Shown here piece by piece: positions 1 through 64,000 of a stretch of DNA of 64,000 bases; within the stretch, counting starts at the first letter, position 1; each line of letters begins with the position of its first letter. The position numbers and the translations under genes are program-made. The notes below the pieces were generated by a model. That model had not been told where the DNA came from, did no database searches, and saw only the letters and a list, made by a program, of their open reading frames with translations. Source of the DNA: Alphaproteobacteria bacterium (GTDB taxonomy: Bacteria > Pseudomonadota > Alphaproteobacteria > MPNO01 > UBA830); the NCBI GenBank assembly GCA_965221485.1, contig OZ244893.1, positions 3,515,726-3,579,725 on the forward strand, written 5' to 3'.

Positions 1-214
1 CGGAGTTCTCATGGTCAGCCACGACCTGCATGCTGTCATGAGTACGGCGGATCGGGTGATTGGCCTGAAGGGGATTATCCGGTGTGAAGGACCGCCGATG
101 GTCGTTGTATCGAGCGCCGAATACCACGAGCTGTTCGGCGATGCGGAGGCCTGTGCCCTCCCGCTCTGTTTCCACGAGGAAGGCAACATTCAGCAGTCCC
201 CGGAGTCATGCTAG
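1..214 (+). CDS. znuC: Zinc ABC transporter ATP-binding protein ZnuC; only the C-terminal end is in the window, the 5' part lies upstream
   Basis: The C-terminal motif '...VSHDLHAVMSTADRVIGL...' is typical of ZnuC. The stop overlaps the start of the downstream permease gene. Confidence 0.7.
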   Translation, partial: GVLMVSHDLHAVMSTADRVIGLKGIIRCEGPPMVVVSSAEYHELFGDAEACALPLCFHEEGNIQQSPESC

Positions 215-1017
215 ACGACTTCATCCTGCGTGCGAGTCTCGCAGGTATTGGCACAGCGCTGGCTGCCGGACCGCTTGGCTGCTTTGTGGTCTGGAAGCGG
301 ATCGCCTATTTCGGCGATGCAACAGCCCATTCGGCGATTCTGGGCGTTGCGATCTCTCTCATGTTTTCAATATCAACCGTGGTCGGGGTCCTCGCTGCCG
401 CCATCGTCATGGCGATTATTGTTTCCACGCTGGCCGGACGAGGTCTGGCCATGGATACACTGCTCGGTGTTGCGGCCCATGCCGGCCTCGCCATTGGTAT
501 CGTAGCTGTCGCTCTCTCCTCGCCGCGTGCCATCGATATCGAAGCCTACCTTTTCGGCGATTTGCTAACGGTGACACGATCAGACCTGGTGGTGGTCTGG
601 TGCGGTGCAGCGGTGGTGCTCGGCCTGATTATCTGGCGCTGGTCGGCGCTGCTCACGGCAACGATCAGCTCTGAGCTCGCACGTGGCGACAATATCAACC
701 CGGAACGGGAACAGCTGATCCTGACCCTCGCGCTTGCAGTTCTGGTTGCCGTATCGATAAAAGTGGTGGGAGTGCTGCTGATTACAGCCATGTTGATCCT
801 GCCGGCCGCTGCTGCCCGTGCGTTCTCCAACACACCCGAGCGAATGGCCATGGGTGCCGCGCTTGTCGGGGTTGCCTCGGTGCTTCTGGGCCTTGCCGCC
901 TCGTGGCAATGGGATACGCCGACCGGCCCGACCATCGTGACGGTCGCAGTCCTTTTCTTTGCCGTTTCCTGTTCCTTCGGGTTCCTGCGCCGGTCAACCG
1001 GCCGAACGGAGATGTGA
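208..1017 (+). CDS. znuB: Zinc ABC transporter permease ZnuB
   Basis: 269-aa polytopic membrane protein with ZnuB-type N-terminus MLDDFILRA..LAGIG..GPLGCFVVWKR. It overlaps the znuC stop, which suggests translational coupling. Confidence 0.85.
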   Translation: MLDDFILRASLAGIGTALAAGPLGCFVVWKRIAYFGDATAHSAILGVAISLMFSISTVVGVLAAAIVMAIIVSTLAGRGLAMDTLLGVAAHAGLAIGIVAVALSSPRAIDIEAYLFGDLLTVTRSDLVVVWCGAAVVLGLIIWRWSALLTATISSELARGDNINPEREQLILTLALAVLVAVSIKVVGVLLITAMLILPAAAARAFSNTPERMAMGAALVGVASVLLGLAASWQWDTPTGPTIVTVAVLFFAVSCSFGFLRRSTGRTEM

Positions 1018-1023
1018 AGGACC

Positions 1024-2020
1024 CATGAGCGGCCCGGGCAGTATTCACCACAGTCACAAGAGTGAGAGCCGGGACGGGCATCATCATGGCATTTCGGGCG
1101 CTCATGATCAGGCACTGAGGTCGGCCAGCAAGCGAAGCCTTACGGCCGCACTGGCGCTGATTTCGTGCTTCATGGTGGCCGAGGTCGTGGGCGGATTGCT
1201 TTCAGGCAGTCTGGCCTTGCTGGCGGATGCCGGTCATATGCTGACGGACTCGGCTGCGATCGCGCTTGCGCTGCTCGCCATGGTTCTGGGTGCTCGGGCC
1301 TATACCGCCGAGCGAACCTACGGCTATGAACGGCTCGAAATCCTCGCAGCGCTGGTCAATGTGCTCGTCCTCTGGCTCATTGCGTTGGCGGTGATCTGGG
1401 AAGCCTTGCAGCGTCTCTCCGAGCCTCCCGTGATCCAGGCACCGATCGTGGTTGCGGTGGGTTCGGTGGGGCTCGCTGTCAATGTTGCTGCGGCGTTGAT
1501 CCTGCACAAATCGGCAAAACACAGCATCAATGTCGCGGGAGCTTTCGCGCATGTGCTCGCGGATCTCGCGGGATCTCTGGGAGTTCTCATTGCAGGCACC
1601 CTGGTCTGGGCCTTCGGCTGGATGATTGCCGATCCCATCGTCAGTCTGTGTGTCGGTGTCCTGATCCTGGGAAGCACCTGGAACCTGTTGTACCGAGTGG
1701 TGAATGTCCTGCTTGAAGGCGCGCCCGAGCATGTCGATATTCCCGAACTCTGTGCGCGATTGCAGGCGCTGGACGGTGTGGTCTTCGTGCATGACATTCA
1801 TGCATGGACCCTTTCTCCCGGTAATGACGCCTTGACTGCGCATGTCCTTGTCGACCCTGACTATCAGGGCGACACGGATGCCCTGTTGCAGCAGATACGC
1901 ATAATCGCTTCACGCGATTTCAACATCCAGCACATTACAATCCAGATCGAGCGTTCCGCCGAGAACTGCACCGAACGTCACCACTTTGATCACCTGTCGG
2001 CAGACGTCAGCCGTTCCTGA
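1024..2020 (+). CDS. Cation diffusion facilitator (CzcD/ZitB-type Zn/Co/Cd efflux)
   Basis: His-rich N-terminus, CDF signature 'SLALLADAGHMLTD', six TM helices and a C-terminal cytoplasmic domain. The ATG at 1024 is preferred over ORF start 959 because of the upstream GAAGGA and to avoid overlap with znuB. Confidence 0.8.
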
Positions 2021-2021
2021 A

Positions 2022-4811
2022 TCACGGTCTTTCGGAACCCAGCGATGCGGGATCGCGATCCGTGATGGATGTCATGGGGTCCTCCTGCGCATCCTGCATC
2101 AGGCGCTTCAGCCGGTAGAGCAGGTCGAGGGCATCACGCGGAGACAGCTCGTCCGGATTGATTTCGGAAAGCTCATGCTCGACGGCCGAAGGCTTGCTTT
2201 CCCTGGGTGCGGCCCGCGTCGTTGAAAACAAGGGAAGATCTGCTGCCAGATCGGCCAGCTTGCCCGAACGTTCTTCCTGTTCCAGTACCTCCAGCACCTC
2301 TTTCGCCCGCGCGATCACCACGGAAGGAAGCCCCGCCAGTTTTGCGACATGAATCCCGTAGGACTGGTTGGCTGTGCCGGAAATGACCTCGTGCAGGAAC
2401 ACCACCTCGTTTCTCCATTCCTTGACGCGCATGGTCTGGCAGGAGAGGGAATCAAGCCGACTGGTCAGCGATGTCAGCTCGTGAAAATGGGTGGCGAACA
2501 GGGCGCGGCAGCGATTGATATCGTGCAGATGTTCAAGCGCCGCCCAGGCAATGGACAACCCGTCAAACGTTGCCGTCCCCCGGCCGATTTCATCGAGAAT
2601 GACAAGGGAACGGGATGTGGCCTGATTGAGAATGGCTGCCGTTTCGACCATCTCCACCATGAATGTGGATCGCCCCCGCGCCAGGTCGTCGGCGGCTCCG
2701 ACGCGGCTGAACAGCCGGTCCACAATTCCCAGCCGTGCCTCGTCTGCGGGCACGAATGATCCCATCTGCGCCAATATGGAGATCAGCGCGTTCTGTCTCA
2801 GAAACGTTGACTTGCCGGCCATGTTGGGTCCGGTGACAAGCCATAACCGGCGGTCTTCGGCGAGATCGCAGTCGTTGGCAACGAATGCGTCGGCCGCCTC
2901 CGCCAGGTTTGCTGCCTCGACAACGGGATGCCGACCGCCCTTGACCTGAAAACCGGTGCTGTCCTCGATCATTGGCCGCACATACCGGCGTTCCATCGAA
3001 AGGACCGCCAGCCCGGCCGAGACATCAAGCACACAAAGGGCGGCTGCGGTAGCGGAAATCGCTTCGGCATTTTCCGCAACTTCGGTCGCCAGAGCCTCGA
3101 ACAATGATAATTCCAGAGAAAGCGCCCGTTCTCCCGCCTGGGCCAGTCGGCCCTCGAGATCGGCCAGTTCTGTGGTCGTGTAGCGAACCGAGTTGGCAAG
3201 TGTCTGGCGATGAATAAACGGGCTGTCGACGGCCTTGGGCATGTTTTCGACCTGCACCGCTGTCACCTCGATGAAATATCCCAGCACGTTGTTGTGACGA
3301 ATCTTCAGAGATGTGATTCCGGTTTCCCCGACATAACGGGCCTGCAGCTCGGCGATGTGCCTCCGGCTGGCATCCCGCAAGGACCGGAGTTCGTCCAGTT
3401 CCCCGGACCATAGCGCGCGTATGAAGTCGCCGTCACGCACGGCGATCGGCAAGTCATCGTCGAGCGCTGCGCACAGTCGGTCTCGGACCTGATCGTGGCC
3501 ATTCAGGGCCGCAACCGCCTCATTGATTTCCCTGGGCAGGGTATCAGTAGCGGCCAGTATTTCCCGGATTTCCGCTGCTGCTGCCAGCCCGTCGCGAATG
3601 GCTGCCAGATCTCTTGGGCCGCCGCGTCCCAGTGCCAGGCGCGACAGGGAACGGCTGATGTCGGGGATTGCGGCCATGCGCGTTCGAATCTCTTCGCACT
3701 GCGGTCTCCGTGCCACCAGCCATGACACGGAATCGAGTCGCGCCGTGATCTCCTCCACATTGGTCAGTGGAGCCGCAAGCCGGGCTGCAAGGAGGCGGCT
3801 GCCCGCTCCACTGACGGTTCGGTCGATGACAGAAAGGAGAGAACCGGCCCTGTCACCGCCCAGTGTTCGAACAAGTTCGAGATTGCGTCGCGTTGCGGCA
3901 TCGATTTCCATGACCGATCCCTGGGCCAGCCGCCGCAACGGCTGCAGGCGAGGCATGCGCCCCTTCTGGGTCTCGGCGACATACTGAAGAACGGCACCGC
4001 TGGCGGACAGCTCGGCCCGGCTGAAATCGCCAAAGGCATCCAATGACCTGACCTCAAGGATCCCTTCCAGTTGTCGGCGCGCGGCCTCGCTGTCAAACGC
4101 ACTGTCGGGGAGGGTCCTGACTGCCTCTCCGTGATCGACCAGGGCCGCGTCAAGCTCAGGCCGGGAAACCAGCCGCTCCGGGACAAGAAGTTCTCCCGGC
4201 TCGATTCGCGCGAGGGCAGACGACAGTTCCTTTTCGCTTCGCGGATGACAGAAAAACTCTCCGGTCGAAATATCAAGCCAGGCCAGACCAAACTTTCCTT
4301 CGGCGCTTGCGAGGGCCGCCAGATAGTTGTGGCGGCGCTGATCAAGCAGGGTTTCCTCGATCACGGTTCCCGGCGTAATGACGCGCCGCACTTCGCGCTT
4401 CACCACCGACTTCGATCCGCGTCGCCGGGCCTCCGCAGGATCCTCAGTCTGCTCGCATACGGCGACCCGGAAACCCTTGCGGATCAAGCGTGCGAGATAG
4501 GTGTCAGCGGAATGGACCGGTACACCACACATGGGGATGTCCATATCCTTGTGCTTGCCGCGACGGGTCAAGGCGATATCGAGGACGGGCGCCGCCTTTT
4601 CCGCGTCCTCGAAGAACATTTCGTAAAAGTCGCCCATGCGATAGAACAGAAGGGTATCGGGATGCGCTTCCTTGATATCAAGATACTGACGCATCATCGG
4701 GCTTGCCGTTCCGGCAAGCGACCGGTTCCCGGATGCACCGTCCGGCCTGCCGGTATCGGGCGGACGGTGACCGGGGTCTGTCTGCTTCGCGATGTCGTTG
4801 GACTGAACCAC
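2022..4811 (-). CDS. mutS: DNA mismatch repair protein MutS
   Basis: 929 aa with the MutS N-terminal mismatch-binding domain (GDFYEMFFEDA), a Walker A motif (GPNMAGKST) and a C-terminal dimerisation region. The start may be an internal Met, since the first 35 aa are a low-complexity extension. Confidence 0.95.
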   Translation of the reverse strand: MVQSNDIAKQTDPGHRPPDTGRPDGASGNRSLAGTASPMMRQYLDIKEAHPDTLLFYRMGDFYEMFFEDAEKAAPVLDIALTRRGKHKDMDIPMCGVPVHSADTYLARLIRKGFRVAVCEQTEDPAEARRRGSKSVVKREVRRVITPGTVIEETLLDQRRHNYLAALASAEGKFGLAWLDISTGEFFCHPRSEKELSSALARIEPGELLVPERLVSRPELDAALVDHGEAVRTLPDSAFDSEAARRQLEGILEVRSLDAFGDFSRAELSASGAVLQYVAETQKGRMPRLQPLRRLAQGSVMEIDAATRRNLELVRTLGGDRAGSLLSVIDRTVSGAGSRLLAARLAAPLTNVEEITARLDSVSWLVARRPQCEEIRTRMAAIPDISRSLSRLALGRGGPRDLAAIRDGLAAAAEIREILAATDTLPREINEAVAALNGHDQVRDRLCAALDDDLPIAVRDGDFIRALWSGELDELRSLRDASRRHIAELQARYVGETGITSLKIRHNNVLGYFIEVTAVQVENMPKAVDSPFIHRQTLANSVRYTTTELADLEGRLAQAGERALSLELSLFEALATEVAENAEAISATAAALCVLDVSAGLAVLSMERRYVRPMIEDSTGFQVKGGRHPVVEAANLAEAADAFVANDCDLAEDRRLWLVTGPNMAGKSTFLRQNALISILAQMGSFVPADEARLGIVDRLFSRVGAADDLARGRSTFMVEMVETAAILNQATSRSLVILDEIGRGTATFDGLSIAWAALEHLHDINRCRALFATHFHELTSLTSRLDSLSCQTMRVKEWRNEVVFLHEVISGTANQSYGIHVAKLAGLPSVVIARAKEVLEVLEQEERSGKLADLAADLPLFSTTRAAPRESKPSAVEHELSEINPDELSPRDALDLLYRLKRLMQDAQEDPMTSITDRDPASLGSERP

Positions 4812-4974
4812 GGCCCGAGCCTAACACATGGGTGCGACGATGAGGACGCCCCGGCGCCGCTGAAGAACAGCCTTGTCCTGATCGAAGCGTCAGACGCCGG
4901 ACAGGGCAGATGTTGGAGCAAGGGTGTTTCCGCTATATCCTGAACGCGTCAGCAGCCGGAGATCCGACCACATC

Positions 4975-7260
4975 ATGACCGAACACGCCTATACAGATCT
5001 TGACCGGGACGCCCTGGCCATGCACCGCGCCTACCCACCGGGCAAGATTGAAGTTGTTCCTACCAAAGCCCTGACCACACAGCTGGATCTGGCTCTTGCC
5101 TATTCCCCGGGGGTGGCCGCGCCTTGCCTGGAAATCAAGCGTGATCCTGCGACGGCTTACGAATACACCGCCAAGGGCAATCTGGTAGCCGTGGTATCGA
5201 ACGGAACGGCGGTCCTTGGCCTCGGCAACCTCGGCGGTCTGGCCTCGAAGCCGGTCATGGAAGGAAAGGCCGTACTCTTCAAGCGGTTTGCCGATGTCGA
5301 TTCGATTGACCTCGAAGTCGACACCGAAGACCCCGACGAGTTCGTCAATTGTGTCCGCCACCTCGGACGATCGTTTGGTGGAATCAACCTGGAGGATATT
5401 CGTGCCCCGGACTGTTTCGTTATCGAGAGCCGTCTCAGGGAGGTCATGGACATTCCGGTTTTTCACGACGATCAGCACGGAACTGCCATCATCGCGACGG
5501 CCGGTCTGATCAATGCGCTCGAGCTGACTGGCCGCGATATCCGCACGACAACCCTGGTCGTGAATGGAGCCGGCGCGGCGGGGATAGCCTGTGTCGAACT
5601 GCTCAAGGCTTTCGGCATGCCCGCCGACCATATCATTCTCTGCGATACGCGCGGCGTGATTTATCGGGGTCGGGAAGCCGGCATGAACCAGTGGAAGATG
5701 GCTCATGCCGTGGACACGCCTGCGCGGTCGCTGGCCGATGCCCTGCGCGGTGCTGATGTTTTCTTCGGACTGTCAATAGCAGGGGCGGTCGATGGTGACA
5801 TGGTTCGGTCGATGGCAGACAAACCCATTATTTTCGCCATGGCCAACCCTGATCCGGAAATCAGGCCGGAAGAGGCTCGCAGCATTCGCGACGATGTGAT
5901 CATAGCCACCGGGCGATCGGACTATCCCAATCAGGTGAATAACGTACTCGGATTTCCCTACATCTTCAGGGGAGCGCTTGACGTGCGGGCCCGGACCATC
6001 AACGAAGACATGAAAATCGCCGCGGCGCGCGCACTGGCAGGGCTGGCGAGGGATGATGTTCCGGACGAGGTCGCGGCCGCCTATTCCGGCCGCAGACTGC
6101 GCTTCGGGCCAGACTACATCATCCCGGTGCCGTTCGATCCACGGCTGATTTCGGAGGTGCCTCCCGCCGTTGCCCGAGCGGCTGTCGAAAGTGGTGTGGC
6201 GCGCATGCCGATGCCTGACCTCGATTCCTATCAGGTCCAGCTTTCGGCACGGCTCGATCCCACAGTGTCCATGCTGCAGGCGATCAATGCCGAAGTCCGG
6301 GCCAATCCGCGGCGAATCGGTTTCGCCGAAGGTGAGGAGGAAACCACGATCCGCGCGGCCGTGGCGTTTTCCAATTCGGGTCTCGGAACCCCTGTGCTCA
6401 TCGGGCATGAATCCAGAATTCGATCGACCATAAGGCGGCTGGGGATGACCGGAACTGATGGCATCGAGATCCAGAATGCGCGTCTGTCTCGCGGTAACCG
6501 TCATTACATCGAATATCTGTACAGGCGTCTTCAGCGACAGGGTTATCTCTATCGTGACTGTCAGAGGCTGGTTCACCAGGACCGGAATGCGTTCTCCGCC
6601 TGTATGGTGGTTCACGGTGACATCGATGCGATGGTTACGGGTCTCTCACGCAGCTATGCGGTGAGCTATGGAGACATCCGACGTGCGATTGATCCTCTTC
6701 CGGGCCATGAAGTCTTCGGACTCGAGATGGTGATGTCGCGGGGGCGCACGGTCTTTATTGCCGACACATCGATCAATCCCCGACCTGATGGTCCACAGTT
6801 GGCACGAATTGCCCGGCAGTGCGCTGCGAAGGCGCGGGCCATGGGCCACGAACCGATTGTTGCGTTTCTCTCCTACGCCAATTTCGGCAATCCTCCCGGA
6901 GCACTCGACGAGCATGTTCGGGACGCGGTGGCCATTCTCGACCAGGAAGGGGCCGACTTCGAATATGATGGAGAAATGACGCCGGATGTTGCGCTCGACA
7001 TGAACCTGAGGCCGGTGTACCCGTTTTGCCGACTGAGTGGCCCGGCCAACGTCCTTGTGATGCCCGGCCTTCATGCGGCGTCCATTGCTTCGAGGTTTCT
7101 CCACAAGCTTGGAGGCGGAACCGTTATCGGACCGTTGCTGATGGGATTGCAACGCAGCGTGCAGATCGCGCCGATGAGCGCGAATGATGCAGAGCTGGTA
7201 AATTTTGCGACCATGGCCGCCTATGACTCCCTGGCGATCAACGGTCGGGAAAATTCTTGA
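4975..7260 (+). CDS. maeB: NADP-dependent malic enzyme with C-terminal phosphotransacetylase-like domain (MaeB type)
   Basis: Malic-enzyme N-terminal and NAD(P)-binding domains (GTAVLGLGNLG, NGAGAAGIA) followed by a PTA-like domain. ATG 4975 is preceded by GGAGAT. Confidence 0.9.
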   Translation: MTEHAYTDLDRDALAMHRAYPPGKIEVVPTKALTTQLDLALAYSPGVAAPCLEIKRDPATAYEYTAKGNLVAVVSNGTAVLGLGNLGGLASKPVMEGKAVLFKRFADVDSIDLEVDTEDPDEFVNCVRHLGRSFGGINLEDIRAPDCFVIESRLREVMDIPVFHDDQHGTAIIATAGLINALELTGRDIRTTTLVVNGAGAAGIACVELLKAFGMPADHIILCDTRGVIYRGREAGMNQWKMAHAVDTPARSLADALRGADVFFGLSIAGAVDGDMVRSMADKPIIFAMANPDPEIRPEEARSIRDDVIIATGRSDYPNQVNNVLGFPYIFRGALDVRARTINEDMKIAAARALAGLARDDVPDEVAAAYSGRRLRFGPDYIIPVPFDPRLISEVPPAVARAAVESGVARMPMPDLDSYQVQLSARLDPTVSMLQAINAEVRANPRRIGFAEGEEETTIRAAVAFSNSGLGTPVLIGHESRIRSTIRRLGMTGTDGIEIQNARLSRGNRHYIEYLYRRLQRQGYLYRDCQRLVHQDRNAFSACMVVHGDIDAMVTGLSRSYAVSYGDIRRAIDPLPGHEVFGLEMVMSRGRTVFIADTSINPRPDGPQLARIARQCAAKARAMGHEPIVAFLSYANFGNPPGALDEHVRDAVAILDQEGADFEYDGEMTPDVALDMNLRPVYPFCRLSGPANVLVMPGLHAASIASRFLHKLGGGTVIGPLLMGLQRSVQIAPMSANDAELVNFATMAAYDSLAINGRENS

Positions 7261-7285
7261 ACCGTGGATTTGGTAGATCGGGAGC

Positions 7286-8767
7286 GTGTCTGACGACCTG
7301 GATCCGAGGGAAACGGATGCGTCGCAAGGGGTGCATGTTCCGCTCGCGCGCATGGTTGCGCTCGCGATTCTTCTGGCAGCGACACCGGTTCTCGCGCTTT
7401 TTGCACTCGCCGGACTTGAGCTTCTCGGGTGGCACGCGGCCGTCATCGTCTCCCTGGTCTGTCTGGCCAGCGCGATGCTGGTGGCGAGACGTGGCCTCCA
7501 CGACATCTATGGCGTCAAGCAGTTCTGTGAGCGCCTGGCCCGTGCAAGTGATACGGGCGAGATTGCGGCGTGGCAGGGGGCACGCCTGTTTCCCGAACTC
7601 TCGGACGCCGCCTATCATCTGCGCCGGGCCTGGGTCAGGGAACGCCGTCATCTCCAGGACAGAGCGGTGTCGGCGGAAGCGATTTTCGAGGACCTGCCCT
7701 CCTCCCTGATTCTGATCAACCAGGATCGCCAGATTTCCCATGCCACCGCCGGCGCGGTCGCATTGCTGGGCGAGATATCGCTGGGGCGGGACCTGTCGTC
7801 GTTGCTGCGAAACCCGGAAGTTCTGGAAGCAGCCGATCGTGTTCTTGCGAATGGCGAGGCCGAACTTGTAGAGTTCGACGGCCAGTTCCCTGCCGAAAAG
7901 ACCCTCACTGCTTTTTTTCAACGCCTGCCGCAGAGCCAGATGGAGGGCGTGCGGGTGGTGCTCTCCCTGTCCGATGTCACCCAGCTGAAACATATCCAAC
8001 AGGTCAGAACAGACTTCGTTGCCAATGTCAGTCACGAACTGAAGACGCCGCTGGCTGTGGTTGGCGCCTGCATCGAAACCCTTCAGGGCAAGGCGCGCGA
8101 TGATTTCGAAGCCAGGCGCAGGTTCACCGACATGATTGCGACCCATGTCAATCGCATGGTGTCCCTGATCGAGGATCTTCTGTCCCTGTCCCGGATCGAA
8201 CTGAACGAAAGTATGGCGCCGACCGAGCCGGTTCCACTCCGTGAACTGCTGTCGCGAGTGGTGGAAGAACTGGAAGTGCCGGCCCAGAAGCGAACCATCG
8301 ACATTCGTCTCGAGTGGCACTCGGGACCGAGCACAATTCCGGGCGACGAGAACGAGATGTCGCAGGTCTTTCGCAACCTTGTCGAAAATGCCGTCAGATA
8401 TGGCCGGGAAAACTCGGAAGTCCGCCTCACCACCCGGTTTCTGCCCGATAACGACGCCGGGCCCGGTGAGACGGATCCGGTCGGCGTTGAAATCGAAATC
8501 ACCGATCACGGTCCGGGAATCCCTGCCCACCACATCCCCAGACTTACGGAGCGTTTTTACCGGGTTGATGCGGCGAGATCGCGTGAAATGGGTGGAACCG
8601 GATTGGGGCTGGCGATCGTCAAGCACGTTCTCAATCGCCATCGGGGGCGTCTTCTGATCGAGTCCGTTGAGGGCCAGGGCAGCAGCTTTGCTGTTCAGTT
8701 GCCGGTATCCGACAACGCGGTTCTCCCCGCGCAGGAACCCCGGCCAGGACGTGTGATCGTCACATAA
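7286..8767 (+). CDS. phoR: Phosphate regulon sensor histidine kinase PhoR
   Basis: N-terminal TM segments, a PAS-like region, H-box 'SHELKTPLAVV' and a HATPase_c domain (GTGLGLAIVKH). It sits directly upstream of pstCAB-phoU-phoB. Confidence 0.85.
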   Translation: MSDDLDPRETDASQGVHVPLARMVALAILLAATPVLALFALAGLELLGWHAAVIVSLVCLASAMLVARRGLHDIYGVKQFCERLARASDTGEIAAWQGARLFPELSDAAYHLRRAWVRERRHLQDRAVSAEAIFEDLPSSLILINQDRQISHATAGAVALLGEISLGRDLSSLLRNPEVLEAADRVLANGEAELVEFDGQFPAEKTLTAFFQRLPQSQMEGVRVVLSLSDVTQLKHIQQVRTDFVANVSHELKTPLAVVGACIETLQGKARDDFEARRRFTDMIATHVNRMVSLIEDLLSLSRIELNESMAPTEPVPLRELLSRVVEELEVPAQKRTIDIRLEWHSGPSTIPGDENEMSQVFRNLVENAVRYGRENSEVRLTTRFLPDNDAGPGETDPVGVEIEITDHGPGIPAHHIPRLTERFYRVDAARSREMGGTGLGLAIVKHVLNRHRGRLLIESVEGQGSSFAVQLPVSDNAVLPAQEPRPGRVIVT

Positions 8768-8846
8768 GTTTCACATTCGATTCGTATACTCGTCCCGATC
8801 CGGCAGTCGGCAACCGGGATACAAGTTTTCCGCTCATGAGCAAGCC

Positions 8847-10241
8847 ATGACGCCTTCCCTTTTGTTTTTTCTGCTGATCGTCCTCGGCGTGGCGGGCTAT
8901 TTCATGGGGCGCAAACGGGTTGTTGCCCTTGCCGGCGGTGATCCGCGCGGACTTCATTCGCGCCCGGCCTACCACGGCACATATATCGCTCTCTGGTGCC
9001 TGATTCCGGCGGCAATGGTCGCTGTGGCATGGCTTGTTGCCCAACCCATCCTCCTGGAGCGGCTGGTTATTGCCGGACTTCCCGAGGTCTATCGTGAGCT
9101 CCCTTCAGATCGCCTGGGGCTGCTGCTCAATGATGTGCGTAACCTTGCCGATGGAAACATTGTCAGCCGCACCCTCGATTCCCCGGGCGGCCAGGTCATT
9201 TCCGCTGCCGCCGCTCACCTGACCGAGCTTCGCAAGATTGGTGACAACGCCCTTCTTGCACTGGTCCTGGTTGTCGCGGCCGGCGCCGGACTCCTCAGCC
9301 TTCGGGCCGTGTCTCCGGACCTTCGCTCACGCGATCATGTGGAAACAGCCGTACGCATATTCCTGATTGCCTGCTCGACAATCGCTGTGATCACAACAGT
9401 TGGAATCGTACTGTCGCTGGTCTTCGAATCCATCCGGTTCTTCGGCAAGGTATCGTTCCTGGAATTCCTGTTCGGAATCAAATGGAGCCCCCAGACCGCT
9501 CTGCGCGCGGACCAGGTAGGGGCATCCGGGGCATTTGGTGCGATCCCCCTGTTTGCAGGTACCTTGCTGATCACCGCAATAGCGATGGTGATTGCCGTCC
9601 CCACGGGCCTGTTTTCGGCCATTTACCTGTCGGACTATGCGAATCCCCGGGTTCGTTCGGCGGTAAAACCGATTCTTGAAATTCTTGCCGGCATCCCGAC
9701 CGTGGTGTACGGCTTCTTTGCAGCCCTGACGATGGCGCCTTATCTGCGCAATCTCGGAGACTGGCTGGGTCTCGACGTCGCTTCCGAGAGCGCGTTGGCA
9801 GCCGGGGTCGTGATGGGCATCATGATCATTCCGTTCATCTCGTCGCTTTCGGATGATGTCATCAACGCCGTTCCGCAGTCTCTTCGCGACGGTTCCTATG
9901 CGCTGGGAGCGACCCAGTCGGAGACGATCAAGAAGGTTGTCCTGCCGGCGGCCTTGCCCGGAATCTTTGCGTCGGTTCTGCTGGCGGTGAGCCGGGCCAT
10001 TGGTGAAACGATGATCGTGGTCATGGCGGCCGGGCTTGCTGCCAACCTCACCATCAACCCGTTCGAGGCGGTCACAACCGTTACGGTGCAGATTGTGACC
10101 CTGCTGGTTGGTGATCAGGAATTTGACAGCGCCAAGACGCTGGCGGCCTTTGCGCTCGGGCTGGTCCTGTTCTTTGCCACGTTGACCATGAATGTGATCG
10201 CGCTGCATGTGGTGCGCAAATATCGGGAAAAATATGACTGA
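8847..10241 (+). CDS. pstC: Phosphate ABC transporter permease PstC (long form)
   Basis: Polytopic permease with the ABC-2 EAA-like loop 'SRAIGETMIVVMAAG' and the long N-terminal extension common in alphaproteobacterial PstC. Confidence 0.9.
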   Translation: MTPSLLFFLLIVLGVAGYFMGRKRVVALAGGDPRGLHSRPAYHGTYIALWCLIPAAMVAVAWLVAQPILLERLVIAGLPEVYRELPSDRLGLLLNDVRNLADGNIVSRTLDSPGGQVISAAAAHLTELRKIGDNALLALVLVVAAGAGLLSLRAVSPDLRSRDHVETAVRIFLIACSTIAVITTVGIVLSLVFESIRFFGKVSFLEFLFGIKWSPQTALRADQVGASGAFGAIPLFAGTLLITAIAMVIAVPTGLFSAIYLSDYANPRVRSAVKPILEILAGIPTVVYGFFAALTMAPYLRNLGDWLGLDVASESALAAGVVMGIMIIPFISSLSDDVINAVPQSLRDGSYALGATQSETIKKVVLPAALPGIFASVLLAVSRAIGETMIVVMAAGLAANLTINPFEAVTTVTVQIVTLLVGDQEFDSAKTLAAFALGLVLFFATLTMNVIALHVVRKYREKYD

Positions 10242-11550
10242 ACCGGACCAGGGAATGGCGACGACACAGGCTGGCCAGAGTTCAGGTGCTCTGCTGTCAA
10301 AAAACATGCGCAGGCGCAATGCTGCCGAGAAGCGATTTCGCCTTTATGGGGCCGCAGCCATTGCCCTCGCGATCGGTGCGCTTCTCTGGCTGCTGATCAG
10401 CATTTTTCTCACCGGGTATTCCGCATTCGTTCAGACCAGGGTCAAGCTCGATATACATTTTGATTCCGCAGTCATTGATCCCGCGGGATCCGGTGATGCG
10501 CGCGTATTGCAGGAGGCGAATTATGCGTTGCTGTACCGCAAGGCCATTGAACGACTGTTTCCCGAAGTCAGTGGGCGTCGCGACAAGCGTGACCTGCGGC
10601 GCCTCATCAGTTCCGGTGCTGATCTGGAGTTGCGGGACCGGGTTCTCTCCGATCCGGCCATTATTGGGCAAACGGTTGCAGTCTGGGTTACCGCATCGGA
10701 CGATCTCGATCAGTTTCACAAGGGAGCTCATTCACGAGAGACTCCCGAAGACTCCCGACCGTTCAAGGACAAGCAGATCGCCTGGTATGACCGGCTTGCT
10801 GCTGATGATCGGGTCGCGGCCAGGTTCAATACAACATTGTTTACCGCCGGAGCCTCCCGCGAACCGGAACAGGCCGGTATCTGGGGTGCGATCGTCGGTT
10901 CATTCTGGACCCTGTTGATCACCTTGCTGCTCAGCTTTCCTGTTGGTGTGTCCGCGGCTGTCTATCTCGAGGAATTTGCGCCGAAAAATCGCTGGACAGA
11001 TCTGATTGAGGTCAACATCAACAATCTGGCTGCAGTGCCTTCGATCGTCTTTGGATTGCTCGGGCTCGCCGTTTTTCTCAGCTTCTTCGGATTGCCGCGT
11101 TCGGCGCCGCTTGTCGGCGGCATGGTTCTTGCGCTCATGACCCTGCCAACAATCATCATTGCCACCCGTGCAGCTCTGAAAGCGGTTCCACCGTCCATTC
11201 GGGAGGCCGCTTACGGAGTCGGCGCATCCCCGCTGCAGACCGTCTTCCACCATGTCCTGCCCCTGGCGTTGCCGGGCATCCTGACTGGGACCATCATCGG
11301 GATGGCGCAGGCGCTTGGCGAAACGGCACCGCTTCTGATGATTGGCATGGTGGCGTTCATTGTCGATATTCCGGGCGGGCCGCTGAGCGCGTCCACCGTG
11401 CTTCCGGTCCAGATATTCCTTTGGAGTGATCTGCCCGAGAGAGCCTTCGTCGAACGCACGAGTGCGGCCATTCTGGTTCTGCTCGGCTTCCTCATTGTGA
11501 TGAATTTGATCGCTGTTCTGCTGCGCAAGCGCTTCGAAAGGCGCTGGTAG
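10234..11550 (+). CDS. pstA: Phosphate ABC transporter permease PstA
   Basis: Permease with '[14 protein letters not shown]'. The in-frame ATG 10234 overlaps the pstC stop (ATGACTGA); ORF-track start 10207 is an alternative. Confidence 0.88.
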
Positions 11551-11575
11551 CGGACTGCGGAAGGGGCTGTATGAT

Positions 11576-12421
11576 ATGGATACCATGATTGGTAATGCTG
11601 ACGTTGATCAGGTCCGAACAGGCTATGATGCCGACGGTTGGGAAAACGAACGCCCCGAGTCCGTTGACATCAAGATCACGGCCCGCGGCGTCGATGTCTT
11701 CTATGGTGGAAAGCAGGCGCTCCACGGGGTCGATCTTGACGTACCCTCGCATCAGGTTACGGCTCTGATCGGTCCTTCCGGATGTGGAAAATCCACGTTT
11801 CTTCGTTGCCTCAATCGCATGAATGACGTGATCGACGGGTGCCGGGTCAGCGGCCGGATCTCCATAGACAGCGAGGACATTTATCATCCGTCGCTGGATG
11901 TCGTGCAGTTGCGTGCACGGGTGGGGATGGTGTTCCAGAAGCCGAACCCGTTCCCGAAGTCGATTTATGACAACATCGCCTACGGGCCGCGAATTCACGG
12001 GATTGTTTCCAACAAGGCCCAGCTTGACGAAATCGTCCATACAAGCCTCGAGAAAGCCGGGCTGTTTGAAGAGGTCAAGGATCGATTGAATGAGCCGGGA
12101 ACGAGCCTTTCGGGCGGTCAGCAACAGCGACTGTGCATTGCCCGCGCCATTGCTGTCAGCCCCGATGTGATTCTCATGGATGAACCCTGCTCGGCCCTGG
12201 ATCCGATTGCCACCGCCCGTATCGAGGAATTGATTGACGAATTGCGTGATCGGTTCACGATTGTCATCGTGACCCATTCGATGCAGCAGGCAGCGCGTGT
12301 CTCGCAGCAGACAGCATTTTTTCACCTCGGATACCTGATCGAGGTCGGAGAGACAGAGCGCATGTTTACCAATCCCAGCGATGAACGCACACAGGGTTAC
12401 ATCACCGGGAGATATGGTTGA
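11576..12421 (+). CDS. pstB: Phosphate import ATP-binding protein PstB
   Basis: Walker A 'GPSGCGKST', signature 'LSGGQQQRL', Walker B 'ILMDEP'. Canonical PstB length. Confidence 0.95.
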
Positions 12422-12434
12422 TCAGTGTTCGGAA

Positions 12435-13190
12435 ATGACTGTCATGATAACCAACACGCAAGCTGGCGAGCATATCGTCAAGTCCTATGATCAGGAACTC
12501 GAGAGCCTGAACAACGACATCGTGAAGATGGGCGGTCTGACAGAAACCCAGATCGCCCGGGCTGTCGAGGCTGTGGTGCGGCGGAATCCGGAACTGGCGC
12601 TTCGCGTTGTCGATGACGATGACCTGATCGACGACCTCAACTATGAAATCGATATCCAGACAACACGCATGATGGCGTTGCGCCAGCCGATGGCCCAGGA
12701 TCTGCGCCAGATCGTCGGCGCACTGAAGATCGCTTCGGACCTTGAGCGGATTGGCGACTACGCGGCCAATATCGCCAAACGGGCGGTTTCGTTGACCAGT
12801 TCGGCTCCGGTCCCACCGGTCCAGTCAATCCCGCGCATGAGCCGGATGGCCCAGCATATGGTCAAGGAGGTGCTTGATGCCTATGTCGCGCGCGATGCTG
12901 ATCAGGCCATTCGCGTATGGCATGCGGATGAAACCCTTGACGGCATGTATACCAGCCTGTTCCGCGAAGCCCTGACCTACATGATGGAGGATCCGCGGCA
13001 AATCTCTGTCTGCACCCACCTCCTGTTCATCGCGAAGAACATCGAGCGGATCGGGGACCATGTGACCAACGTTGCGGAAACCATTTATTTTGTGGTGCAT
13101 GGAGAGCGGTTGCGGGCGACACGCCCGAAGGGCGGAGGCCCTGAAGGATCGGTTTTGCCGGATGTTGATCAGGACAGCATGTCGTCATGA
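12435..13190 (+). CDS. phoU: Phosphate signalling complex protein PhoU
   Basis: Two PhoU repeats (E..D..IERIGD motifs 'DLERIGDYAANIA' and 'NIERIGDHVTNVAE'). The stop overlaps the phoB start. Confidence 0.9.
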   Translation: MTVMITNTQAGEHIVKSYDQELESLNNDIVKMGGLTETQIARAVEAVVRRNPELALRVVDDDDLIDDLNYEIDIQTTRMMALRQPMAQDLRQIVGALKIASDLERIGDYAANIAKRAVSLTSSAPVPPVQSIPRMSRMAQHMVKEVLDAYVARDADQAIRVWHADETLDGMYTSLFREALTYMMEDPRQISVCTHLLFIAKNIERIGDHVTNVAETIYFVVHGERLRATRPKGGGPEGSVLPDVDQDSMSS

Positions 13191-13888
13191 GACCGGTTAT
13201 CCTGATCGTTGAGGACGAGCCGGCCCTTGTCGAGGTCCTGCACTACAACTTCCAGAGAGCCGGTTTCGAGGCCCTGTCATCAGACAATGGCGAGGATGCC
13301 CTTCTGGTTGCTGAAGAACGTTCGATTGACCTCGTCATTCTGGACTGGATGTTGCCGGGAATGTCCGGCATCGAGGTGTGCCGCCAATTACGCCGCGGTC
13401 CGGCGACGAGCAGCGTCCCGATTATCATGCTGACTGCCCGGGGAGAGGCGCACGATCGCCTTCGAGGATTTGAAACGGGAGCAGACGATTACGTGACCAA
13501 GCCCGTGTCTCCCGAGGAACTGGTGGCCCGCGCCCGAGCTGTGCTGCGTCGGACGCGCCCGGCTCTCTCTGCTGAGATCCTGAGTTACCGGGATCTCAGG
13601 ATGAACCTGAGCGAACACAAGGTCACACGAGGTCAACGACAGATTCATCTCGGACCCACGGAATTCAGGTTGTTGCGGCATTTCATGGAATATCCGGGGC
13701 GGGTCTTTTCGAGAGATCAGTTGATCGACTCCGTCTGGGGGCATGACATCTTCATTGATTCGAGGACTGTTGATGTACATATCCGGCGGTTGCGAAAGGC
13801 CCTCAACCGGGATCGGGAAAAAGACTTCATCCGCACTGTAAGATCAGCCGGCTACGCGCTTGATGCCGACGCCAAGGCGCCTGCCTGA
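13187..13888 (+). CDS. phoB: Phosphate regulon response regulator PhoB (OmpR family)
   Basis: Receiver domain 'ILIVEDEP...DLVILDWMLPGMSG' and a winged-helix OmpR/PhoB C-terminus. It is the last gene of the phoR-pst-phoU-phoB unit. Confidence 0.9.
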   Translation: MRPVILIVEDEPALVEVLHYNFQRAGFEALSSDNGEDALLVAEERSIDLVILDWMLPGMSGIEVCRQLRRGPATSSVPIIMLTARGEAHDRLRGFETGADDYVTKPVSPEELVARARAVLRRTRPALSAEILSYRDLRMNLSEHKVTRGQRQIHLGPTEFRLLRHFMEYPGRVFSRDQLIDSVWGHDIFIDSRTVDVHIRRLRKALNRDREKDFIRTVRSAGYALDADAKAPA

Positions 13889-14048
13889 AGTTCCGCCACG
13901 ACGGAACGACCCGCGGCAAATGAACAACACAACGCGCCTTGCACATGGTATTACGGCGACGGTCCGAACCCTGATTGACGATCTGTCATGAGGCGAACAC
14001 CAGGTCTCGACGCAGGCGGCCGGGACTCGCTGAATGCACCGGGGTGTG

Positions 14049-15263
14049 TCAGGAGTGGGCGCGTTCCCAGTCGACCATGTAGTCTCTTGTTTCGGGGGTT
14101 GCGTACCGGTCCTTGGCCAACTGCAGCTGGAACACCATCTGATCGTCGAAACGGAAACTCATTTCGCAGCCCAGCAGATAGAATTCCCACATGCGGCAGA
14201 ATCGCTCGTCATACATTTCGGCGACTGTCGAGCGATTTTCGCGAAACCGTCGGTGCCAGTGCCTGAGGGTCTCGGCATAGTGCGTCCTGAGAATTTCGAC
14301 ATCCGTGGAAATCAGTCCGGCCTGCTCAAGCGCGGTGAAGACCTCGGAAAGCGCTGGTGTGTAGCCTCCCGGGAAGATGTATTTGCGAAGCCATGCATTG
14401 GTATTTCCGGGTTCAGTGAAACGACCGATCGAATGAAGCAACATGACCCCCCGGTCGGTGAGAAGTCGTCGAACATGGCGAAAGAATTCCAGATAATGAC
14501 GGGCCCCTACATGTTCGAACATGCCGACGGAAACGATACGGTCGAAGGGCCCCGTAACCTCCCGGTAATCCTGCAACAGAAACCGGACCTGGTCCTTCAG
14601 GCCGGCATCCTGCGCCCGCTGGACCGAAACCTGGTGCTGTTCACGTGACAGGGTGACGCCGGTCACGTTGGCGCCGGTCTCGCGTGCGAGGTACAGGCCC
14701 AGGCCCCCCCATCCCGAGCCGATATCGAGCACACGCATACCGGGTTCCAGAAGGAGCTTGGAGGCAATATGGCGCTTCTTGGCATGCTGCGCCTGGTCAA
14801 GGGTGGTATTGGTGTTCGGGAAATAGGCGCAGGAATATTGCCGGTCTTCGTCGAGAAACAGATCAAAGAGGTCGTCCGAAAGATCATAATGATGGGCGAC
14901 GTTGGTTTGTGCCCTGCGAATCGGATTATGTTGCTGAATGGGCCGTGCGATATGGCGAATAAAGGCAGTTGCTGCCTTGCCGAGGGGGCCCTCGCGGCGC
15001 AGATTGCGAATATTGTGTCCGACAAACTCGAAGAAATCGGAGATGTCTCCATTCTCCACGGTCAGGGTGCCGTCCATATAGGCTTCGCCAATGGCAAGTC
15101 TCGGATTGAGACCCAGCCGCCTGTGCAATGCCTTGCTGTGCAGACGCACCGTCAGGGATGGTTGTGCTGAAGCGTCCCCGAAACTGTGCCGTCGCCCCTT
15201 CGCATCGATCAGGACGAGATGACCAGACGTTACGAAACGCTCAAGAAAATTCGCAACGAGCAT
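14049..15263 (-). CDS. cfa: Cyclopropane-fatty-acyl-phospholipid synthase family SAM-dependent methyltransferase
   Basis: SAM-binding motif 'VLDIGSGWGGLGLYLA' and a CFA-synthase C-terminal region. The internal Met at 15263 (RBS GAGAGAGAAGG) gives the canonical ~404 aa; the longer ORF to 15608 carries a low-complexity extension. Confidence 0.82.
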   Translation of the reverse strand: MLVANFLERFVTSGHLVLIDAKGRRHSFGDASAQPSLTVRLHSKALHRRLGLNPRLAIGEAYMDGTLTVENGDISDFFEFVGHNIRNLRREGPLGKAATAFIRHIARPIQQHNPIRRAQTNVAHHYDLSDDLFDLFLDEDRQYSCAYFPNTNTTLDQAQHAKKRHIASKLLLEPGMRVLDIGSGWGGLGLYLARETGANVTGVTLSREQHQVSVQRAQDAGLKDQVRFLLQDYREVTGPFDRIVSVGMFEHVGARHYLEFFRHVRRLLTDRGVMLLHSIGRFTEPGNTNAWLRKYIFPGGYTPALSEVFTALEQAGLISTDVEILRTHYAETLRHWHRRFRENRSTVAEMYDERFCRMWEFYLLGCEMSFRFDDQMVFQLQLAKDRYATPETRDYMVDWERAHS

Positions 15264-15576
15264 GCCTTCTCTCTCTGTGGGTTCATTGATGCAAAGCCTA
15301 ATTCCGCGGCCGATGAAACGCAATCCGGCCCGGTCGTGGCATATGCGGCCGCCTCTGCCGCGCACTCCCGTCAATCGACGGGTATTGCCCCCAACCTCTC
15401 CTGACGCACAGCCGATGCCGGCTTGACGACAATGCCGGGCTGTCCCGGTGATTGCGCGGGGTTGTGGATGATTGCAGCAGGGCTCCGGGCGTGATCTGAA
15501 GCCGCAGTACCACGCAGCGGAGGGGGCGGCCCGAACAGCGGAGAGACCGCAAAAAGTCTCTTCCGGTCTGGTCCCG

Positions 15577-17001
15577 CTATCCCGATTCCCCGGCGGCTTC
15601 GCGGCCAAACAGGCGAACCCGTGCTCCGGACAGCATGTCGCGGAGCCGTCGGCGAATGAGCCAGAGGCATATCAGTGACGGCGTGACCATCAGTGTCGTA
15701 ATGACGAAGAATGTGCCCCAGTCGCCATCAAGCCAGTCGACCAGCTCACCGGAAGCTGAACCGAACAGGGTTCTCCCTGCGGTTCCGATCGAAGCCAGCA
15801 AGGCATATTGTGTCGCGGTATAGGTTCTGTCGACCAGCATGGAAATAAAGGCGACAAAGGTCACGGTTGCAAACGCGCTTGCGAGGTCATCGGCGACAAC
15901 AGCGATCGCAAACAGAAGCTCGGACTTCCCCGACCAGGCGAGCAAGGCAAACAGGAGATTGGTCATCGCCATGGCCACGCCTGACACGAACAGTCCCCGG
16001 ATCAGGCCAACCCGGATGGCAACAAGACCGCCCAGCACGGTGAATACCACGGTTGTGATCCATCCGAGTCCCTTGGAGTAGAGAGCGATGTCCGACTTGG
16101 TGAAACCGACCTCCTTGTAGAAAACAAGGGACATGCGCCCCATGAAGGCCTCGCCGATCTTGAACAGGAAAATAAAGCCAAGAACCGTCAGGGCGATTGC
16201 CAAACCGTTTCGACGGAAGAAACTGGCCAGCGGGCTGACCACGGTTCCCGCCAGCCAGGCCGTGGCGGATGCGGCAAAATCCGGCAATTTCAATGTCGCG
16301 GCAATCCGGCGGCCGCTGTCGCCTTGCGCGCTCAGAAGTCGGCTGCGATCGGCTTCCCGAACGAAGGCGAGCCCGATATTGCACAGGATGATCAGGACTG
16401 TCAGAACAAGAAAGGTGGCCTGCCAGTAGTTTTCAACCCCTGATCGTTCAAGCATCGCTGCGGTCTCCAGCGCCACGATGCCGCCCAGCTTGTATCCCGT
16501 CCACCATCCGACGACAGCGACGGCCGCTCCGGCTGCCATTGCTTCCGATTCGCTCGTGCCGATCTGTTCGATGCGAAGCGCGTCGACGGCGATGTCCTGC
16601 GTGGCAGAGGCGGTGGCGATGATCAGCCCGATGGCCACCACTCCGCCCAGATTGGCAACGGGATCCGACAGGCTCCACAGGACGAGGCTGATGAGAATGA
16701 CGGCCTGCAACGTGACGATCCAGGCACGGCGTTGCCCGATTCTGGAGGTCAGCCAGGGCACCTGAATTCGGTCGACAAGCGGCGCCCAGAGAAAATTGAC
16801 CGCATAAACCGCAAAAATAAGCCCGGCCCAGCCGATCGTGCCCCGGCTCAGACCGTCTTCCTTGAGCCACAGGCTCAGACTGCTCCCGATCAGGACCCAG
16901 GGGAAGCCGCTGATGATCCCGAGAAGGAGAATGCAAAACATCCGTTTCTGGAAATAAACTTCCAGAGCGTTCCAGCCGCGTGCTTCTGTGGAAGGGGTCA
17001 T
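15577..17001 (-). CDS. ampG: AmpG-family MFS permease (muropeptide/anhydro-muropeptide importer-like)
   Basis: 12-14 TM MFS protein with an AmpG-like N-terminus 'ILLLGIISGFPWVLIGSSLSLWL..FLWAPLVDR'. The Met at 17001 is preceded by AGGAAG. Confidence 0.72.
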   Translation of the reverse strand: MTPSTEARGWNALEVYFQKRMFCILLLGIISGFPWVLIGSSLSLWLKEDGLSRGTIGWAGLIFAVYAVNFLWAPLVDRIQVPWLTSRIGQRRAWIVTLQAVILISLVLWSLSDPVANLGGVVAIGLIIATASATQDIAVDALRIEQIGTSESEAMAAGAAVAVVGWWTGYKLGGIVALETAAMLERSGVENYWQATFLVLTVLIILCNIGLAFVREADRSRLLSAQGDSGRRIAATLKLPDFAASATAWLAGTVVSPLASFFRRNGLAIALTVLGFIFLFKIGEAFMGRMSLVFYKEVGFTKSDIALYSKGLGWITTVVFTVLGGLVAIRVGLIRGLFVSGVAMAMTNLLFALLAWSGKSELLFAIAVVADDLASAFATVTFVAFISMLVDRTYTATQYALLASIGTAGRTLFGSASGELVDWLDGDWGTFFVITTLMVTPSLICLWLIRRRLRDMLSGARVRLFGREAAGESG

Positions 17002-17705
17002 CGCTTCCTGTCTGGTGGCGAGCAAGGGATCGGTTGACCGGGTCGACGATCTGAAAGCCAGCCTCCGACCATATGGCATAATGCCCCGGAAAACCGAATC
17101 ATTGTTGCCTCGGCGTTGGCTCTTTGACTTGCGGTTATGCGAGGCCGCTTCCCGGTACCGTCCCGAAAAAGCACAGCTCTCGCCGGCGCGGGTGCAGACA
17201 GCGCCGGTTGACTGGCCGCGTCAGACCACAGGTTGCCGCATGAACCGGCCTGCGATCCCCGCGGGTCATTGCGGAAAACCGGATGCCGGGGCCCGAAAAA
17301 GCGACCAGGCCGGTGCCTCTGCAGGTTCAAGGCCGTATCCGGGGCTGCGGACATGGACACGGATCCGGTCGGGTGGGTAAGCGCAGTAAACGGGAGAGAG
17401 CCTGTCCCAGACGGCGGAAGCACAGGGTGCAGCAGCGGCACGGACGGCGGACGGCCTTCATCACCGGGTCTGCTGATGCCGATTCCGAACAGGCACGGGG
17501 TCCGGTTCAGCCGCGACGGCCAGGGTTCAGCCGGAAGCCGCAGGCTGCCGTGGTGAATGCTCCGGCGGGGGCCGGTGGTTCCTTTCTGCAGGGCGGGGCT
17601 TCCTGAGCAAATATCTCCGCCGGACACAGGGGGCTGCAAAGGGCGGCCCGGCGTCGCAGGCGATCAGACCTGGCCGGAGGACCGGACCGTATCCAATAAT
17701 GATCC

Positions 17706-18203
17706 CTACGGTACCTGACCGATCTCGTCGAGGCGCTTCTGCAGGGACAATCGATCCAGCCCCGTGGTCGGAAGATGCACGAAAATGGAGATGCGATTGG
17801 TCAGCATTCGCAGTGCGTCCGCAAAGGCAGCCCGCTTTACGGCTTCACTCCCCTCGACCCCTGCAGGATCGGGTAATCCCCAATGGGCAGACATGGGTTG
17901 GCCCGGCCAGACCGGGCAGACTTCCCCGGCGGCGTTGTCACAAACCGTGAAGACGAAGTCCATCCGGGGTGCATCGGGTCCCGCGAATTCCATCCAGTCC
18001 TTCGACCTCAACCCGGAAACCGGAAAATTCTGGTTCCTGAGGAGATCGAGCGCATAGGGATGGATCTGTCCCGTGGGTTGGCTGCCGGCGCTGTATCCGA
18101 GAAAGCGGCCCTGATCCTCTCGTCGCAGTACGCATTCCGCCATGATGCTGCGCGCCGAATTTCCGGTGCACAGGAACAGAACACTGTATGGCTTGTCCGC
18201 CAT
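17706..18203 (-). CDS. arsC: Arsenate reductase, low-molecular-weight phosphatase type (thioredoxin-coupled ArsC)
   Basis: 'VLFLCTGNSARSIMAE' CX5R P-loop and 165 aa. No adjacent arsR or arsB. Confidence 0.8.
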   Translation of the reverse strand: MADKPYSVLFLCTGNSARSIMAECVLRREDQGRFLGYSAGSQPTGQIHPYALDLLRNQNFPVSGLRSKDWMEFAGPDAPRMDFVFTVCDNAAGEVCPVWPGQPMSAHWGLPDPAGVEGSEAVKRAAFADALRMLTNRISIFVHLPTTGLDRLSLQKRLDEIGQVP

Positions 18204-18290
18204 CGTCTTTCAGTGCCCTCATTTTCCGCAAACGAACATCGGATAGCACCAATTCATGACACAGCCATGACAGTTCCATGACGTCTGGTA

Positions 18291-20162
18291 TTACCCCGTG
18301 GCCGCGCGAACCCGCTTGTGCTCGGCGCGTTTCCGCACATGAGGATCAAGGTGGCGCTTGCGCAGACGGACATGACGGGGCGTCACCTCCACCAGCTCGT
18401 CATCTTCGATATATCCGATGGCTTCTTCGAGACCCCGATGCAGCGGAGGGGTCAGACGCACCGCATCGTCGCTTCCCGCTGCGCGTATGTTCGTCAGCTT
18501 CTTGGTGCGCAGCGGATTCACAACCAGATCATTGCCACGGTTGTGCTCACCGATAATCATCCCCTCGTAAACCTCGGTTCCGCCCCCGATGAACAGGACA
18601 CCGCGATCCTCGAGATTCCACAATGCGAACGGCACTGACTTTCCGTCTGTGTTCGATACGAGAACCCCGTTTCGGCGCCCCGGGATCTGCCCCTTGTCGG
18701 GTGCGTAGCCATGAAAGACCCGGCTCATGACACCGGTGCCGCGCGTGTCATTCAGAAACTGCCCGTGATAACCGATCAATCCCCGTGTTGGCGCGAGGAA
18801 CACCAACCTCGTCTGCCCGCCTATAAGGGGATGCATGTCTGTCATTTCCGCACGGCGCTGACTCATCGCTTCCACCACCGTTCCGACAAACCCCGAATCG
18901 AGGTCAACGGTCACCTCTTCAACCGGTTCGCTGCGTTGACCCGAGTCCGGGTCACCCCGGAACAGCACACGAGGCCGCGAAACCGAAAACTCGTATCCCT
19001 CCCGGCGCATGGTTTCGATCAGAATACCCAGCTGCAATTCACCCCGGCCCCGCACCTCGAATTCCGTTTCGTCGTCGGTCCGGGCGACCGATACGGCGAC
19101 ATTGCCTTCGGCTTCCCGAAACAGCCGGTCTCCCAGCATTCGCGATGTCACCTTGTCACCATCCTGACCCGCGAGAGGAGAGTCGTTGACAGAAAAATAC
19201 ATGGCAAGGGTCGGTGGATCGATGGGGCGCGCCTTCACGGGTGTGTCCAGTTCCGGATCCGCGATCGTATCCGTAACCGAAGCCTTGCGAAGACCGGCAA
19301 TAGCGACAATGTCGCCGGCATGAGCTTCGGTGACAGGAACCCGCTCGATGCCCCGAAACGACAGGAGCCTTGTCAGCCGCGCCGTTTCGATTGTGGCGCC
19401 ACTCTGGTCCACTGCGACAACAGGAGAATTGACCCGCGCCAGACCGCGTTCGATACGCCCCGTAAGTACGCGGCCGAGAAAGGGGTCGTACTCCAGAATG
19501 CTGCAAAGCATTGCGAAGGAACCCTCGACCTCGGCTTGTGGTGCCGGCACACGGGTTATCACCTGTTCAAACAGGGGCGAGAGTGATTGTCCCGATTCCT
19601 CCGGATCCTCGACGGCCCAGCCCTGTCTTGCTGATGCGAACAGGGTCCGGAAATCCAGCTGGTCGTCGCTGGCTTCCAGCGTCACAAAGAGGTCGAAGAT
19701 CTCCTCTTCCACCTCACGGGCCCGGGCATCCGGGCGGTCCATCTTGTTGACAACCACAATCGGGTGCAAGCCCGATGACAACGCCTTCATGGTGACGAAG
19801 CGCGTTTGCGGCATCGGGCCTTCGGCCGCGTCGACAAGAATGACGACACCGTCCACCATGTCGAGAATGCGTTCTACCTCGCCGCCAAAGTCGGCATGTC
19901 CCGGTGTGTCGACAATGTTTATCCGGACATCGCTCCATGTCACCGATGCACATTTGGAAAGAACCGTAATTCCGCGTTCCCGTTCGAGATCGATGTTGTC
20001 AAGAACCCGTTCCGCCACGCGCTGGTTTTCGCGGAAGGTTCCCGATTGCCACAACATCTGATCAACAAGCGTGGTCTTGCCATGATCCACATGGGCAATG
20101 ATGGCGATATTGCGGACGCCTTTGGCCGTGTCGTGGGGCGGCTGACCCGTAAACCGGGTCAA
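18291..20162 (-). CDS. typA: Translational GTPase TypA/BipA
   Basis: 'NIAIIAHVDHGKTTL' G1 motif, EF-G-like domains II-V and ~620 aa. Confidence 0.9.
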   Translation of the reverse strand: MTRFTGQPPHDTAKGVRNIAIIAHVDHGKTTLVDQMLWQSGTFRENQRVAERVLDNIDLERERGITVLSKCASVTWSDVRINIVDTPGHADFGGEVERILDMVDGVVILVDAAEGPMPQTRFVTMKALSSGLHPIVVVNKMDRPDARAREVEEEIFDLFVTLEASDDQLDFRTLFASARQGWAVEDPEESGQSLSPLFEQVITRVPAPQAEVEGSFAMLCSILEYDPFLGRVLTGRIERGLARVNSPVVAVDQSGATIETARLTRLLSFRGIERVPVTEAHAGDIVAIAGLRKASVTDTIADPELDTPVKARPIDPPTLAMYFSVNDSPLAGQDGDKVTSRMLGDRLFREAEGNVAVSVARTDDETEFEVRGRGELQLGILIETMRREGYEFSVSRPRVLFRGDPDSGQRSEPVEEVTVDLDSGFVGTVVEAMSQRRAEMTDMHPLIGGQTRLVFLAPTRGLIGYHGQFLNDTRGTGVMSRVFHGYAPDKGQIPGRRNGVLVSNTDGKSVPFALWNLEDRGVLFIGGGTEVYEGMIIGEHNRGNDLVVNPLRTKKLTNIRAAGSDDAVRLTPPLHRGLEEAIGYIEDDELVEVTPRHVRLRKRHLDPHVRKRAEHKRVRAATG

Positions 20163-21151
20163 GCTTCCGACATCTCCACCAGATCAGCCAGCGACGCAGC
20201 TGGTCGGGCCCCGAAATGGCTGATGACTTCGGCAGCGCAGATCGAACCGATCTTTCCACAGCGTTCCGGATTGTATCCCCGGGTCAGTCCGAAAAGGACC
20301 CCGGCGGCGTAGAGATCCCCGGCACCCGTTGTATCTACAACCCGGTCCACCTCATGCGCGTCAATGTCGAATCGGTCAGCACCTCTGACAATGACAGATC
20401 CTTCGGGGCCGCAGGTGATGGCTGCGATTTCGGTTTTTTGTGCGATGGTTTCGACCGCATCTTCAAATGATTCGGAAGGGTAAAGGAACATGAGCTCGTC
20501 CCTGTTCCCGAAGAGAATGTCGACATGAGCCTCTATCAGATTTCGGAATTCTTCCCGGTGTCGCTCGACACAGAACGGATCCGAAAGGGACAAGGCGACC
20601 TTGCGATCGGCCGCGTGCGCCAGTTCAGCTGCCTTGAAGAAAGCCTGCTTGGCCGGACTGAGGTCAAACAGGTATCCTTCAAGATAGGTTATGCGTGCGG
20701 AGCCCAGGGCCTCGGGATCGATGTCTTCCGGCCCAAGCGCGGAACTTGCACCAAGAAGGGTCTGCATGGTCCGGTCGGAATCAGGGGTCACGAATATCAG
20801 GCAGCGCCCCGTCGGGGGGCCTTCGGACGCAGGCCACAATCGGTGATCAATGCCGATCGAAGCCATGTCATGGCGGAACACGTCCCCGAACCTGTCATTC
20901 CGGACCTTGCCAATGAATGCTCCCTTGCCGCCCAGTGAAGCCAGCCCCGCCAGGGTATTGGCAGCAGATCCACCGGACATCTCGATCGGGGCCGTCATTT
21001 CCGAATGAAGGCGGGTCGCGTCCTCCGTTTCGATCAGGGTCATGCTGCCCTTGTTGAGTCCCAGGCGCTTTATGTCAGAGTGTGTGGCCTGGCAAATGAC
21101 ATCCACAATGGCATTGCCGATTCCCACGACATCGAACAGTGAATCAGACAT
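20159..21151 (-). CDS. PfkB-family carbohydrate/adenosine kinase
   Basis: Ribokinase-fold motifs 'VVGIGNAIVD' and C-terminal 'DTTGAGDLYAAG'. The stop overlaps the typA start. Confidence 0.75.
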   Translation of the reverse strand: MSDSLFDVVGIGNAIVDVICQATHSDIKRLGLNKGSMTLIETEDATRLHSEMTAPIEMSGGSAANTLAGLASLGGKGAFIGKVRNDRFGDVFRHDMASIGIDHRLWPASEGPPTGRCLIFVTPDSDRTMQTLLGASSALGPEDIDPEALGSARITYLEGYLFDLSPAKQAFFKAAELAHAADRKVALSLSDPFCVERHREEFRNLIEAHVDILFGNRDELMFLYPSESFEDAVETIAQKTEIAAITCGPEGSVIVRGADRFDIDAHEVDRVVDTTGAGDLYAAGVLFGLTRGYNPERCGKIGSICAAEVISHFGARPAASLADLVEMSEA

Positions 21152-21265
21152 GGACCTCCGACATATCCCCCCAAGGATCCGGCGGGTGCAGTATAGCCAT
21201 GGGCAATGTCAGCGCAACGGTGAGGCAAGGCGATTGTTCCGGAGCGTGCCTGAAACCAGGAGGTC

Positions 21266-21997
21266 TTGAGGAGACTGGATGTGATTGCGGATCTTTACAA
21301 GGCGGTCCTGCAACTGGGTGATCCCCGAATTCGGGGAGTCATATGGCGTTGCATCGCGATCTGTACCGTCATCCTGGCGGTTCTCATCATTGCCGTCGAC
21401 CAGGCCATTTCGGCCGTGGCTTTCTTTGGCATCAGCTGGATCGATGATGCCATCGGGTTGCTGGGCGGAATCGGCGTGTTTGTCGTCGGTCTGATCCTGT
21501 TTCCGGCGTTTGCCGGGCTCGTGGTCACGTTCATGTCCGATGACATCGCCGAAGCTGTGGAACAGCGGCATTATCCGTCATTGCCGGCTCCCCGAAAGGA
21601 ACCGCTCTGGGAGATGCTTTGGGTCGCAATGCGGTTTTGCGCAGCGACCGTGGCCCTGAATGGCCTGCTGTTTCTGATTGTCATTCCGCTGCTTTTGATT
21701 TCGGTCGTTTTCAGCCCCCTGGTACCGGTCCTGGTTTACGGGCTCAACGGATATCTTGTAGGGCGGGAGTATTTTGAACTTGCAGCTGCGCGGCGTCTGG
21801 ATGCAAGGGGAGCCCGCGACCTGCGGAAACGCCATCAGGGTCGCATCTTCGTGGCCGGTATGCTAATCGTGGCGCTCATGTCGATTCCTGTCCTCAACTG
21901 GTTGATGCCTGTCGTTGCAATGGTGTTCATGCTGCATTTGTTTCAGGGCTTGCGCGCGCGGTACGGGGCCCGTGATGACACTTTGCCCGGCGGTTGA
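21266..21997 (+). CDS. CysZ/EI24-domain inner-membrane protein
   Basis: Four predicted TM helices with EI24/CysZ-like topology. The likely true start is GTG 21281, 8 nt after AGGAG; the ORF track begins at TTG 21266. Confidence 0.55.
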   Translation: MRRLDVIADLYKAVLQLGDPRIRGVIWRCIAICTVILAVLIIAVDQAISAVAFFGISWIDDAIGLLGGIGVFVVGLILFPAFAGLVVTFMSDDIAEAVEQRHYPSLPAPRKEPLWEMLWVAMRFCAATVALNGLLFLIVIPLLLISVVFSPLVPVLVYGLNGYLVGREYFELAAARRLDARGARDLRKRHQGRIFVAGMLIVALMSIPVLNWLMPVVAMVFMLHLFQGLRARYGARDDTLPGG

Positions 21998-22003
21998 CTG
22001 TCG

Positions 22004-22594
22004 GTGATCCGGAATATCTTTCGCGCCACGCTCCCGGAGAAACCCGGAGCTTACAGACGATGTGGCGCCGGTGTCGTCCGCCTGTCAGTTGCGGCCCTGC
22101 TTATTGCCGTCAACGTGACCGCCGCAGGGTGTCAGGCGAATCTGGAAGAGCTGGTTTACACGATGTCCGGCAAGATCGACGGGTCCCGGATTGCAAGGGC
22201 GTCGTCTCCGGTTTCGAAGAGTGCGCCGGAACCCGCGCCAAGGCCGGCCGATCGCGAAGCTCTCGTGCCCCGGTTGCCGAAGACGGTCCGGATACCACCG
22301 ACACCAACGGTGAAAGAGACACCGCCGACGAATCCCGCATCATTGATGGGAATGACCCGTAACAAGGTCGAGGCCTTGCTTGGAAAACCCGGCTTTACCC
22401 GTCGGGATCCACCCGGCGAACTCTGGCGCTTTCGTGGCGAAGACTGTGTCCTCGACATGTATTTTTATTTTCGAAAGGGTCGAATGGTACTCGACTACAT
22501 GGAAGCGCGGAAGGGAATGGTCCGGGAAGCTGACAACAGCGATTGTCTGAACCGGCTGATCAGGGCTACCCGACGCCAGCCCGGGACAGGTTGA
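22004..22594 (+). CDS. Hypothetical exported protein/lipoprotein
   Basis: ORF with a putative lipobox 'LLIAVNVTAAGC' followed by a Pro/Ala-rich linker and a C-terminal globular region. No recognisable family; coding status is uncertain. Confidence 0.4.
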   Translation: MIRNIFRATLPEKPGAYRRCGAGVVRLSVAALLIAVNVTAAGCQANLEELVYTMSGKIDGSRIARASSPVSKSAPEPAPRPADREALVPRLPKTVRIPPTPTVKETPPTNPASLMGMTRNKVEALLGKPGFTRRDPPGELWRFRGEDCVLDMYFYFRKGRMVLDYMEARKGMVREADNSDCLNRLIRATRRQPGTG

Positions 22595-22602
22595 TCGAAG
22601 GA

Positions 22603-23121
22603 TCAGTCGTCGCGGTTCCCGTCCTTGTCCGGCCGCTGGTCCTGATCGGACGGTGTCCGGACCTCATCATAGTCGCCGTCGATGATCATTCCCTCCTGTG
22701 GCTGCGAGGGGGCCGTCCGGCCAGCCTGGCCAGGGAACACCGAGGCGGAGGCCGTCATGTTTTTCCGGGCGCTGATCCAGGTCCATAACAGCTGTCCAAC
22801 CAGCAATCGGACCGGTGGAACAAACAGGAGGAAACCCAGGGCATCCGTGAAGAAGCCCGGCGTCAGGAGTAATGCGCCGGCAACGAGCAGGCACAATCCG
22901 TCAAAGACCTCGGCCACCGGCAATTGACCCTTTGCAACACTCTGCTGGAAGCGTTGCAGGACGGCCATGCCCTGCATACGAAGAAGCGTGGTTCCGGCCA
23001 CTGCGGTCGCCACCACGATGGCGATGGTCGGCCACAGACCGATCCATCCCCCGATTTCTATGAAAGCGATGATTTCGATCACCGGGATACCGATGAATGC
23101 CAGCAACAGGATAGCCGTCAT
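22603..23121 (-). CDS. fxsA: FxsA family cytoplasmic-membrane protein
   Basis: N-terminal 'LLLAFIGIPVIEIIAFIEIGGWIG' is a typical FxsA signature, followed by an acidic C-terminal tail. Confidence 0.75.
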   Translation of the reverse strand: MTAILLLAFIGIPVIEIIAFIEIGGWIGLWPTIAIVVATAVAGTTLLRMQGMAVLQRFQQSVAKGQLPVAEVFDGLCLLVAGALLLTPGFFTDALGFLLFVPPVRLLVGQLLWTWISARKNMTASASVFPGQAGRTAPSQPQEGMIIDGDYDEVRTPSDQDQRPDKDGNRDD

Positions 23122-23321
23122 GCTTGCGATTTTCCGTTGGAAGTCCTATTGTCTCCTGCAGAAAGCGTCGCGGGCGGGTGGACTATCGTATCCTTGACCG
23201 TACAGGCTGGCGCGATGCGTTCCTACAGTATCGCCAAGCCGCGCCAGCATGCAACGCCTCCTGCGGAATTCGATCATCGTGGATCGATTTTTATGGCTTT
23301 CATTCAGCGGAGCGCTGGATC

Positions 23322-24029
23322 ATGAGTGAAGGATTTCAGTTTCTCGATATTGTTCTCTTCGCGATGGTAGCCGTATTTCTGGCTCTCCGGTTGCGTAGTG
23401 TGCTGGGCAAGCGAACGGGACATCATCGACAACGGTCGGACCCGCTCTCCCAGGGCCGCCCGCCGGCGCCGGTTGACGCCGGGCCGGAGGATCGTGAGGA
23501 ACGAGGAAGAATGCCGGCCCCGGAAACCCTCGATTCGCCCCCTCAGGAAGAAAGAATCGAACCGGAACCGGACGACGAAGTGGCTTTCGTACTCACGAGA
23601 CTCTCTATCCTCGACGAGACCTTCGAAAGACAAACCTTCATGGAAGGAGCCCGGGCGGCGTTTGACCTGATTGTCAACGCTTTCGCGAAAGGCGATCTGG
23701 ACGTTTTGCGCGATATGTTGGCCGAAGATGTTTTCCAGAATTTCGCCGATGCCATTGCGGAGCGCCGCACGGCGGGCGAGACACTCGAGACGACGATCAT
23801 GAGCCTCAAGTCGGCCCGGATCGTGGACGCGGAACTGACAGAAGAGGACGCCGTTATCACCGTCTCGTTTGTTTCCGAACAGATCAATATCACCAGAGAT
23901 GAAGAAGGTCGGATCGTCGGAGGGGATCCTCACGAGATGATGGAAATCACTGATGTCTGGAGTTTCCGACGCAAGACCCGGTCCAGGGATCCAAACTGGA
24001 CACTGGTAGAAACCAGGAGCGAGACATAG
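23322..24029 (+). CDS. Tim44-like domain protein
   Basis: N-terminal TM helix, charged linker and C-terminal Tim44-like fold ('FLEGARAAFDLIVNAFAKGDLDVLRDML'). ATG 23322 is chosen; the longer ORF from 23124 lacks homology. This is the conserved alphaproteobacterial neighbour of mltA. Confidence 0.7.
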   Translation: MSEGFQFLDIVLFAMVAVFLALRLRSVLGKRTGHHRQRSDPLSQGRPPAPVDAGPEDREERGRMPAPETLDSPPQEERIEPEPDDEVAFVLTRLSILDETFERQTFMEGARAAFDLIVNAFAKGDLDVLRDMLAEDVFQNFADAIAERRTAGETLETTIMSLKSARIVDAELTEEDAVITVSFVSEQINITRDEEGRIVGGDPHEMMEITDVWSFRRKTRSRDPNWTLVETRSET

Positions 24030-24069
24030 GCCAATTCCGTCTCAAGCACGGGGCCGGTGTCCCCGGGGA

Positions 24070-25290
24070 GTGGCCGGAACTGTTCAGGCCAACACGAACA
24101 AGGTGAGAAGCCGCTGGACGGCTGTTTGGTTGGGGGTACTGGTTGCGGTCGGCCTGACTGCCTGCGCGAGCCCACCACCAGAGACCCAGGATATTCGTTT
24201 CGAGCGGGTGCGCTTCAGCGACCTTCCCGGCTGGCAGAACGACGACCATGCCGCGGCGTTGTCAGTCCTGCACCGGTCCTGTCCGAACTTGCGAGCTTCG
24301 GGGACGGGCCGGCACGGGACCATTGCCGACTGGCGGCGGATTTGCGACCAGCTGGAAACCATCGGGTCATCGGAAGCGCGATCGTTCCTGGAGCGGAACT
24401 TCGAGCCTTTTCGTGTCACCGCGCCCGATGGTAATGACAAGGGTCTCATCACGGGATATTTCGAACCGGAGTTGAGGGGTTCGCGACAGCCGGGTTCTCG
24501 TTTCGATACACCGCTCTACAGACGTCCACCGGAACTGGTCTCGGTTGAACTCGGGGAGTTCCGGGAAGAGTATCGTGGGGAGACAATCACCGGGCATATC
24601 GTGGCCGGCAGGCTTCGTCCCTATTTTGATCGCCGTGACCTTGACCGGGGGGCGCTCGAGGGGCGCGGCCTTGAGCTGGTCTGGGTTGACAGCGCTGTTG
24701 ACGCGTTCTTTCTTCACATCCAGGGTTCGGGGCGAGTGCGTCTTCGCGACGGAACCGTGATAAGGCTGGGCTATGATGGTACGAACGGCCAACCCTACCG
24801 GGCCATTGGCCGCGACCTGATCCATCGCGGTGAAATTCCCCGCGAACATGTGTCCATGCAGTCAATCCGCAAATGGTTGACAGACAATCCCGGATCGGCA
24901 ACCGAACTGATGTGGGCCAACCGGTCCTACATCTTTTTCAGGATTCTGGAAGGGGAAGGACCGATCGGGACCGCCGGTCTTCCCCTGAGACCGGGCCGCA
25001 GCCTGGCGGTTGATCAGAGGCTGGTCCCGCTGGGGCTTCCGGTGTGGATCGACACCTATCTGCCGGATGACGAGCAAACGCCACTGCGTCGTCTGACAAT
25101 CGCCCAGGACACGGGCGGGGCGATCAGGGGCCCTGTCCGCGCAGATCTGTTCTGGGGTTCGGGCGATCGGGCTGCTGATATCGCAGGTCAAATGAAATCA
25201 TCCTTGCGATACTGGATTCTCAGCCCGACATCCGCGCTTTCGATTGCCGGGAGATCCGGTGTCCCGCTATCCCCGAGTCGTTCCAGGTGA
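24070..25290 (+). CDS. mltA: Membrane-bound lytic murein transglycosylase A (MltA)
   Basis: Lipoprotein signal (LVAVGLTAC), MltA domain and 3D domain ('GTAGLPLRPGRSLAVDQRLVPLGLPVWIDT'). Confidence 0.85.
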   Translation: MAGTVQANTNKVRSRWTAVWLGVLVAVGLTACASPPPETQDIRFERVRFSDLPGWQNDDHAAALSVLHRSCPNLRASGTGRHGTIADWRRICDQLETIGSSEARSFLERNFEPFRVTAPDGNDKGLITGYFEPELRGSRQPGSRFDTPLYRRPPELVSVELGEFREEYRGETITGHIVAGRLRPYFDRRDLDRGALEGRGLELVWVDSAVDAFFLHIQGSGRVRLRDGTVIRLGYDGTNGQPYRAIGRDLIHRGEIPREHVSMQSIRKWLTDNPGSATELMWANRSYIFFRILEGEGPIGTAGLPLRPGRSLAVDQRLVPLGLPVWIDTYLPDDEQTPLRRLTIAQDTGGAIRGPVRADLFWGSGDRAADIAGQMKSSLRYWILSPTSALSIAGRSGVPLSPSRSR

Positions 25291-25329
25291 TAGTCTGGAC
25301 CCTGAAGACGGGGGGATTTCTTTGCTAGC

Positions 25330-26130
25330 ATGAAGGTCAGGATTGGCAATTTCGAGATAAATTATGAGGTCTGCGGGCCCGAGAAAGCCCCCTGGGTTAC
25401 GTTCAGCCATGCTCTTGGAAACAATTTGTCTCTATGGGATGAACAGGTGGCCTTGCTCTGCGACCGGTTCCGCATCCTGCGCTACGATCACCGCGGCCAC
25501 GGCGCGTCAGACGCACCTCCCGGCCCCTACAGCTTTGACGATCTCGAACGGGACGTGATCCAGCTGCTGGATCATCTCGGTATCGAGCGTACGCACTGGG
25601 TCGGCCTGTCCATTGGCGGTATGCTTGGTTACGGCCTTGCCCAGCATAATGGCGAGCGACTTCTCTCGCTTGTTGCCTGCGATTCACGGCCGGATGCACC
25701 GCCTGACTATGCGGCTTATTTCCAGTACCGTATCGACACGGTGCGAGCCGGCGGTATGGAGGCAGTCGTGGAGCCCACAATCGAGCGGTGGTTCACACCG
25801 AAGACACGACAGAGCAATCCGCCGGTTCTCGACAAGGTGAGAGCCATGTTGCGAAGCACCAGTGCGGAGGGTCATGAGGGATGCTGCGAGGCCCTGAAGC
25901 GGCTTTCCTTCGGATCCGGCCTCAGCCGGATCGCTATCCCGGTTCTGGTTCTCGGCGGGGCGGAGGACAAGGGAGCGCCTCCTGATGTCCTTGCCGAAGC
26001 CGCGGCGGCAATCCCCGACAGCCGACACGTGATCATCGAGGCGGCGGGACATATTTCCAATCTGGAGAATCCGAAGGCCGTAAACCGGGCGCTGGAGGCG
26101 TTTTACAGGGAGATCGGCGATGTATCTTGA
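25330..26130 (+). CDS. Alpha/beta-fold hydrolase (3-oxoadipate enol-lactonase / meta-cleavage-product-hydrolase-like)
   Basis: Nucleophile elbow 'GLSIGG', HGxxxxxxxW-type oxyanion region 'FSHALGNNLSLW' and 266 aa. The stop overlaps the start of the next gene. Confidence 0.8.
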   Translation: MKVRIGNFEINYEVCGPEKAPWVTFSHALGNNLSLWDEQVALLCDRFRILRYDHRGHGASDAPPGPYSFDDLERDVIQLLDHLGIERTHWVGLSIGGMLGYGLAQHNGERLLSLVACDSRPDAPPDYAAYFQYRIDTVRAGGMEAVVEPTIERWFTPKTRQSNPPVLDKVRAMLRSTSAEGHEGCCEALKRLSFGSGLSRIAIPVLVLGGAEDKGAPPDVLAEAAAAIPDSRHVIIEAAGHISNLENPKAVNRALEAFYREIGDVS

Positions 26131-26650
26131 ATCAGCTCCCCCTCCTGATGGCCCGCGCGGGTCCGACATCATTGCCGCGATCAAGGCTGCCAGCGTTTCA
26201 CATGTTGCCGCGTTGCCCGATATCACGACCAGTGAGGGTCTTCTTCGGCCATTGTCGCAGGATTCGGATCTGCGGCTCATTCGCCTCAGCAAGGAGGATG
26301 AGGGAGTTTCCATCTGCGCAGGGCTAGGGTATTGCGAAAAGCGCGCCGTGTTGCTGATGCAACAGACCGGGCTGATGGACTCTCTCAATGCGGTGCGCGC
26401 CATTGCCGTCGATTATCAGCAGCCCATTTGCATGCTTGTGGGCCTGCTCGGAAAAGAGCCTGATCGCGCCCCCCGCGAGTCTGACAGTTACGGTGTGCGC
26501 ATCATCGAACCGATCCTCGAGGCCATGGAAATCGATCACCTGCTTGTCGAATCCCCGGGTGATGTTGACCGGATCACACCGGCAATCGACCGGGCCTACC
26601 AGCAATCCCGTCCGTTGGTGGTGCTGTTCGGGAAGTGGATCCGCCAATGA
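26120..26650 (+). CDS. Sulfopyruvate/phosphonopyruvate decarboxylase alpha-subunit-like protein (TPP enzyme N-terminal Pyr-domain half, ComD-like)
   Basis: 176-aa protein matching the N-terminal (pyrimidine-binding) half of TPP-dependent 2-oxo-acid decarboxylases split as in ComD. RBS GGGAGA; overlaps the hydrolase stop. Confidence 0.68.
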   Translation: MYLESAPPPDGPRGSDIIAAIKAASVSHVAALPDITTSEGLLRPLSQDSDLRLIRLSKEDEGVSICAGLGYCEKRAVLLMQQTGLMDSLNAVRAIAVDYQQPICMLVGLLGKEPDRAPRESDSYGVRIIEPILEAMEIDHLLVESPGDVDRITPAIDRAYQQSRPLVVLFGKWIRQ

Positions 26651-27228
26651 TGCAGCGCAGGGAGTGTTTCGAGAGAATTGCCGAACTGCGGGGAGGCGCC
26701 ATCGTTGTCGCAACCTACACCTCTGCATTCGAATGGCGCAGCGTCGATCCCAGCCCTCTGAATTTCGTGAGCATCGGTGCCATGGGCCAGGCATCGTCCC
26801 ATGCGCTGGGGCTTGCCCTCGGACTGTCGGATCACAGGATCATCGTACTGGACGGCGATGGCAGTCTGCTCATGAATTTGTCGAGTCTGGCCACCATTGC
26901 GAACGCTGCCCCCTCAAACCTGCTTCACTTTGTTATCGAAAACGGGACCTACGAAGCCAATGGCGGACATCCGATTCCGGGGCAGGGACGGATCGACTTT
27001 GCCGGACTGGCCCAGGCTGCAGGATATCCCGCGGTCTACAGTTTCGAAGGTATCAACCGCTTCGCTTCAGACCTGCCGGGTGTCATGGCAGCCCGGGGAC
27101 CCGTATTTGCCGCCCTGAAGGTGGAAGCCGGGACGGCGCCTCCGGTCGAATATGATTACGAATGGTTGCACAGCGAAGATCGTCGCAGTGAATTTCGGGA
27201 GGCCATTCGGCCATACATCCGGCCCTGA
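26647..27228 (+). CDS. Sulfopyruvate/phosphonopyruvate decarboxylase beta-subunit-like protein (TPP-binding PP-domain half, ComE-like)
   Basis: TPP-binding motif 'GDGSLLMNLSSLATIA..N' (GDG-X24-N) and ~193 aa. The ATG overlaps the comD-like stop as ATGA; the ORF-track start is GTG 26635. Confidence 0.68.
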   Translation: MMQRRECFERIAELRGGAIVVATYTSAFEWRSVDPSPLNFVSIGAMGQASSHALGLALGLSDHRIIVLDGDGSLLMNLSSLATIANAAPSNLLHFVIENGTYEANGGHPIPGQGRIDFAGLAQAAGYPAVYSFEGINRFASDLPGVMAARGPVFAALKVEAGTAPPVEYDYEWLHSEDRRSEFREAIRPYIRP

Positions 27229-27417
27229 CCCAACCCAAAATCGGGAGCCGTGAAAAAGATGAGAGGGATATGGTCATTCAGGCGCGAGGCCGTTGGCAAC
27301 GGTTGTGGAGACTGCGCCGGATATCAGCCCCTCCCGGCGGCGCGTTGAAAATATATCCTGCCTGACCGGTCACCGGAATGCAGCTGTCGCCCTGATCATC
27401 CTGTCCCTGGAGAGCCG

Positions 27418-28794
27418 TCAGACCGGCTGGAACAGAAGGTCAGGCAGATAGGTTGCAATCTCGGGGTACATCATGATCGCGACCATCGCGATGAGCATCA
27501 GGATCCAGTACGGAACCGAACTTCTGAATATCGTCATGACATTGATGTCCGGATCAATACCCTGAATCGCAGACTTTACGGTATAGACGAGCAGCCCGAA
27601 CGGCGGGGTCAATAATCCTGCTTCGATGGCAATGATTGCGATAACCGCGAAAGCGATGGGATCGTAACCCAGCTTGACCGCAATCGGAGCGAAGATGGCT
27701 GCTGTGAGCAGCATGATCGAGATCGAATCGATGATCATGCCGAGGGCAAACCAGATCAGGACCATTACGGTCAGGATCATCCATGGAGCCATGGCTCCGT
27801 TCAGGAATACACCCTCAATGGCGTTGGTCACGCCGGTCATTGCGAGCGTTCGGGAGTAAAGGGCAGCGGTGACAAGTAACAGGAGTATCGGTGCCGATGT
27901 ACGGCCGACCGACAGTACGGCATCAATGAACTCCCGCAGACGCATACCCTTGATGATTCCCAGAAGGAGCCCGATGAAGGCGCCTGCGCCTGCGCCTTCG
28001 GTCGGAGTGAAAACACCAAACCAGATCCCGCCCAGCACGACAACGATCACGAGAAGGATACCACCGAGGCTGACGAGGAACTGGAGCGTGGAGACCTCCT
28101 CCTCCCCTGCAACCGCAGCCTGGTCCGCTTCCGACTGGTTCCGGTGCGTGGTCCCGATACCAACAAGATCGGGTCTCAGCACCGAGACAGAAAATGCGTA
28201 AATGACGAACAGTGTCGTCAGAAGAAGCCCGGGCAGGATGCCGGCGGCAAAGATTTGCCCGATGGACTGTTCGGTGAGGATGCCCCAGACGATCATCAGG
28301 ACGCTGGGAGGAATCAGCATGCCGAGGCAGCTTGAACCGGCAACAGCCCCCAAAGCGAATCCGCGGTGGTATCCGAACCGTTTCATTTCCGGGTAGGCAA
28401 TACGGGAAAATGCGGCAGCCGATGCAATGCTCACGCCTGTCACAAAGGAAAACAGCGCGTTTCCGAGGACGGTCGCAATGGCCAGCCGGCCGGGCAGCCG
28501 GTGCAGCAGCCGGTTGATACCCCGGTAGACGTCGGTGACAGTGCCGGACTTGCCGATGAACTCGCCCATCAGCATGAAGAGCGGAATCACCGCGAATACA
28601 TAGGCGCGGATAGCCTCATAGGCCGTCGCTGCCAGCATGGTCTGTACGGTCTCGAAAGCGTAGGAGTCCGCGCCTGTCACGATGAAGATGCCAAGTGCGC
28701 TCGTCATGCCGAGGGCAATGGCAATATGGACGCCGAGAGCGACCAGGGCGACCAGACAGATGACCAGCAAAATGGCGACGTTGGCTTCGAACAC
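27418..28794 (-). CDS. dctM: TRAP transporter large permease DctM
   Basis: 458-aa 12-TM DctM-family protein; conserved motifs throughout. Confidence 0.9.
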   Translation of the reverse strand: MFEANVAILLVICLVALVALGVHIAIALGMTSALGIFIVTGADSYAFETVQTMLAATAYEAIRAYVFAVIPLFMLMGEFIGKSGTVTDVYRGINRLLHRLPGRLAIATVLGNALFSFVTGVSIASAAAFSRIAYPEMKRFGYHRGFALGAVAGSSCLGMLIPPSVLMIVWGILTEQSIGQIFAAGILPGLLLTTLFVIYAFSVSVLRPDLVGIGTTHRNQSEADQAAVAGEEEVSTLQFLVSLGGILLVIVVVLGGIWFGVFTPTEGAGAGAFIGLLLGIIKGMRLREFIDAVLSVGRTSAPILLLLVTAALYSRTLAMTGVTNAIEGVFLNGAMAPWMILTVMVLIWFALGMIIDSISIMLLTAAIFAPIAVKLGYDPIAFAVIAIIAIEAGLLTPPFGLLVYTVKSAIQGIDPDINVMTIFRSSVPYWILMLIAMVAIMMYPEIATYLPDLLFQPV

Positions 28795-28828
28795 CGTTCG
28801 GGTTTCCTATTCCGGAATTCTGATAGCG

Positions 28829-29347
28829 CTAGTCAACGCCATCATCGATGTCAGACTCCGGCATATCCGGTCGAACCACATCGATATAGGCCATGACGCC
28901 GTAATTCACCAATGCGAGGCCGCTCCCGATGAGAACGGTCCAGCGGGCCGGCCATGAGGGGACCCGTAAAGCGCCTTCCCCTTCAAATTCACCGTCGACA
29001 TAGGAGCGGATGCTCTCTTCCCATCCGCCCGTGATGATCATCAGAAAAAATGCCGCACCCAGAAGATAGCCAAAGGCAAGCAGGGCTCTCTGGACCCAGT
29101 CCGGAAAGTGGGTCACGAGGAACTCGGCTCTCAGCATGGACCGGCTGCGGATCGCGTAGCCCGCCTGCAGGAACACGACGATCACCACAGAGGCACTGAC
29201 CATTTCCACGGTTCCGTAGATTGGCCGGTCGAAGGCACTCCGTCCGATGATGTCGCCCAGCACCAGGAACACGAGGGCGAAAGCCCACAGTGCCGCCAGG
29301 ATCATGAGGATCTTGGAGATGCGATCACTCAGCGTTACGAGATTCAT
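28829..29347 (-). CDS. dctQ: TRAP transporter small permease DctQ
   Basis: ~172 aa with four TM helices, lying between dctP and dctM. The internal Met at 29347 is preferred over ORF start 29398; the start is uncertain. Confidence 0.7.
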   Translation of the reverse strand: MNLVTLSDRISKILMILAALWAFALVFLVLGDIIGRSAFDRPIYGTVEMVSASVVIVVFLQAGYAIRSRSMLRAEFLVTHFPDWVQRALLAFGYLLGAAFFLMIITGGWEESIRSYVDGEFEGEGALRVPSWPARWTVLIGSGLALVNYGVMAYIDVVRPDMPESDIDDGVD

Positions 29348-29501
29348 AGGGACGTTCCATGAGACAGCGGATCGCGGCAGAGATGACTGCCGCGACACGC
29401 TCCGGGATGACGGCCGGGGCCTGCTGCTGAAAGCCCCGGGCGTCGGGCGACCGAACGCGCTTGCCGGTCAACCGGCAAAAGTCATGCCGTTTGTGAACGG
29501 A

Positions 29502-30590
29502 TTACTTGATGACGTAGCGAACCGGCCACTGGTAACCCTGCTTCTCGGCCGCTGCAAGATAGGCGTTAAGAATCTTCTTTGCTGGCAAACCCTGCTTTTC
29601 CAGCATATCGGCGTGTGCCTGCGGCCAGTGGGCCAGACTCTTTGCCCAGGCAAGACGGACATCGGCAGGAAGATCGGAAACAGTGATATTTTCCCGCAAC
29701 CAGGCCATGTCTTTCTCGTACCCCGCCTTGTTCGCGGTGCCCGTTTTGGTCTCGAAACGATCGGCGACTTCCTGAACGATGACCTTCACTTCGTCGGGCA
29801 AACGTTTCCAGAACCGGTTGTTGACCGTAAGACCATGCCAGGTGATCGAGCCGAACCCGATCGTGGTGTAGTACTTGCCGACTTCCCACAACCCGAACGT
29901 CTTCCCCCAGGCACTGGGGAACATGATGCCACCTTCGGCAACACCGGTCTTGAGCTTCTGGTACCAGCCCGGCAATCCGTCGGTGACCGGAACGATACCG
30001 ATACCGGCCTGCTTCATCCAGTTGAGGTTGAGGCCGGCCCCGAGGATCTTTCGTCCCTTCAGGTCATCAAGTTTTTTCCATGGAAACTGGGTGCCCAGGT
30101 TGTAGCCGCCATCACCGATCAGTGCGATGAGAGTCTGGTTGAAATCCTGGAACCGGGCTTCAAGGATGGGAAACTGTGCGTAGACATCAGCTGCCGCTCC
30201 GACACTCTGGACCGGATCCATTGTCCCGAATGGCAACATGATCTGAAATGCGTGCATGGGCAGTTTGGAGGCTTCGAAGCAGTAACAGAAGCCGCCAATA
30301 TCCACGACGCCGTTCTGGACACCTTCAAGGGTATCGAAAACCTTGACAATGGAACCGCTGTAGCCCTCGATAAAGTTGATCTTGTGCGTGGTTCTCGACT
30401 CCACGGCTTTCTTCAACTCGGTCTGGAAAAACGTTTTCATCAGTCCCGCATAGACCACCGTCGGCGGGTGACCGGAAGCGATACGGATATTGATTGTCTT
30501 GGCGCTGACAGACGTCGCGCCGAAAGCGATGGACGCGGTGAGCAGGGCCGCGCCTGACAGTTTCAGCGCGTGTCTCGAAATTCTTTTCAT
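29502..30590 (-). CDS. dctP: TRAP transporter substrate-binding protein DctP family
   Basis: 362 aa with a signal peptide (AALLTASIAFGATSVSA) and the DctP/SBP_bac_7 fold. First gene of dctPQM on the minus strand. Confidence 0.85.
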   Translation of the reverse strand: MKRISRHALKLSGAALLTASIAFGATSVSAKTINIRIASGHPPTVVYAGLMKTFFQTELKKAVESRTTHKINFIEGYSGSIVKVFDTLEGVQNGVVDIGGFCYCFEASKLPMHAFQIMLPFGTMDPVQSVGAAADVYAQFPILEARFQDFNQTLIALIGDGGYNLGTQFPWKKLDDLKGRKILGAGLNLNWMKQAGIGIVPVTDGLPGWYQKLKTGVAEGGIMFPSAWGKTFGLWEVGKYYTTIGFGSITWHGLTVNNRFWKRLPDEVKVIVQEVADRFETKTGTANKAGYEKDMAWLRENITVSDLPADVRLAWAKSLAHWPQAHADMLEKQGLPAKKILNAYLAAAEKQGYQWPVRYVIK

Positions 30591-30912
30591 GTGATGGAGT
30601 CTCCTTGTTTCAACCAGCCAATGGCCGGAGTTGGGTCATATCGTCCCCAGGCCGTCGGGCGCAACGGATGAGCTTGCGTGCGGTACTGTATCAACATATG
30701 CCGAAACCGCAATCACTCCGGAGGACACCCTGACTCTCGAAAGATTATCGTGATCCCGTTGGTAATGCCGATGCTCCCCCGGAAACCGGGTTGGCAGTTA
30801 ATCCGCCCGAACGAAGGATCCGGGTGGAGCTTCGGGCAGGGTGTGACACCCCGGGATGCGTGGGTCACAAACCCTGTGGCTCCGACGATCTGAAGTCGCG
30901 AACGGGTCAGGG

Positions 30913-31527
30913 TCAGGCAGACTGGTCGAGGGGCCAGTGCGGTGCAGCATCCTCTTCCACCTGGGCGTCGAAGGTGATCAGGGCCGCAGCCGTCATGGCA
31001 TAGGATCCCATCGTATAGACCAGATCGACCAGCATGCGCCGGTCAAAATGCGCTGCCAGTCTGGCGTAGGTCTCTGAAGATACCCGATGGGTTCCGAACA
31101 ACTCGCGCCCAAGACCGATAATTGCGGCTTCGACCGGGTCGAGCGCGTCGATCGCACCACGTGTGCTGATCGCTTCGATTGTCGCCTCGGACACACCGGA
31201 CTTTCGCGCTGCTCCGGCGTGGGCTGCCCATTCAAACCGGCAGTGATGCTCCCGGGCCGTGGTCAGAATGGCCACCTCACGGTAGCGCGCCGGGATCCCC
31301 GACCCGTTCCGGAGGTAGTGATTGAGCGGCCTTGAATGGGCGCAGAGACCGGGGCTGTGAAGCTGGATGCCGCCCGGACCCCTGAGGCCTGCGAGAGATC
31401 CCCCCTCGGGGTCTGCCAGGACGTCAAACATGGCCCGGGTTGCGTCATCGAGCTCGTCGCGCCGCGGCAGGGGCAGGCGGCTACCGGATTCCGGATCAAT
31501 ATCCGGATTGGTTGGCGGTTCTTTCAT
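30913..31527 (-). CDS. Carboxymuconolactone decarboxylase (CMD/AhpD-like) family protein
   Basis: CMD core 'EVAILTTAREHHCRFEWAAHAGAARKSG' and 204 aa. Confidence 0.72.
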   Translation of the reverse strand: MKEPPTNPDIDPESGSRLPLPRRDELDDATRAMFDVLADPEGGSLAGLRGPGGIQLHSPGLCAHSRPLNHYLRNGSGIPARYREVAILTTAREHHCRFEWAAHAGAARKSGVSEATIEAISTRGAIDALDPVEAAIIGLGRELFGTHRVSSETYARLAAHFDRRMLVDLVYTMGSYAMTAAALITFDAQVEEDAAPHWPLDQSA

Positions 31528-31566
31528 GCTTGCAGTTTCCCGGCAAGAGGAGCGTAGGAGGAAGCC

Positions 31567-32547
31567 TCAGATATCAAGGCGAAATAGCCGTACGGCATTG
31601 GTGCGCCCGATCTTTTTCCGGTCCGCCTCACTGATCGTGCAGGTGTCGAACCACGCCGCAGCGTGGTCGACATTCTCGAAAGGCCAGTCGACCGAAAACA
31701 GGATTCGGTCGGATCCCACTTCGAGCATGGTATTGATCAGCGCCTGGGTCCGGAAATTCCCCGATGTCGTAATATAGAAATTGTCCTGAAGATACTCGGC
31801 GAACTTGCGCTTTGCGGGATAACCGGGGGATGCCTCGGTCCATCCGTTCCGGTTGTCGCAGCGCCAGATGCTGAAGGGGAGGCCTTCACCCATGTGCCCC
31901 AGGACGATTTGCAAATCGGGGTGTTCGTCAAAAATTCCCGATGCCATCAGGCGCAGCGCGTGAACCGCGGTCTCCTGTCCAAACGCCCAGGTGGGCCCCA
32001 GCAACCACGGGTGGCCTTCATAGATTTGCGCCATGCTCGGCAATGGATTCCGGGGGTGAAGGTAAAAGGGAACATCTAGATCCGCGATGACGCTCCAGAA
32101 CGGTCGATACTGGGGCAGATCGTAATAATAGGCCGTATCGGGCTCGTCGATCTGTGAAAATCCGTTGACCATCGTTCCCACGAAGCCCAGATCCCGGACG
32201 CACCGCTCCATCTCCCCGCAGGCCGCGTCCACATCCTGCAGTGGCAGGGCGGCAAAACCGCGGAACCGTGAAGGATGCCTCGTGACCCATTCCGCCAGCG
32301 CATCATTGGCGCGACGGGCGATATCACGGGCCTTTTGCCGATCGGGGATGGCCTGGATCGCCGGCGCATTCAGCGACAGAATCATCAGCTCAACGCCATG
32401 CTTGTCCATCTCCTCAAGGCGCCGGCCCTCGATGTCGAGAATCCGCTGAGAGAGTTCCTTCCAGGTAAAATCAGGCAAGAAGCCCTGGGAGTCTGTCAGT
32501 GTTTCCTCGGTCGCGAAATGCTCCTCAAGAGCAATCTTTCCCTTCAT
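31567..32547 (-). CDS. Amidohydrolase-2 family non-oxidative (hydroxy)aromatic-acid decarboxylase (ACMSD / gamma-resorcylate / 2,3-DHBA / IDCase-type)
   Basis: N-terminus 'MKGKIALEEHFATEE' is the hallmark metal-binding start of this decarboxylase subfamily. Has 'HPW', 'HMGE' and 'DWPF' metal and active-site motifs; RBS GGGAGA. Confidence 0.8.
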   Translation of the reverse strand: MKGKIALEEHFATEETLTDSQGFLPDFTWKELSQRILDIEGRRLEEMDKHGVELMILSLNAPAIQAIPDRQKARDIARRANDALAEWVTRHPSRFRGFAALPLQDVDAACGEMERCVRDLGFVGTMVNGFSQIDEPDTAYYYDLPQYRPFWSVIADLDVPFYLHPRNPLPSMAQIYEGHPWLLGPTWAFGQETAVHALRLMASGIFDEHPDLQIVLGHMGEGLPFSIWRCDNRNGWTEASPGYPAKRKFAEYLQDNFYITTSGNFRTQALINTMLEVGSDRILFSVDWPFENVDHAAAWFDTCTISEADRKKIGRTNAVRLFRLDI

Positions 32548-32821
32548 GGATCATTCTCCCTGGTGTTCCCGTTTGGAGGGCCGGGCTGCAAGTGCCCTGC
32601 TCTCGTTCCATTGTTGCACCGCAGTTTCGCGAAGTGTCTTGCAGAGTGGCGCCCCGATCGGCCTTTCCGGGAACGGCCAGTGATCAGGACGCACAGCCTT
32701 CAGGGTGCCGGCCGGTCCGGATGGCATCAAGGTGCAATCCCGGATCTTCAGGACCGGTCTCGGAACGGGCGCCTATCCCTGCCCGAAGGTTGTCTTTTCG
32801 GCGCTGCGTACAGTTCCCTTG

Positions 32822-35152
32822 CTATTCTGCTGCCACCCTCTGTTGCTGGCTCTTTTCGCGCAGCGCCTTCAGGACCTTGGGCGGCGACATGGGATGGTCG
32901 CGGAGCCGAACGCCCACGGCGTCATAGATTGCGTTCGAAATCGCTGCGAGCGGCGGGATAATGGGCACCTCCCCGATGCCTCGGACCCCGTAGGGATGAT
33001 CCGGGCTGGGGACTTCCACGATCTCCGTGCTGATGAAGGGCACATCGGAGGCCACCGGAACCCGGTAGTCAAGGAAGCTGGGATTCTCCAGCACGCCCTT
33101 GTCGTTGTAGATATACTCTTCATTCAGTGCGAACCCGATACCCTGAACCGCTCCGCCCTGAAACTGGCCCTTGATGAATTCGGGATAGAGCGCACCTCCG
33201 GCATCCTGGACAATCGTATAGCGCAAGACCTTGACCGCACCGGTTCGGGTATCCACCTCGACATCGACCATGTGGGTTCCGAATCCTGGTCCTCCCTGGG
33301 CTACATTGATTTCCGCGTGACCGGCAATGGTGCCTCCGAACCAGGCCGCTTCGCGCGCGAGTTCGGCAACCGACAGGGGTTCGAAATCTCCTACATTTGC
33401 GCCGGCAGGCCGGGCTTTGCCGTCTTCCCAGACCACCTGATCCGGTTCGACCTCCCACTTGCGTGCAGCGATTTCGCACATCCGCGCGATTGCGTCCCGG
33501 GATGCCTTGACGGCAGCCATGCTACCGGCTGCAGTTCCGCGACTTCCCGCCGTCATGAAGTTGAAGCCCAGCGTGCTCGTGTCGCCGGACATGGTCCTCA
33601 CCTTTTCGAATGGAATTCCCAGCTCCTCGGCCACGATCATGGCGAGGGCCGCACGGGACCCTCCCGTTACGTCAACCGTGCCGAATATCAGGGTTGCGGT
33701 TCCATCCTCACCGATATTAAGCGTCGCGGATGTTTCGGCTCCAAGGGTAAACCAGAAGCCGGACGCAATGCCGCGGCCCTGATTGGGCCCGAGTTTTTCC
33801 TGGCGGTGCGGGTGAGACCGTATGCGCTCTAGCGTCTCGATGAAGCCAATCGGGCCCAGTTTGGGACCGAAATGGGTTTGCGTGCCTTCCTTCGCTGCGT
33901 TCCTCAACCGGAAGTCGACCGGATCCATTCCCAGTGATTCCGCAAGTTCGTCAATCACGGTTTCGACGCCGAACGCCACCATGGGCGCCCCTGGCGCACG
34001 ATAGGCCGCGACCTTGGGGCGGTTGGTCGTGACGTCATGTCCAACGACCCGGACATTCTCGATATCGTAACGGGTGAACACCGTGATGGTGGCAAGCGGG
34101 AGAGACGAACCAGCATAGGCGCCGGACTGGTAGTTCAGCTCCGCCTCTGCGAAGGTGATCCGGCCTTCCCTGTCAGCACCCATCCGGACCTTCACGTTGG
34201 TCCCGGAGGTCGGACCGGTGGCCCGAAAGACCTCGTCCCGATCCATCACAATGCGGACCGGTCGCTTTGCCTTTCGTGACAGGACCACGGCAACCGGTTC
34301 CAGATACACATTGTTCTTTCCGCCGAACCCACCGCCGATTTCTGTCGGTGTCACCTTGACCCTTGAAATATCCATTTTGAGCAGCTTGGCGATCTGGGCA
34401 CGGAATACAAAGTGACCCTGGGTTGCCGTCCAGACTTCGGCATAGCCGCCTTCGGTGTAGTTGGCGACGCAGGCCTGTGGCTCGATGTAACCCTGGTGAA
34501 CCGGCTTGGTATTGAATTCGCGCTCGATGATAATGTCCGCTTCGCTCTCGCCCTTCTCGATATCGCCAAGCGCGCTCTGCAGTCGTGCTGCCACGTTCGA
34601 CGGTTTGGAGGGCGCCGGATCGACACCGCGTGTGAACTGATCGGCATGCAGCACCGGTGCGTCGGGTTGCATGGCTTCCACAACATCGATGACATGAGGG
34701 AGAACTTCGTACTCCACCTTGATCCGCTTCATTGCCTCGCGTGCGATGGCTTCGCTGCTTGCCGCGACCGCGGCCACGGGATGGCCGTCATACAGGACGT
34801 TTTCGCGGGCCATCATGTTACGCGTCACATCCCGAAAATTGACCATGAGTTCCCCGGAAGCCGCATGTTCGACCTCCATGTCCGGAAAGTCGTTGCGCGT
34901 GACGACGGCCTTGACACCCGGAAGACTCTCGGCCTCAGATGTGTCAATGGAGAGGATGTTGGCGCGGGCGTGCGGACTGCGGAGAACCTTTCCGAACAGT
35001 TGTCCCGGGAGTTTGATATCGGCCGCAAACCGGGCGCTGCCGGTGACCTTGTCAACAGCATCGCCGCGCGCTGTCGGGTTCGAACCGACGATCTTCAGTT
35101 CCTTCCGTTCGTACGGAATTCTGGTGGCGTAGGGTGACGGTGCCCGTCCCAT
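32822..35152 (-). CDS. Molybdenum hydroxylase large (molybdopterin-binding) subunit, xanthine dehydrogenase / CoxL family
   Basis: 776 aa with an aldehyde-oxidase/XDH a/b-hammerhead and MoCo-binding domains. Active-site loop reads 'VAAYRAPGAP', which is neither form I VAYRCSFR nor the typical XDH motif. Confidence 0.85.
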   Translation of the reverse strand: MGRAPSPYATRIPYERKELKIVGSNPTARGDAVDKVTGSARFAADIKLPGQLFGKVLRSPHARANILSIDTSEAESLPGVKAVVTRNDFPDMEVEHAASGELMVNFRDVTRNMMARENVLYDGHPVAAVAASSEAIAREAMKRIKVEYEVLPHVIDVVEAMQPDAPVLHADQFTRGVDPAPSKPSNVAARLQSALGDIEKGESEADIIIEREFNTKPVHQGYIEPQACVANYTEGGYAEVWTATQGHFVFRAQIAKLLKMDISRVKVTPTEIGGGFGGKNNVYLEPVAVVLSRKAKRPVRIVMDRDEVFRATGPTSGTNVKVRMGADREGRITFAEAELNYQSGAYAGSSLPLATITVFTRYDIENVRVVGHDVTTNRPKVAAYRAPGAPMVAFGVETVIDELAESLGMDPVDFRLRNAAKEGTQTHFGPKLGPIGFIETLERIRSHPHRQEKLGPNQGRGIASGFWFTLGAETSATLNIGEDGTATLIFGTVDVTGGSRAALAMIVAEELGIPFEKVRTMSGDTSTLGFNFMTAGSRGTAAGSMAAVKASRDAIARMCEIAARKWEVEPDQVVWEDGKARPAGANVGDFEPLSVAELAREAAWFGGTIAGHAEINVAQGGPGFGTHMVDVEVDTRTGAVKVLRYTIVQDAGGALYPEFIKGQFQGGAVQGIGFALNEEYIYNDKGVLENPSFLDYRVPVASDVPFISTEIVEVPSPDHPYGVRGIGEVPIIPPLAAISNAIYDAVGVRLRDHPMSPPKVLKALREKSQQQRVAAE

Positions 35153-35166
35153 GATTCAGTCCTTTC

Positions 35167-35643
35167 CTATCCTGCCCGCATGTCCCGCGCGGCATCCTGA
35201 ACAGCTTCGACGACCTTGTGGTATCCGGTACAGCGACACAGGTTACCGGCCAGCCAGTAGCGGATCTCTTCTTCCGTAGGGTCCGGATTCTCCTTGAGCA
35301 GAGCCTTTGACGCGATCAGAAGTCCGGGCGTGCAGATGCCACATTGGAGGGCGACATGTTCAATGAACTGGTGTTGCAGGGGATGCAGTTCTTCGCCTTG
35401 CGCCATCCCCTCGATCGTTTCGATACTCTTGCCCTGTGCCTCGACCCCCAGCATGAGACAGGAGCAAATCAGAACATCGTCGACGATAACGCTGCACGCA
35501 CCGCAATCTCCTGTTGCGCACCCTTCCTTGGTGCCGGTGAGATCGAGCTCGTCACGCAGAACGTCAAGCAGGGTTTGCGTGGTATCGCAGAGGAACTCTG
35601 CTTCGTCCCCGTTGATTGTGGTGGTGATGTGATGTTTCGCCAT
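35167..35643 (-). CDS. Molybdenum hydroxylase small subunit, two [2Fe-2S] clusters (CoxS-like)
   Basis: Cys patterns 'CATGDCGACSV' and 'CGICTPG...CRCTGY'. The start overlaps the stop of the FAD subunit (TGATG). Confidence 0.9.
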   Translation of the reverse strand: MAKHHITTTINGDEAEFLCDTTQTLLDVLRDELDLTGTKEGCATGDCGACSVIVDDVLICSCLMLGVEAQGKSIETIEGMAQGEELHPLQHQFIEHVALQCGICTPGLLIASKALLKENPDPTEEEIRYWLAGNLCRCTGYHKVVEAVQDAARDMRAG

Positions 35644-36500
35644 CAGGATATTGCCCTCTCGCGTGCGATTTCGGCGGCCCGCCCGGCAAGCACACCGGCG
35701 ACTTCCTTGCGGAACTCGATGGTTCCCCGCTTGTCATTGATGGGTCGGCAAGCTGCGCTGGCGGCCTGCGACAAGGCTTCTTTCGCGTCTTCATCGACAG
35801 ATGTGCCCACCAGGGCCCGGGCAGCCGGCTCGACAACCAGGGGGCGGGGGGCCACAGCTCCCAGGGACACGCAAGCGTCCGTACACACTCCGTTCTGATC
35901 AAGGGTCAGGTTGACGGCTGCGCCGACGACAGCGATATCCATCTCGGTTCGTGGCGTGAAGCGCAGATAGGCGTCGCCGGACCGGGGTTTCCGTGCGGGC
36001 AGGTTGAAACTGACAACAATCTCACCCCTGGAAAGGGATGTCTGACCGGGTCCTGTAACAATGTCCTCGACCGGCGCCGTCCGGCGGCCGGAGGGACCGG
36101 CAATCGTGACTGTGGCACGGGCTGCAATCAGTGGTGGCACGCTGTCGGCAGCTGGTGAAGCGTTGCAAAGATTGCCCCCCATTGTTGCCCGTCCGCGGAC
36201 CTGCAGCGAGCCGATCAATCTGACACCGTCCATGATACCGGGCCAGGCGGCGCCGAAGCGTGGATGGTCCATCAACTCCTTGCCGGTTACGGCGGCCCCA
36301 ACCTGCCATTCACCGTTCGCTTCCGTAATCGCGCGCATCTCGGCAATGCCCTTGACGTCGACGATCAGGGCCGGGTCAACCAGGTCCGAATGCATCTGAA
36401 CCAGTACGTCGGTGCCGCCTGCGAGTACGCGTGCCGCGCCCGGCTCGTCCGCGATCAGCGAGCAGGCCTCATCAAGGCCCGCCGGTACGTGATACTTCAT
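35643..36500 (-). CDS. Molybdenum hydroxylase medium FAD-binding subunit (CoxM-like)
   Basis: FAD_binding_5 and CO_deh_flav_C domains ('AGGTDVLVQMH', 'MGGNLCNASPAADS'). The Met at 36500 gives the canonical ~285 aa. Confidence 0.85.
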   Translation of the reverse strand: MKYHVPAGLDEACSLIADEPGAARVLAGGTDVLVQMHSDLVDPALIVDVKGIAEMRAITEANGEWQVGAAVTGKELMDHPRFGAAWPGIMDGVRLIGSLQVRGRATMGGNLCNASPAADSVPPLIAARATVTIAGPSGRRTAPVEDIVTGPGQTSLSRGEIVVSFNLPARKPRSGDAYLRFTPRTEMDIAVVGAAVNLTLDQNGVCTDACVSLGAVAPRPLVVEPAARALVGTSVDEDAKEALSQAASAACRPINDKRGTIEFRKEVAGVLAGRAAEIARERAIS

Positions 36501-36586
36501 GGTGATTGCTCTTCGCTCCTGTTGCATGATCAGGGTTCGGCCAAAGACCGCCGCGCAGTTCCGGCCGGAGTCTCCCCGTCTCTGTA

Positions 36587-37297
36587 TCAGCCATCATCGC
36601 CGAGGGCCAATGCATTTCTGTAAATGTCGTCATACATCAGATGCTGCACTTCCAGCATCTGCCTGACCGTCTTGAGGACAAGTCTGCGTTCCCTGGTGCT
36701 GGTGGCGAACTGGTCGAGCAGTTTTCTGCCGACATCCGAATGTTCCTGGTCGGCGCTGTCATGTATGACCCAATAGGCGACGGCTTCATCACTCAGGCCG
36801 AACTGATCCTGGAGATTTCGGGCGATCCGGATGTAGAGGCCAGGAATCGCGGCCTCCCCTGCAAGCATGTGCGCAGCAACTCCTTCAAGGAAACTCTTTT
36901 GGCAAATCAGCGTGAAATACGCCTGAAACGCGACCACGCCCGCACAGTATGGCGGATCATACATGTCTTCAGGCCCGAGTTTCATACCCTTGGCGTAATT
37001 GAGATAGAGCCGGTGATGCGAGACACCGTCTGACATCAGCCGGCCAGTCGCCTCCTCATAGGCGACTTCGGCGATCATTTCCCGCCACACGGGGTCGGGA
37101 CATATGACATAGAGATTACCGTGATAATTGTGGTTGTGCAGGGGGATCCCGCCATGTTGCTGACAAATGTAGCGGGATTGCTCCCAGTTCCAGGTCCCTT
37201 CGACCATACCGGTCCACAACGCATGACCGTACATCGGCAATTCCCTGTGAATTTCGGAAATCCCGTCAAGTACATCCTGCGTGGTGAGGTCCGTCAC
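36587..37297 (-). CDS. Heme-oxygenase-like fold protein (PqqC/TenA/iron-containing redox enzyme family; candidate diiron oxidase)
   Basis: All-helical ~237-aa protein with paired E/H-containing helices (AYEEATG..HH, AHMLAGE, HDSADQEH) typical of this fold. Inferred start is GTG 37297 after GGAGGA; the longer ORF to 37471 has a non-homologous leader. Confidence 0.5.
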   Translation of the reverse strand: MTDLTTQDVLDGISEIHRELPMYGHALWTGMVEGTWNWEQSRYICQQHGGIPLHNHNYHGNLYVICPDPVWREMIAEVAYEEATGRLMSDGVSHHRLYLNYAKGMKLGPEDMYDPPYCAGVVAFQAYFTLICQKSFLEGVAAHMLAGEAAIPGLYIRIARNLQDQFGLSDEAVAYWVIHDSADQEHSDVGRKLLDQFATSTRERRLVLKTVRQMLEVQHLMYDDIYRNALALGDDG

Positions 37298-38346
37298 TGC
37301 ATCCTCCAAGATATGGCAACAAAATATGACGGGGTTGGCAGGCTCTGTCGAGTCCTGCGCCTCCGGGGCGATTGACGGCTGGTGGCTTGAGGGCCTCGAA
37401 AATCTCCGGATCTGACGCGAAACCGGACAGCTTCCCCAACCCGGACCTATATTGGCTGGGAACCACACCAACTACGGATGTTCCCATGACCCGGAGCGAG
37501 GCCACCCCGGCCAGTCCTTTCGCCCTTCGAAGCGATTTGAAACCCGTGTTGCGGAGGCGAATGGCCTGTGATCGCGCCTCTTCCGTCGCCACTACCAGAG
37601 AGGGGACGCTCTCCCGTCGCGGATCCCGGTGAAATGTTCAATACGATCCGTTCCATGGCCTGGAACCGGGGAGCGGAGACGCTCTCTTCCGGCTTGTTTC
37701 CTGATCTCTTCGACGATCCCGAATGATTTCCATGCACGGCGTAACAAGGGGTGCCGGAAGGCATGCTCGACCGGTTTCGTGAGCATAGGCAGGTGCCGAT
37801 TGCGGCGCCGATGGACAGTCAATCAGCAGGGACAACAGGGAGCGGCGATCCGGCCAGCTGTGACGTTGGCAAGGCGACCGGGGGCGCCAGCATCACATGG
37901 CGCTGGTTATGGAGAGGTCTCTGATCGGAATCCCGAGGCGTGATACCCCGAGGTCTTGATACAGGGAGTGATCTCCGGGATACCCGAGGCAGCGGCTCAG
38001 GTGACCAGCCCCCGGGGTCGATGACGGGCATCAGGGCCCCCAGCCGGCTGCAATCCCGGATCCAGTCTTCAGATCGTGATCAGTCCACTGATAACCGGGG
38101 TCTTGCGATTCCTGACCGTCGTCAGGAGATCGCGCTGACGGGTGTCTGGATCACGGACTGTCGGCGTCCGGTCAGGAATCAGGACTGAATGCCGGGACGG
38201 GCGTTGGCCCCGGTCTCGCTGGCAGGGTGTCGCCTGGCACTACGTCGGATGACCCGCGCTCTCAATCATCGGAATACAAAGTCAATATGAAATCCGTAAC
38301 CGGCGCTTTTGATCCTTGCCATCCTGTGGCGCCAGTACACGCGGCG

Positions 38347-38904
38347 CTAAAATAATTTGATCAATGCAACGATCAGTCCACCCTGGGCAATCAAGGCGCC
38401 CAACAACCATTTCAACATTTCAGCCTTGACCGCTTCGATGTCAGCCTTGGTTTCCTGGCGAAGGGCATCCATCTCGGCCTTGATTTCCTGGCGAAAGGCA
38501 TCCATGCCGGCTTCAACCGCTGCGATGGCCGCCCTGGTTTCCTGGCGAAGGGCATCCATCTCGGCCTTGATTTCCTGGCGAAAGGCATCCATGCCGGCTT
38601 CAACCGCTGCGATGGCCGCCCTGGTTTCCTGGCGAAAGGCATCCATGCCGGCCCTGGTTTCCTGGCGAAAGGCATCCATGCCGGCCCTGGTTTCCTGGCG
38701 AAAGGCATCCCTGCCGGCCATGGTTTCCTGGCGAAAGGCATCCCTGCCGGCCTCAATCGCTGCGATATCAGCCTTGGTCGCCAGGTTGGCGTTGAGAAGA
38801 GCGACATGCTCTTCTGCCAGGGTTTCCGCCTGTTGCTCGGTGAAGCCACTCTCCGTCAGACGCTTCACGAAACGGTGGGTGTCGAAGGCGATCGCTTCAG
38901 TCAT
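38347..38904 (-). CDS. DUF1640 family coiled-coil membrane-anchored protein with expanded internal repeats
   Basis: N-terminus 'MTEAIAFDTHRFVKRLTESGFTEQQAETLAEEH' matches DUF1640. It has a C-terminal TM helix and a central run of 11-residue repeats (DAFRQETRAGM). Confidence 0.62.
   Translation of the reverse strand: MTEAIAFDTHRFVKRLTESGFTEQQAETLAEEHVALLNANLATKADIAAIEAGRDAFRQETMAGRDAFRQETRAGMDAFRQETRAGMDAFRQETRAAIAAVEAGMDAFRQEIKAEMDALRQETRAAIAAVEAGMDAFRQEIKAEMDALRQETKADIEAVKAEMLKWLLGALIAQGGLIVALIKLF
38449..38754 (-). repeat. In-frame tandem repeat array inside the DUF1640 gene: 2 x 87 bp followed by 4 x 33 bp (near-identical units based on ggtttcctggcgaaaggcatccatgccggccct)
   Basis: Read directly from the sequence: units start at 38449, 38536, 38623, 38656, 38689 and 38722. 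The 87-bp units are themselves built from 33-bp-like sub-repeats. Confidence 0.85.
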
Positions 38905-39228
38905 GGCCAGAGTATAAGCTTCGCCCCGCCCCGGGACAAACTTTACTGCCATCCACCCAGGGTATTTGTCTGCTACTCTCCAATGGAAAAACCCATACGC
39001 GCGAATACTACGTCGTGCGGCAGCCACCACCCGCCTGGCCCATCCGCTCGGTTGCGTATCCGGCGCCGCGCCGACGGCGGGTTTGCCCGCAGACCTGCCT
39101 GGACATGGATACGAATTTTCCCTGCTGACGAACCTGTATCGGATAGTCCAGGAGTCCTGTCGCGGCGGTTATGGCGAGGACTGAAGTGGGAGATCCCGTC
39201 CGGACCGAATAATGTTGGAGTAAGCTTT

Positions 39229-40071
39229 TCAAAAATCCGTCGAATTGCGGTTGACGGCCTGAAGACCCGGTCGATATGTCTTCTTGTCGAGAAACTCTTC
39301 CATTCCGCGTGCCCGCGTTTGCTCCCCGTCACGAAACTGAAGCGCCTGGATTTTCGTCATCAGATACTCGTAGGACTGCGGCACGTCCATGTTGACGACG
39401 GCGCGAAGAGCCTGTTTTGTAAAGGCCAATGCAACCGGGCTCTTTTCCATCAACTCCCGCGCCAATGCGACTGTCTCCTCGCGCAATTGGCCGGCGGGCA
39501 CCGCCAGATCGGCAAGGTTCATTTCGACGGCCTTCCGCCCATCGAATGTCCTTCCGGTCATCGCGTAGAACATCGCATTGCGGAATGGCATGCGATCGAC
39601 AATGACCTTGGAAACAATGCCGCCCGGAATGATGCCCCAGTTGATTTCCGACAGGCCGTAAATGGCGTTCTCTGCTGTTATCACAATGTCGCAGTTTGAA
39701 AGGGGGACAAATGCGCCCCCGAAAACGTAACCGTTGACCATCGCGATCGTCGGCTTGCGGGAGTTCGTCAGAATGTCCCAGCTCCAGTGCTTGTTGGCAG
39801 TGAACGAGCGGAACTGGGCTTCGGGGTCGTTGTCGGTTTCCCGGAAATACTCTTTCAGGTCCATGCCTGCGCTCCAGCTTTCCCCGGCTCCGGTCAGAAC
39901 AATGACTTTGGCGGCCGGATCCGTTTCCATGGCCATCAACACATTTTCCATTTCGTAGTGGAGCGTCGGATTCATCGCGTTTCGTTTTTCCGGGCGGTTG
40001 AACGTGACCCAGGCGATTCCGTCGTCGTCGATCTCGAGCTTCACGCATGTCAGACTGTCTTGCAATTTCAT
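39229..40071 (-). CDS. ech: p-Hydroxycinnamoyl-CoA (feruloyl-CoA) hydratase-lyase homologue, crotonase superfamily
   Basis: Strong end-to-end similarity to HCHL/Ech ('VTFNRPEKRNAM', 'VLTGAGESWSAGMDLKEYFRE', 'GLSEINWGIIPGG', C-terminal 'KTYRPGLQA'); 280 aa. Confidence 0.8.
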   Translation of the reverse strand: MKLQDSLTCVKLEIDDDGIAWVTFNRPEKRNAMNPTLHYEMENVLMAMETDPAAKVIVLTGAGESWSAGMDLKEYFRETDNDPEAQFRSFTANKHWSWDILTNSRKPTIAMVNGYVFGGAFVPLSNCDIVITAENAIYGLSEINWGIIPGGIVSKVIVDRMPFRNAMFYAMTGRTFDGRKAVEMNLADLAVPAGQLREETVALARELMEKSPVALAFTKQALRAVVNMDVPQSYEYLMTKIQALQFRDGEQTRARGMEEFLDKKTYRPGLQAVNRNSTDF

Positions 40072-40166
40072 CCTGCGAATCCCTCACTTTATTTACAGCG
40101 GCTTGGCGAGGCTTTCGGGCGCGCGCTATAGTCCCGGTCTTGCCCAATTGAATACAGGCTGGCCTC

Positions 40167-41327
40167 ATGACCTTCAGTTTTCGCACAGACAGTCCGGAAG
40201 ACAAGGCCTTTCGATACGAGGTCCGTGATTGGCTGCAGGAAAACCTTCCTCCGGACCTGCGTGGATGGTCTACGCGTCCTCCCGTTGACCGTGCTCTCTG
40301 GTGGCACCGGCAACTGAGGGACAGGGGATGGGTTGCGCCCCACTGGCCAACGAGCCACGGTGGCATGGGAGCCTCGCTGAACCGGCAAATCATTCTCAAG
40401 GAAGAACTGGCCCGTATCGGTGCTCCGGAAATTTCCGCCCAGGGAATCAACCATATTGGTCCCATACTCATGGAATACGGGACGGATGCCCAGAAAGCGC
40501 GCTTTCTTCCACCGATCCTGGAAGGTGGGGAAATCTGGTGCCAGGGCTATTCCGAACCGGGCTCCGGTTCGGACCTTGCCAGCCTCCGAACACGCGGGGA
40601 CATAGAGGGCGACGAGCTTGTCATCAATGGATCCAAGATATGGACAACATGGGCTCATCATGCGCACTGGATGTTTGCTCTGGTACGCACCGATCCTGAT
40701 GCGCCCCGGAAACAGGCGGGGATCAGCTTTGTTCTGGTGGACATGTCCTCACCCGGCATCCAGGTTCGCCCCATTCAGACCATTGCCGGCGACGACGAAT
40801 TTGCCGAAGTGTTTCTCGACGATGTCCGCATACCAATGGACAACCTCGTCGGAGAATTGCACGGCGGCTGGCGGGTTGCCAATGCCCTGCTGGCCCACGA
40901 ACGACTGGGAACTGCCAATCCCCAACTGCTGTTCGACGCCATGGAACGCGTGCGAAAGGTCGCTCAGGCGACAGGGGCAATCGATGATCCGGGATTTTGT
41001 GGAAAACTCGCGGAAACGGAAGTCGACATTGTTGCCTGCGCAGCCATGTTTGCGCACGCGGCAGAACTTGTAAACGCAGGCCGACCTCTTGGTTTCGACG
41101 CTTCAATCATGAAGATTACCGGCACCGAACTGTTGCAGGCCATTGCCGATTTGCTTCTGGAGGCTGCGGGCCCACATGGGGCCAACCTGGATCCTATCGA
41201 GACACCTCAAGGACCAGTAGAAGTTGCGCCTCTGTTTCTTCAGGTCCGAAGAGCGACGATTTACGGGGGGAGCAGCGAGATCCAGAGAAATATTCTGGCA
41301 AGACGGGTTCTGCATCTTCCGGTCTGA
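40167..41327 (+). CDS. Acyl-CoA dehydrogenase family protein
   Basis: ACAD N-terminal, middle beta-barrel and C-terminal domains ('CQGYSEPGSGSDLASL', 'INGSKIWTTWAHHA'). Divergent from ech across a 95-bp spacer. Confidence 0.85.
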   Translation: MTFSFRTDSPEDKAFRYEVRDWLQENLPPDLRGWSTRPPVDRALWWHRQLRDRGWVAPHWPTSHGGMGASLNRQIILKEELARIGAPEISAQGINHIGPILMEYGTDAQKARFLPPILEGGEIWCQGYSEPGSGSDLASLRTRGDIEGDELVINGSKIWTTWAHHAHWMFALVRTDPDAPRKQAGISFVLVDMSSPGIQVRPIQTIAGDDEFAEVFLDDVRIPMDNLVGELHGGWRVANALLAHERLGTANPQLLFDAMERVRKVAQATGAIDDPGFCGKLAETEVDIVACAAMFAHAAELVNAGRPLGFDASIMKITGTELLQAIADLLLEAAGPHGANLDPIETPQGPVEVAPLFLQVRRATIYGGSSEIQRNILARRVLHLPV

Positions 41328-41411
41328 CTACGGGGCATTCCTGCCAGCGCAGGCCAGCGACGAGAGTCGGGTCCTGTATCAGACAGGCGCTTCCGGGCCG
41401 GAGCTTGCGGC

Positions 41412-42608
41412 TCAGACGAGATCGACAGTGAGAGGATTGTAGGAATACAGCCAGGTGTTCCGGTCCTTGCCCTCATCCCTTTCTGCAAAGACGCGTCGGA
41501 TCTCGTCCACGCTGTCAAGGTGAAACAGGCGCCGGTTCTGGTCCGAATCGTTGACGACCCTTGCTGTCCTCGCCGTTCGATTTCGCTGGTACAGGTCAAG
41601 CGCATCCGCAATCCTGCTGCTCTCTTGCAGCGCCCGGGTGAGAACGGCTCCGTCCTCGATAGCCATCGCCGCACCCTGGGCGAGATAGGGCAGGGTCGCG
41701 TGGGCAGCATCTCCGAGAATAGTGGCGCGAGCCGTGCTCCACTTCTCGATTGTAGGACGGCGATACAGCGCCCAGCGATAGCACTCCTCGCGATCAACAA
41801 GATCAATGACTGTGAGAATGTCGGCGTGCCAACCCTCGAAGTCGGCCCGGAGATCTGCCCACGGGAACCTGAGTGTCCATGATTCCTCTGATGGCGTGGG
41901 CGTTTCCACCGCACCGACAAAGTTCAGGAGTTCACCGTTGCGGATCCAGTAGGAGACTGCGTGCTTGCCCGGGCCCATCCACACCGACATGACCGCGTCC
42001 ATAAAACCGGAAGGCAGGCGCTCTCGAGGGATCGTGAGCCGCCAGGCGGAATCCCCGGTATAGGTGGCCGGGACTTCGCCGGCGATCTGGTCCCGGATCA
42101 CCGACTTGACGCCATCGGCACCGACCACAAGGGCCCCCGTGGCTGAAGTGCCGTCGACAAAATGCACCGTCACCCCGGCTTCGGTTTCATCGAAGCCTGT
42201 TGCACGCTTGTTGAGATGGATCGCATCAGCCTTCTGTACCCGCACAGCATTGGCAAGAAGCTCATGGAAATCCGCCCGGTGAATTTGATTGTAGGGGGCC
42301 CTGTGCAGTCGTTCGTGATCGGCGGCGAGGGAGAATGAATCGATGATTTCCCCGGTATCGTGAAGGCGAAAAACGTAACCGGCTGGCTGCACGGATCTGG
42401 CTGTAACTTCGTCACCAATCCCGAGATGATTCATGACATGCATGGCGTTCGCACTGACCTGGATCCCGGCTCCGATTTCTCCCAGCACCGGCGCCTGCTC
42501 GTAGACTGCAACATCGTATCCGGCCTTGAGCAGACATCCGGCAGCAGCAAGCCCGCCGAGGCCGGCACCGATGACAAGTACGGGTTGGTCGATTTGTGAA
42601 GGATCCAT
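41412..42608 (-). CDS. FAD-dependent aromatic monooxygenase (salicylate 1-hydroxylase / 3-hydroxybenzoate 6-hydroxylase-like)
   Basis: GxGxxG 'VIGAGLGGLAAA', 'GADGVKSVIR' and C-terminal 'GDAAHATLPYLAQGAAMAIEDG' are class-A flavoprotein monooxygenase fingerprints. Confidence 0.85.
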   Translation of the reverse strand: MDPSQIDQPVLVIGAGLGGLAAAGCLLKAGYDVAVYEQAPVLGEIGAGIQVSANAMHVMNHLGIGDEVTARSVQPAGYVFRLHDTGEIIDSFSLAADHERLHRAPYNQIHRADFHELLANAVRVQKADAIHLNKRATGFDETEAGVTVHFVDGTSATGALVVGADGVKSVIRDQIAGEVPATYTGDSAWRLTIPRERLPSGFMDAVMSVWMGPGKHAVSYWIRNGELLNFVGAVETPTPSEESWTLRFPWADLRADFEGWHADILTVIDLVDREECYRWALYRRPTIEKWSTARATILGDAAHATLPYLAQGAAMAIEDGAVLTRALQESSRIADALDLYQRNRTARTARVVNDSDQNRRLFHLDSVDEIRRVFAERDEGKDRNTWLYSYNPLTVDLV

Positions 42609-43051
42609 GAATTCCTCGGCAGGTCGTGATGACCCGGTCTGGTTCCTGAACCGGGGAGAGCAGGACCGGTCTCGTCCATCGCAGCGTCATGGCCTCCGAC
42701 AGAAGTTCGGGTCCGGGCAACCATATCTGCGTTTCCCGCAGGATCGTCAAGAGTCTTTCTCCCCGCCATCCGGACGGCCGTCCCTTCGAACTCAGGTCCG
42801 TATGTTGAAATTCTGCTGTCGCCGCCGGGAGGCGCGACACAAGGACTGCTGATCGTGGGTTCTGTTGGTTGACTGCGATCAGGTAATGCGAACAGACCAG
42901 ATGTCTGCAACCGTATCCCGGCGTGGCTATCAAGCCTTCCTGGGATATATCGTCCCGTGGCCCCGGTCACCCCAGGCCGGAACGGAATCGCACAATAACT
43001 TCCATGACGAGGAGGACATGGAGAAGATCATCCGGCCTCCGGTGAGTGTTG

Positions 43052-43483
43052 TCATGAAGCGCGGGTCATTCGGACATGTGGAATGTTTGCTTCGAGAAAC
43101 TCTTCCCCGTCCTGGCGGAATCCCAGTTCTTCATAAAACGGAGCCGCCTGTCGTTGAGAGTTCAGGACGGCCTGGACAAAACCGTCCCGCCTCGCATCGG
43201 CCAGCAAACGTTCCATCAACATTCTGCCGACACCCTGCCTGCGCCAGGATTCGAGCACGGCGACCCTTTCAACCTTCACTACACCGCTTTCGAGCGGCCG
43301 GGCCCGCGCTGTTCCGATGGCGACGGATTGTCTGCGGGCAAGATAGTGCCGGCATGCATCATCGAGACCGTCGAATTCAATTTCCGGACTGACCCGTTGT
43401 TCATTGCAAAAGACCTGGGTGCGAATGCGGTAGCAGAGGTCACGGTCACCCGACACAACTGCTTCCCAAATCTCGACAGGCAT
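43052..43483 (-). CDS. GNAT family N-acetyltransferase
   Basis: Motif A 'RRQGVGRMLME' and a 143-aa acetyl-CoA-binding fold. Confidence 0.75.
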   Translation of the reverse strand: MPVEIWEAVVSGDRDLCYRIRTQVFCNEQRVSPEIEFDGLDDACRHYLARRQSVAIGTARARPLESGVVKVERVAVLESWRRQGVGRMLMERLLADARRDGFVQAVLNSQRQAAPFYEELGFRQDGEEFLEANIPHVRMTRAS

Positions 43484-43689
43484 GCGGCCTCACACCCTAT
43501 CGTCAGGAACCCCTGACGCTGCCTCCGGCGAGCCGGGGACGGTGCCTCCGTGAGGCAGGAGTGCGGAAGGGAGCATCGATCAAAAACATCTTCGTTGTCT
43601 CCTGAAGTCTCCGCTGCTGCGGGTCGTTGGCCGGGATCTGTCAATGACGTGATGAGGTTGGTTCAGGGAGTCCAGCCAGCTTTTTCCTT

Positions 43690-44493
43690 TCATGCCGGGC
43701 CGTCATATGTCCACCGGTATTCAGGTGGTGTTGGCCCCTTGTTTCGTCCGCCCTGGTTCATCTGCTCCCACGCGTGGGCCAGGATACCGACGGATCTCGA
43801 AAGGCAGAAGAGGCCGCGTGCCAATGGAGGTGGACAGCCAAGTTCCGAAAAAATCACTGCTGTCGCTCCGTCGATGTTGAGCGGTACGGACCGACCCTTG
43901 CTGGCCTTGAGCCGGGCTTCAATGGTCCTGGCGATGACGGCGAAGTGGCCATCCACGCAGCCATTGGCGACAGCCTCTCCAACCAGCTGGAGCAATCGCG
44001 GAGCTCTTGGATCCGAGATCTTGTGGTATCGATGACCGAAGCCGGGAATGAACCGGCTGCGGTGCTTTTGCCACCCGAGCAAACTGTCAGCAACGGCCGT
44101 TTCCATCGTTTGCCCTTCCTTCACCGCTTCCGAAATGGCGCTGAAGAGTTCGACGGCCTGTTCACCGGCACCGCCATGCACGTCTCCGAGCGTATTGATC
44201 GCCGTTGCCATGGCATTGTTGATGCCGACGCCGCAGGTGATGGCCATTCGGGCGGCGGCGATGGACGGGGCCTGCGGTCCGTGATCCACCGCGGAAACCA
44301 GAGCGGCCTCCAGCAGCCTTTCACGATCTCCTGACAGCGTCTCCCCAGTCAGCATCAGCCAGATCATTTGCGGGAATGACAGCTCACCGATCAATTCCTC
44401 GATAGGCTGTCCACGAATCACGATTTTGCCGGGTTCCATATCAATAATGGACGTCCGCCACCAGTCAGCGACATGGGGGGAATCCTGTGTCAT
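43690..44493 (-). CDS. Citryl-CoA lyase-like protein (short citrate-synthase-family member)
   Basis: Citrate-synthase-fold C-terminal catalytic region with His/Asp residues ('GFGHRYHK', 'NIDGATAVIF'). 267 aa, too short for citrate synthase. The start overlaps the stop of the upstream CoA-transferase (ATGA). Confidence 0.68.
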   Translation of the reverse strand: MTQDSPHVADWWRTSIIDMEPGKIVIRGQPIEELIGELSFPQMIWLMLTGETLSGDRERLLEAALVSAVDHGPQAPSIAAARMAITCGVGINNAMATAINTLGDVHGGAGEQAVELFSAISEAVKEGQTMETAVADSLLGWQKHRSRFIPGFGHRYHKISDPRAPRLLQLVGEAVANGCVDGHFAVIARTIEARLKASKGRSVPLNIDGATAVIFSELGCPPPLARGLFCLSRSVGILAHAWEQMNQGGRNKGPTPPEYRWTYDGPA

Positions 44494-45683
44494 ATCACTC
44501 CGTCTTCCTCGAGCCGGGCAAGTTCATCTGCTCCGATGCCCAGTTCACCCATGATTTCCGCATTGTGCTGGCCAAGGCACGGAGGAGGGGTCTCAACCGG
44601 TAGTGCCTTGCCATCGACCCTGGCGCCTGTGCGAACCAGCTTCAGGTCTCGTTCGACTCCGGGGACGTCCCGGAACTCCGCGATAAAGTCCCGCGACTGA
44701 ATGACCTCATGGTCCAGGATATCCGGAACGTTCAGGACCGGCCCCGCCGGTACACCAAGCTTCACGAGTTCCCTGACCAGTTCATCGGCCTTTCTGGTGC
44801 TGATCGCCTGTTCGATCTCGTCCTGCAGTAGCCTGCGATTGGCTTTCCGGTCTTCCCGGGTCAGAAAATTCTCATTTCCGATGAGATCCCCTCTCCCGAT
44901 ATGCCGCGCAAGGGTTTCCCACTGGGATTGTTTGTTGGCTGCGATGTTTATGACCCCATCCTCGGTCCGGAACGTGCCGGACGGGGATGACGTCACGTTG
45001 TCGTTGCCATGTGCCGCGGGGCGTTCACCTGCAACAAGCCAGTTGGAAATGACCCAGCCGGTCGTGGCAAGGAGGGCTTCGAGCATGGAGACATCGATGA
45101 ACGCGCCGTTATCCTTGTCATTGAGTGCCGCGCAAATGGCGAAGGCGGCCGTTAACCCACCGATGGTGTCAGCAACCGGGTAGCCAACGCGAAGCGGGCC
45201 GCTGTCCACGGTTCCTGTTGTTGACATAACACCGGCGGCGCCCTGCACGATCTGGTCGTAGGCCGGATAGCTTGACCAGGGACCATCCTGACCGAAACCT
45301 GATATCGCACAATAGACGATCCTGGGATTGACCTCACGCAAGGCTTCCCAGCCTACACCCAGCCGATCCATAACTCCCGGACGAAAGTTTTCAACCAGGA
45401 CATCGGCGTGCACAGCCAGTCGTTTCAGGAGCTCCCTGCCCTTGCTGTGTTTGAGGTTGAGAGTGACGGATTTCTTGCCAGCGTTCTGGGCAAGAAAAGA
45501 GACCCCCATATTGCGGTGATTGAGTTCCGGATCGGCGCCGAGTTGCCGCGCCAGATCTCCCCGTTCCGGAAGCTCGATCTTGATGACCTCGGCCCCAAAA
45601 TGGGCCAGTTGATGACAGCAGAATGGCCCTGCGAGAACATTGGTCAGATCAAGCACACGAATTCCTCGCAAGAGGCGGGTCAT
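44490..45683 (-). CDS. Family III CoA-transferase (CaiB/BaiF/Frc type)
   Basis: 'GIRVLDLTNVLAGPFCCHQLAHFGAEVIKIE' N-terminus, a conserved Asp region and ~398 aa from Met 45683. Confidence 0.85.
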   Translation of the reverse strand: MTRLLRGIRVLDLTNVLAGPFCCHQLAHFGAEVIKIELPERGDLARQLGADPELNHRNMGVSFLAQNAGKKSVTLNLKHSKGRELLKRLAVHADVLVENFRPGVMDRLGVGWEALREVNPRIVYCAISGFGQDGPWSSYPAYDQIVQGAAGVMSTTGTVDSGPLRVGYPVADTIGGLTAAFAICAALNDKDNGAFIDVSMLEALLATTGWVISNWLVAGERPAAHGNDNVTSSPSGTFRTEDGVINIAANKQSQWETLARHIGRGDLIGNENFLTREDRKANRRLLQDEIEQAISTRKADELVRELVKLGVPAGPVLNVPDILDHEVIQSRDFIAEFRDVPGVERDLKLVRTGARVDGKALPVETPPPCLGQHNAEIMGELGIGADELARLEEDGVI

Positions 45684-45920
45684 GGCCGTTCCCGGTTGTA
45701 GGCGGAACACTTCACTGTGAGCCCCGGCATCTCATTCTGGTTCATTCCTGCATCGGGCGGGGCGTGACAGCGAAAGCCAGGAGATCCTTCGCCGGCGGCG
45801 GAGACTCTCACAGGTCAGGTTACGAGCCCTGCCTGAACCATGGCAACCTAATGGGCTGCCGTTGAAGCCGCAAACGGAAAGGCCGGGGCGACAACCGTTG
45901 CGTCTCATCCTGCAGGACTA

Positions 45921-46011
45921 TGGCGGAGGGAGTGGGATTCGAACCCACGATACGGAGTTACCGTATACACGCTTTCCAAGCGTGCGCCTTCAGCCACTCG
46001 GCCATCCCTCC
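45921..46011 (-). tRNA. tRNA-Ser (anticodon GGA)
   Basis: Reverse strand GGAGGGA-TG-GCCGAGTGGCTGAAGGC-...CACGC-TTGGAAA-GCGTG-(long variable arm)-GTGGGTTCGAATCCCAC-TCCCTCC-G-CCA. The 7-bp acceptor, long extra arm and encoded CCA give a 91-nt type-II tRNA. Confidence 0.85.
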
Positions 46012-46743
46012 GCAGCCGGCGATAATGCTTGACCTGCAGGGCTGATGCAAGAGCGCAAACGGGCCCGCACTGGCCACTCACGAAACCATGATTCCTGATG
46101 GAACCGGAGCAGAGGTGAGGGGGTTGATTGCTGGTTCCACGGAATTTCTTTCACGCGCATTCATCGACTGCCAGGAAGGGTCGGGCCGCGGGTTGGCCCA
46201 TGAACGCGATCAGTCCGGGGGTGTCAGGTTTCATGCTCATGTCCGTGAGATCATGGCGAGAGGCCGCTACCCCCAGCGATGGTGAAGTTGAGAACAACAG
46301 GGAATGACAGGACTGGTCAGGAAAGCCCTGGGAGAGCGGACTTGACCGGCGCGCCTCTTGTCCTGCAGGAGCTCAAGAGGTCGTCTTCCGCCAGCGGGGA
46401 AAGGAGGTTTGCGTAATCCGGTTTTCTGTCCTGACCTGAACCCTCGAACATCCGAAGGCTTGACGGGTTTGTGGGAACATTGCGAAGTACCGCTTTCCGT
46501 CTTCCAGTGATCCGCTCCCTGTCCGATCTCTCGAGCGGCAGCCACCGGATCTGCCGGAACTTGAGAAGGATGCCGGAAACGGCAGTGACCAACCGAACCG
46601 GTCAGCCTCGAGCTTACGATGACCAAAGGCGGAGATCCTCGTTCGGCGGGAAGTCCTGCTTCGTGAACGCTGAGCCACTGGACGCCACCGGAACAAGCTG
46701 GCAAGTTTCCGGCATGCCTCTTGATTGCTGGGTCTGATGGCCG

Positions 46744-47064
46744 ATGTCTCTCCTGTTTCGCTTGGGTTGGCTCCTCACAGCCGCCGCAATTCTCCTGCTG
46801 GTCCATGAAGGCTACAATGCTGTTCTTGAAGACGGGTACAGGCTGATCCCGCTGGGAGAGATATGGTTTGTCCTCGACCGTATGCTGGGAACCGGTACAC
46901 TCAACCTCACACAAGCTGTCGTTCAGCGTTATTTATGGCCGTGGATCTGGGAAGATGGCATCCAGCAATTGCTTTTGTTCCCCGCCTGGGCCGTATTTCT
47001 GGTTCCCGGAGTTGTCCTCGCGGTCATCGGCGCCGCAGGACGGCGCCGGCGCAGGGGCCGGTAA
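46744..47064 (+). CDS. Hypothetical small membrane protein (106 aa, 2-3 predicted TM helices, Arg-rich C-terminus)
   Basis: ORF with clearly hydrophobic helices; no known family; weak RBS. Convergent with lepA. Confidence 0.35.
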   Translation: MSLLFRLGWLLTAAAILLLVHEGYNAVLEDGYRLIPLGEIWFVLDRMLGTGTLNLTQAVVQRYLWPWIWEDGIQQLLLFPAWAVFLVPGVVLAVIGAAGRRRRRGR

Positions 47065-47091
47065 AGACCATCCGGTACGGCGGTGTCGCCA

Positions 47092-48894
47092 CTATTCGTC
47101 GCCAATGCGCAAGGCTTCAATGAACGCCGATTGCGGTATTTCCACGGAACCGAATTGGCGCATGCGTTTCTTGCCCCGCTTCTGCCTTTCCAGAAGTTTG
47201 CGTTTGCGGCTGACATCGCCTCCGTAACATTTCGAGGTAACATCCTTGCGCAATGCGGAAATGGTTTCCCTGGCGACAACCTTTCCACCGATCGCGGCCT
47301 GCAACGGGACCTTGAACAGTTGACGCGGGATCAGATCCTTGAGGCGGAGACAGATCGCCCGGCCCCGGTACTCGGCCTGACCCCGATGCACGATCATTGA
47401 CAGTGCATCCACAGATTCTCCGTTCACCAGTATCGCCAGCTTCACAAGCGCACCCACCTCATAGCCCGTCATCTGATAGTCGAAACTGGCATAACCGCGA
47501 CTGACGGATTTCAGCCGGTCATAGAAGTCGAAGACAACCTCATTGAGCGGAAGCTTGTAAACGACCATGGCGCGGCCTGCGACATAGGTCAATTCCTGCT
47601 GAATGCCCCGCCGTTCCTCGCATAACTTGAGAATCCCGCCAAGATGTTCGTCCGGCGCCATGATCGTGGCCCGGATCCACGGTTCCTCGATCTCCCTGAT
47701 CCGGACCGGGTTGGGCATGTCGGCCGGATTGTGCAGTTCGAGAACGGTGCCGTCCGTCAGCTGCACACGATAGATCACGGAAGGCGCCGTGGTCACCAGC
47801 TCGAGGTCGAATTCGCGTGTCAGTCTTTCCTGGATGATCTCGAGATGAAGCAGCCCGAGAAATCCGCAACGGAAACCCTGACCGAGCGCCGCGGACGTCT
47901 CGAGCTCGAAATGGAAAGATGCGTCGTTCAGCCGAAGTTTGGCGAGACTTTCCGCGAGATCCTGATAATCGGCTGCATCCACCGGGAAAAGACCACAGAA
48001 CACCACCGGGATGCTGGGTTTGAAACCAGGAAGTGCGTCGTCCGCAGTCGCGCGTTCGTCCGTTATCGTGTCGCCAACCTGAGCATCGGTCACAGCCTTG
48101 ATCGAAGCGGTAATGAAGCCGATTTCACCAGGACCGATGTCGCTGACAGCTGTTCGTTGGGGCTCGAATACGCCCACCCTGTCGACCTGGTGAACCGCGC
48201 CTGTTCCGATCATCCTGATTTTCATGCCCTTGCGCATGACTCCGTCATGGACCCGAACCAGCACGATCACACCCAGATAGGCATCATACCAGGAGTCGAC
48301 CAGAAGGGCCTTCAGGCGGTTGTCGCGGCTGCCGACAGGCGCCGGCAGGCGAGTGACAAGGGCCTCCAGAAGCTCCCCGACCCCTTCACCTGTTTTGGCC
48401 GAGACCACGATGGCGTCGTCACCGTCAAGGCCAATGACTTCCTCGACCTGTTGCCGGATCTGCTCCGGTTCGGCAGCGGGAAGGTCGATCTTGTTGAGGA
48501 CGGGAATGATTTCGTGACCGGCGTCAACGGCAAGATAGGCATTCGCAAGACTCTGGGCTTCGACGCCCTGGCTTGAGTCTATGATCAGGACCGATCCTTC
48601 ACAGGCGGCAAGGGACCGTGAAACCTCATAGGTGAAGTCCACATGACCTGGTGTGTCCATAAGGTTGAGCTGATAGGTCTCGCCGTCCCGTGCCCGGTAG
48701 GAAAGGCGTACGGTCTGTGCCTTGATCGTGATGCCGCGTTCCCGCTCGATATCCATCGTGTCGAGCATCTGTTCACGAAAGTTTCGTTCATCGACACCAC
48801 CGCATTCCTGGATCAGCCGGTCCGCCAGGGTTGACTTGCCATGATCAATATGGGCGATAATCGCAAAATTGCGGATGTGGCCGGGGTCCGTCAT
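47092..48894 (-). CDS. lepA: Elongation factor 4 (LepA)
   Basis: '[21 protein letters not shown]' and the LepA-specific C-terminal domain. The ATG at 48894 (MTDPGH...) is preferred to TTG 48915. Confidence 0.9.
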
Positions 48895-48921
48895 GCCGTG
48901 CGGTTCTCTCGACAAATTCGA

Positions 48922-51333
48922 TCAGCCTCTCAGAACACCGCCGGTCCGTTTCTCGACAGATCGTGCAACCTTTTCCATCAGGGCGTTGATTTGCTCGTCA
49001 GTCAGAGAGGCCTGGGTCGGCTGCAGGGTCAGTGAAATCGCGACAGACTTGCGATTGTCACCAAGGGTCCCGCCTTCAAACACATCGAACACCCCGACAT
49101 TCGTGATCAGGGTACGATCGGCGGACTTTGCAGCCTGGAGAATATCAGAAGCAGCGATGCCTGAGTCCACCACGAATGCGAGATCCCGGCTTACCGGCTG
49201 CAGGGGTGCCAGCTGAAGAGTGCTTCGTTTGCTGCCGCCCGCCCGGCTTCGGGGCAACGGGATGTTGTCAAGATTGATCGCGAATGCAGATGCAGGTCCC
49301 TGCATGTCCAGAGAGCCAAGTATTCCGGGATGAAGGTCACCAAAGGAAGCAATGACGGTCTTACCCAGACGAAAAACCCCGGACCGCCCGGGATGGAACC
49401 AACCAGGTGCATCTCGGGACACCTGAAGGTTGGCGACAGGCGCGCCCACCGCTTCCAGGGCTGTCAGCACATCCGCCTTGACATCCCAGAGAGAGACCGT
49501 TTCCGTCGGCTTCAACCAGATGCGGTCTTCGCAGTTGCCCACCCTGATGCCAGCTGCGACGGTCAACTGTCCGGCTTCATCGTCCCCGACATATTCCGGG
49601 CCCACCTCGAACAGGGCGATATCGCGATAGCCCCGGGCCGCATTGCGTTTCGCTGCCTCAAGCAGATTGGGGAGGATGGATGGTCGCATCACGTCGAGAT
49701 CTGCCGAGATCGGGTTGTCAATCCGCAAGGAATCTGACGAGAAACCAAATTTCTCAGCGGTTTCCCGCTTCATGAAAGAGAAAGTGACGGCTTCAACCAT
49801 ACCGCGTGAGGCCAGGGCTCGCCGCATGACGGCGATTCGCTTCTGAACCGGAGACCAGGCCCGACCGGATACCGATGTTTCGCGTTGCAACGGCATCACC
49901 GGGATGTCGTTGTACCCCCGGATCCGCAAGACTTCTTCTACCAGATCGGCCTCGCCGTCAATGTCCGGACGCCAGGACGGCGGACAGGTCCGGATCAGGC
50001 CATCTCCGCTGTCCCGCGGATCAAAGCCGAGTGCGCCGAGTATACGCACCTGATCTTCACCGGACACGTCCAGTCCGCCCAGTGAGGCGGCCCGGCTCTT
50101 GCGCAGCACGACCTCGCGACGCCAATCGGGCATCGTGCCCGCCATGGTCAGGCGTGAGGCTTCGCCGCCGCACAGTTCGAGAATCAATCGGGTGGCGACA
50201 TGAGCGCCCCAAAATGCGGACTCCGGATCAACGCCACGCTCGAACCGGTATCGTGCATCCGACAGGATGTCGAGCATCCGACCGGTATTGGCTGTGCGAA
50301 CAGGATCGAACAGCGCGACCTCCAGGAAGGCAACCGATGTCGTTTCGGAGCAGCCCGAGAAAGCTCCTCCCATCACTCCGCCGATACCCTGCACGCGGCT
50401 GGAATCGGAGATGACGGTCATCGATGGCTGCAACCGGTAGTCATTGCCATCGAGTGCCAGGATCGACTCGTCTTTTTTCGCAAGTCGCATGACAAGGTCG
50501 CCGGACAGCTGGTCCGCATCAAAGACATGAAGCGGCCGGGCAAGGTCGATGCTGACATAGTTCGTAATATCGACCAGCGCTGAGATGGGGCGAAGCCCCA
50601 CAGCGTTCAGGCGTTCCTTCAGCCATGCCGGGCTTTCTCCATTGCGAAGGTTTCTGAACATGCGGCCGATAACAAGCGGGCAGGCGTTCGAGGCATCTTC
50701 GGGCAGGTCGCGCTGCCACTGGATGGGGGAGTCGAATGTCCCGTCGATTTCCGGCGCATCGAGAGGTTTGAGCTGGCCGAGCCCGGCGGCAGCAAGGTCC
50801 CTTGCGATGCCGCGCACACCGGCGCAGTCGGGTCGATTGGGAGTGAGCGCCACGTCAATCACCGGATCGCACAGGCCCAGATAGTCCGCGGCAGGTGTCC
50901 CGATGCGGGCATCGTCAGATAACTCGACAATGCCTTCGTGATCGTCGGACAGCCCCATCTCCCGTTCCGAGAGAAGCATTCCGTTCGATTCCTGGCCGCG
51001 AATCGAGGACTTCCTGAGCGTTATTCCGGTCCCTGGTATATGACTGCCTGCCGGAGCAAACACACCCTTCATACCGCTTCGCGCATTGGGTGCGCCGCAG
51101 ACAACCTGGATCGGTTCACCGCCTCCGTCATCGACCATGCAAACCTGCAGTCGATCGGCGTCAGGGTGTCTTCGCGCAGAGACAACATGGGCTACGCGGA
51201 AGCCGGACAGACTCTCGGCCCGATCGTCGACGCCTTCAACTTCCAGGCCGATCATCGAGAGAGTTTCGACGATTTCCGGCAGCGGACGATCGGTCTCGAG
51301 ATGCTCCTTCAACCATCCGAACGTAAATTTCAT
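48922..51333 (-). CDS. pheT: Phenylalanine--tRNA ligase beta subunit
   Basis: 'MKFTFGWLKEHL' canonical N-terminus with tRNA-binding, B3/B4, B5 and FDX-ACB domains. The Met at 51333 is 4 nt after the pheS stop. Confidence 0.9.
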   Translation of the reverse strand: MKFTFGWLKEHLETDRPLPEIVETLSMIGLEVEGVDDRAESLSGFRVAHVVSARRHPDADRLQVCMVDDGGGEPIQVVCGAPNARSGMKGVFAPAGSHIPGTGITLRKSSIRGQESNGMLLSEREMGLSDDHEGIVELSDDARIGTPAADYLGLCDPVIDVALTPNRPDCAGVRGIARDLAAAGLGQLKPLDAPEIDGTFDSPIQWQRDLPEDASNACPLVIGRMFRNLRNGESPAWLKERLNAVGLRPISALVDITNYVSIDLARPLHVFDADQLSGDLVMRLAKKDESILALDGNDYRLQPSMTVISDSSRVQGIGGVMGGAFSGCSETTSVAFLEVALFDPVRTANTGRMLDILSDARYRFERGVDPESAFWGAHVATRLILELCGGEASRLTMAGTMPDWRREVVLRKSRAASLGGLDVSGEDQVRILGALGFDPRDSGDGLIRTCPPSWRPDIDGEADLVEEVLRIRGYNDIPVMPLQRETSVSGRAWSPVQKRIAVMRRALASRGMVEAVTFSFMKRETAEKFGFSSDSLRIDNPISADLDVMRPSILPNLLEAAKRNAARGYRDIALFEVGPEYVGDDEAGQLTVAAGIRVGNCEDRIWLKPTETVSLWDVKADVLTALEAVGAPVANLQVSRDAPGWFHPGRSGVFRLGKTVIASFGDLHPGILGSLDMQGPASAFAINLDNIPLPRSRAGGSKRSTLQLAPLQPVSRDLAFVVDSGIAASDILQAAKSADRTLITNVGVFDVFEGGTLGDNRKSVAISLTLQPTQASLTDEQINALMEKVARSVEKRTGGVLRG

Positions 51334-51337
51334 CGCT

Positions 51338-52438
51338 TCAGTCCCCGGCAAGCCCGGTGACGACGTTGGGCTGATCAAGCCCCAGAAAACCGTAATGCCG
51401 CAGCCAGCGGATATCCGATTCATAGAAGGTGCGGAGGTCAGGTATGCCGTATTTCAGCATTGCGGCGCGCTCGATGCCCATACCGAACGCAAAACCCTGG
51501 TAGCGATCCGGATCGATCCCGCAAATTTCCAGGACCCGGGGGTTGACCATGCCGGAACCCAGGATCTCGAGCCAGTCCGGGGAACCGGAATCGGTGGAAT
51601 GGCCGATGGAGAGACCGCCGCCGGACCAGGAACAGCCGATATCCACCTCGGCCGACGGTTCCGTGAACGGGAAATAGGAAGGCCGAAAGCGAACCGGCAA
51701 ATCGTCCACTCCGAAGAACGCCCGGCAGAACTCGATCAGGCAGCCCTTGAGATGCCCCATATGGGTATGCTCATCAACCACCAGCCCTTCGATCTGGTGG
51801 AACATCGGTGAATGGGTCGCGTCGTGGTCGGCGCGGAACGTTCTTCCTGGAACGACAATCCTGATCGGTGGTTCGGTTGCCATCATGGTCCGGATCTGGA
51901 CCGGAGATGTGTGGGTGCGAAGCACCATGCGGGAACCATCCGCGCGGGGCGCCAGATAGAAGGTGTCGTGATCCTGACGTGCAGGATGTTCAGGGGGGAT
52001 GTTGAGCGCCGTAAAATTGTTGAAGTCGGTCTCGATATGTGGACCCTCGGCCACGGTGAAACCCATCTCGCAGAAAATTGCGACCATTTCGTCAATGGTC
52101 TGGCTGATGGGATGGATGCGTCCGGTCAGGGTCGGAGAGACAGGCAGGGTAATGTCGACCCGGTCCTGTTCCAGTCCTCGCTCGATGGCTTCATCCTCAA
52201 GCGTCTTCTTGCGTTGCTCAATGGCATCGGAAACCACGCCTTTCAGGCGATTGAGCGTCTGACCGGCGGTGCGGCGCTCTTCCGGCGGCAGCTGTCCGAT
52301 CCCCCGTGCCATCTGTGTGATGCTTCCCGATCGCCCAAGGCACTGGACGCGAATGTCTTCGAGCTGTGTCAGGTCGCCTGCAGAGTCGACCTGCTGCAGC
52401 AATTCGCCTCGCATCTGATCAAGGTCTTGTATCGACAT
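51338..52438 (-). CDS. pheS: Phenylalanine--tRNA ligase alpha subunit
   Basis: Class II aaRS motifs ('FRPSYFPFTEPSAEVDI', 'GSGMVNPRVL'). The start MSIQDL has RBS GGGAG. Confidence 0.9.
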   Translation of the reverse strand: MSIQDLDQMRGELLQQVDSAGDLTQLEDIRVQCLGRSGSITQMARGIGQLPPEERRTAGQTLNRLKGVVSDAIEQRKKTLEDEAIERGLEQDRVDITLPVSPTLTGRIHPISQTIDEMVAIFCEMGFTVAEGPHIETDFNNFTALNIPPEHPARQDHDTFYLAPRADGSRMVLRTHTSPVQIRTMMATEPPIRIVVPGRTFRADHDATHSPMFHQIEGLVVDEHTHMGHLKGCLIEFCRAFFGVDDLPVRFRPSYFPFTEPSAEVDIGCSWSGGGLSIGHSTDSGSPDWLEILGSGMVNPRVLEICGIDPDRYQGFAFGMGIERAAMLKYGIPDLRTFYESDIRWLRHYGFLGLDQPNVVTGLAGD

Positions 52439-52624
52439 GAATTGACTCCCGTACGGAACCGCACGGTTCACCCTGACATCGCCGCCAATTCTCCCGCCCC
52501 GTGGCCGCGTCCCCGGAACCAGCTCCGTGCCGGGGAGGCAGGCTGCGCCGCCATGCAGCCCTGCCGGAGGGATCGGGCCGCAATACCGGCTGCGTGGCGG
52601 GACGCTTCCCGGAAATCGACAGAC

Positions 52625-52990
52625 TTACGCCGGGTCTCCGAGGGCTGACTTGGCCCGGTCAACGACCTGGCCAAAGGCTTCCGGTTCTCTCACCGCAAGG
52701 TCGGCGAGAACCTTTCGGTCCAGTTCGATTCCCGCCTGCTTCACGCCGTGCATGAACCGGGAATATGTCAGACCGTGTTCCCGAACACCGGCGTTGATGC
52801 GCTGGATCCACAATGCGCGGAAATTGCGCTTTCGAGTCCGGCGGTCGCGATAGGCATACTGTTCAGCCCGCTCGACCCGCTCGATCGCAACCCTGAATGC
52901 CTTGGAATTCCGACCGCGGTAGCCCTTGGCCTTCTTGAGGACCTTCTTGTGTCGGGCGTGGGACGTAACGCCCCGTTTGACTCTCGCCAT
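52625..52990 (-). CDS. rplT: 50S ribosomal protein L20
   Basis: '[26 protein letters not shown]' and 121 aa. Confidence 0.95.
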
Positions 52991-53004
52991 AATTCCCGAG
53001 CTCC

Positions 53005-53202
53005 TCAGGCGTAGGGCAGATAGGATCGTACGATGCGTGCGTCGGCGTCCGCCATGACCTGCGTGCCCCGCGCGTTACGCTTCATCTTCTGCGAACGTCG
53101 TCTGAGATTATGCCGCTTCTTCGCAAAGTTCGATCGGAGCTTGCCGCTCCCGGTGGCGGAAAAACGCTTCTTCGCGCCACTCTTGGACTTGAGCTTGGGC
53201 AT
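53005..53202 (-). CDS. rpmI: 50S ribosomal protein L35
   Basis: '[14 protein letters not shown]' and 65 aa, directly upstream of rplT. Confidence 0.9.
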
Positions 53203-53518
53203 TTCGGCCTCCTTTGTCCGACGGTTTCGTCAAGGCGGTCAGAAACGACCACGGCATGCCCTTTCCTGGCCGGATCGTTCGTCACATAGGCAATTATCCC
53301 TGGCGCGATGCGTCAGGGTGGCGGGGTTATACGCTCTCAGCCTGATCTGCGCAAGCCGGAGGCCGCCGAAACCGCCACCGGACACAACCGGACCGTCCCG
53401 ACAGATCTCAGGCCCGGCCGCGGCTTGTCAGGAGAGGCGAGAGACTCGCCGCACAGCCTCGTGAACGGACAGGCTTGGGTTTCGGTCAGGAAATCGTTTG
53501 GTCAGGGAATCGGGGCGA

Positions 53519-53839
53519 TCAGAGCGAGGCGTTGATCCACTCGACAAGCTTGCCTTTCGGGAGAGCGCCAACCTTCGTTGCAGCCAGTTCACCATCCCTG
53601 AAAATCATCAGGGTCGGGATGCCCCGGACGCCATATTTGCTCGGTGTCATCGGATTCTCGTCGATGTTGATCTTGGCGATCGTGATTTCCGAAGCCATTT
53701 CCTCGGAAATTTGCTCGAGCGAGGGGCCGATCTGTTTGCAGGGCCCGCACCACTCGGCCCAGAAATCAACCAGAACCGGTCCATTGGCGCCGAGAACGTC
53801 ACTCTCAAAGGAATCGTCAGTTACCGCTTTGCTTGCCAT
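53519..53839 (-). CDS. trxA: Thioredoxin
   Basis: 'WAEWCGPCK' active site and 106 aa from Met 53839. Confidence 0.9.
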
Positions 53840-53959
53840 ATCAGAGACCGGGCTCCATCCCAACGTTATGCTTCTCCGGATTTCCCGTGTCAGGCGCGTT
53901 CGATATCCAGGCGCCACGGGAATGCCACGGCAGAAAACTAGAGTGGCGGCAACTGCAGG

Positions 53960-56900
53960 TCAAGGCAAGTGGGGCCCGAGCAATTCGGGATCCAGCGTCA
54001 TCAGAACCGGACCATCTGTCCACAGCAGGAAACACTCGATGTTCCGGCCCCGGAATATCTGTGACAGGATGGCGTGGTAAGCGGCCATTTGACGAAGATA
54101 CACGACCGGAATAGCTGAGGGTTCTGCCGGTCTCGGGCGGTTCGTCTTGTAATCGACGATCCGCACCACATCATCCAGAACCAGCAGGCGGTCAATACGC
54201 CCCGAAACCTGGACATCTCCAACCCGGCCGACGATCGGAACCTCGGCTCGGGAAGCCGACCCGAACAATGACCGGTAATCCGGATGGCCAAGAACAGCCA
54301 GGGTCTCGTCCAGTATGGAGTCCACCGTCTCCCCATCAAGTGCGTGAACTGGGCGCTCCAGAAATATCCGTGCTGCAGCCCGGCGCCTGTCTTCTGCGAG
54401 TGCTGGCAGAAACTGCAGCAACGCGTGAATGAGAAGGCCCCTCTGGAACGCCTTGCCCTGATCGTGACCAAGCGGTGAGATGACCGTGGGCTCCAGGTCG
54501 TTCCGCAACCGGGTTGCAGTCGCGGGGCGCATGGCGCCGGTTTCTTCGGGCGCTGGCCGCATGGCCCAATCGGGCAGAGGCAGCTGCTGATCCTGTGTTT
54601 TACCTTCCCGGCGTCGACGATCGGGTTGCGCTTTCTGTATGCCTTGCAGTCGCAGACCATAACGGATATCGCCCCCGTCCTGCCCTTCTTCCATGCAGGA
54701 AAAGTCGAAAGGCTGCGCTATGGGTTGCAGACTGTCATGCACAAGCCAGTACCAGGCTTCGTCCCTTCGCTGGTTGCCCGAGTGGCCGCAGACATAGAGA
54801 CGGTCTTCCGCACGGGTCATTGCGACATACAAAAGACGCCGGTATTCCTCGAGGCTGCGCTTCCTTTCCTCCACGATCAGGTCCTGTGCCAGGTCAGTCC
54901 GGATCTCGGCCCGGGGAGTCCAGAGCATCAGTGGCTTTGTACCGGCGTCTTCCGCAGCCCACATCAATCCGGAAGGGAAGGGCGGCAGCTGCATTGTGTC
55001 GGCGAGGATGACAATCGGAGCCTGAAGCCCCTTGGCTCCATGGACGGTCAGGATACGGACTTCGTCGCGAACAGGCTGGCTCATGTCGCGAACGATTTCC
55101 TCCTGTCCTTCCTCGAACCAGTGCAGAAAGCCGGACAGGGAGGGGATGTTGGACTGTTCATAAGACAGGGCAAGTGCAAGCGTTTCGTCAATCGGATCGT
55201 CAGCTTCGTCTCCCAGCCGTTCGACGATGCGTCGTCGTCCGCCCAGGGGGCCGAGAATATGGGCGAAAAACTCGAACGGCGGCTTCATATCGGCCAGTCG
55301 CATGACTTCGGCGAGAAATGCCACGGCTTCTCGTGATGCGGTGTCGGTTCGCGCGCACAAGGATTGCCAGACCGTTCGTGTTCCACGCCCATGGCAAACC
55401 TCGAACAGCTGCTCTTCGTCGAAGCCTATCAAGGGGCCCTTCAGGATGGCGGCCAGATTGAGATTATCCTCAGGAAGACAGGCGAACCGGGCAACTGCAA
55501 CCAGGTCCCAGACAGCGAGTTGCTCTCCAACCGCCATTCGGTCGATTCCCGCGACCTCGATACCGCGGGACCTGAGCGCGGTCATGATTTGCCGAACGAG
55601 ATCGGAGCGCCTTCTGACCAGCACCATGATGTCGCCGGGTCGAATGGCCCGACCTGCGCTTTCGAGCTGCTCGCCGCTGCTGATCCAGGCGTGAATCTGC
55701 CCTGCGATAACGCCAGCGAGGCGCTGGGCCGCCGTGAGGGTGCGGTCCACCTCCTGCCATGGCGGGCCTGTCCCGGCACGATCTTCTTTCATGGGCGGCC
55801 AGAGTTCGACCTGCCCCGCCTGTCCGTGGCGGTGGGCGTGATGACGGATGGGGCTTTCCGAAACCCCCTCCCGGACTTCCGCCGTTTCGAAAACGGCATC
55901 AACTGCTGTCAATACGGCTTCCGTAGATCGAAACGAGACCTCAAGCGGTATCTGCAGCCAGTCCTTTCCGGCCTCCCTGCATTTTGTCTCGAAATACCGG
56001 TTCATCCGGGTGAACTCTTCCGGGGCAGCGCCCTGGAAGCGGAAAATCGACTGCTTTCCGTCACCGACGGCGAATACGGTTCGTGACCGGGTTGCCGCAC
56101 CTTCTCCGGAAAACATCTCGGCAGTGATGGCGCGAACGACCGCCCATTGGTCCGCGTTGCTGTCCTGGGCCTCGTCAATCAGAATATGGTCAAGACCGCC
56201 ATCGAGTTTGTAGAGGACCCAGGGAGTGGCCCGTTCGACGAGGGCTCGCGCCTTGAGTATGAGGTCGTCGTAATCCAGCAGGGCATGGTTGCGCTTGTAG
56301 GAATCGAACCGGGCTGTCAGGGCGGTCGCGATCCTGAGAACCGCAGAGGTCGCTTCGGCTGACAGTACAGCCTTGCGCCGGTCGAGGACAGCCTGAACGC
56401 GCCTCGCTTCCCGATCGAGAATTTCGATCAGGCCGGGCTTCTGTCTCTGCGCCTGTCTTGTGGCAAGCCGCTGACGCACATGACCGTCCCGTGTCAGGTA
56501 GACCAGCGCGTAGTCCTGAAAACCGTCGATGCGCGCCGACTCGTCGTCGAGCCATCTCTGGATGCACGCTGATCGTTTTCTGTCGTTTTCCGCTCCCGCT
56601 GCCAATGCTGTTGCAGCTTGCCTGATGTCCCGTTCCGGGAAGGCTCCGTCCCGACAGGCCGCTTCCATCAGCCCCGACTCGGTTTCCTCCTTTCCCACGC
56701 CCAGCCGGTTCCTGAGGTCGGTCAGAACGCCGTCAAGATCGCCATGGGCTTCCACGAGACGCTGGATCCGCCCCCGCTCCTGAATGATGTCTCTCAGGAT
56801 CTGGGAGAACTGATCCTCGTTCAGCCAATCGGTGATGACCTGGATTGCAGGGCCGAGATCGGACTCCTGATCCTTCCAGGCACGGGTCAATACGTCATTA

Positions 56901-57424
56901 CGTATGGACTCGAGCGTTTCGCGAGCGGATCGTTCATCCATGACGGTGAAGTGCGGCACAACATCGGCCTCAAGCGGAAACCTGCCGAGAAGGGATTCGC
57001 AAAATGCATGAATGGTCTGGATTCGTACGCCGCCCGGTGTATCAAGGAACGAAGCGAACAGTCCGCGTGCGGTCTCGATGATGGCAGGATCTTCATGGTC
57101 TCCGGTCAGGGCACGCAGGTTTCCGGACAGGACCTCGTCAGTTGCAACGGCCCATTCTCCCAGGCGGTCACGAATGCGAATCTGCATCTCTGTGGCTGCG
57201 GCCCGTGTAAATGTCAGGCAAAGGATTCGGTGCGGTTCGGTGCCGGCCAGCAACAGACGCAACACGCGGTCTGCGAGGACCTTGGTCTTGCCGGATCCTG
57301 CTGACGCCGAAACCCATACACTCGATTGGGGTCGCGACGCCCGCAACTGTTCGCGATACGTTGTTATCTGCGGTGCGGCCGCAAGTCCGTCCGCTGTCAC
57401 GAGTCTTCCAGGGTGTTGACCCAT
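53960..57424 (-). CDS. addA: Double-strand break repair helicase-nuclease AddA
   Basis: UvrD-type helicase motifs (Walker A 'ASAGSGKTKVL') plus a C-terminal PD-(D/E)XK nuclease domain. Paired with addB immediately upstream, overlapping it by 28 nt. Confidence 0.85.
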   Translation of the reverse strand: MGQHPGRLVTADGLAAAPQITTYREQLRASRPQSSVWVSASAGSGKTKVLADRVLRLLLAGTEPHRILCLTFTRAAATEMQIRIRDRLGEWAVATDEVLSGNLRALTGDHEDPAIIETARGLFASFLDTPGGVRIQTIHAFCESLLGRFPLEADVVPHFTVMDERSARETLESIRNDVLTRAWKDQESDLGPAIQVITDWLNEDQFSQILRDIIQERGRIQRLVEAHGDLDGVLTDLRNRLGVGKEETESGLMEAACRDGAFPERDIRQAATALAAGAENDRKRSACIQRWLDDESARIDGFQDYALVYLTRDGHVRQRLATRQAQRQKPGLIEILDREARRVQAVLDRRKAVLSAEATSAVLRIATALTARFDSYKRNHALLDYDDLILKARALVERATPWVLYKLDGGLDHILIDEAQDSNADQWAVVRAITAEMFSGEGAATRSRTVFAVGDGKQSIFRFQGAAPEEFTRMNRYFETKCREAGKDWLQIPLEVSFRSTEAVLTAVDAVFETAEVREGVSESPIRHHAHRHGQAGQVELWPPMKEDRAGTGPPWQEVDRTLTAAQRLAGVIAGQIHAWISSGEQLESAGRAIRPGDIMVLVRRRSDLVRQIMTALRSRGIEVAGIDRMAVGEQLAVWDLVAVARFACLPEDNLNLAAILKGPLIGFDEEQLFEVCHGRGTRTVWQSLCARTDTASREAVAFLAEVMRLADMKPPFEFFAHILGPLGGRRRIVERLGDEADDPIDETLALALSYEQSNIPSLSGFLHWFEEGQEEIVRDMSQPVRDEVRILTVHGAKGLQAPIVILADTMQLPPFPSGLMWAAEDAGTKPLMLWTPRAEIRTDLAQDLIVEERKRSLEEYRRLLYVAMTRAEDRLYVCGHSGNQRRDEAWYWLVHDSLQPIAQPFDFSCMEEGQDGGDIRYGLRLQGIQKAQPDRRRREGKTQDQQLPLPDWAMRPAPEETGAMRPATATRLRNDLEPTVISPLGHDQGKAFQRGLLIHALLQFLPALAEDRRRAAARIFLERPVHALDGETVDSILDETLAVLGHPDYRSLFGSASRAEVPIVGRVGDVQVSGRIDRLLVLDDVVRIVDYKTNRPRPAEPSAIPVVYLRQMAAYHAILSQIFRGRNIECFLLWTDGPVLMTLDPELLGPHLP

Positions 57425-60369
57425 TCCTGGATCCGCTCCAGATGGGCATAGTCGGAATATCTGGGCATGAGTCCCGGATTCGGGCAGGCCCGATAGGGTG
57501 TGTCCGGATTTTCGTAATGGGTCAGGAGATCCTCCAGGCCTTTCAGGGCGGTGTCCGCGAGGTCTTCCGGGTCGCCGTCAGCCGCTGGCCGGATCGTGCC
57601 GGTTACCCGTGTTCCGCTCAGCTGCCAATAGGACAGTTCCACAACCGGTCCGGGCGCAATACCCTGGAAGGCTCCCGCCCTGACCATTGCCGCTTCCAGT
57701 GGAAGTTGCGGTGAGACGCCGGCCTCGACCTCGGCCTTGTCCGGAATGGATCCCGTCTTGTAGTCGATTACGGCAATGTCTCCACTGTGAAAGACATCGA
57801 TACGATCCGCCCTGGCGGTCAGGGTGAAGGATGCATTCGGTCTCGGAAGGATCAATGCGCCACTGATTTCCGTGAAACTTTTGGCAAGCCCGGGATAACG
57901 ATCACGTTCCAACCGCGTGATCCAGACCGCGATTCTCCGGAAGCGGGGCCACCAGAAGGCCCGAATTTCGGGGTGATGCATATGTGGTGCAAAGACCTCG
58001 GCGCCGATTTCAAGGAACCGGTCCAGGGTGTTATCGTCCCCGGACCCGGCAAGGGAGGAGACGCAGCGATCGACTGCCTCATGGATCAGGACGCCGCGGT
58101 CTGCAGGCCCGGGGGCCGGATCGATGGGCTCGAGCGCAGTCAGGTCGAGAACATGCCTTGCGTAAACGGAATAGGGATCCCGGATCAGTGTTTCGATTGC
58201 GGTGACCGACAGCTTGGCGGGCCGGGTGTGAACCGGGGGAAAGGCCTGAGGTGGCGGCGGGCTCCGAACATACCGGGACTTGCCCGGATCACGATCGAGC
58301 TGTTGCTGCCAGCCCAGCAGTCTGGCTTCATCAGCTTGCCACCTGTCGAGAATGGTCTGCCCGGCTGCGGAGGTTGACAAAAGGGTCTCCATCCGCGACA
58401 GCCAGCGGGCGGGAACGGTCGGCGATCCGTCGACCCGCGTTGAGCGGGTGATATAGACACGGGACGCCGCGAAACCCTGGACAAAATCGTGGGCGGCCTG
58501 TCCGAGACGCCGTTCCGGAGGCTGCAGCCCGAAATCGGCTCGCATTGGCCGGCTCATCCAGGGATCTCCCCGCGCATCACCGGGCCAGGTGCCTTCATTG
58601 AGGCCTCCCAGAATCATGACATCGGTGCGCTGCAACCGGGCTTCCTGCAAGCCCCAGACATGAAGCCTGGGATGAAGTCCGTAGGGGGGCCTCACAACCC
58701 GGCCGGCCATCAGGGATTGCAGAAGTGAGGGCCATTCAGCGGCTGTGACCGGCGGCATCCGGTCTGCGGCTCCCCGGAACTCGCTAATAAAGGCGGCGGC
58801 TGTTTCTCCTGCGGTCATTGTCCACAAGCGCCGGGAACCGTCTTCCCTGTCGGTCGTCGCGAGCTGTTCGGCGAACGCAACATGGGCCCGCAACAGGTGT
58901 GCGGCCGCAACCGGTTCAGGGGTGAACAGACGTGTAAAGGGTTCGGCCACAGTGTGGAGGTGCCGGATCCAGGCGATCAGGGCAGGATGACCGGGGCAAA
59001 GCTGTTCCGTATCGGTCACAAGGCTGGCAAGTCCGGAACCCGGGCGCCTGCCTCTCAGGACCAGCTGTTCCAGACATCGCACATGTTCGCGGAATTGGCC
59101 CGGACTGCATCCACCCGCTGCCAGAGGATGTTTGAGAGCAGAAAGAAGTGCGACAGGTGCCATGTCCGAGGCCGCCGCTTCGGCGGTCAGTCGGAGGAAG
59201 GTTCCGGGCACGGTACAGTCGAGCGGCAAGCCGCCGGAATCGTCGACTTCCACGTTCCAGCGACGCAGTTCGGCAGCAACTCTGCGGGCGAGATTTCGAT
59301 CCGGTGTCACAAGAGCTGCCGTCTGTTCCCCGGTCTCCAGGGTTTCGCGAAGCAGCAGCGCGACGATCTGGGCTTCCTGCCGGGGACCCGGACACCGGAT
59401 CCGGCTCACATCCGAGAGAAGGTTCTCCGCGTCGTCCGGAAGCACCACGCGCGGTGCGGTTTCCGGTGGTCTCAGCGCGCTGTTCACGAGATTGAGGCGC
59501 CCGGTCTGCATCGCAGGCTCCCAGTCGGCAACATCCTCGGGTGCGACCTGAAGAAATTGCAGCAAACGGACCATTCCGTATTGTGGATGACTGGCTTCCA
59601 GGGCTTGCAGGCTGTCGGCCTCAAGGGTTCGATCGAAACCGGGCAGAATGACGGCTCCCTTGTCAAGGCTCGCAACACAATCAAGCAACCGGGCGGTCGC
59701 GGGTATGCTTCCCGTGGATCCTGCGGCAATGACGGGACCAGCAGGAGGGTGATGTTTCCATCGGGTGGTCAGGGCAGAGAGACTTCGGTTTCGTCTTTCG
59801 GCCTGGTCCAGGCAGCCGGTTTCGGAAAGAATACCGGGCCAGTGTTCGGTCACGATGCCGAGAAAGGAAAGGGTCTCCTGCCAATGCTCGGCATATTGGT
59901 CGGGAACAATTCCGCCAAGCCTCGCAGCGTCGAGCTGTTCGGTCTGGATTTCGTCGAGAAATCGGGCGAGACCGTTGGCAAGGAAAACAGCCTGGGCCGC
60001 AGAGACGGAGGGTCTGGCCGCCTTGACCAGGGTGCTGAGCAGTACGGTTCGCTCCAGGGGAGGGATCGGCGGGGGTATGGCCGAATCGCCGGACAATTCC
60101 GGCCATTCGGCCTCCAGCATCGCGAGTTCCTCTTCGTCGACATCGCCGATCGGGGTAATGGAAGGCAGGAGCGAGGCACCAGCCGGGGCCACTCTCAAAA
60201 ATGCGTCTGCGAGCGCACGGCAGGCCCGTCGGGTCGGCAGAAGCACCTGAATTTGCGGGAGCATCACTGGGTCGCTGCCGTAGCGTCGTATCAGACCCTG
60301 TGCCAGAACCTCGAGGAAGCTGTGCCCGGTAATCGTGTAGACCGATTTGCCGGATCCGTTACCCTGCAT
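57397..60369 (-). CDS. addB: Double-strand break repair protein AddB (alphaproteobacterial type)
   Basis: ~990 aa with a conserved N-terminus ('VYTITGHSFLEVLAQGL..LLPTRRACRAL') and a C-terminal RecB-like nuclease region. The Met at 60369 is chosen; the longer ORF to 60510 has a non-homologous leader. Confidence 0.8.
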   Translation of the reverse strand: MQGNGSGKSVYTITGHSFLEVLAQGLIRRYGSDPVMLPQIQVLLPTRRACRALADAFLRVAPAGASLLPSITPIGDVDEEELAMLEAEWPELSGDSAIPPPIPPLERTVLLSTLVKAARPSVSAAQAVFLANGLARFLDEIQTEQLDAARLGGIVPDQYAEHWQETLSFLGIVTEHWPGILSETGCLDQAERRNRSLSALTTRWKHHPPAGPVIAAGSTGSIPATARLLDCVASLDKGAVILPGFDRTLEADSLQALEASHPQYGMVRLLQFLQVAPEDVADWEPAMQTGRLNLVNSALRPPETAPRVVLPDDAENLLSDVSRIRCPGPRQEAQIVALLLRETLETGEQTAALVTPDRNLARRVAAELRRWNVEVDDSGGLPLDCTVPGTFLRLTAEAAASDMAPVALLSALKHPLAAGGCSPGQFREHVRCLEQLVLRGRRPGSGLASLVTDTEQLCPGHPALIAWIRHLHTVAEPFTRLFTPEPVAAAHLLRAHVAFAEQLATTDREDGSRRLWTMTAGETAAAFISEFRGAADRMPPVTAAEWPSLLQSLMAGRVVRPPYGLHPRLHVWGLQEARLQRTDVMILGGLNEGTWPGDARGDPWMSRPMRADFGLQPPERRLGQAAHDFVQGFAASRVYITRSTRVDGSPTVPARWLSRMETLLSTSAAGQTILDRWQADEARLLGWQQQLDRDPGKSRYVRSPPPPQAFPPVHTRPAKLSVTAIETLIRDPYSVYARHVLDLTALEPIDPAPGPADRGVLIHEAVDRCVSSLAGSGDDNTLDRFLEIGAEVFAPHMHHPEIRAFWWPRFRRIAVWITRLERDRYPGLAKSFTEISGALILPRPNASFTLTARADRIDVFHSGDIAVIDYKTGSIPDKAEVEAGVSPQLPLEAAMVRAGAFQGIAPGPVVELSYWQLSGTRVTGTIRPAADGDPEDLADTALKGLEDLLTHYENPDTPYRACPNPGLMPRYSDYAHLERIQEWVNTLEDS

Positions 60370-60419
60370 CGATGGTGTCCAGCAAGACCAGCCGTCCCTT
60401 TGTCGGTTATGGCAACGCG

Positions 60420-61157
60420 CTAGAAAAGCAAACGGGCACGGGATCCGGTGCCCTCCGTAATTTCCGCTTCCACGGTAGCGACGGCATCTGGGGTACCCAC
60501 GTGATACCATTCGCCGTCATGGACCAGGCCAAAGAGGCGCGCCGAATCCGAGGCTCGATCATAGAGCTGATTGAGCGAAAAGGCGCCGGTTGGTGCACCG
60601 GTGAACAGGCGCGGATGAAGAAGTTGTACGCCGGTAAACACGTAGGGTGCAACGCAGCGCGCATCGGGTCTTGTGATCCGGCCCAGCGGATCCAGAAGAA
60701 AATCTCCCCGTCCGCGATAGCCGACCGCGCGAACCGCCGGATGAAGCAGCAGAAGACCATCCATGTCTTCATCGCGCCAGTTCTGCGCCAGTCGGTGCAA
60801 CGCCGGCAGAGCTCCGTCCAGCCAGACGATGTCGGCATTGACGGCAAAGAACGGATGATCTTCAAAATGCCTGAGGGCATTGGCGATTCCGCCACCGGTT
60901 TCCAGCAGGGAGGGTTCCCGCGAAATAATGATTTCAGGCTGGCGGCGGTCGGAAAGACGGTCCTCGATCTGTTCTCCGAGCCAGTGTGTGTTCACTACCG
61001 CTTCTGCAACGCCTGCAGTTGCCAGATGATCGAGCACGCGCTCCAGCATGCTTCGTCCTGCAATGTCGATCAGCGGTTTCGGCGTATGACAGGTGGTAGG
61101 TCGCATGCGAATTCCGAGACCTGCTGCGAGCACCATGGCGCGCTTCGGGCTGTTCAT
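60420..61157 (-). CDS. Nucleotidyltransferase (MurNAc-alpha-1-phosphate uridylyltransferase MurU-like / sugar-1-P nucleotidylyltransferase)
   Basis: 'AMVLAAGLGIRMRP...KPLIDIAGRSML' NTP_transferase signature. The ATG overlaps the upstream stop (ATGA). Confidence 0.75.
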   Translation of the reverse strand: MNSPKRAMVLAAGLGIRMRPTTCHTPKPLIDIAGRSMLERVLDHLATAGVAEAVVNTHWLGEQIEDRLSDRRQPEIIISREPSLLETGGGIANALRHFEDHPFFAVNADIVWLDGALPALHRLAQNWRDEDMDGLLLLHPAVRAVGYRGRGDFLLDPLGRITRPDARCVAPYVFTGVQLLHPRLFTGAPTGAFSLNQLYDRASDSARLFGLVHDGEWYHVGTPDAVATVEAEITEGTGSRARLLF

Positions 61158-62635
61158 GTTGGCGTCCTCGGCGGCGGTAGGATTCGACTTTCCAGGGGAA
61201 CATGATGATCAAGCCAGTGGCGCAATGATTCGAGGGCAGGATGCCTTAGGGCCGCTTCGAGAAGATGCCATAGCCTCGGAACATGATCCAGATAACCGCG
61301 CTTGCCGTCGCGGTCGCGGAGGCGCGTGAAGATGCCGAGGACCTTGCAATGCCGCTGGGCGCCGAGAATGGCACAGGAGAGATCGAACAGTTCGGCGTCC
61401 AGTTGCGGAAAGGCAGCGAGGTAGCGGTTTCTCATACCTGTCTTGACCTGTAACGGAACATCGCGTCGCGCATCCTCGACCAGGGACACAAAATCGTAGC
61501 TCACCGGACCGATAACGGCGTCCTGAAAATCAAGAACACCACACGCGGCGGAACCCGGCCTTCCGTTGAGGCGAATCAGGTTGTCGACGTGATAATCCCG
61601 CAGCACAAGGGCTGTCGGAACCTCCCGGGCCAGGGGAAGCAGGTGCTGCCAGATCTCGATAAATTCTCCGAGGGCGGCCCTCGAGAGGCTTTTGCCGATA
61701 ACGGCCGGCACGTACCAGAGTGTGAAAAGCTCAGCTTCCTCCAGCAACAGGCGATCGCTGTAGCAGGGTATGCCCTGCGGCGGTTTGGCGGTGCGCTTGT
61801 GCAGTGTCACCAGGGCATCTGTTGCAAGATTGTAGAGTGCCTCCGGGTCGCTGCCCCTGTCGAGCAGGCGCGTGAACGTGTCGTCACCGAAATCCTCGAG
61901 GAGGACCAGTCCGTTTTGCAGGTCTTCTGCGAAGATCCGGGGCGTACTGAGTCCCAGGCTGTCCAGGAGTCGCGCAATCTTGAGGAACGCCGGTACCCGG
62001 TGTTTTTCATCATGGGAATCCATGAGCACAGCCTGTCGCCCCGGCAGACGGATCCGGTCATATGTACGAAAGGATGCATCGGATGCGAGCAGGTCGCGCC
62101 GGGCATCGGCCCAACCTTCTGCGGAGAGAAAAGAACCCAGGGCAACATCGCGGGCCACGGCTGTCAGATCCCGAACCGGGCTCCACACACGGGCACGCCG
62201 GGCTGTCGCATCGTCAACGAAATCGAGATGAATATGAAGGCAGTTCCCGGGCAGCAACCCTTCGATCCGTTCTGCCCACTCGATCACGCTGACGCCGTCA
62301 GCGAAAGCATCATCGATTGCGAGTTCGAACGCTTCATCAGGGGAAGACAAGCGGTAGAGATCGAAATGGTAAACGGTGAACTCCGCCATTTCGTAGGGTT
62401 GCACCAGAGTGTAGGTCGGGCTTGGCACATCTCCCACGGCGATCCCGTCCCGGTCACCGAGAGCCCGGATCAGTGCACGCGCGAATACGGTTTTTCCGCT
62501 GCCGAGATCTCCGGACAGGCAGACAATACTGCCCCGCCCCAGTGTTCGTGCATATTGCCGGGCAAGATGTTCGGTCTCACGGACGCCGCGCAGATCAATC
62601 GTCCAGACGTTCGGAGCTGCGGCTACATCGAACAT
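61154..62635 (-). CDS. tsaE: Fused TsaE (t6A ATPase) / aminoglycoside-phosphotransferase-family kinase (AmgK-like)
   Basis: The N-terminal ~150 aa match TsaE/YjeE ('CLSGDLGSGKTVFARALIRALG'). The C-terminal ~340 aa form an APH/choline-kinase-like fold ('LVLRDYHVDNLI', 'GVLDFQDAVIG'). Confidence 0.75.
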   Translation of the reverse strand: MFDVAAAPNVWTIDLRGVRETEHLARQYARTLGRGSIVCLSGDLGSGKTVFARALIRALGDRDGIAVGDVPSPTYTLVQPYEMAEFTVYHFDLYRLSSPDEAFELAIDDAFADGVSVIEWAERIEGLLPGNCLHIHLDFVDDATARRARVWSPVRDLTAVARDVALGSFLSAEGWADARRDLLASDASFRTYDRIRLPGRQAVLMDSHDEKHRVPAFLKIARLLDSLGLSTPRIFAEDLQNGLVLLEDFGDDTFTRLLDRGSDPEALYNLATDALVTLHKRTAKPPQGIPCYSDRLLLEEAELFTLWYVPAVIGKSLSRAALGEFIEIWQHLLPLAREVPTALVLRDYHVDNLIRLNGRPGSAACGVLDFQDAVIGPVSYDFVSLVEDARRDVPLQVKTGMRNRYLAAFPQLDAELFDLSCAILGAQRHCKVLGIFTRLRDRDGKRGYLDHVPRLWHLLEAALRHPALESLRHWLDHHVPLESRILPPPRTPT

Positions 62636-62980
62636 GGTGCGGTTTTAGCGTGAACCCGCTTCGCTGTTAAGGGAGGACGTCCGGTCGCGCGGGCCATAGA
62701 AGTGACGGCCCGGACATCGCGCAGGGGACCACTGCAGGCTTTCCCGGGTACACGCGCCCGGGGTTTGAAGGCCGGGGGTGTGAAAGAATGCCGGATGTCT
62801 CCCCTATCTCGGGGAACCCGAGAGAGAACTTGCGAAAACGCTGTGCGACCGGGTCCGGATCCACTCGGCGCTGCAAAGGTCAGCCTGATCCGGCTTGACG
62901 GAACCGCAGGACAGACAGCGATCGATCCGGAAGGCCCGTTGTCGGGACTGCAGTGCTGATGGGGCTGCGCTGTCCGCCTG

Positions 62981-63030
62981 AATAAAGAAGCACGGCCCCT
63001 TGCCCCGGCGGCAGGCGAGGCCGGGCAGCC
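62981..63030 (-). terminator. Putative rho-independent terminator downstream of ahcY
   Basis: GC-rich hairpin (GCCCGGC...GCCGGGC) followed on the minus strand by CTTCTTTATT. Confidence 0.4.
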
Positions 63031-63046
63031 GATGAGACAGGCAGTG

Positions 63047-64000
<954 letters not shown>

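Follow-up and report, generated by a model that had tools for sequence, protein, structure and literature searches.

A 12-kb catabolic gene neighbourhood in a marine alphaproteobacterium, interpreted as four independently inherited modules

The block of genes at positions 25330-37297 of the 64-kb stretch of DNA analysed here (the window) is best explained, with a probability of about one half, as four independently inherited modules, two of which (C and D) would act as one unit on an ortho-hydroxylated (hetero)aromatic acid. In module A, one operon would encode both a PcaD-like hydrolase and a TPP-dependent 2-oxoacid decarboxylase made of two subunits, and module B would provide a DctPQM TRAP importer. 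Module C would supply a gamma-resorcylate-decarboxylase orthologue and a protein of the carboxymuconolactone-decarboxylase/AhpD-like (CMD) family, and module D a CADD-like di-metal oxygenase followed by a three-subunit molybdenum enzyme of the xanthine-oxidase family. The neighbourhood is uncharacterised rather than extraordinary, a catabolic one of the marine Alphaproteobacteria.

Gene content and layout of the block

Twelve genes make up the block, and their products carry the domains that had been predicted (Table 1). Every gene named in the initial annotation was recovered at its position and with the correct domains by ORF calls, Pfam and NCBIfam; the title of that annotation had left out the PcaD-like hydrolase. 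As had been noted, no regulator domain occurs among the 12 products. The minus-strand genes had also been described as tightly packed. The overlap of coxM and coxS through TGATG is real, but the successive gaps from the gene for the heme-oxygenase-like di-metal oxidase/oxygenase (HDO) to dctM are 59, -1, 14, 274, 39, 322, about 103-154 and 34 bp, and the two widest, between coxL and the decarboxylase gene (274 bp) and between the CMD gene and dctP (322 bp), contradict tight packing. Promoter-like matches in the region (7, against 4.6 +/- 2.5 by chance) and terminator-like matches (15, against 11.5 +/- 3.6) were not in excess.

Table 1. Genes of the block, with positions in the window and supporting domain matches
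Module	Product	Position	Strand	Length (aa)	Domain or feature
A (25330-27228)	PcaD-like alpha/beta-fold hydrolase	25330-26130	+	266	Pfam Abhydrolase_1, 5.5e-33
A	Split TPP enzyme, alpha subunit (TPPa; N-terminal, pyrimidine-binding)	26120-26650	+	176	TPP_enzyme_N
A	Split TPP enzyme, beta subunit (TPPb; C-terminal, diphosphate-binding)	26635-27228	+		Pfam TPP_enzyme_C, 2e-13
B (27418-30590)	DctM, TRAP large membrane subunit	27418-28794	-		Pfam DctM, 5.3e-76
B	DctQ, TRAP small membrane subunit	28829-29398	-		Pfam DctQ, 4.5e-22
B	DctP, TRAP periplasmic solute-binding protein	29502-30590	-		Pfam DctP, 2.3e-17
C (30913-32547)	CMD family protein	30913-31527	-	204	Pfam CMD, 2.3e-10
C	Gamma-resorcylate decarboxylase orthologue	31567-32547	-	326	Amidohydro_2; starts MKGKIALEEHF
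D (32822-37297)	CoxL-type molybdopterin-binding large subunit, xanthine-oxidase family	32822-35152	-		Pfam Ald_Xan_dh_C + MoCoBD_1 + MoCoBD_2
D	CoxS-type [2Fe-2S] small subunit	35167-35643	-		Pfam Fer2_2 + Fer2
D	CoxM-type FAD-binding medium subunit	35643-36527	-		Pfam FAD_binding_5 + CO_deh_flav_C
D	HDO, CADD-like	36587-37297	-	236	Pfam Haem_oxygenas_2, 1.3e-15

The hydrolase gene opens a trio in the order hydrolase-TPPa-TPPb and overlaps the TPPa gene by 11 nt. On the NCBIfam model TIGR02427 (PcaD, 3-oxoadipate enol-lactonase) its product, at 254.9 bits, falls just short of the 255.85-bit cut-off. With the decarboxylase set aside, no other product comes near an equivalog cut-off; all fall far below. 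TPPa reaches 23.2 bits on Pfam TPP_enzyme_N, under the cut-off, and 89 bits on TIGR03845 (sulfopyruvate decarboxylase alpha; cut-off 148). TPPb carries a GDG-x26-N motif and scores 113 and 100 bits on the NCBIfam phosphonopyruvate and sulfopyruvate decarboxylase models (cut-offs 313 and 222). Its homologues form more than 100 clusters at 65-77% identity, and its true start probably lies a few codons inward, because homologues are 191-200 aa long. A 52% identical TPP pair on a Ruegeria plasmid lies downstream of an aminotransferase gene, which suggests a generic 2-oxoacid decarboxylase. In module B, dctQ probably starts at about 29347, since the protein is called at 172 aa in a second assembly of this organism, and the best solved relative of DctP scores only 68 bits.

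The decarboxylase aligns over its full length and without indels to the solved gamma-resorcylate decarboxylases (536 bits to 2DVT, 524 bits to 3S4T/4QRO), is 69% identical to the product of tsdA on a Rhizobium plasmid (TsdA/GraF), and conserves the metal-ligand and catalytic residues E8, H10, H164, H218, D287 and F290; no NCBIfam model matched it. By homology it is thus assigned to the ortho-hydroxybenzoate type, in agreement with the initial annotation. For the CMD protein, neither an NCBIfam equivalog nor a PDB relative was matched.

CoxL has the motifs GGGFGGK and GIGE and lacks the CODH loop AYxCSFR; among characterised enzymes it is closest to 4-hydroxybenzoyl-CoA reductase (307 bits) and 6-hydroxypseudooxynicotine dehydrogenase (271 bits). 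CoxS contains 10 cysteines, two cluster motifs among them. CoxM has no four-Cys insert and probably starts at M10, giving 285 aa, as compared with 285-289 aa in its relatives. All three subunits score far under every NCBIfam equivalog cut-off. The HDO gene starts with GTG preceded by GGAGGA, and homologues are 233-239 aa long. The AlphaFold model (pLDDT 89) has CADD as its top Foldseek match (TM 0.82/0.89, rmsd 2.1 A), and E81/82, H94, E148, H179, D183 and H186, invariant in 24 family members, align to all six CADD metal ligands; as modelled, the protein has the CADD fold with the complete ligand set.

Linkage of the modules across related loci

A comparison of gene neighbourhoods, as the initial annotation had proposed, covered about 150 related loci, 80 of them with CoxL orthologues at 55-89% identity; it separates four modules, of which only the HDO, coxMSL, decarboxylase and CMD genes travel together. 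In a close relative (L147), HDO-coxM-S-L-decarboxylase-CMD share a strand, none of the gaps exceeds 80 bp, and the decarboxylase and CMD genes abut. The same order is found in L149, L043 and L045, with different flanks and at GC contents of 59-70%, and all four loci encode CMD orthologues at 63-70% identity. Among the 80 CoxL loci, the decarboxylase gene follows coxMSL in four (L011, L043, L045 and L083), HDO precedes coxMSL in two (L043 and L045), and a CMD-like gene is near coxL in 12. Beyond the four loci with CMD orthologues, CMD homologues of 28-32% identity accompany coxL in 10 loci, at distances that range from immediate downstream adjacency to about 9 kb. Judged by this conservation, modules C and D behave as a unit within a family-level clade of uncultured marine Alphaproteobacteria. 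Co-transcription is not assured, given the 274-bp gap between coxL and the decarboxylase gene in the window and one of about 1 kb in L083.

One alternative is that these genes are simply juxtaposed, with coxMSL encoding a self-contained oxidoreductase of broad specificity (for aldehydes, for example), the decarboxylase belonging with its long-standing neighbours zur/znuABC as a metal-dependent enzyme kept near zinc uptake, and HDO, CMD and TRAP serving other processes. The coxM-coxS-coxL set is the sole constant across the 80 loci. It occurs in dozens of unrelated neighbourhoods, mostly without the block's other genes, and stands alone in many genomes, as on the Sinorhizobium plasmid pSymA, which fits a self-sufficient enzyme of broad specificity. 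HDO homologues are likewise widely scattered, with a CoxL-type gene near them in about 5 of 22 long loci. Furthermore, zur and/or znuABC adjoins the decarboxylase gene in L011, L043, L045, L083, L149 and L150-152; a divergent zur follows it in L149, L043, L045 and L011, separating it from the CMD gene in the first three, and at the deeper, order level its neighbours are zur/znuABC and the trio, not cox or HDO. Against mere juxtaposition stand the operon-like packing in L147, the gene order kept between different flanks and the recurrence of a CMD-like gene near coxL. In addition, no Zur-box-like site was found in the window, and L150 has only a half-site-like match upstream of the decarboxylase gene. 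We consider this explanation unlikely.

Still less probable, in our view, is a single regulon or operon of all 12 genes, in which the TRAP system imports a hydroxylated (hetero)aromatic carboxylate, the molybdenum enzyme hydroxylates it, the decarboxylase decarboxylates it, and the CMD, HDO, hydrolase and TPP proteins finish the conversion. The initial annotation had placed uptake and conversion in one such operon, and the genes are indeed contiguous, with no unrelated insertions. The trio lies together with a CMD-family gene and the decarboxylase gene in three lineages, represented by the window, L147 and L150-152, and in L002 an HDO homologue (77% identity) lies within 7 kb of alpha/beta hydrolase genes and a remote split-TPP pair (26-27% identity). 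The two wide minus-strand gaps and the varied contexts of coxMSL argue against it, and the operon proposal holds in part, for the HDO-coxMSL-decarboxylase-CMD series as packed in L147; the trio and the TRAP genes are separate.

The trio is a conserved plus-strand operon of its own, convergent with the remaining genes. Its gene set is kept in L147, L148 and L150-152 whether or not cox and HDO are present, with hydrolase orthologues of 73-77% identity directly upstream of TPPa/TPPb, and it again adjoins the decarboxylase gene on a metagenome contig of 15 kb and in the MarineAlpha11 MAGs, from which cox and HDO are absent. In a close relative (L148/L149), about 46 kb separate it from the cox cluster. 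None of the 80 CoxL loci has orthologous hydrolase or TPP genes, with only 29-31% identical paralogues in L057, L068 and L078. As to the importer, no TRAP genes occur beside any examined relative of CoxL (the 80 loci included), HDO or TPPb, and DctP orthologues (71-88% identity) lie in three unrelated contexts, with secB, hydantoinase and sugar-acid genes. The TRAP genes adjoin the other genes of the block in the window's genome only, and their present position looks like a local acquisition.

A model for modules C and D

The analysis establishes the domains, the conserved active sites, and the limits and distribution of the modules; what the substrate is, in which order the steps run and how the four modules may be coupled we infer. 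The carboxylate that modules C and D may convert would be aromatic or N-heteroaromatic, with an ortho hydroxyl. In line with this, coxMSL orthologues elsewhere have aromatic-type neighbours: in UBA830-type loci, genes for a UbiD decarboxylase, a cupin, a luciferase-like monooxygenase and a GST; in L033, L042 and L046, genes for a LigB dioxygenase, an IclR regulator, HpaB and an Amidohydro_2 protein. The molybdenum enzyme would carry out a water-dependent oxidation of a ring C-H or an aldehyde; that it hydroxylates an N-heteroaromatic acid, given in the initial annotation as one typical role of such enzymes, is unsupported. The decarboxylase would take off the carboxyl group adjacent to a ring hydroxyl by the metal-chelated mechanism that gamma-resorcylate decarboxylase is known to use, and HDO could be the source of an O2-dependent step. 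The TRAP importer may feed this unit in the window's genome. Module A would have adjoined the decarboxylase gene on the chromosome for a long time and may share a process with it, although its transcription would be separate and convergent.

Comparison with known systems

The decarboxylase of the gra/tsd clusters (graRDAFCBE of Rhizobium sp. MTP-10005; tsd of Rhodococcus jostii RHA1) is a full-length orthologue of that in the window, where its neighbours are instead a molybdenum hydroxylase, HDO, a CMD protein and a TRAP importer. Queries with the gra genes of Rhizobium pRLG202 (flavin reductase, ACAD-like resorcinol hydroxylase, hydroxyquinol dioxygenase, maleylacetate reductase, MarR and MFS transporter) gave no tblastn match (E <= 1e-3) in the window or its relatives. 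The window thus lacks the two-component resorcinol hydroxylase, hydroxyquinol 1,2-dioxygenase, maleylacetate reductase, MarR and MFS proteins of gra, and no ring-cleavage enzyme of known type was found in its 64 kb. Picolinate (pic) and quinolinate/nicotinate-type clusters (see bioRxiv 10.1101/457895) pair a three-subunit molybdenum dehydrogenase with an Amidohydro_2 decarboxylase (PicA and PicC), a gene logic resembling that of the block, in which a CoxMSL-type enzyme lies beside a non-oxidative, metal-dependent ortho-hydroxy-acid decarboxylase. The window's decarboxylase groups with the gamma-resorcylate decarboxylases, and by Pfam the block lacks the 2,5-dihydroxypyridine dioxygenase, deformylase, amidase and isomerase of pic and nic. 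That the block copies a characterised gra/tsd, pic, nic or pca pathway is therefore highly improbable despite the close similarity to TsdA/GraF and the hydrolase score at the PcaD threshold; as the initial annotation had suggested, its gene content appears to match no characterised pathway.

Individual enzymes have closer counterparts. The split TPP enzyme resembles ComDE/phosphonopyruvate decarboxylase in its two subunits of about 175 and 195 aa and its GDG...N diphosphate motif, and these models are its best NCBIfam matches, albeit well under cut-off; its partner is a PcaD-like hydrolase rather than sulfolactate or phosphonate genes. CoxMSL shares its three-subunit architecture and cofactor-binding domains with HcrABC and KdhLMS, the closest solved molybdenum enzymes and its best PDB and NCBIfam matches (468 bits on the HcrA model; cut-off 995), whereas the [4Fe-4S] insert of HcrB is missing from the FAD subunit, whose match to TIGR03195 is split. 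Finally, HDO has the seven-helix fold of CADD, the Chlamydia 4-aminobenzoate synthase, and of other HDOs (PqqC fold, FlcD, UndA, BesC and HrmI). Identity to CADD is only 21%, the residue that we take to be CADD Tyr27 aligns to an invariant Trp28, and the family has an additional invariant LHNHNYHG/CPDP motif. The genomic context of HDO looks catabolic and not like that of folate biosynthesis.

Gene content and packing of the block

ORF calls together with Pfam and NCBIfam profile searches defined the gene content of positions 25330-37297, where 12 genes were found, and the catabolic genes proposed in the initial annotation are thus real. The components that it named are all present; its title passed over the first gene, which encodes a PcaD-like alpha/beta hydrolase. 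The minus-strand genes converge on a plus-strand trio formed by this hydrolase gene and the genes for the two subunits of a split TPP enzyme (TPPa and TPPb). As had been stated, the TGATG overlap of coxM and coxS is present in the sequence and none of the 12 products is a regulator. The uniformly tight packing claimed for the minus strand is contradicted by gaps of 274 bp between coxL and the decarboxylase gene and of 322 bp between the CMD-family gene and dctP.

Features of the block and its flanks, with positions in the window
Feature	Position	Strand	Remarks
znuC/znuB	1-1017		left end of the window; assigned by homology to locus L083 and by N-termini
Tim44-like	23124-24029	+	housekeeping gene upstream of the trio
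mltA	24070-25290	+	housekeeping gene directly before the hydrolase gene
alpha/beta hydrolase, PcaD-like	25330-26130	+	TIGR02427, 254.9 bits (cut-off 255.85)
TPPa	26120-26650	+	one half of split TPP enzyme
TPPb	26635-27228	+	other half of split TPP enzyme
dctM, dctQ, dctP	27418-30590	-	Pfam DctM, DctQ, DctP
CMD-family gene	30913-31527	-	Pfam CMD
Amidohydro_2 decarboxylase	31567-32547	-	gamma-resorcylate decarboxylase match
coxL, coxS, coxM	32822-36527	-	Pfam Mo-enzyme subunit domains
Haem_oxygenas_2 gene (HDO)	36587-37297	-	GTG start after GGAGGA ribosome-binding site
ORF-free stretch	37298-38346		about 1 kb upstream of the HDO gene, no credible ORF
CCDC90-like coiled-coil gene	38347-39030	-	repeats at 38432-38785
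second catabolic-looking group	39229-45710		right flank
acyl-CoA dehydrogenase (ACAD)	40167-41327		PimC-like
tRNA gene	45924-46011		after the right-flank group

Simple promoter and terminator scans of the region gave matches that were not above chance, and an Rfam search of the gaps for riboswitches or RNA regulators returned no match at gathering score and a single chance snoRNA match at E <= 1. The analysis gave no evidence for one operon spanning all 12 genes, and the missing regulator counts for less once the block is read as several units.

The ORF-free stretch upstream of the HDO gene had no Rfam match, and neither it nor the intergenic gaps showed blastn or tblastx similarity to any of the approximately 150 related loci that were fetched. 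The stretch may be a mobile-element scar, because the corresponding side of one of these loci (L147) carries an integrase fragment and a toxin gene. In the neighboring CCDC90-like gene, a 114-nt unit with a 33-nt period is repeated six times in register and translates into the peptide repeat AGMDAFRQETR. Further to the right, the second catabolic-looking group encodes an enoyl-CoA hydratase (ECH), the PimC-like acyl-CoA dehydrogenase, a family III CoA transferase, a flavoprotein resembling 3-hydroxybenzoate-6-monooxygenase (282 bits, below the cut-off) and a citryl-CoA lyase (424 bits, above the cut-off). Relatives do not keep these genes next to the cluster.

Neighborhoods of the four modules

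In our best-supported reading, the block is a mosaic of four modules, namely the hydrolase/TPP trio (A), the DctPQM TRAP system (B), the decarboxylase with the CMD-family protein (C), and the heme-oxygenase-like di-metal protein HDO with coxMSL (D). Eighty genomic loci encoding CoxL orthologues (55-89% identity), mostly from uncultured marine Alphaproteobacteria with some from Hyphomicrobiales, Burkholderiales, Gammaproteobacteria and SAR116, were searched with all window proteins; genes in the fetched high-GC loci were called with a GC3-based caller and tblastn. The sole constant among the 80 loci is coxM-coxS-coxL. Four of them (L011, L043, L045 and L083) carry the decarboxylase (80-83% identity) after coxL, and two (L043 and L045) have HDO ahead of coxM. 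Twelve loci have a CMD homologue nearby; it is 64-66% identical in L043 and L045, and 28-32% identical in ten loci of UBA830/UBA7314 type, where it comes directly after coxL in some cases and lies up to about 9 kb away in others. TRAP genes and hydrolase/TPP orthologues were each found beside CoxL in 0 of the 80 loci, the latter being represented by just 29-31% paralogues in three (L057, L068 and L078). The partners of coxMSL in other clades are a UbiD decarboxylase, a cupin, a luciferase-like monooxygenase and a GST, or alternatively a LigB dioxygenase, an IclR regulator, HpaB, another Amidohydro_2 protein and a DMSO-reductase-family enzyme, and on Sinorhizobium pSymA, from the plasmid collection, coxMSL (55% identity) stands alone. 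In three loci (L033, L042 and L046; for example L046 10219-19538), coxMSL orthologues of 73-75% identity adjoin a LigB-type dioxygenase, an IclR regulator and a Mo enzyme of the DMSO-reductase family (872 aa, with an NrfD-type anchor). These loci also encode an Amidohydro_2 protein, a hydroxylase of HpaB type and another coxMSL set that is divergent.

The TRAP system is complete, with DctP, DctQ and DctM encoded together according to Pfam, and the dctP-Q-M order is kept in loci L144-L146. Orthologues of DctP sit in unrelated contexts, adjoining secB (88% identity), hydantoinase/acyl-CoA genes (78%) or sugar-acid genes (71%), and the system is therefore a module in its own right, highly conserved and placed here in this genome only. 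Comparison with solved TRAP binding proteins was uninformative about the DctP ligand (best match 68 bits).

The hydrolase and the TPP subunits are likewise conserved as a unit, in three places. A close relative has the trio near FxsA-Tim44-MltA on a 4.3-Mb contig, with unrelated genes after it (L148) and an HDO-cox-decarboxylase cluster about 46 kb away on that contig (L149). On the 15-kb contig L147 the order is FxsA-Tim44-trio-2-hydroxyacid dehydrogenase-CMD2-CMD-decarboxylase-coxL-S-M-HDO, where CMD2 is another CMD-family gene; TRAP genes are absent and every gap in the minus-strand block is at most 80 bp. In MarineAlpha11 MAGs (L150-152) the order is trio-CMD2-znuA-zur-znuCB-decarboxylase, the decarboxylase having 75% identity, and both cox and HDO are absent. 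The trio is therefore its own operon, and it is also an old chromosomal neighbor of the decarboxylase and CMD-family genes, so that they may be functionally linked. The conserved partners of the hydrolase are TPPa and TPPb, not pcaBCGH, and TPPb has homologues at 65-77% identity in more than 100 clusters. The best matches of the TPP proteins, sulfopyruvate and phosphonopyruvate decarboxylases, were rejected on their scores (TIGR03845, 89 bits against a cut-off of 148; TIGR03846, 100 against 222; TIGR03297, 113 against 313). A TPP pair on a Ruegeria plasmid (52% identity) comes after an aminotransferase, which fits a generic 2-oxoacid decarboxylase.

In a family-level clade (the window, L147, L149, L043 and L045, and in part L011 and L083), modules C and D are arranged like one operon. 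The initial proposal of one operon and one pathway is partly supported; the TRAP system and the trio are modules of their own. The main rival is a plain juxtaposition of genes: coxMSL is self-sufficient in many genomes, and the deeper neighbors of the decarboxylase are zur and znuABC. A remote possibility, weaker than the ring-processing role of HDO proposed below, is that the ancient hydrolase/TPP/CMD2/decarboxylase neighborhood beside zur-znuABC is a zinc-responsive metabolic unit. Decarboxylase orthologues adjoin zur and/or znuABC in most relatives (L011, L043, L045, L083, L149 and L150-152), and in the window znuC/znuB lie 30 kb away. A clear Zur box, ATGTTATAATATAACAT, is located between znuA and zur in L150; a consensus scan found no Zur box in the window, and before the L150 decarboxylase gene it gave only a half-site-like match. 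For genome mining, the lesson is that contiguity alone overstated the case, and it was the neighborhood comparison that split the apparent 12-gene cluster into four modules.

Enzymes of modules C and D

The coxMSL products make up a complete xanthine-oxidase-family heterotrimer by Pfam domains and cysteine pattern, with a hammerhead and two MoCo-binding domains in CoxL, two [2Fe-2S] motifs in CoxS and a FAD domain in CoxM. CoxL has the motifs EIGGGFGGK at residue 273 and GIGE with the catalytic Glu at residue 725. A form I aerobic CO dehydrogenase is ruled out by the loop, which reads AAYRAPGAP and has neither AYxCSFR, with the Cu-binding Cys, nor AYRGAGR, and also by TIGR02416 (300 bits against a cut-off of 991). 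A 4-hydroxybenzoyl-CoA reductase was rejected likewise, the three subunits scoring 468, 171 and 119 bits against cut-offs of 995, 258 and 405; the beta-subunit match breaks at the [4Fe-4S] insert, and CoxM has only five scattered Cys. The Mo enzyme falls far under every curated NCBIfam equivalog cut-off. In a second assembly of the organism (ENA contig_10, L001 1034-2139), the 3' part of coxL was called as overlapping fragments of 178 and 204 aa, probably an assembly frameshift error rather than a pseudogene because the copy in the window is intact.

The decarboxylase is the sole component of the block with a close characterized relative. Gamma-resorcylate decarboxylases convert 2,6-dihydroxybenzoate to resorcinol, and it aligns without indels over residues 1-325 with those of Rhizobium (2DVT, 536 bits) and Polaromonas (3S4T/4QRO, 524 bits), and is 69.2% identical to the plasmid-borne tsdA of Rhizobium. 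The metal ligands of these enzymes are Glu8, His10, His164 and Asp287, and the catalytic or substrate residues are His218, Arg229, Phe23 and Phe290. All eight positions are identical in the alignments (aleEHf, ylHprn, lgHmgeg, wRcd, vDwpF), and full-length similarity together with the conserved active site places the protein, as judged by sequence, in the gamma-resorcylate decarboxylase family. The CMD protein matches the generic Pfam CMD domain at 40.7 bits and TIGR01926 weakly (24 bits against a cut-off of 82). It has no PDB relative and no NCBIfam equivalog match to PcaC, and was thus not assigned as a 4-carboxymuconolactone decarboxylase.

A structure model of HDO was built from an alignment of 24 homologues (pLDDT 89.4), and its best Foldseek match is CADD (TM 0.82/0.89, rmsd 2.1 A, 21% identity), followed by PqqC, FlcD, UndA, BesC and HrmI. 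The residues E81/E82, H94, E148, H179, D183 and H186 are invariant in the 24 homologues and align with the six metal ligands of CADD (E81, H88, E142, H174, D178 and H181 in 1RCW numbering). The position of CADD Tyr27, the sacrificial or substrate residue, is an invariant Trp in the HDO family. Because of the fold, the aligned ligands and this Trp, we read the modeled protein not as a pABA synthase but as a putative di-metal oxidase or oxygenase that belongs to a separate subfamily. Two further observations went against a CADD-type 4-aminobenzoate synthase: the TIGR04305 score is 48.7 bits against a cut-off of 200, and the neighbors are of catabolic type, not folate biosynthesis genes.

A survey of 57 metagenomic loci and three look-ups centered on HDO homologues, which are 233-239 aa long, gave varied but catabolic-looking neighborhoods with alpha/beta hydrolases, RidA, TRAP or ABC transporters and paralogue arrays. 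Other CoxL-type genes occur nearby in about five of the 22 long loci; HDO is thus linked with Mo hydroxylases recurrently, not specifically. No HDO homologue was found in the plasmid collection. A second coxMLS set and an isochorismatase-family hydrolase flank HDO in L149 and L043, and L045 has no such second set beside HDO. This set of some close relatives (L149 5034-9459 and L043 2730-6650) differs from that of the window and has the order M-L-S, 26-29% identity to the window subunits and best NCBIfam matches to glyceraldehyde dehydrogenase and CODH group 5; the hydrolase lies immediately upstream of HDO in L149. Two successive hydroxylations plus an amidase would fit this arrangement. Furthermore, L005/L006 (16231-20699) contain an array of three additional HDO paralogues interleaved with an NMT1/THI5-type ABC transporter; upstream of this array is a complete cox set, accompanied by maturation genes (coxD/E, xdhC and mocA-like).

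Proposed chemistry and relation to known pathways

In kind, the block is a Mo-hydroxylase and decarboxylase aromatic-acid cluster with HDO as an unusual partner. Because modules C and D form a unit, and coxMSL elsewhere accompanies UbiD- or Amidohydro_2-type decarboxylases and aromatic ring enzymes, the two modules may process an ortho-hydroxylated aromatic or N-heteroaromatic carboxylate. In this scheme the Mo enzyme would oxidize a compound, the decarboxylase would remove a carboxyl group with the help of its metal, and HDO would carry out an O2-dependent reaction. The substrate, the order of the steps and any coupling to the TRAP system or the trio are only what we infer. An outside chance may be given to a more specific proposal, in which the CADD-like HDO would activate O2 for a catabolic route that is new and belongs to marine Alphaproteobacteria. 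A dihydroxy-(aza)arene would be prepared by the Mo hydroxylase and the gamma-resorcylate-type decarboxylase; HDO, as a di-iron enzyme, would then hydroxylate or open the ring in place of a flavin hydroxylase and an intradiol dioxygenase, and the CMD protein would handle the product. If so, the HDO superfamily would gain its first role in catabolic ring processing. Should HDO-coxMSL-decarboxylase-CMD be a real pathway, it would give the CADD-like di-metal oxygenase family its first physiological role outside biosynthesis, and define the substrate of a very widespread, highly conserved Mo-hydroxylase subfamily that occurs at 55-89% identity in 80 species-level genomes of uncultured marine Alpha-, Beta- and Gammaproteobacteria.

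Literature searches for a resorcylate decarboxylase with molybdenum or TRAP, and for a heme-oxygenase-like protein with molybdenum, returned nothing relevant. The hom operon for homarine (N-methylpicolinate) catabolism is flavin-based and unrelated. The picolinate (pic) and nicotinate (nic) clusters differ by their ring-cleavage and amide-processing enzymes, of which the block has none: by domain content, the 12 products include no 2,5-dihydroxypyridine dioxygenase, deformylase, maleamate amidase or maleate isomerase. The gamma-resorcylate cluster on Rhizobium pRLG202 is annotated with an MFS transporter, a MarR regulator, a flavin reductase, an ACAD-like hydroxylase, tsdA, a maleylacetate reductase and a hydroxyquinol dioxygenase. 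In tblastn searches of the window and related loci, tsdA was the only one of the pRLG202 gra proteins to give a match, and no co-located resorcinol hydroxylase, hydroxyquinol 1,2-dioxygenase or maleylacetate reductase was found. Downstream resorcinol genes were absent from the 64-kb window, the nearby ACAD being PimC-like and not GraA-like. The initial annotation had held that more than 60% identity of every gene to one characterized cluster would make this a known pathway; the block is clearly far from such a match, and is therefore not a known pathway. If the HDO-coxMSL-decarboxylase-CMD pathway is real, gamma-resorcylate-type decarboxylases would also work outside the classical resorcinol pathway.

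Follow-up and report, generated by a model that had tools for sequence, protein, structure and literature searches.

A PcaD-like alpha/beta-fold serine hydrolase and the two halves, alpha and beta, of a split ThDP enzyme are encoded side by side in the 64-kb stretch of DNA that we analyzed (hereafter, the window). This trio is a real and widespread, though uncharacterized, variant of a known enzyme type; many bacteria of sea and soil that have not been cultured carry it, and among uncultured Alphaproteobacteria it is abundant. The domain identities, cofactor motifs, gene coupling, conservation as a trio and distinctness of alpha/beta from ComDE and Ppd enzymes were all directly observed. We consider it moderately probable that the three genes form a single operon for two consecutive catabolic steps, in which the hydrolase acts first and a ThDP-dependent 2-oxo-acid decarboxylase second.

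Organization of the trio

The three genes lie on the forward strand: the hydrolase, a putative enol-lactonase or esterase, at 25330–26130 (266 aa), alpha at 26120–26650 (176 aa) and beta at 26647–27228 (193 aa from its ATG). The first-pass annotation had delimited the system as 26120–27228, a range that holds for alpha and beta and leaves out the hydrolase gene, which is located upstream of it. Both gene junctions that it described were confirmed in the sequence. The TGA stop codon of the hydrolase gene (26128–26130) lies 11 nt inside alpha, giving an 11-nt overlap (26120–26130) that is consistent with translational coupling, and the stop of alpha and the start of beta share the tetranucleotide ATGA (26647–26650). 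A Shine-Dalgarno-like GGGAG is found 7–12 nt 5′ of the alpha ATG at 26120. An alternative GTG start of beta at 26635, yielding a 197-aa protein, is possible; we prefer the ATG because the homologs begin with MMQR or MMRR. A promoter scan returned no promoter-like match, and a terminator scan returned one weak terminator-like hairpin, 3′ of mltA (25300–25313).

More than 100 cluster representatives are 65–77% identical to beta, and 3718 beta matches have E ≤ 1e-5; judged by this conservation, the trio genes are real rather than chance open reading frames. A greedy longest-ORF gene call preferred a spurious 255-aa frame over alpha and beta, and a caller scored by codon usage was therefore adopted; in some loci its output includes an antisense artifact (cluster c7) that overlies beta.

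Alpha and beta as halves of a split ThDP enzyme

The initial assignment of the two frames, of 176 and ~193 aa, to the pyrimidine-binding (PYR) and diphosphate-binding (PP) halves of a ComDE/Ppd-type split ThDP enzyme was confirmed by the ORF calls and the Pfam and TIGR models, and it is borne out by motif and fold evidence. Alpha matches the ComD model TIGR03845 with 89.2 bits (E = 2.5e-25; cut-off 147.95), Pfam TPP_enzyme_N with 23.2 bits, under the cut-off of 26.8, and RhiE (9iz3_A) with E = 1.3e-4. Its K58-E59-D60-E61 (KEDE) and Q-TG-DS-N-R motifs are kept in at least 90% of 62 homologs, and Glu61 is, because of its position in the motif, the presumed cofactor-activating residue.

Beta matches Pfam TPP_enzyme_C with 50.9 bits (cut-off 21.9). 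Its Mg/diphosphate motif, tested as GDG-(X24-27)-N, reads G70-D71-G72-S73 ... E98-N99-G100 and is invariant in 24 homologs, as is the segment Y102-E103-A104-N105-G106. The AF2 model of beta (pLDDT 86.6, pTM 0.87) has as its best Foldseek match RhiF with TPP (9iz4_B; TM 0.82, 25% identity) and also matches the AzcBC structure 9u8q_G (TM 0.76). In alignments, beta has in common with RhiF and AzcC, two structurally characterized split decarboxylases, an N-x-x-[Y/H]-E-[A/S]-x-G-G segment.

In ~70 related loci the gene caller placed alpha immediately 5′ of beta. As members of the split family, the two proteins would be predicted to form a ThDP-binding hetero-oligomer and to split CO2 off a 2-oxo (or 2-imino) acid. 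A search for Rosetta-stone fusions of beta with partner enzymes among its longer representatives yielded only chimeras with downstream TctC or FAD proteins, probably caused by frameshifts, and one permuted beta-alpha fusion.

Relationship to characterized split decarboxylases

Of the NCBIfam models, those for ComD, ComE and Ppd score best with alpha and beta, and all scores are far under the cut-offs: beta reaches 100.3 bits against ComE (TIGR03846; cut-off 221.5), and the Ppd model TIGR03297 gives 112.3 bits for beta plus 34.7 for alpha (cut-off 312.5). Nine of the ten nearest cluster representatives that were sampled likewise fail the curated cut-offs. In a neighbor-joining tree, which carries no bootstrap values, the RhiF fragment and P0260, a fused protein that qualifies as Ppd, fall into one clade remote from that of the window protein. 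The wider clade is large, with ~75 cluster representatives at E ≤ 1e-30 and thousands of sequences; ~2000 representatives of 50%-identity clusters match at E ≤ 1e-10, and RhiF, at 59.7 bits, would by our own estimate sit near that limit.

No genes for PEP mutase, Xsc, SuyAB or sulfolactate dehydrogenase, and no phosphonate genes, were seen in the 64-kb window, in agreement with what had first been reported; 43 of its 53 ORFs were searched by Pfam and the other ten were judged by eye from their translations. Of the coenzyme M and sulfolactate/sulfoacetaldehyde genes, neither ComABC nor SlcD turned up in these ORFs either. The only phosphate-related genes of the window belong to Pst/PhoU/PhoB uptake, at 8.8–13.9 kb. 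Judged by the sub-cut-off scores, the tree and the lack of sulfonate and phosphonate genes among the ORFs inspected, alpha and beta constitute neither a bona fide sulfopyruvate decarboxylase nor a bona fide phosphonopyruvate decarboxylase and belong to a separate clade.

That alpha and beta might still be a genuine sulfopyruvate decarboxylase (of sulfolactate, cysteate or DHPS degradation) or phosphonopyruvate decarboxylase (of phosphonate synthesis or degradation), with the hydrolase a mere neighbor, is in our judgment very unlikely. The identity of the best-scoring models speaks for it, as do the presence of P0260 among the nearest 150 cluster representatives, the names that JGI pipelines give to close homologs and the TauD-family genes that adjoin alpha/beta in three loci (L025, L038 and L055). 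The TauD of L025, on the other hand, scores 108.6 bits against 313 for taurine dioxygenase, and full-length TPP proteins encoded nearby in related loci (cluster c6), which as Xsc would have favored the sulfonate reading, are not Xsc, scoring 108–230 bits against a cut-off of 676. The scores, the tree and the gene content of the window described above all stand against this reading.

ComDE enzymes serve coenzyme M biosynthesis and bacterial sulfolactate degradation. Those of Methanocaldococcus jannaschii resemble alpha and beta in being encoded by adjacent PYR and PP genes of similar size (~170 and ~190 aa), whereas the trio differs by scores 40–55% under the equivalog cut-offs and by the absence of coenzyme M and sulfonate genes from the window. 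To our knowledge, an alpha/beta-hydrolase is a partner in no described ComDE pathway, and a literature search for the pairing of a hydrolase with a ComDE-like gene found no description. RhiEF of Bacillus subtilis (PDB 9iz3/9iz4) is the closest solved structure and shares with beta the GDG...N-x-x-[Y/H]-E-x-x-G-G active-site segment, but RhiF is only 25% identical to beta and lies in the separate tree clade, and PEP mutase, the gene expected beside an enzyme of the RhiEF/Ppd kind, is missing from the window. AzcBC of Streptomyces (PDB 9u8q–9u8s), known to us by its PDB title only as a split ThDP-dependent alpha-imino acid decarboxylase, has the same two-chain architecture and fold as alpha/beta; it differs in its 23% identity to beta and in its setting, natural-product biosynthesis in an actinomycete. 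A literature search on PDB 9u8q and AzcBC found nothing relevant. The existence of AzcBC implies that the split family had already diversified beyond sulfo- and phosphonopyruvate. The suggestion that the window holds an undescribed use of this enzyme type therefore stands for this clade and for its pairing with a hydrolase, but not for the family, in which AzcBC is already a third use.

Annotation pipelines routinely name members of this clade 'sulfopyruvate decarboxylase' or 'phosphonopyruvate decarboxylase', labels that our analysis indicates are wrong for the clade. Such mislabeling inflates the sulfonate and phosphonate metabolism that is inferred for marine and soil metagenomes.

The hydrolase and its relatives

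The hydrolase matches Pfam Abhydrolase_1 with 115 bits and the 3-oxoadipate enol-lactonase model TIGR02427 with 254.9 bits, ~1 bit short of the cut-off (255.85). Its best solved relative is PcaD 2xua (163.8 bits, E = 4e-47), to which the Ser-Asp-His triad aligns, with the nucleophile in GLSIGG, the Asp in GAEDKG and the His in GHISN. Matches to MenH (58 bits) and to the AcoC hydrolase domain (72.8 bits) are weak and far under the PcaD score. Orthologs at 62–79% identity are abundant, and NCBI labels them only 'alpha/beta fold hydrolase'.

In fold, size and triad the protein is like PcaD (e.g., that of Burkholderia xenovorans, 2xua), but its genomic company is different. None of pcaB/C/G/H/I/J/F or catABC was found among the Pfam-scanned ORFs of the window or in the hydrolase-ortholog loci L086–L092, and the orthologs accompany alpha/beta or genes for Mo-hydroxylase, CoA ligase and UbiD rather than pca operons. 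Some orthologs, 63–68% identical and not accompanied by alpha/beta, belong to gene clusters that also encode a Mo-hydroxylase, a CoA ligase, an enoyl-CoA hydratase and UbiD, joined by UbiX in two clusters; elsewhere, orthologs adjoin UbiD alone.

The gene set of these clusters, including a three-subunit Mo-hydroxylase, an acyl-CoA ligase and an enoyl-CoA hydratase-type thioesterase, is that of the furoate (Trudgill) pathway, hmfABCDE/FG. In that pathway a lactone is hydrolyzed to a 2-oxoglutaryl product in a step without an assigned enzyme (PMC3223595). By analogy, this hints that the substrate of the hydrolase is an enol-lactone that gives rise to a 2-oxo diacid. The furoate pathway as described differs from the trio in having no ThDP decarboxylase, and UbiD is absent from the window. 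The Mo-hydroxylase and the enoyl-CoA hydratase of the window were considered as orthologs of those in the furoate-like clusters and rejected at only 27% and 25% identity, respectively; since the Mo-hydroxylase is so distant, it is the hydrolase by itself that carries the furoate analogy.

Conservation of the trio and replacement of the upstream gene

Nine loci from genomes or metagenomes have a PcaD-like gene whose distance upstream from the start of beta is 1305–1320 nt, and L088 is a tenth. The spacing between hydrolase and alpha in related loci is +4 nt or, in L007, −11 nt. The flanks of the trio vary: Tim44-MltA and TRAP, Tim44 and an integrase, RecD2 and an aminotransferase-IV, RecQ and CMD-ZnuA, or RecQ and LLM plus a 2-hydroxyacid dehydrogenase. 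Because the trio is kept in ten loci with several different flanks, the coupling of the hydrolase with alpha/beta is, on this comparative evidence, no local accident. Some homolog clusters comprise 140–230 member sequences, and contigs carrying one ortholog turned up in 39 index blocks.

In a sister lineage (beta 68–74% identical), an unrelated alpha/beta-hydrolase of the SABP2/hydroxynitrile-lyase type occupies the same position in seven loci, which looks like a non-orthologous replacement that retained a hydrolytic function. Such a replacement argues that the hydrolase is linked to alpha/beta functionally rather than historically. It bears on the alternative that the hydrolase is a true 3-oxoadipate enol-lactonase, with alpha and beta acting on an unrelated substrate and the linkage reflecting co-regulation or inherited synteny only. 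The TIGR02427 score, the relationship to PcaD 2xua with its conserved triad and the gamma-resorcylate decarboxylase ortholog downstream of beta (see below) all favor that alternative. It sits poorly, however, with the persistence of the 4-nt gap or 11-nt overlap despite differing flanks, with the generic NCBI name of the orthologs and with the window itself, in which neither the pca genes listed above nor those for hydroxyquinol dioxygenase and maleylacetate reductase were seen; together with the sister-lineage replacement, this makes it quite unlikely in our view. An example of a pathway that would involve such a lactonase leads from gamma-resorcylate via resorcinol, hydroxyquinol and maleylacetate to 3-oxoadipate.

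In more distant relatives, the gene directly 5′ of alpha encodes an amidase, a HisC-like aminotransferase, a GMC oxidoreductase or a class II aldolase, and in four loci an aldehyde dehydrogenase gene follows directly downstream. Aminotransferase-alpha/beta-aldehyde dehydrogenase operons are present in L051, L076 and L084. Neighborhoods across the wider family are heterogeneous, the upstream gene being divergent or distant for 30 of 72 alpha genes, and no conserved aldehyde-consuming gene was found beside the trio in its own lineage. Most of the upstream enzyme types can make 2-oxo acids, and a downstream aldehyde dehydrogenase can consume aldehydes; this pattern of upstream and downstream genes supports a 2-oxo-acid decarboxylase that would be fed by an 'unmasking' enzyme. 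The first-pass proposal that alpha and beta may decarboxylate a 2-oxo acid released by the hydrolase fits these family-wide upstream genes.

In menaquinone synthesis, the ThDP enzyme MenD is followed by the alpha/beta-hydrolase MenH, and the E2 component of acetoin dehydrogenase bears an alpha/beta-hydrolase domain. By the same logic, alpha and beta could be a carboligase or C-C lyase whose product is processed by the hydrolase: ligations are common among ThDP enzymes of this fold, the hydrolase has the matches to MenH and AcoC noted above, and the order of reactions is not fixed by the order of genes, even though the hydrolase gene comes first. We consider this unlikely, given how far those matches are under the PcaD score and how well the three aminotransferase operons fit a conversion of amino acid to 2-oxo acid, aldehyde and acid. 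Moreover, the characterized members of the split family, ComDE, RhiEF/Ppd and AzcBC, are all three decarboxylases (PMC12141560; PDB titles).

A proposed route

In the two-step scheme that we favor, the PcaD-like serine hydrolase would act on a lactone or ester, most likely an enol-lactone close to 3-oxoadipate enol-lactone, for instance of the 5-oxo-4,5-dihydrofuran-2-carboxylate type, and open it to a 2-oxo (di)acid similar in type to 2-oxoglutarate. Alpha and beta would assemble into a heteromeric ThDP/Mg2+-dependent enzyme with ThDP at the PYR/PP interface, where Glu61 of alpha would activate the cofactor and the GDG...N motif of beta would hold the Mg-diphosphate. The 2-oxo acid would then be decarboxylated non-oxidatively to an aldehyde (semialdehyde), which housekeeping aldehyde dehydrogenases could oxidize. 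It is the decarboxylase chemistry (rather than that of a ligase or lyase), the order of the steps and the nature of the substrate that we infer here. Besides the heterogeneous neighborhoods of the wider family, the missing aldehyde-consuming gene and the distant Mo-hydroxylase noted above, two considerations count against the scheme. A dedicated decarboxylase would seem superfluous if the product were plain 2-oxoglutarate, and a hydrolase that comes this close to the PcaD equivalog model (within 1 bit of its cut-off) could in fact be a 3-oxoadipate enol-lactonase. The product of that enzyme is a 3-oxo acid, which is no substrate for a ThDP decarboxylase.

More tentatively, the trio may represent an undescribed two-enzyme, CoA-independent route for (hetero)aromatic compounds, and the wider clade a set of 2-oxo-acid decarboxylases recruited behind different unmasking enzymes, a possibility that we regard as doubtful. 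An enol-lactone arising after ring hydroxylation or cleavage would be converted by the PcaD-like lactonase to a 2-oxo dicarboxylate and by the heteromeric ThDP decarboxylase to a semialdehyde; the clade as a whole would have radiated into 2-oxo-acid decarboxylases each specific for its own substrate, with an esterase, lactonase, amidase, aminotransferase or oxidase as the unmasking enzyme. The substrate of the trio, once identified, would fill a gap concerning lactone and ester intermediates of aromatic and furanic compounds in oligotrophic bacteria, and it would extend a small ThDP family, amenable to structural work and attractive for biocatalysis, by a new class of substrates.

Genomic neighborhood

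Downstream of beta, a TRAP transporter encoded on the reverse strand (27418–30590) converges on the trio; it consists of DctM (27418–28794), DctQ (28829–29398) and DctP (29502–30590), all identified by Pfam. This adjacency, to which the first-pass annotation had drawn attention, is present in the window but conserved in no related locus: in ~85 related loci, none of the three transporter proteins has a cluster partner, and nothing indicates that the transporter is part of the unit.

The aromatic-catabolism context claimed for the trio holds on one side only, where genes for a gamma-resorcylate decarboxylase, a CMD-family protein and a Mo-hydroxylase are found; on the other side are the housekeeping genes MltA, Tim44 and FxsA. 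Of the genes on the aromatic side, those for the gamma-resorcylate decarboxylase and the CMD protein are the only ones that accompany the trio in other loci as well, and both may tentatively be associated with it. The gamma-resorcylate (2,6-dihydroxybenzoate) decarboxylase ortholog (31567–32547, reverse strand; 326 aa), 4.3 kb downstream of beta, matches 2dvt over its full length with 536 bits (E = 2.9e-160). In L003, L006 and L014, its orthologs (74–76% identical) lie at a distance of 5–8 kb from beta, and the intervening genes differ.

The CMD-family protein (30913–31527, reverse strand; 204 aa, Pfam CMD 40.7 bits) was considered as a PcaC equivalent and rejected, as it has no match to the PcaC model and only a weak 'peroxidase-related' one. 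Three loci, L006, L009 and L014, have orthologs (56–58% identical) at a distance of ~4.3 kb from beta. Another CMD gene is directly 3′ of beta in L003, a homolog at 31% identity is upstream in L023, and in L028 a homolog that is 33% identical to the CMD protein of the window is translationally coupled directly 5′ of alpha.

Gene organization and identity of the encoded proteins

The trio consists of three plus-strand genes encoding a PcaD-like hydrolase (25330–26130, 266 aa), the alpha protein (26120–26650, 176 aa) and the beta protein (26647–27228, 193 aa). The hydrolase stop codon, read directly in the sequence, lies 11 nt within the alpha ORF, and the end of alpha and the start of beta have an ATGA in common, which is consistent with the coupling of the hydrolase to the downstream pair claimed in the first-pass annotation. 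A GGGAG motif is located 5′ of the alpha start. For beta, the ATG at 26647 is favored over the upstream GTG at 26635 because beta homologues start with MMQR or MMRR. The sole feature hinting that the trio might be its own transcription unit is a weak hairpin with a T-run 3′ of mltA (25300–25313).

The first protein is an α/β-fold hydrolase (Pfam Abhydrolase_1, 115 bits). Its top profile, TIGR02427 (3-oxoadipate enol-lactonase, PcaD), reaches 254.9 bits (cut-off 255.85). The closest solved structure is PcaD (2xua, E = 4e-47), and the motifs of the Ser-Asp-His triad align between the two proteins. Alpha is a PYR-type half of a ThDP enzyme, matched by the ComD model TIGR03845 (89.2 bits, E = 2.5e-25) and by RhiE of phosphonopyruvate decarboxylase (E = 1.3e-4). 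Beta is a PP-type half (TPP_enzyme_C, 50.9 bits) with a GDGS...ENG motif and an invariant YEANG segment that lines up with MHESTGG of RhiF and LYESGGG of AzcC. The top superposition of the beta AlphaFold model (pLDDT 86.6) is RhiF with bound TPP (TM 0.82), followed by AzcC, annotated as a TPP-dependent α-imino acid decarboxylase. With these identities, the observation that alpha and beta are the two halves of a split TPP enzyme is confirmed.

Separation from sulfopyruvate and phosphonopyruvate decarboxylases

The nearest characterized members to alpha/beta are RhiEF, ComDE (sulfopyruvate decarboxylase) and AzcBC. Both halves score well under the cut-offs of the curated equivalog models (89 vs 148, 100 vs 221, and 112 plus 35 vs 312). 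An exhaustive search yielded 4134 cluster representatives (50% identity) at E ≤ 1e-3, of which 75 reached E ≤ 1e-30. Nine of the ten representatives sampled equal the window protein in their distance from the ComE and Ppd models, the fused protein P0260 alone scoring above the Ppd cut-off. A distance-based neighbor-joining tree of 145 sequences, built without bootstrap values or a verified ComE anchor, unites the window protein with every fetched locus in one coherent clade, remote from the RhiF fragment and P0260, which pair up. The phylogeny proposed at first pass thus places beta apart from the RhiF/P0260 group, in a tree that carries no support values.

The expected sulfonate and phosphonate partners were likewise not seen, in line with the first claim: genes for PEP mutase, Xsc, SuyAB, sulfolactate dehydrogenase or coenzyme M synthesis did not turn up among the 53 ORFs called in the window, 43 of them scanned with Pfam and ten read as translations, from which alone these ten were called housekeeping. 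The phosphorus genes of the window are pstCAB-phoU-phoB only. Judged by sequence, alpha/beta is not a bona fide sulfopyruvate or phosphonopyruvate decarboxylase.

Full-length TPP proteins adjoining alpha/beta in related loci were considered as Xsc and rejected (108–230 vs 676 bits). A single-chain relative, P0264 (371 aa), is permuted, with the PP domain first and the PYR domain second, the opposite order to that of the fused phosphonopyruvate decarboxylases.

Conservation and genomic context in related loci

Scanning a single genome of each species for the gene pattern gave 80 loci, all from MAGs and mostly from Alphaproteobacteria; their genes were called by codon-usage score, the proteins were clustered, and the outcome was checked by tblastn. 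The context evidence comes from MAGs and metagenome contigs with approximate gene calls, and the source genome was read over 64 kb of a 4.48-Mb contig. In nine loci of the set with beta at least 64% identical (the window, L002, L003, L006, L007, L008, L009, L014 and L021), a PcaD-like gene lies 1305–1320 nt 5′ of the beta start; a tenth trio locus, L088, was reached via the hydrolase. The hydrolase–alpha spacing in trio loci is +4 or −11 nt.

The flanks vary: Tim44-MltA and TRAP in the window, Tim44 and integrase in L088, RecD2 and a class IV aminotransferase in L002, RecQ and CMD-ZnuA in L003, and, in L006, L009, L014 and L021, RecQ and an unknown gene with a luciferase-like monooxygenase, a 2-hydroxyacid dehydrogenase and two CMD genes. 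The TRAP transporter associated with the pair at first pass does lie beside the trio in the window, on the opposite strand, but has a counterpart in none of the related loci. In L088 (8001–11103, a 6.1-Mb genome), the block of BipA, PfkB, EI24, FxsA and Tim44 leads straight into the trio, without MltA, after which come genes for a phage-type integrase and restriction-modification. This position between the Tim44 block and the integrase and restriction-modification genes suggests that an island insertion point houses the trio.

Another hydrolase is encoded 1260–1309 nt 5′ of beta in seven loci of a sister lineage (beta 68–74% identical), among whose members are Defluviicoccus MAGs. This enzyme belongs to the SABP2/hydroxynitrile lyase/methylketone synthase group and has no detectable similarity to the PcaD-like protein; we infer that the swap is a non-orthologous replacement. 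The sister cluster comprises a PaaK-like CoA ligase, an unknown gene, a D-2-hydroxyacid dehydrogenase, a Rieske oxygenase, the esterase, alpha, beta and a convergent Amidohydro_2 gene. At two loci the place of the hydrolase 5′ of alpha is taken by a CMD gene, and beta is followed by an Amidohydro_2 gene; in one, L028, the CMD gene overlaps the alpha start by 4 nt and a LigB-type ring-cleavage dioxygenase is encoded upstream. The L028 region (6494–13546) runs from the LigB-family gene through an opposite-strand 131-aa ORF and a tight CMD-alpha-beta-Amidohydro_2 run to a CitMHS transporter gene. Two TRAP DctP genes lie upstream, and the top similarity of the L028 Amidohydro_2 protein is to the diiron hydroxylase PtmU3 (139 bits).

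In the wider clade (beta 50–59% identical), the gene directly 5′ of alpha encodes an amidase (L043, L049), a HisC-like aminotransferase (L051, L076, L084), a GMC oxidoreductase (L068, L079), a class II aldolase (second copies in L010 and L018) or a Bug/TctC binding protein. An aldehyde dehydrogenase gene follows beta in L051, L076 and L082 and lies beside the pair on the short L062 contig, and UbiD follows beta in L031, L033, L047 and L052. The Defluviicoccus-like genomes L018 (14903–18193) and L010 hold their second alpha/beta paralogue pair in another operon, class II aldolase-alpha-beta, with a divergent LysR regulator gene and a convergent TRAP DctM gene.

As to the undescribed use proposed at first pass, three things appear undescribed in searchable sources: the clade, the close linkage of its genes to that of a lactonase or esterase, and their repeated occurrence in aromatic or heteroaromatic acid catabolic clusters. 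The enzyme type, a two-chain ThDP decarboxylase, is known. The clade has a wide distribution and is wrongly annotated, and the hypothesis that it offers is clear and can be tested.

Surroundings of the trio in the window

Upstream of the trio lie housekeeping genes (BipA, PfkB kinase, EI24, FxsA, Tim44, MltA). Downstream, on the opposite strand, the TRAP system is followed by a CMD protein gene (30913–31527) that adjoins a minus-strand orthologue of γ-resorcylate (2,6-dihydroxybenzoate) decarboxylase, a reversible enzyme (31567–32547; 326 aa, Amidohydro_2; 2dvt, 536 bits, full length), for which no NCBIfam model scored. Orthologues of the CMD protein (56–58%) and of this decarboxylase (74–76%) occur 4–8 kb from the trio in L003, L006, L009 and L014, with differing genes in between; the recurrence may reflect function or lineage synteny only.

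Farther on, a minus-strand three-subunit Mo-hydroxylase is encoded within 32822–37471 (large subunit 776 aa, 2Fe-2S 158 aa, FAD 294 aa), the top match of the large subunit being 4-hydroxybenzoyl-CoA reductase alpha (468 vs 994 bits). A haem-oxygenase-like "iron-containing redox enzyme" (294 aa), an enoyl-CoA hydratase (39229–40071), an acyl-CoA dehydrogenase (40167–41327) and an FAD monooxygenase (41412–42608) follow, and the region from Mo-hydroxylase to monooxygenase looks like a catabolic island for some aromatic or heteroaromatic acyl-CoA. The minus-strand region 43690–45710 encodes a short citrate-synthase-like protein (267 aa), which aligns with the C-terminal part of citrate synthase only, and an adjoining family III CoA-transferase (406 aa); the two could work together as a lyase and a transferase of the citryl/citramalyl-CoA type. 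A minus-strand ORF (38347–39030, 227 aa) has a middle part of repeated AGMDAFRQETRA/IKAEMDALRQET units, a coiled-coil-like tandem repeat.

Proposed chemistry and substrate

2-Oxo acids can be obtained by hydrolysis of an ester, lactone or amide, by transamination or by hydroxy-acid oxidation, and the aldehydes formed by their decarboxylation are substrates of aldehyde dehydrogenases. Given the pattern of upstream and downstream genes, and since all three characterized split enzymes are decarboxylases (PMC12141560; PDB titles), we propose that alpha/beta would act as a decarboxylase.

Hydrolase orthologues are numerous (62–79% identical). Some occur without alpha/beta, in two cultured bacteria (Faunimonas sp. 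B44 and Propylenella binzhouense) and on a type of metagenomic contig that is very widespread. There they lie in one type of cluster, together with a three-subunit Mo-hydroxylase, an MBL-fold protein, a cupin and a second hydrolase; enoyl-CoA hydratase, AMP-forming CoA ligase, UbiD, UbiX and MaoC also occur in varying combinations, and in another genome the orthologue directly follows UbiD. These clusters match the enzyme set of the furoate/FDCA pathway. The lactone of the furoate pathway is an analogue of 3-oxoadipate enol-lactone shorter by one carbon, and such a substrate would fit a hydrolase scoring 1 bit under the PcaD cut-off. In that pathway, 5-hydroxy-2-furoyl-CoA tautomerizes to the lactone, and "(spontaneous or catalyzed)" hydrolysis gives 2-oxoglutaroyl-CoA (PMC3223595).

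On the basis of this cluster match and the near-PcaD score, we propose that the hydrolase would open an enol-lactone of the furoate-pathway type and that the 2-oxo diacid so formed, or a substituted version of it, would be the alpha/beta substrate. This proposal is the weakest link of the argument. The window Mo-hydroxylase is not orthologous to those of the furoate-like clusters (27% identity) and plain 2-oxoglutarate would not call for a dedicated decarboxylase. In the furoate/FDCA-like cluster loci L086 (2085–14971), L087 and L089/L090, the Mo-hydroxylase is accompanied by a CoxG domain.
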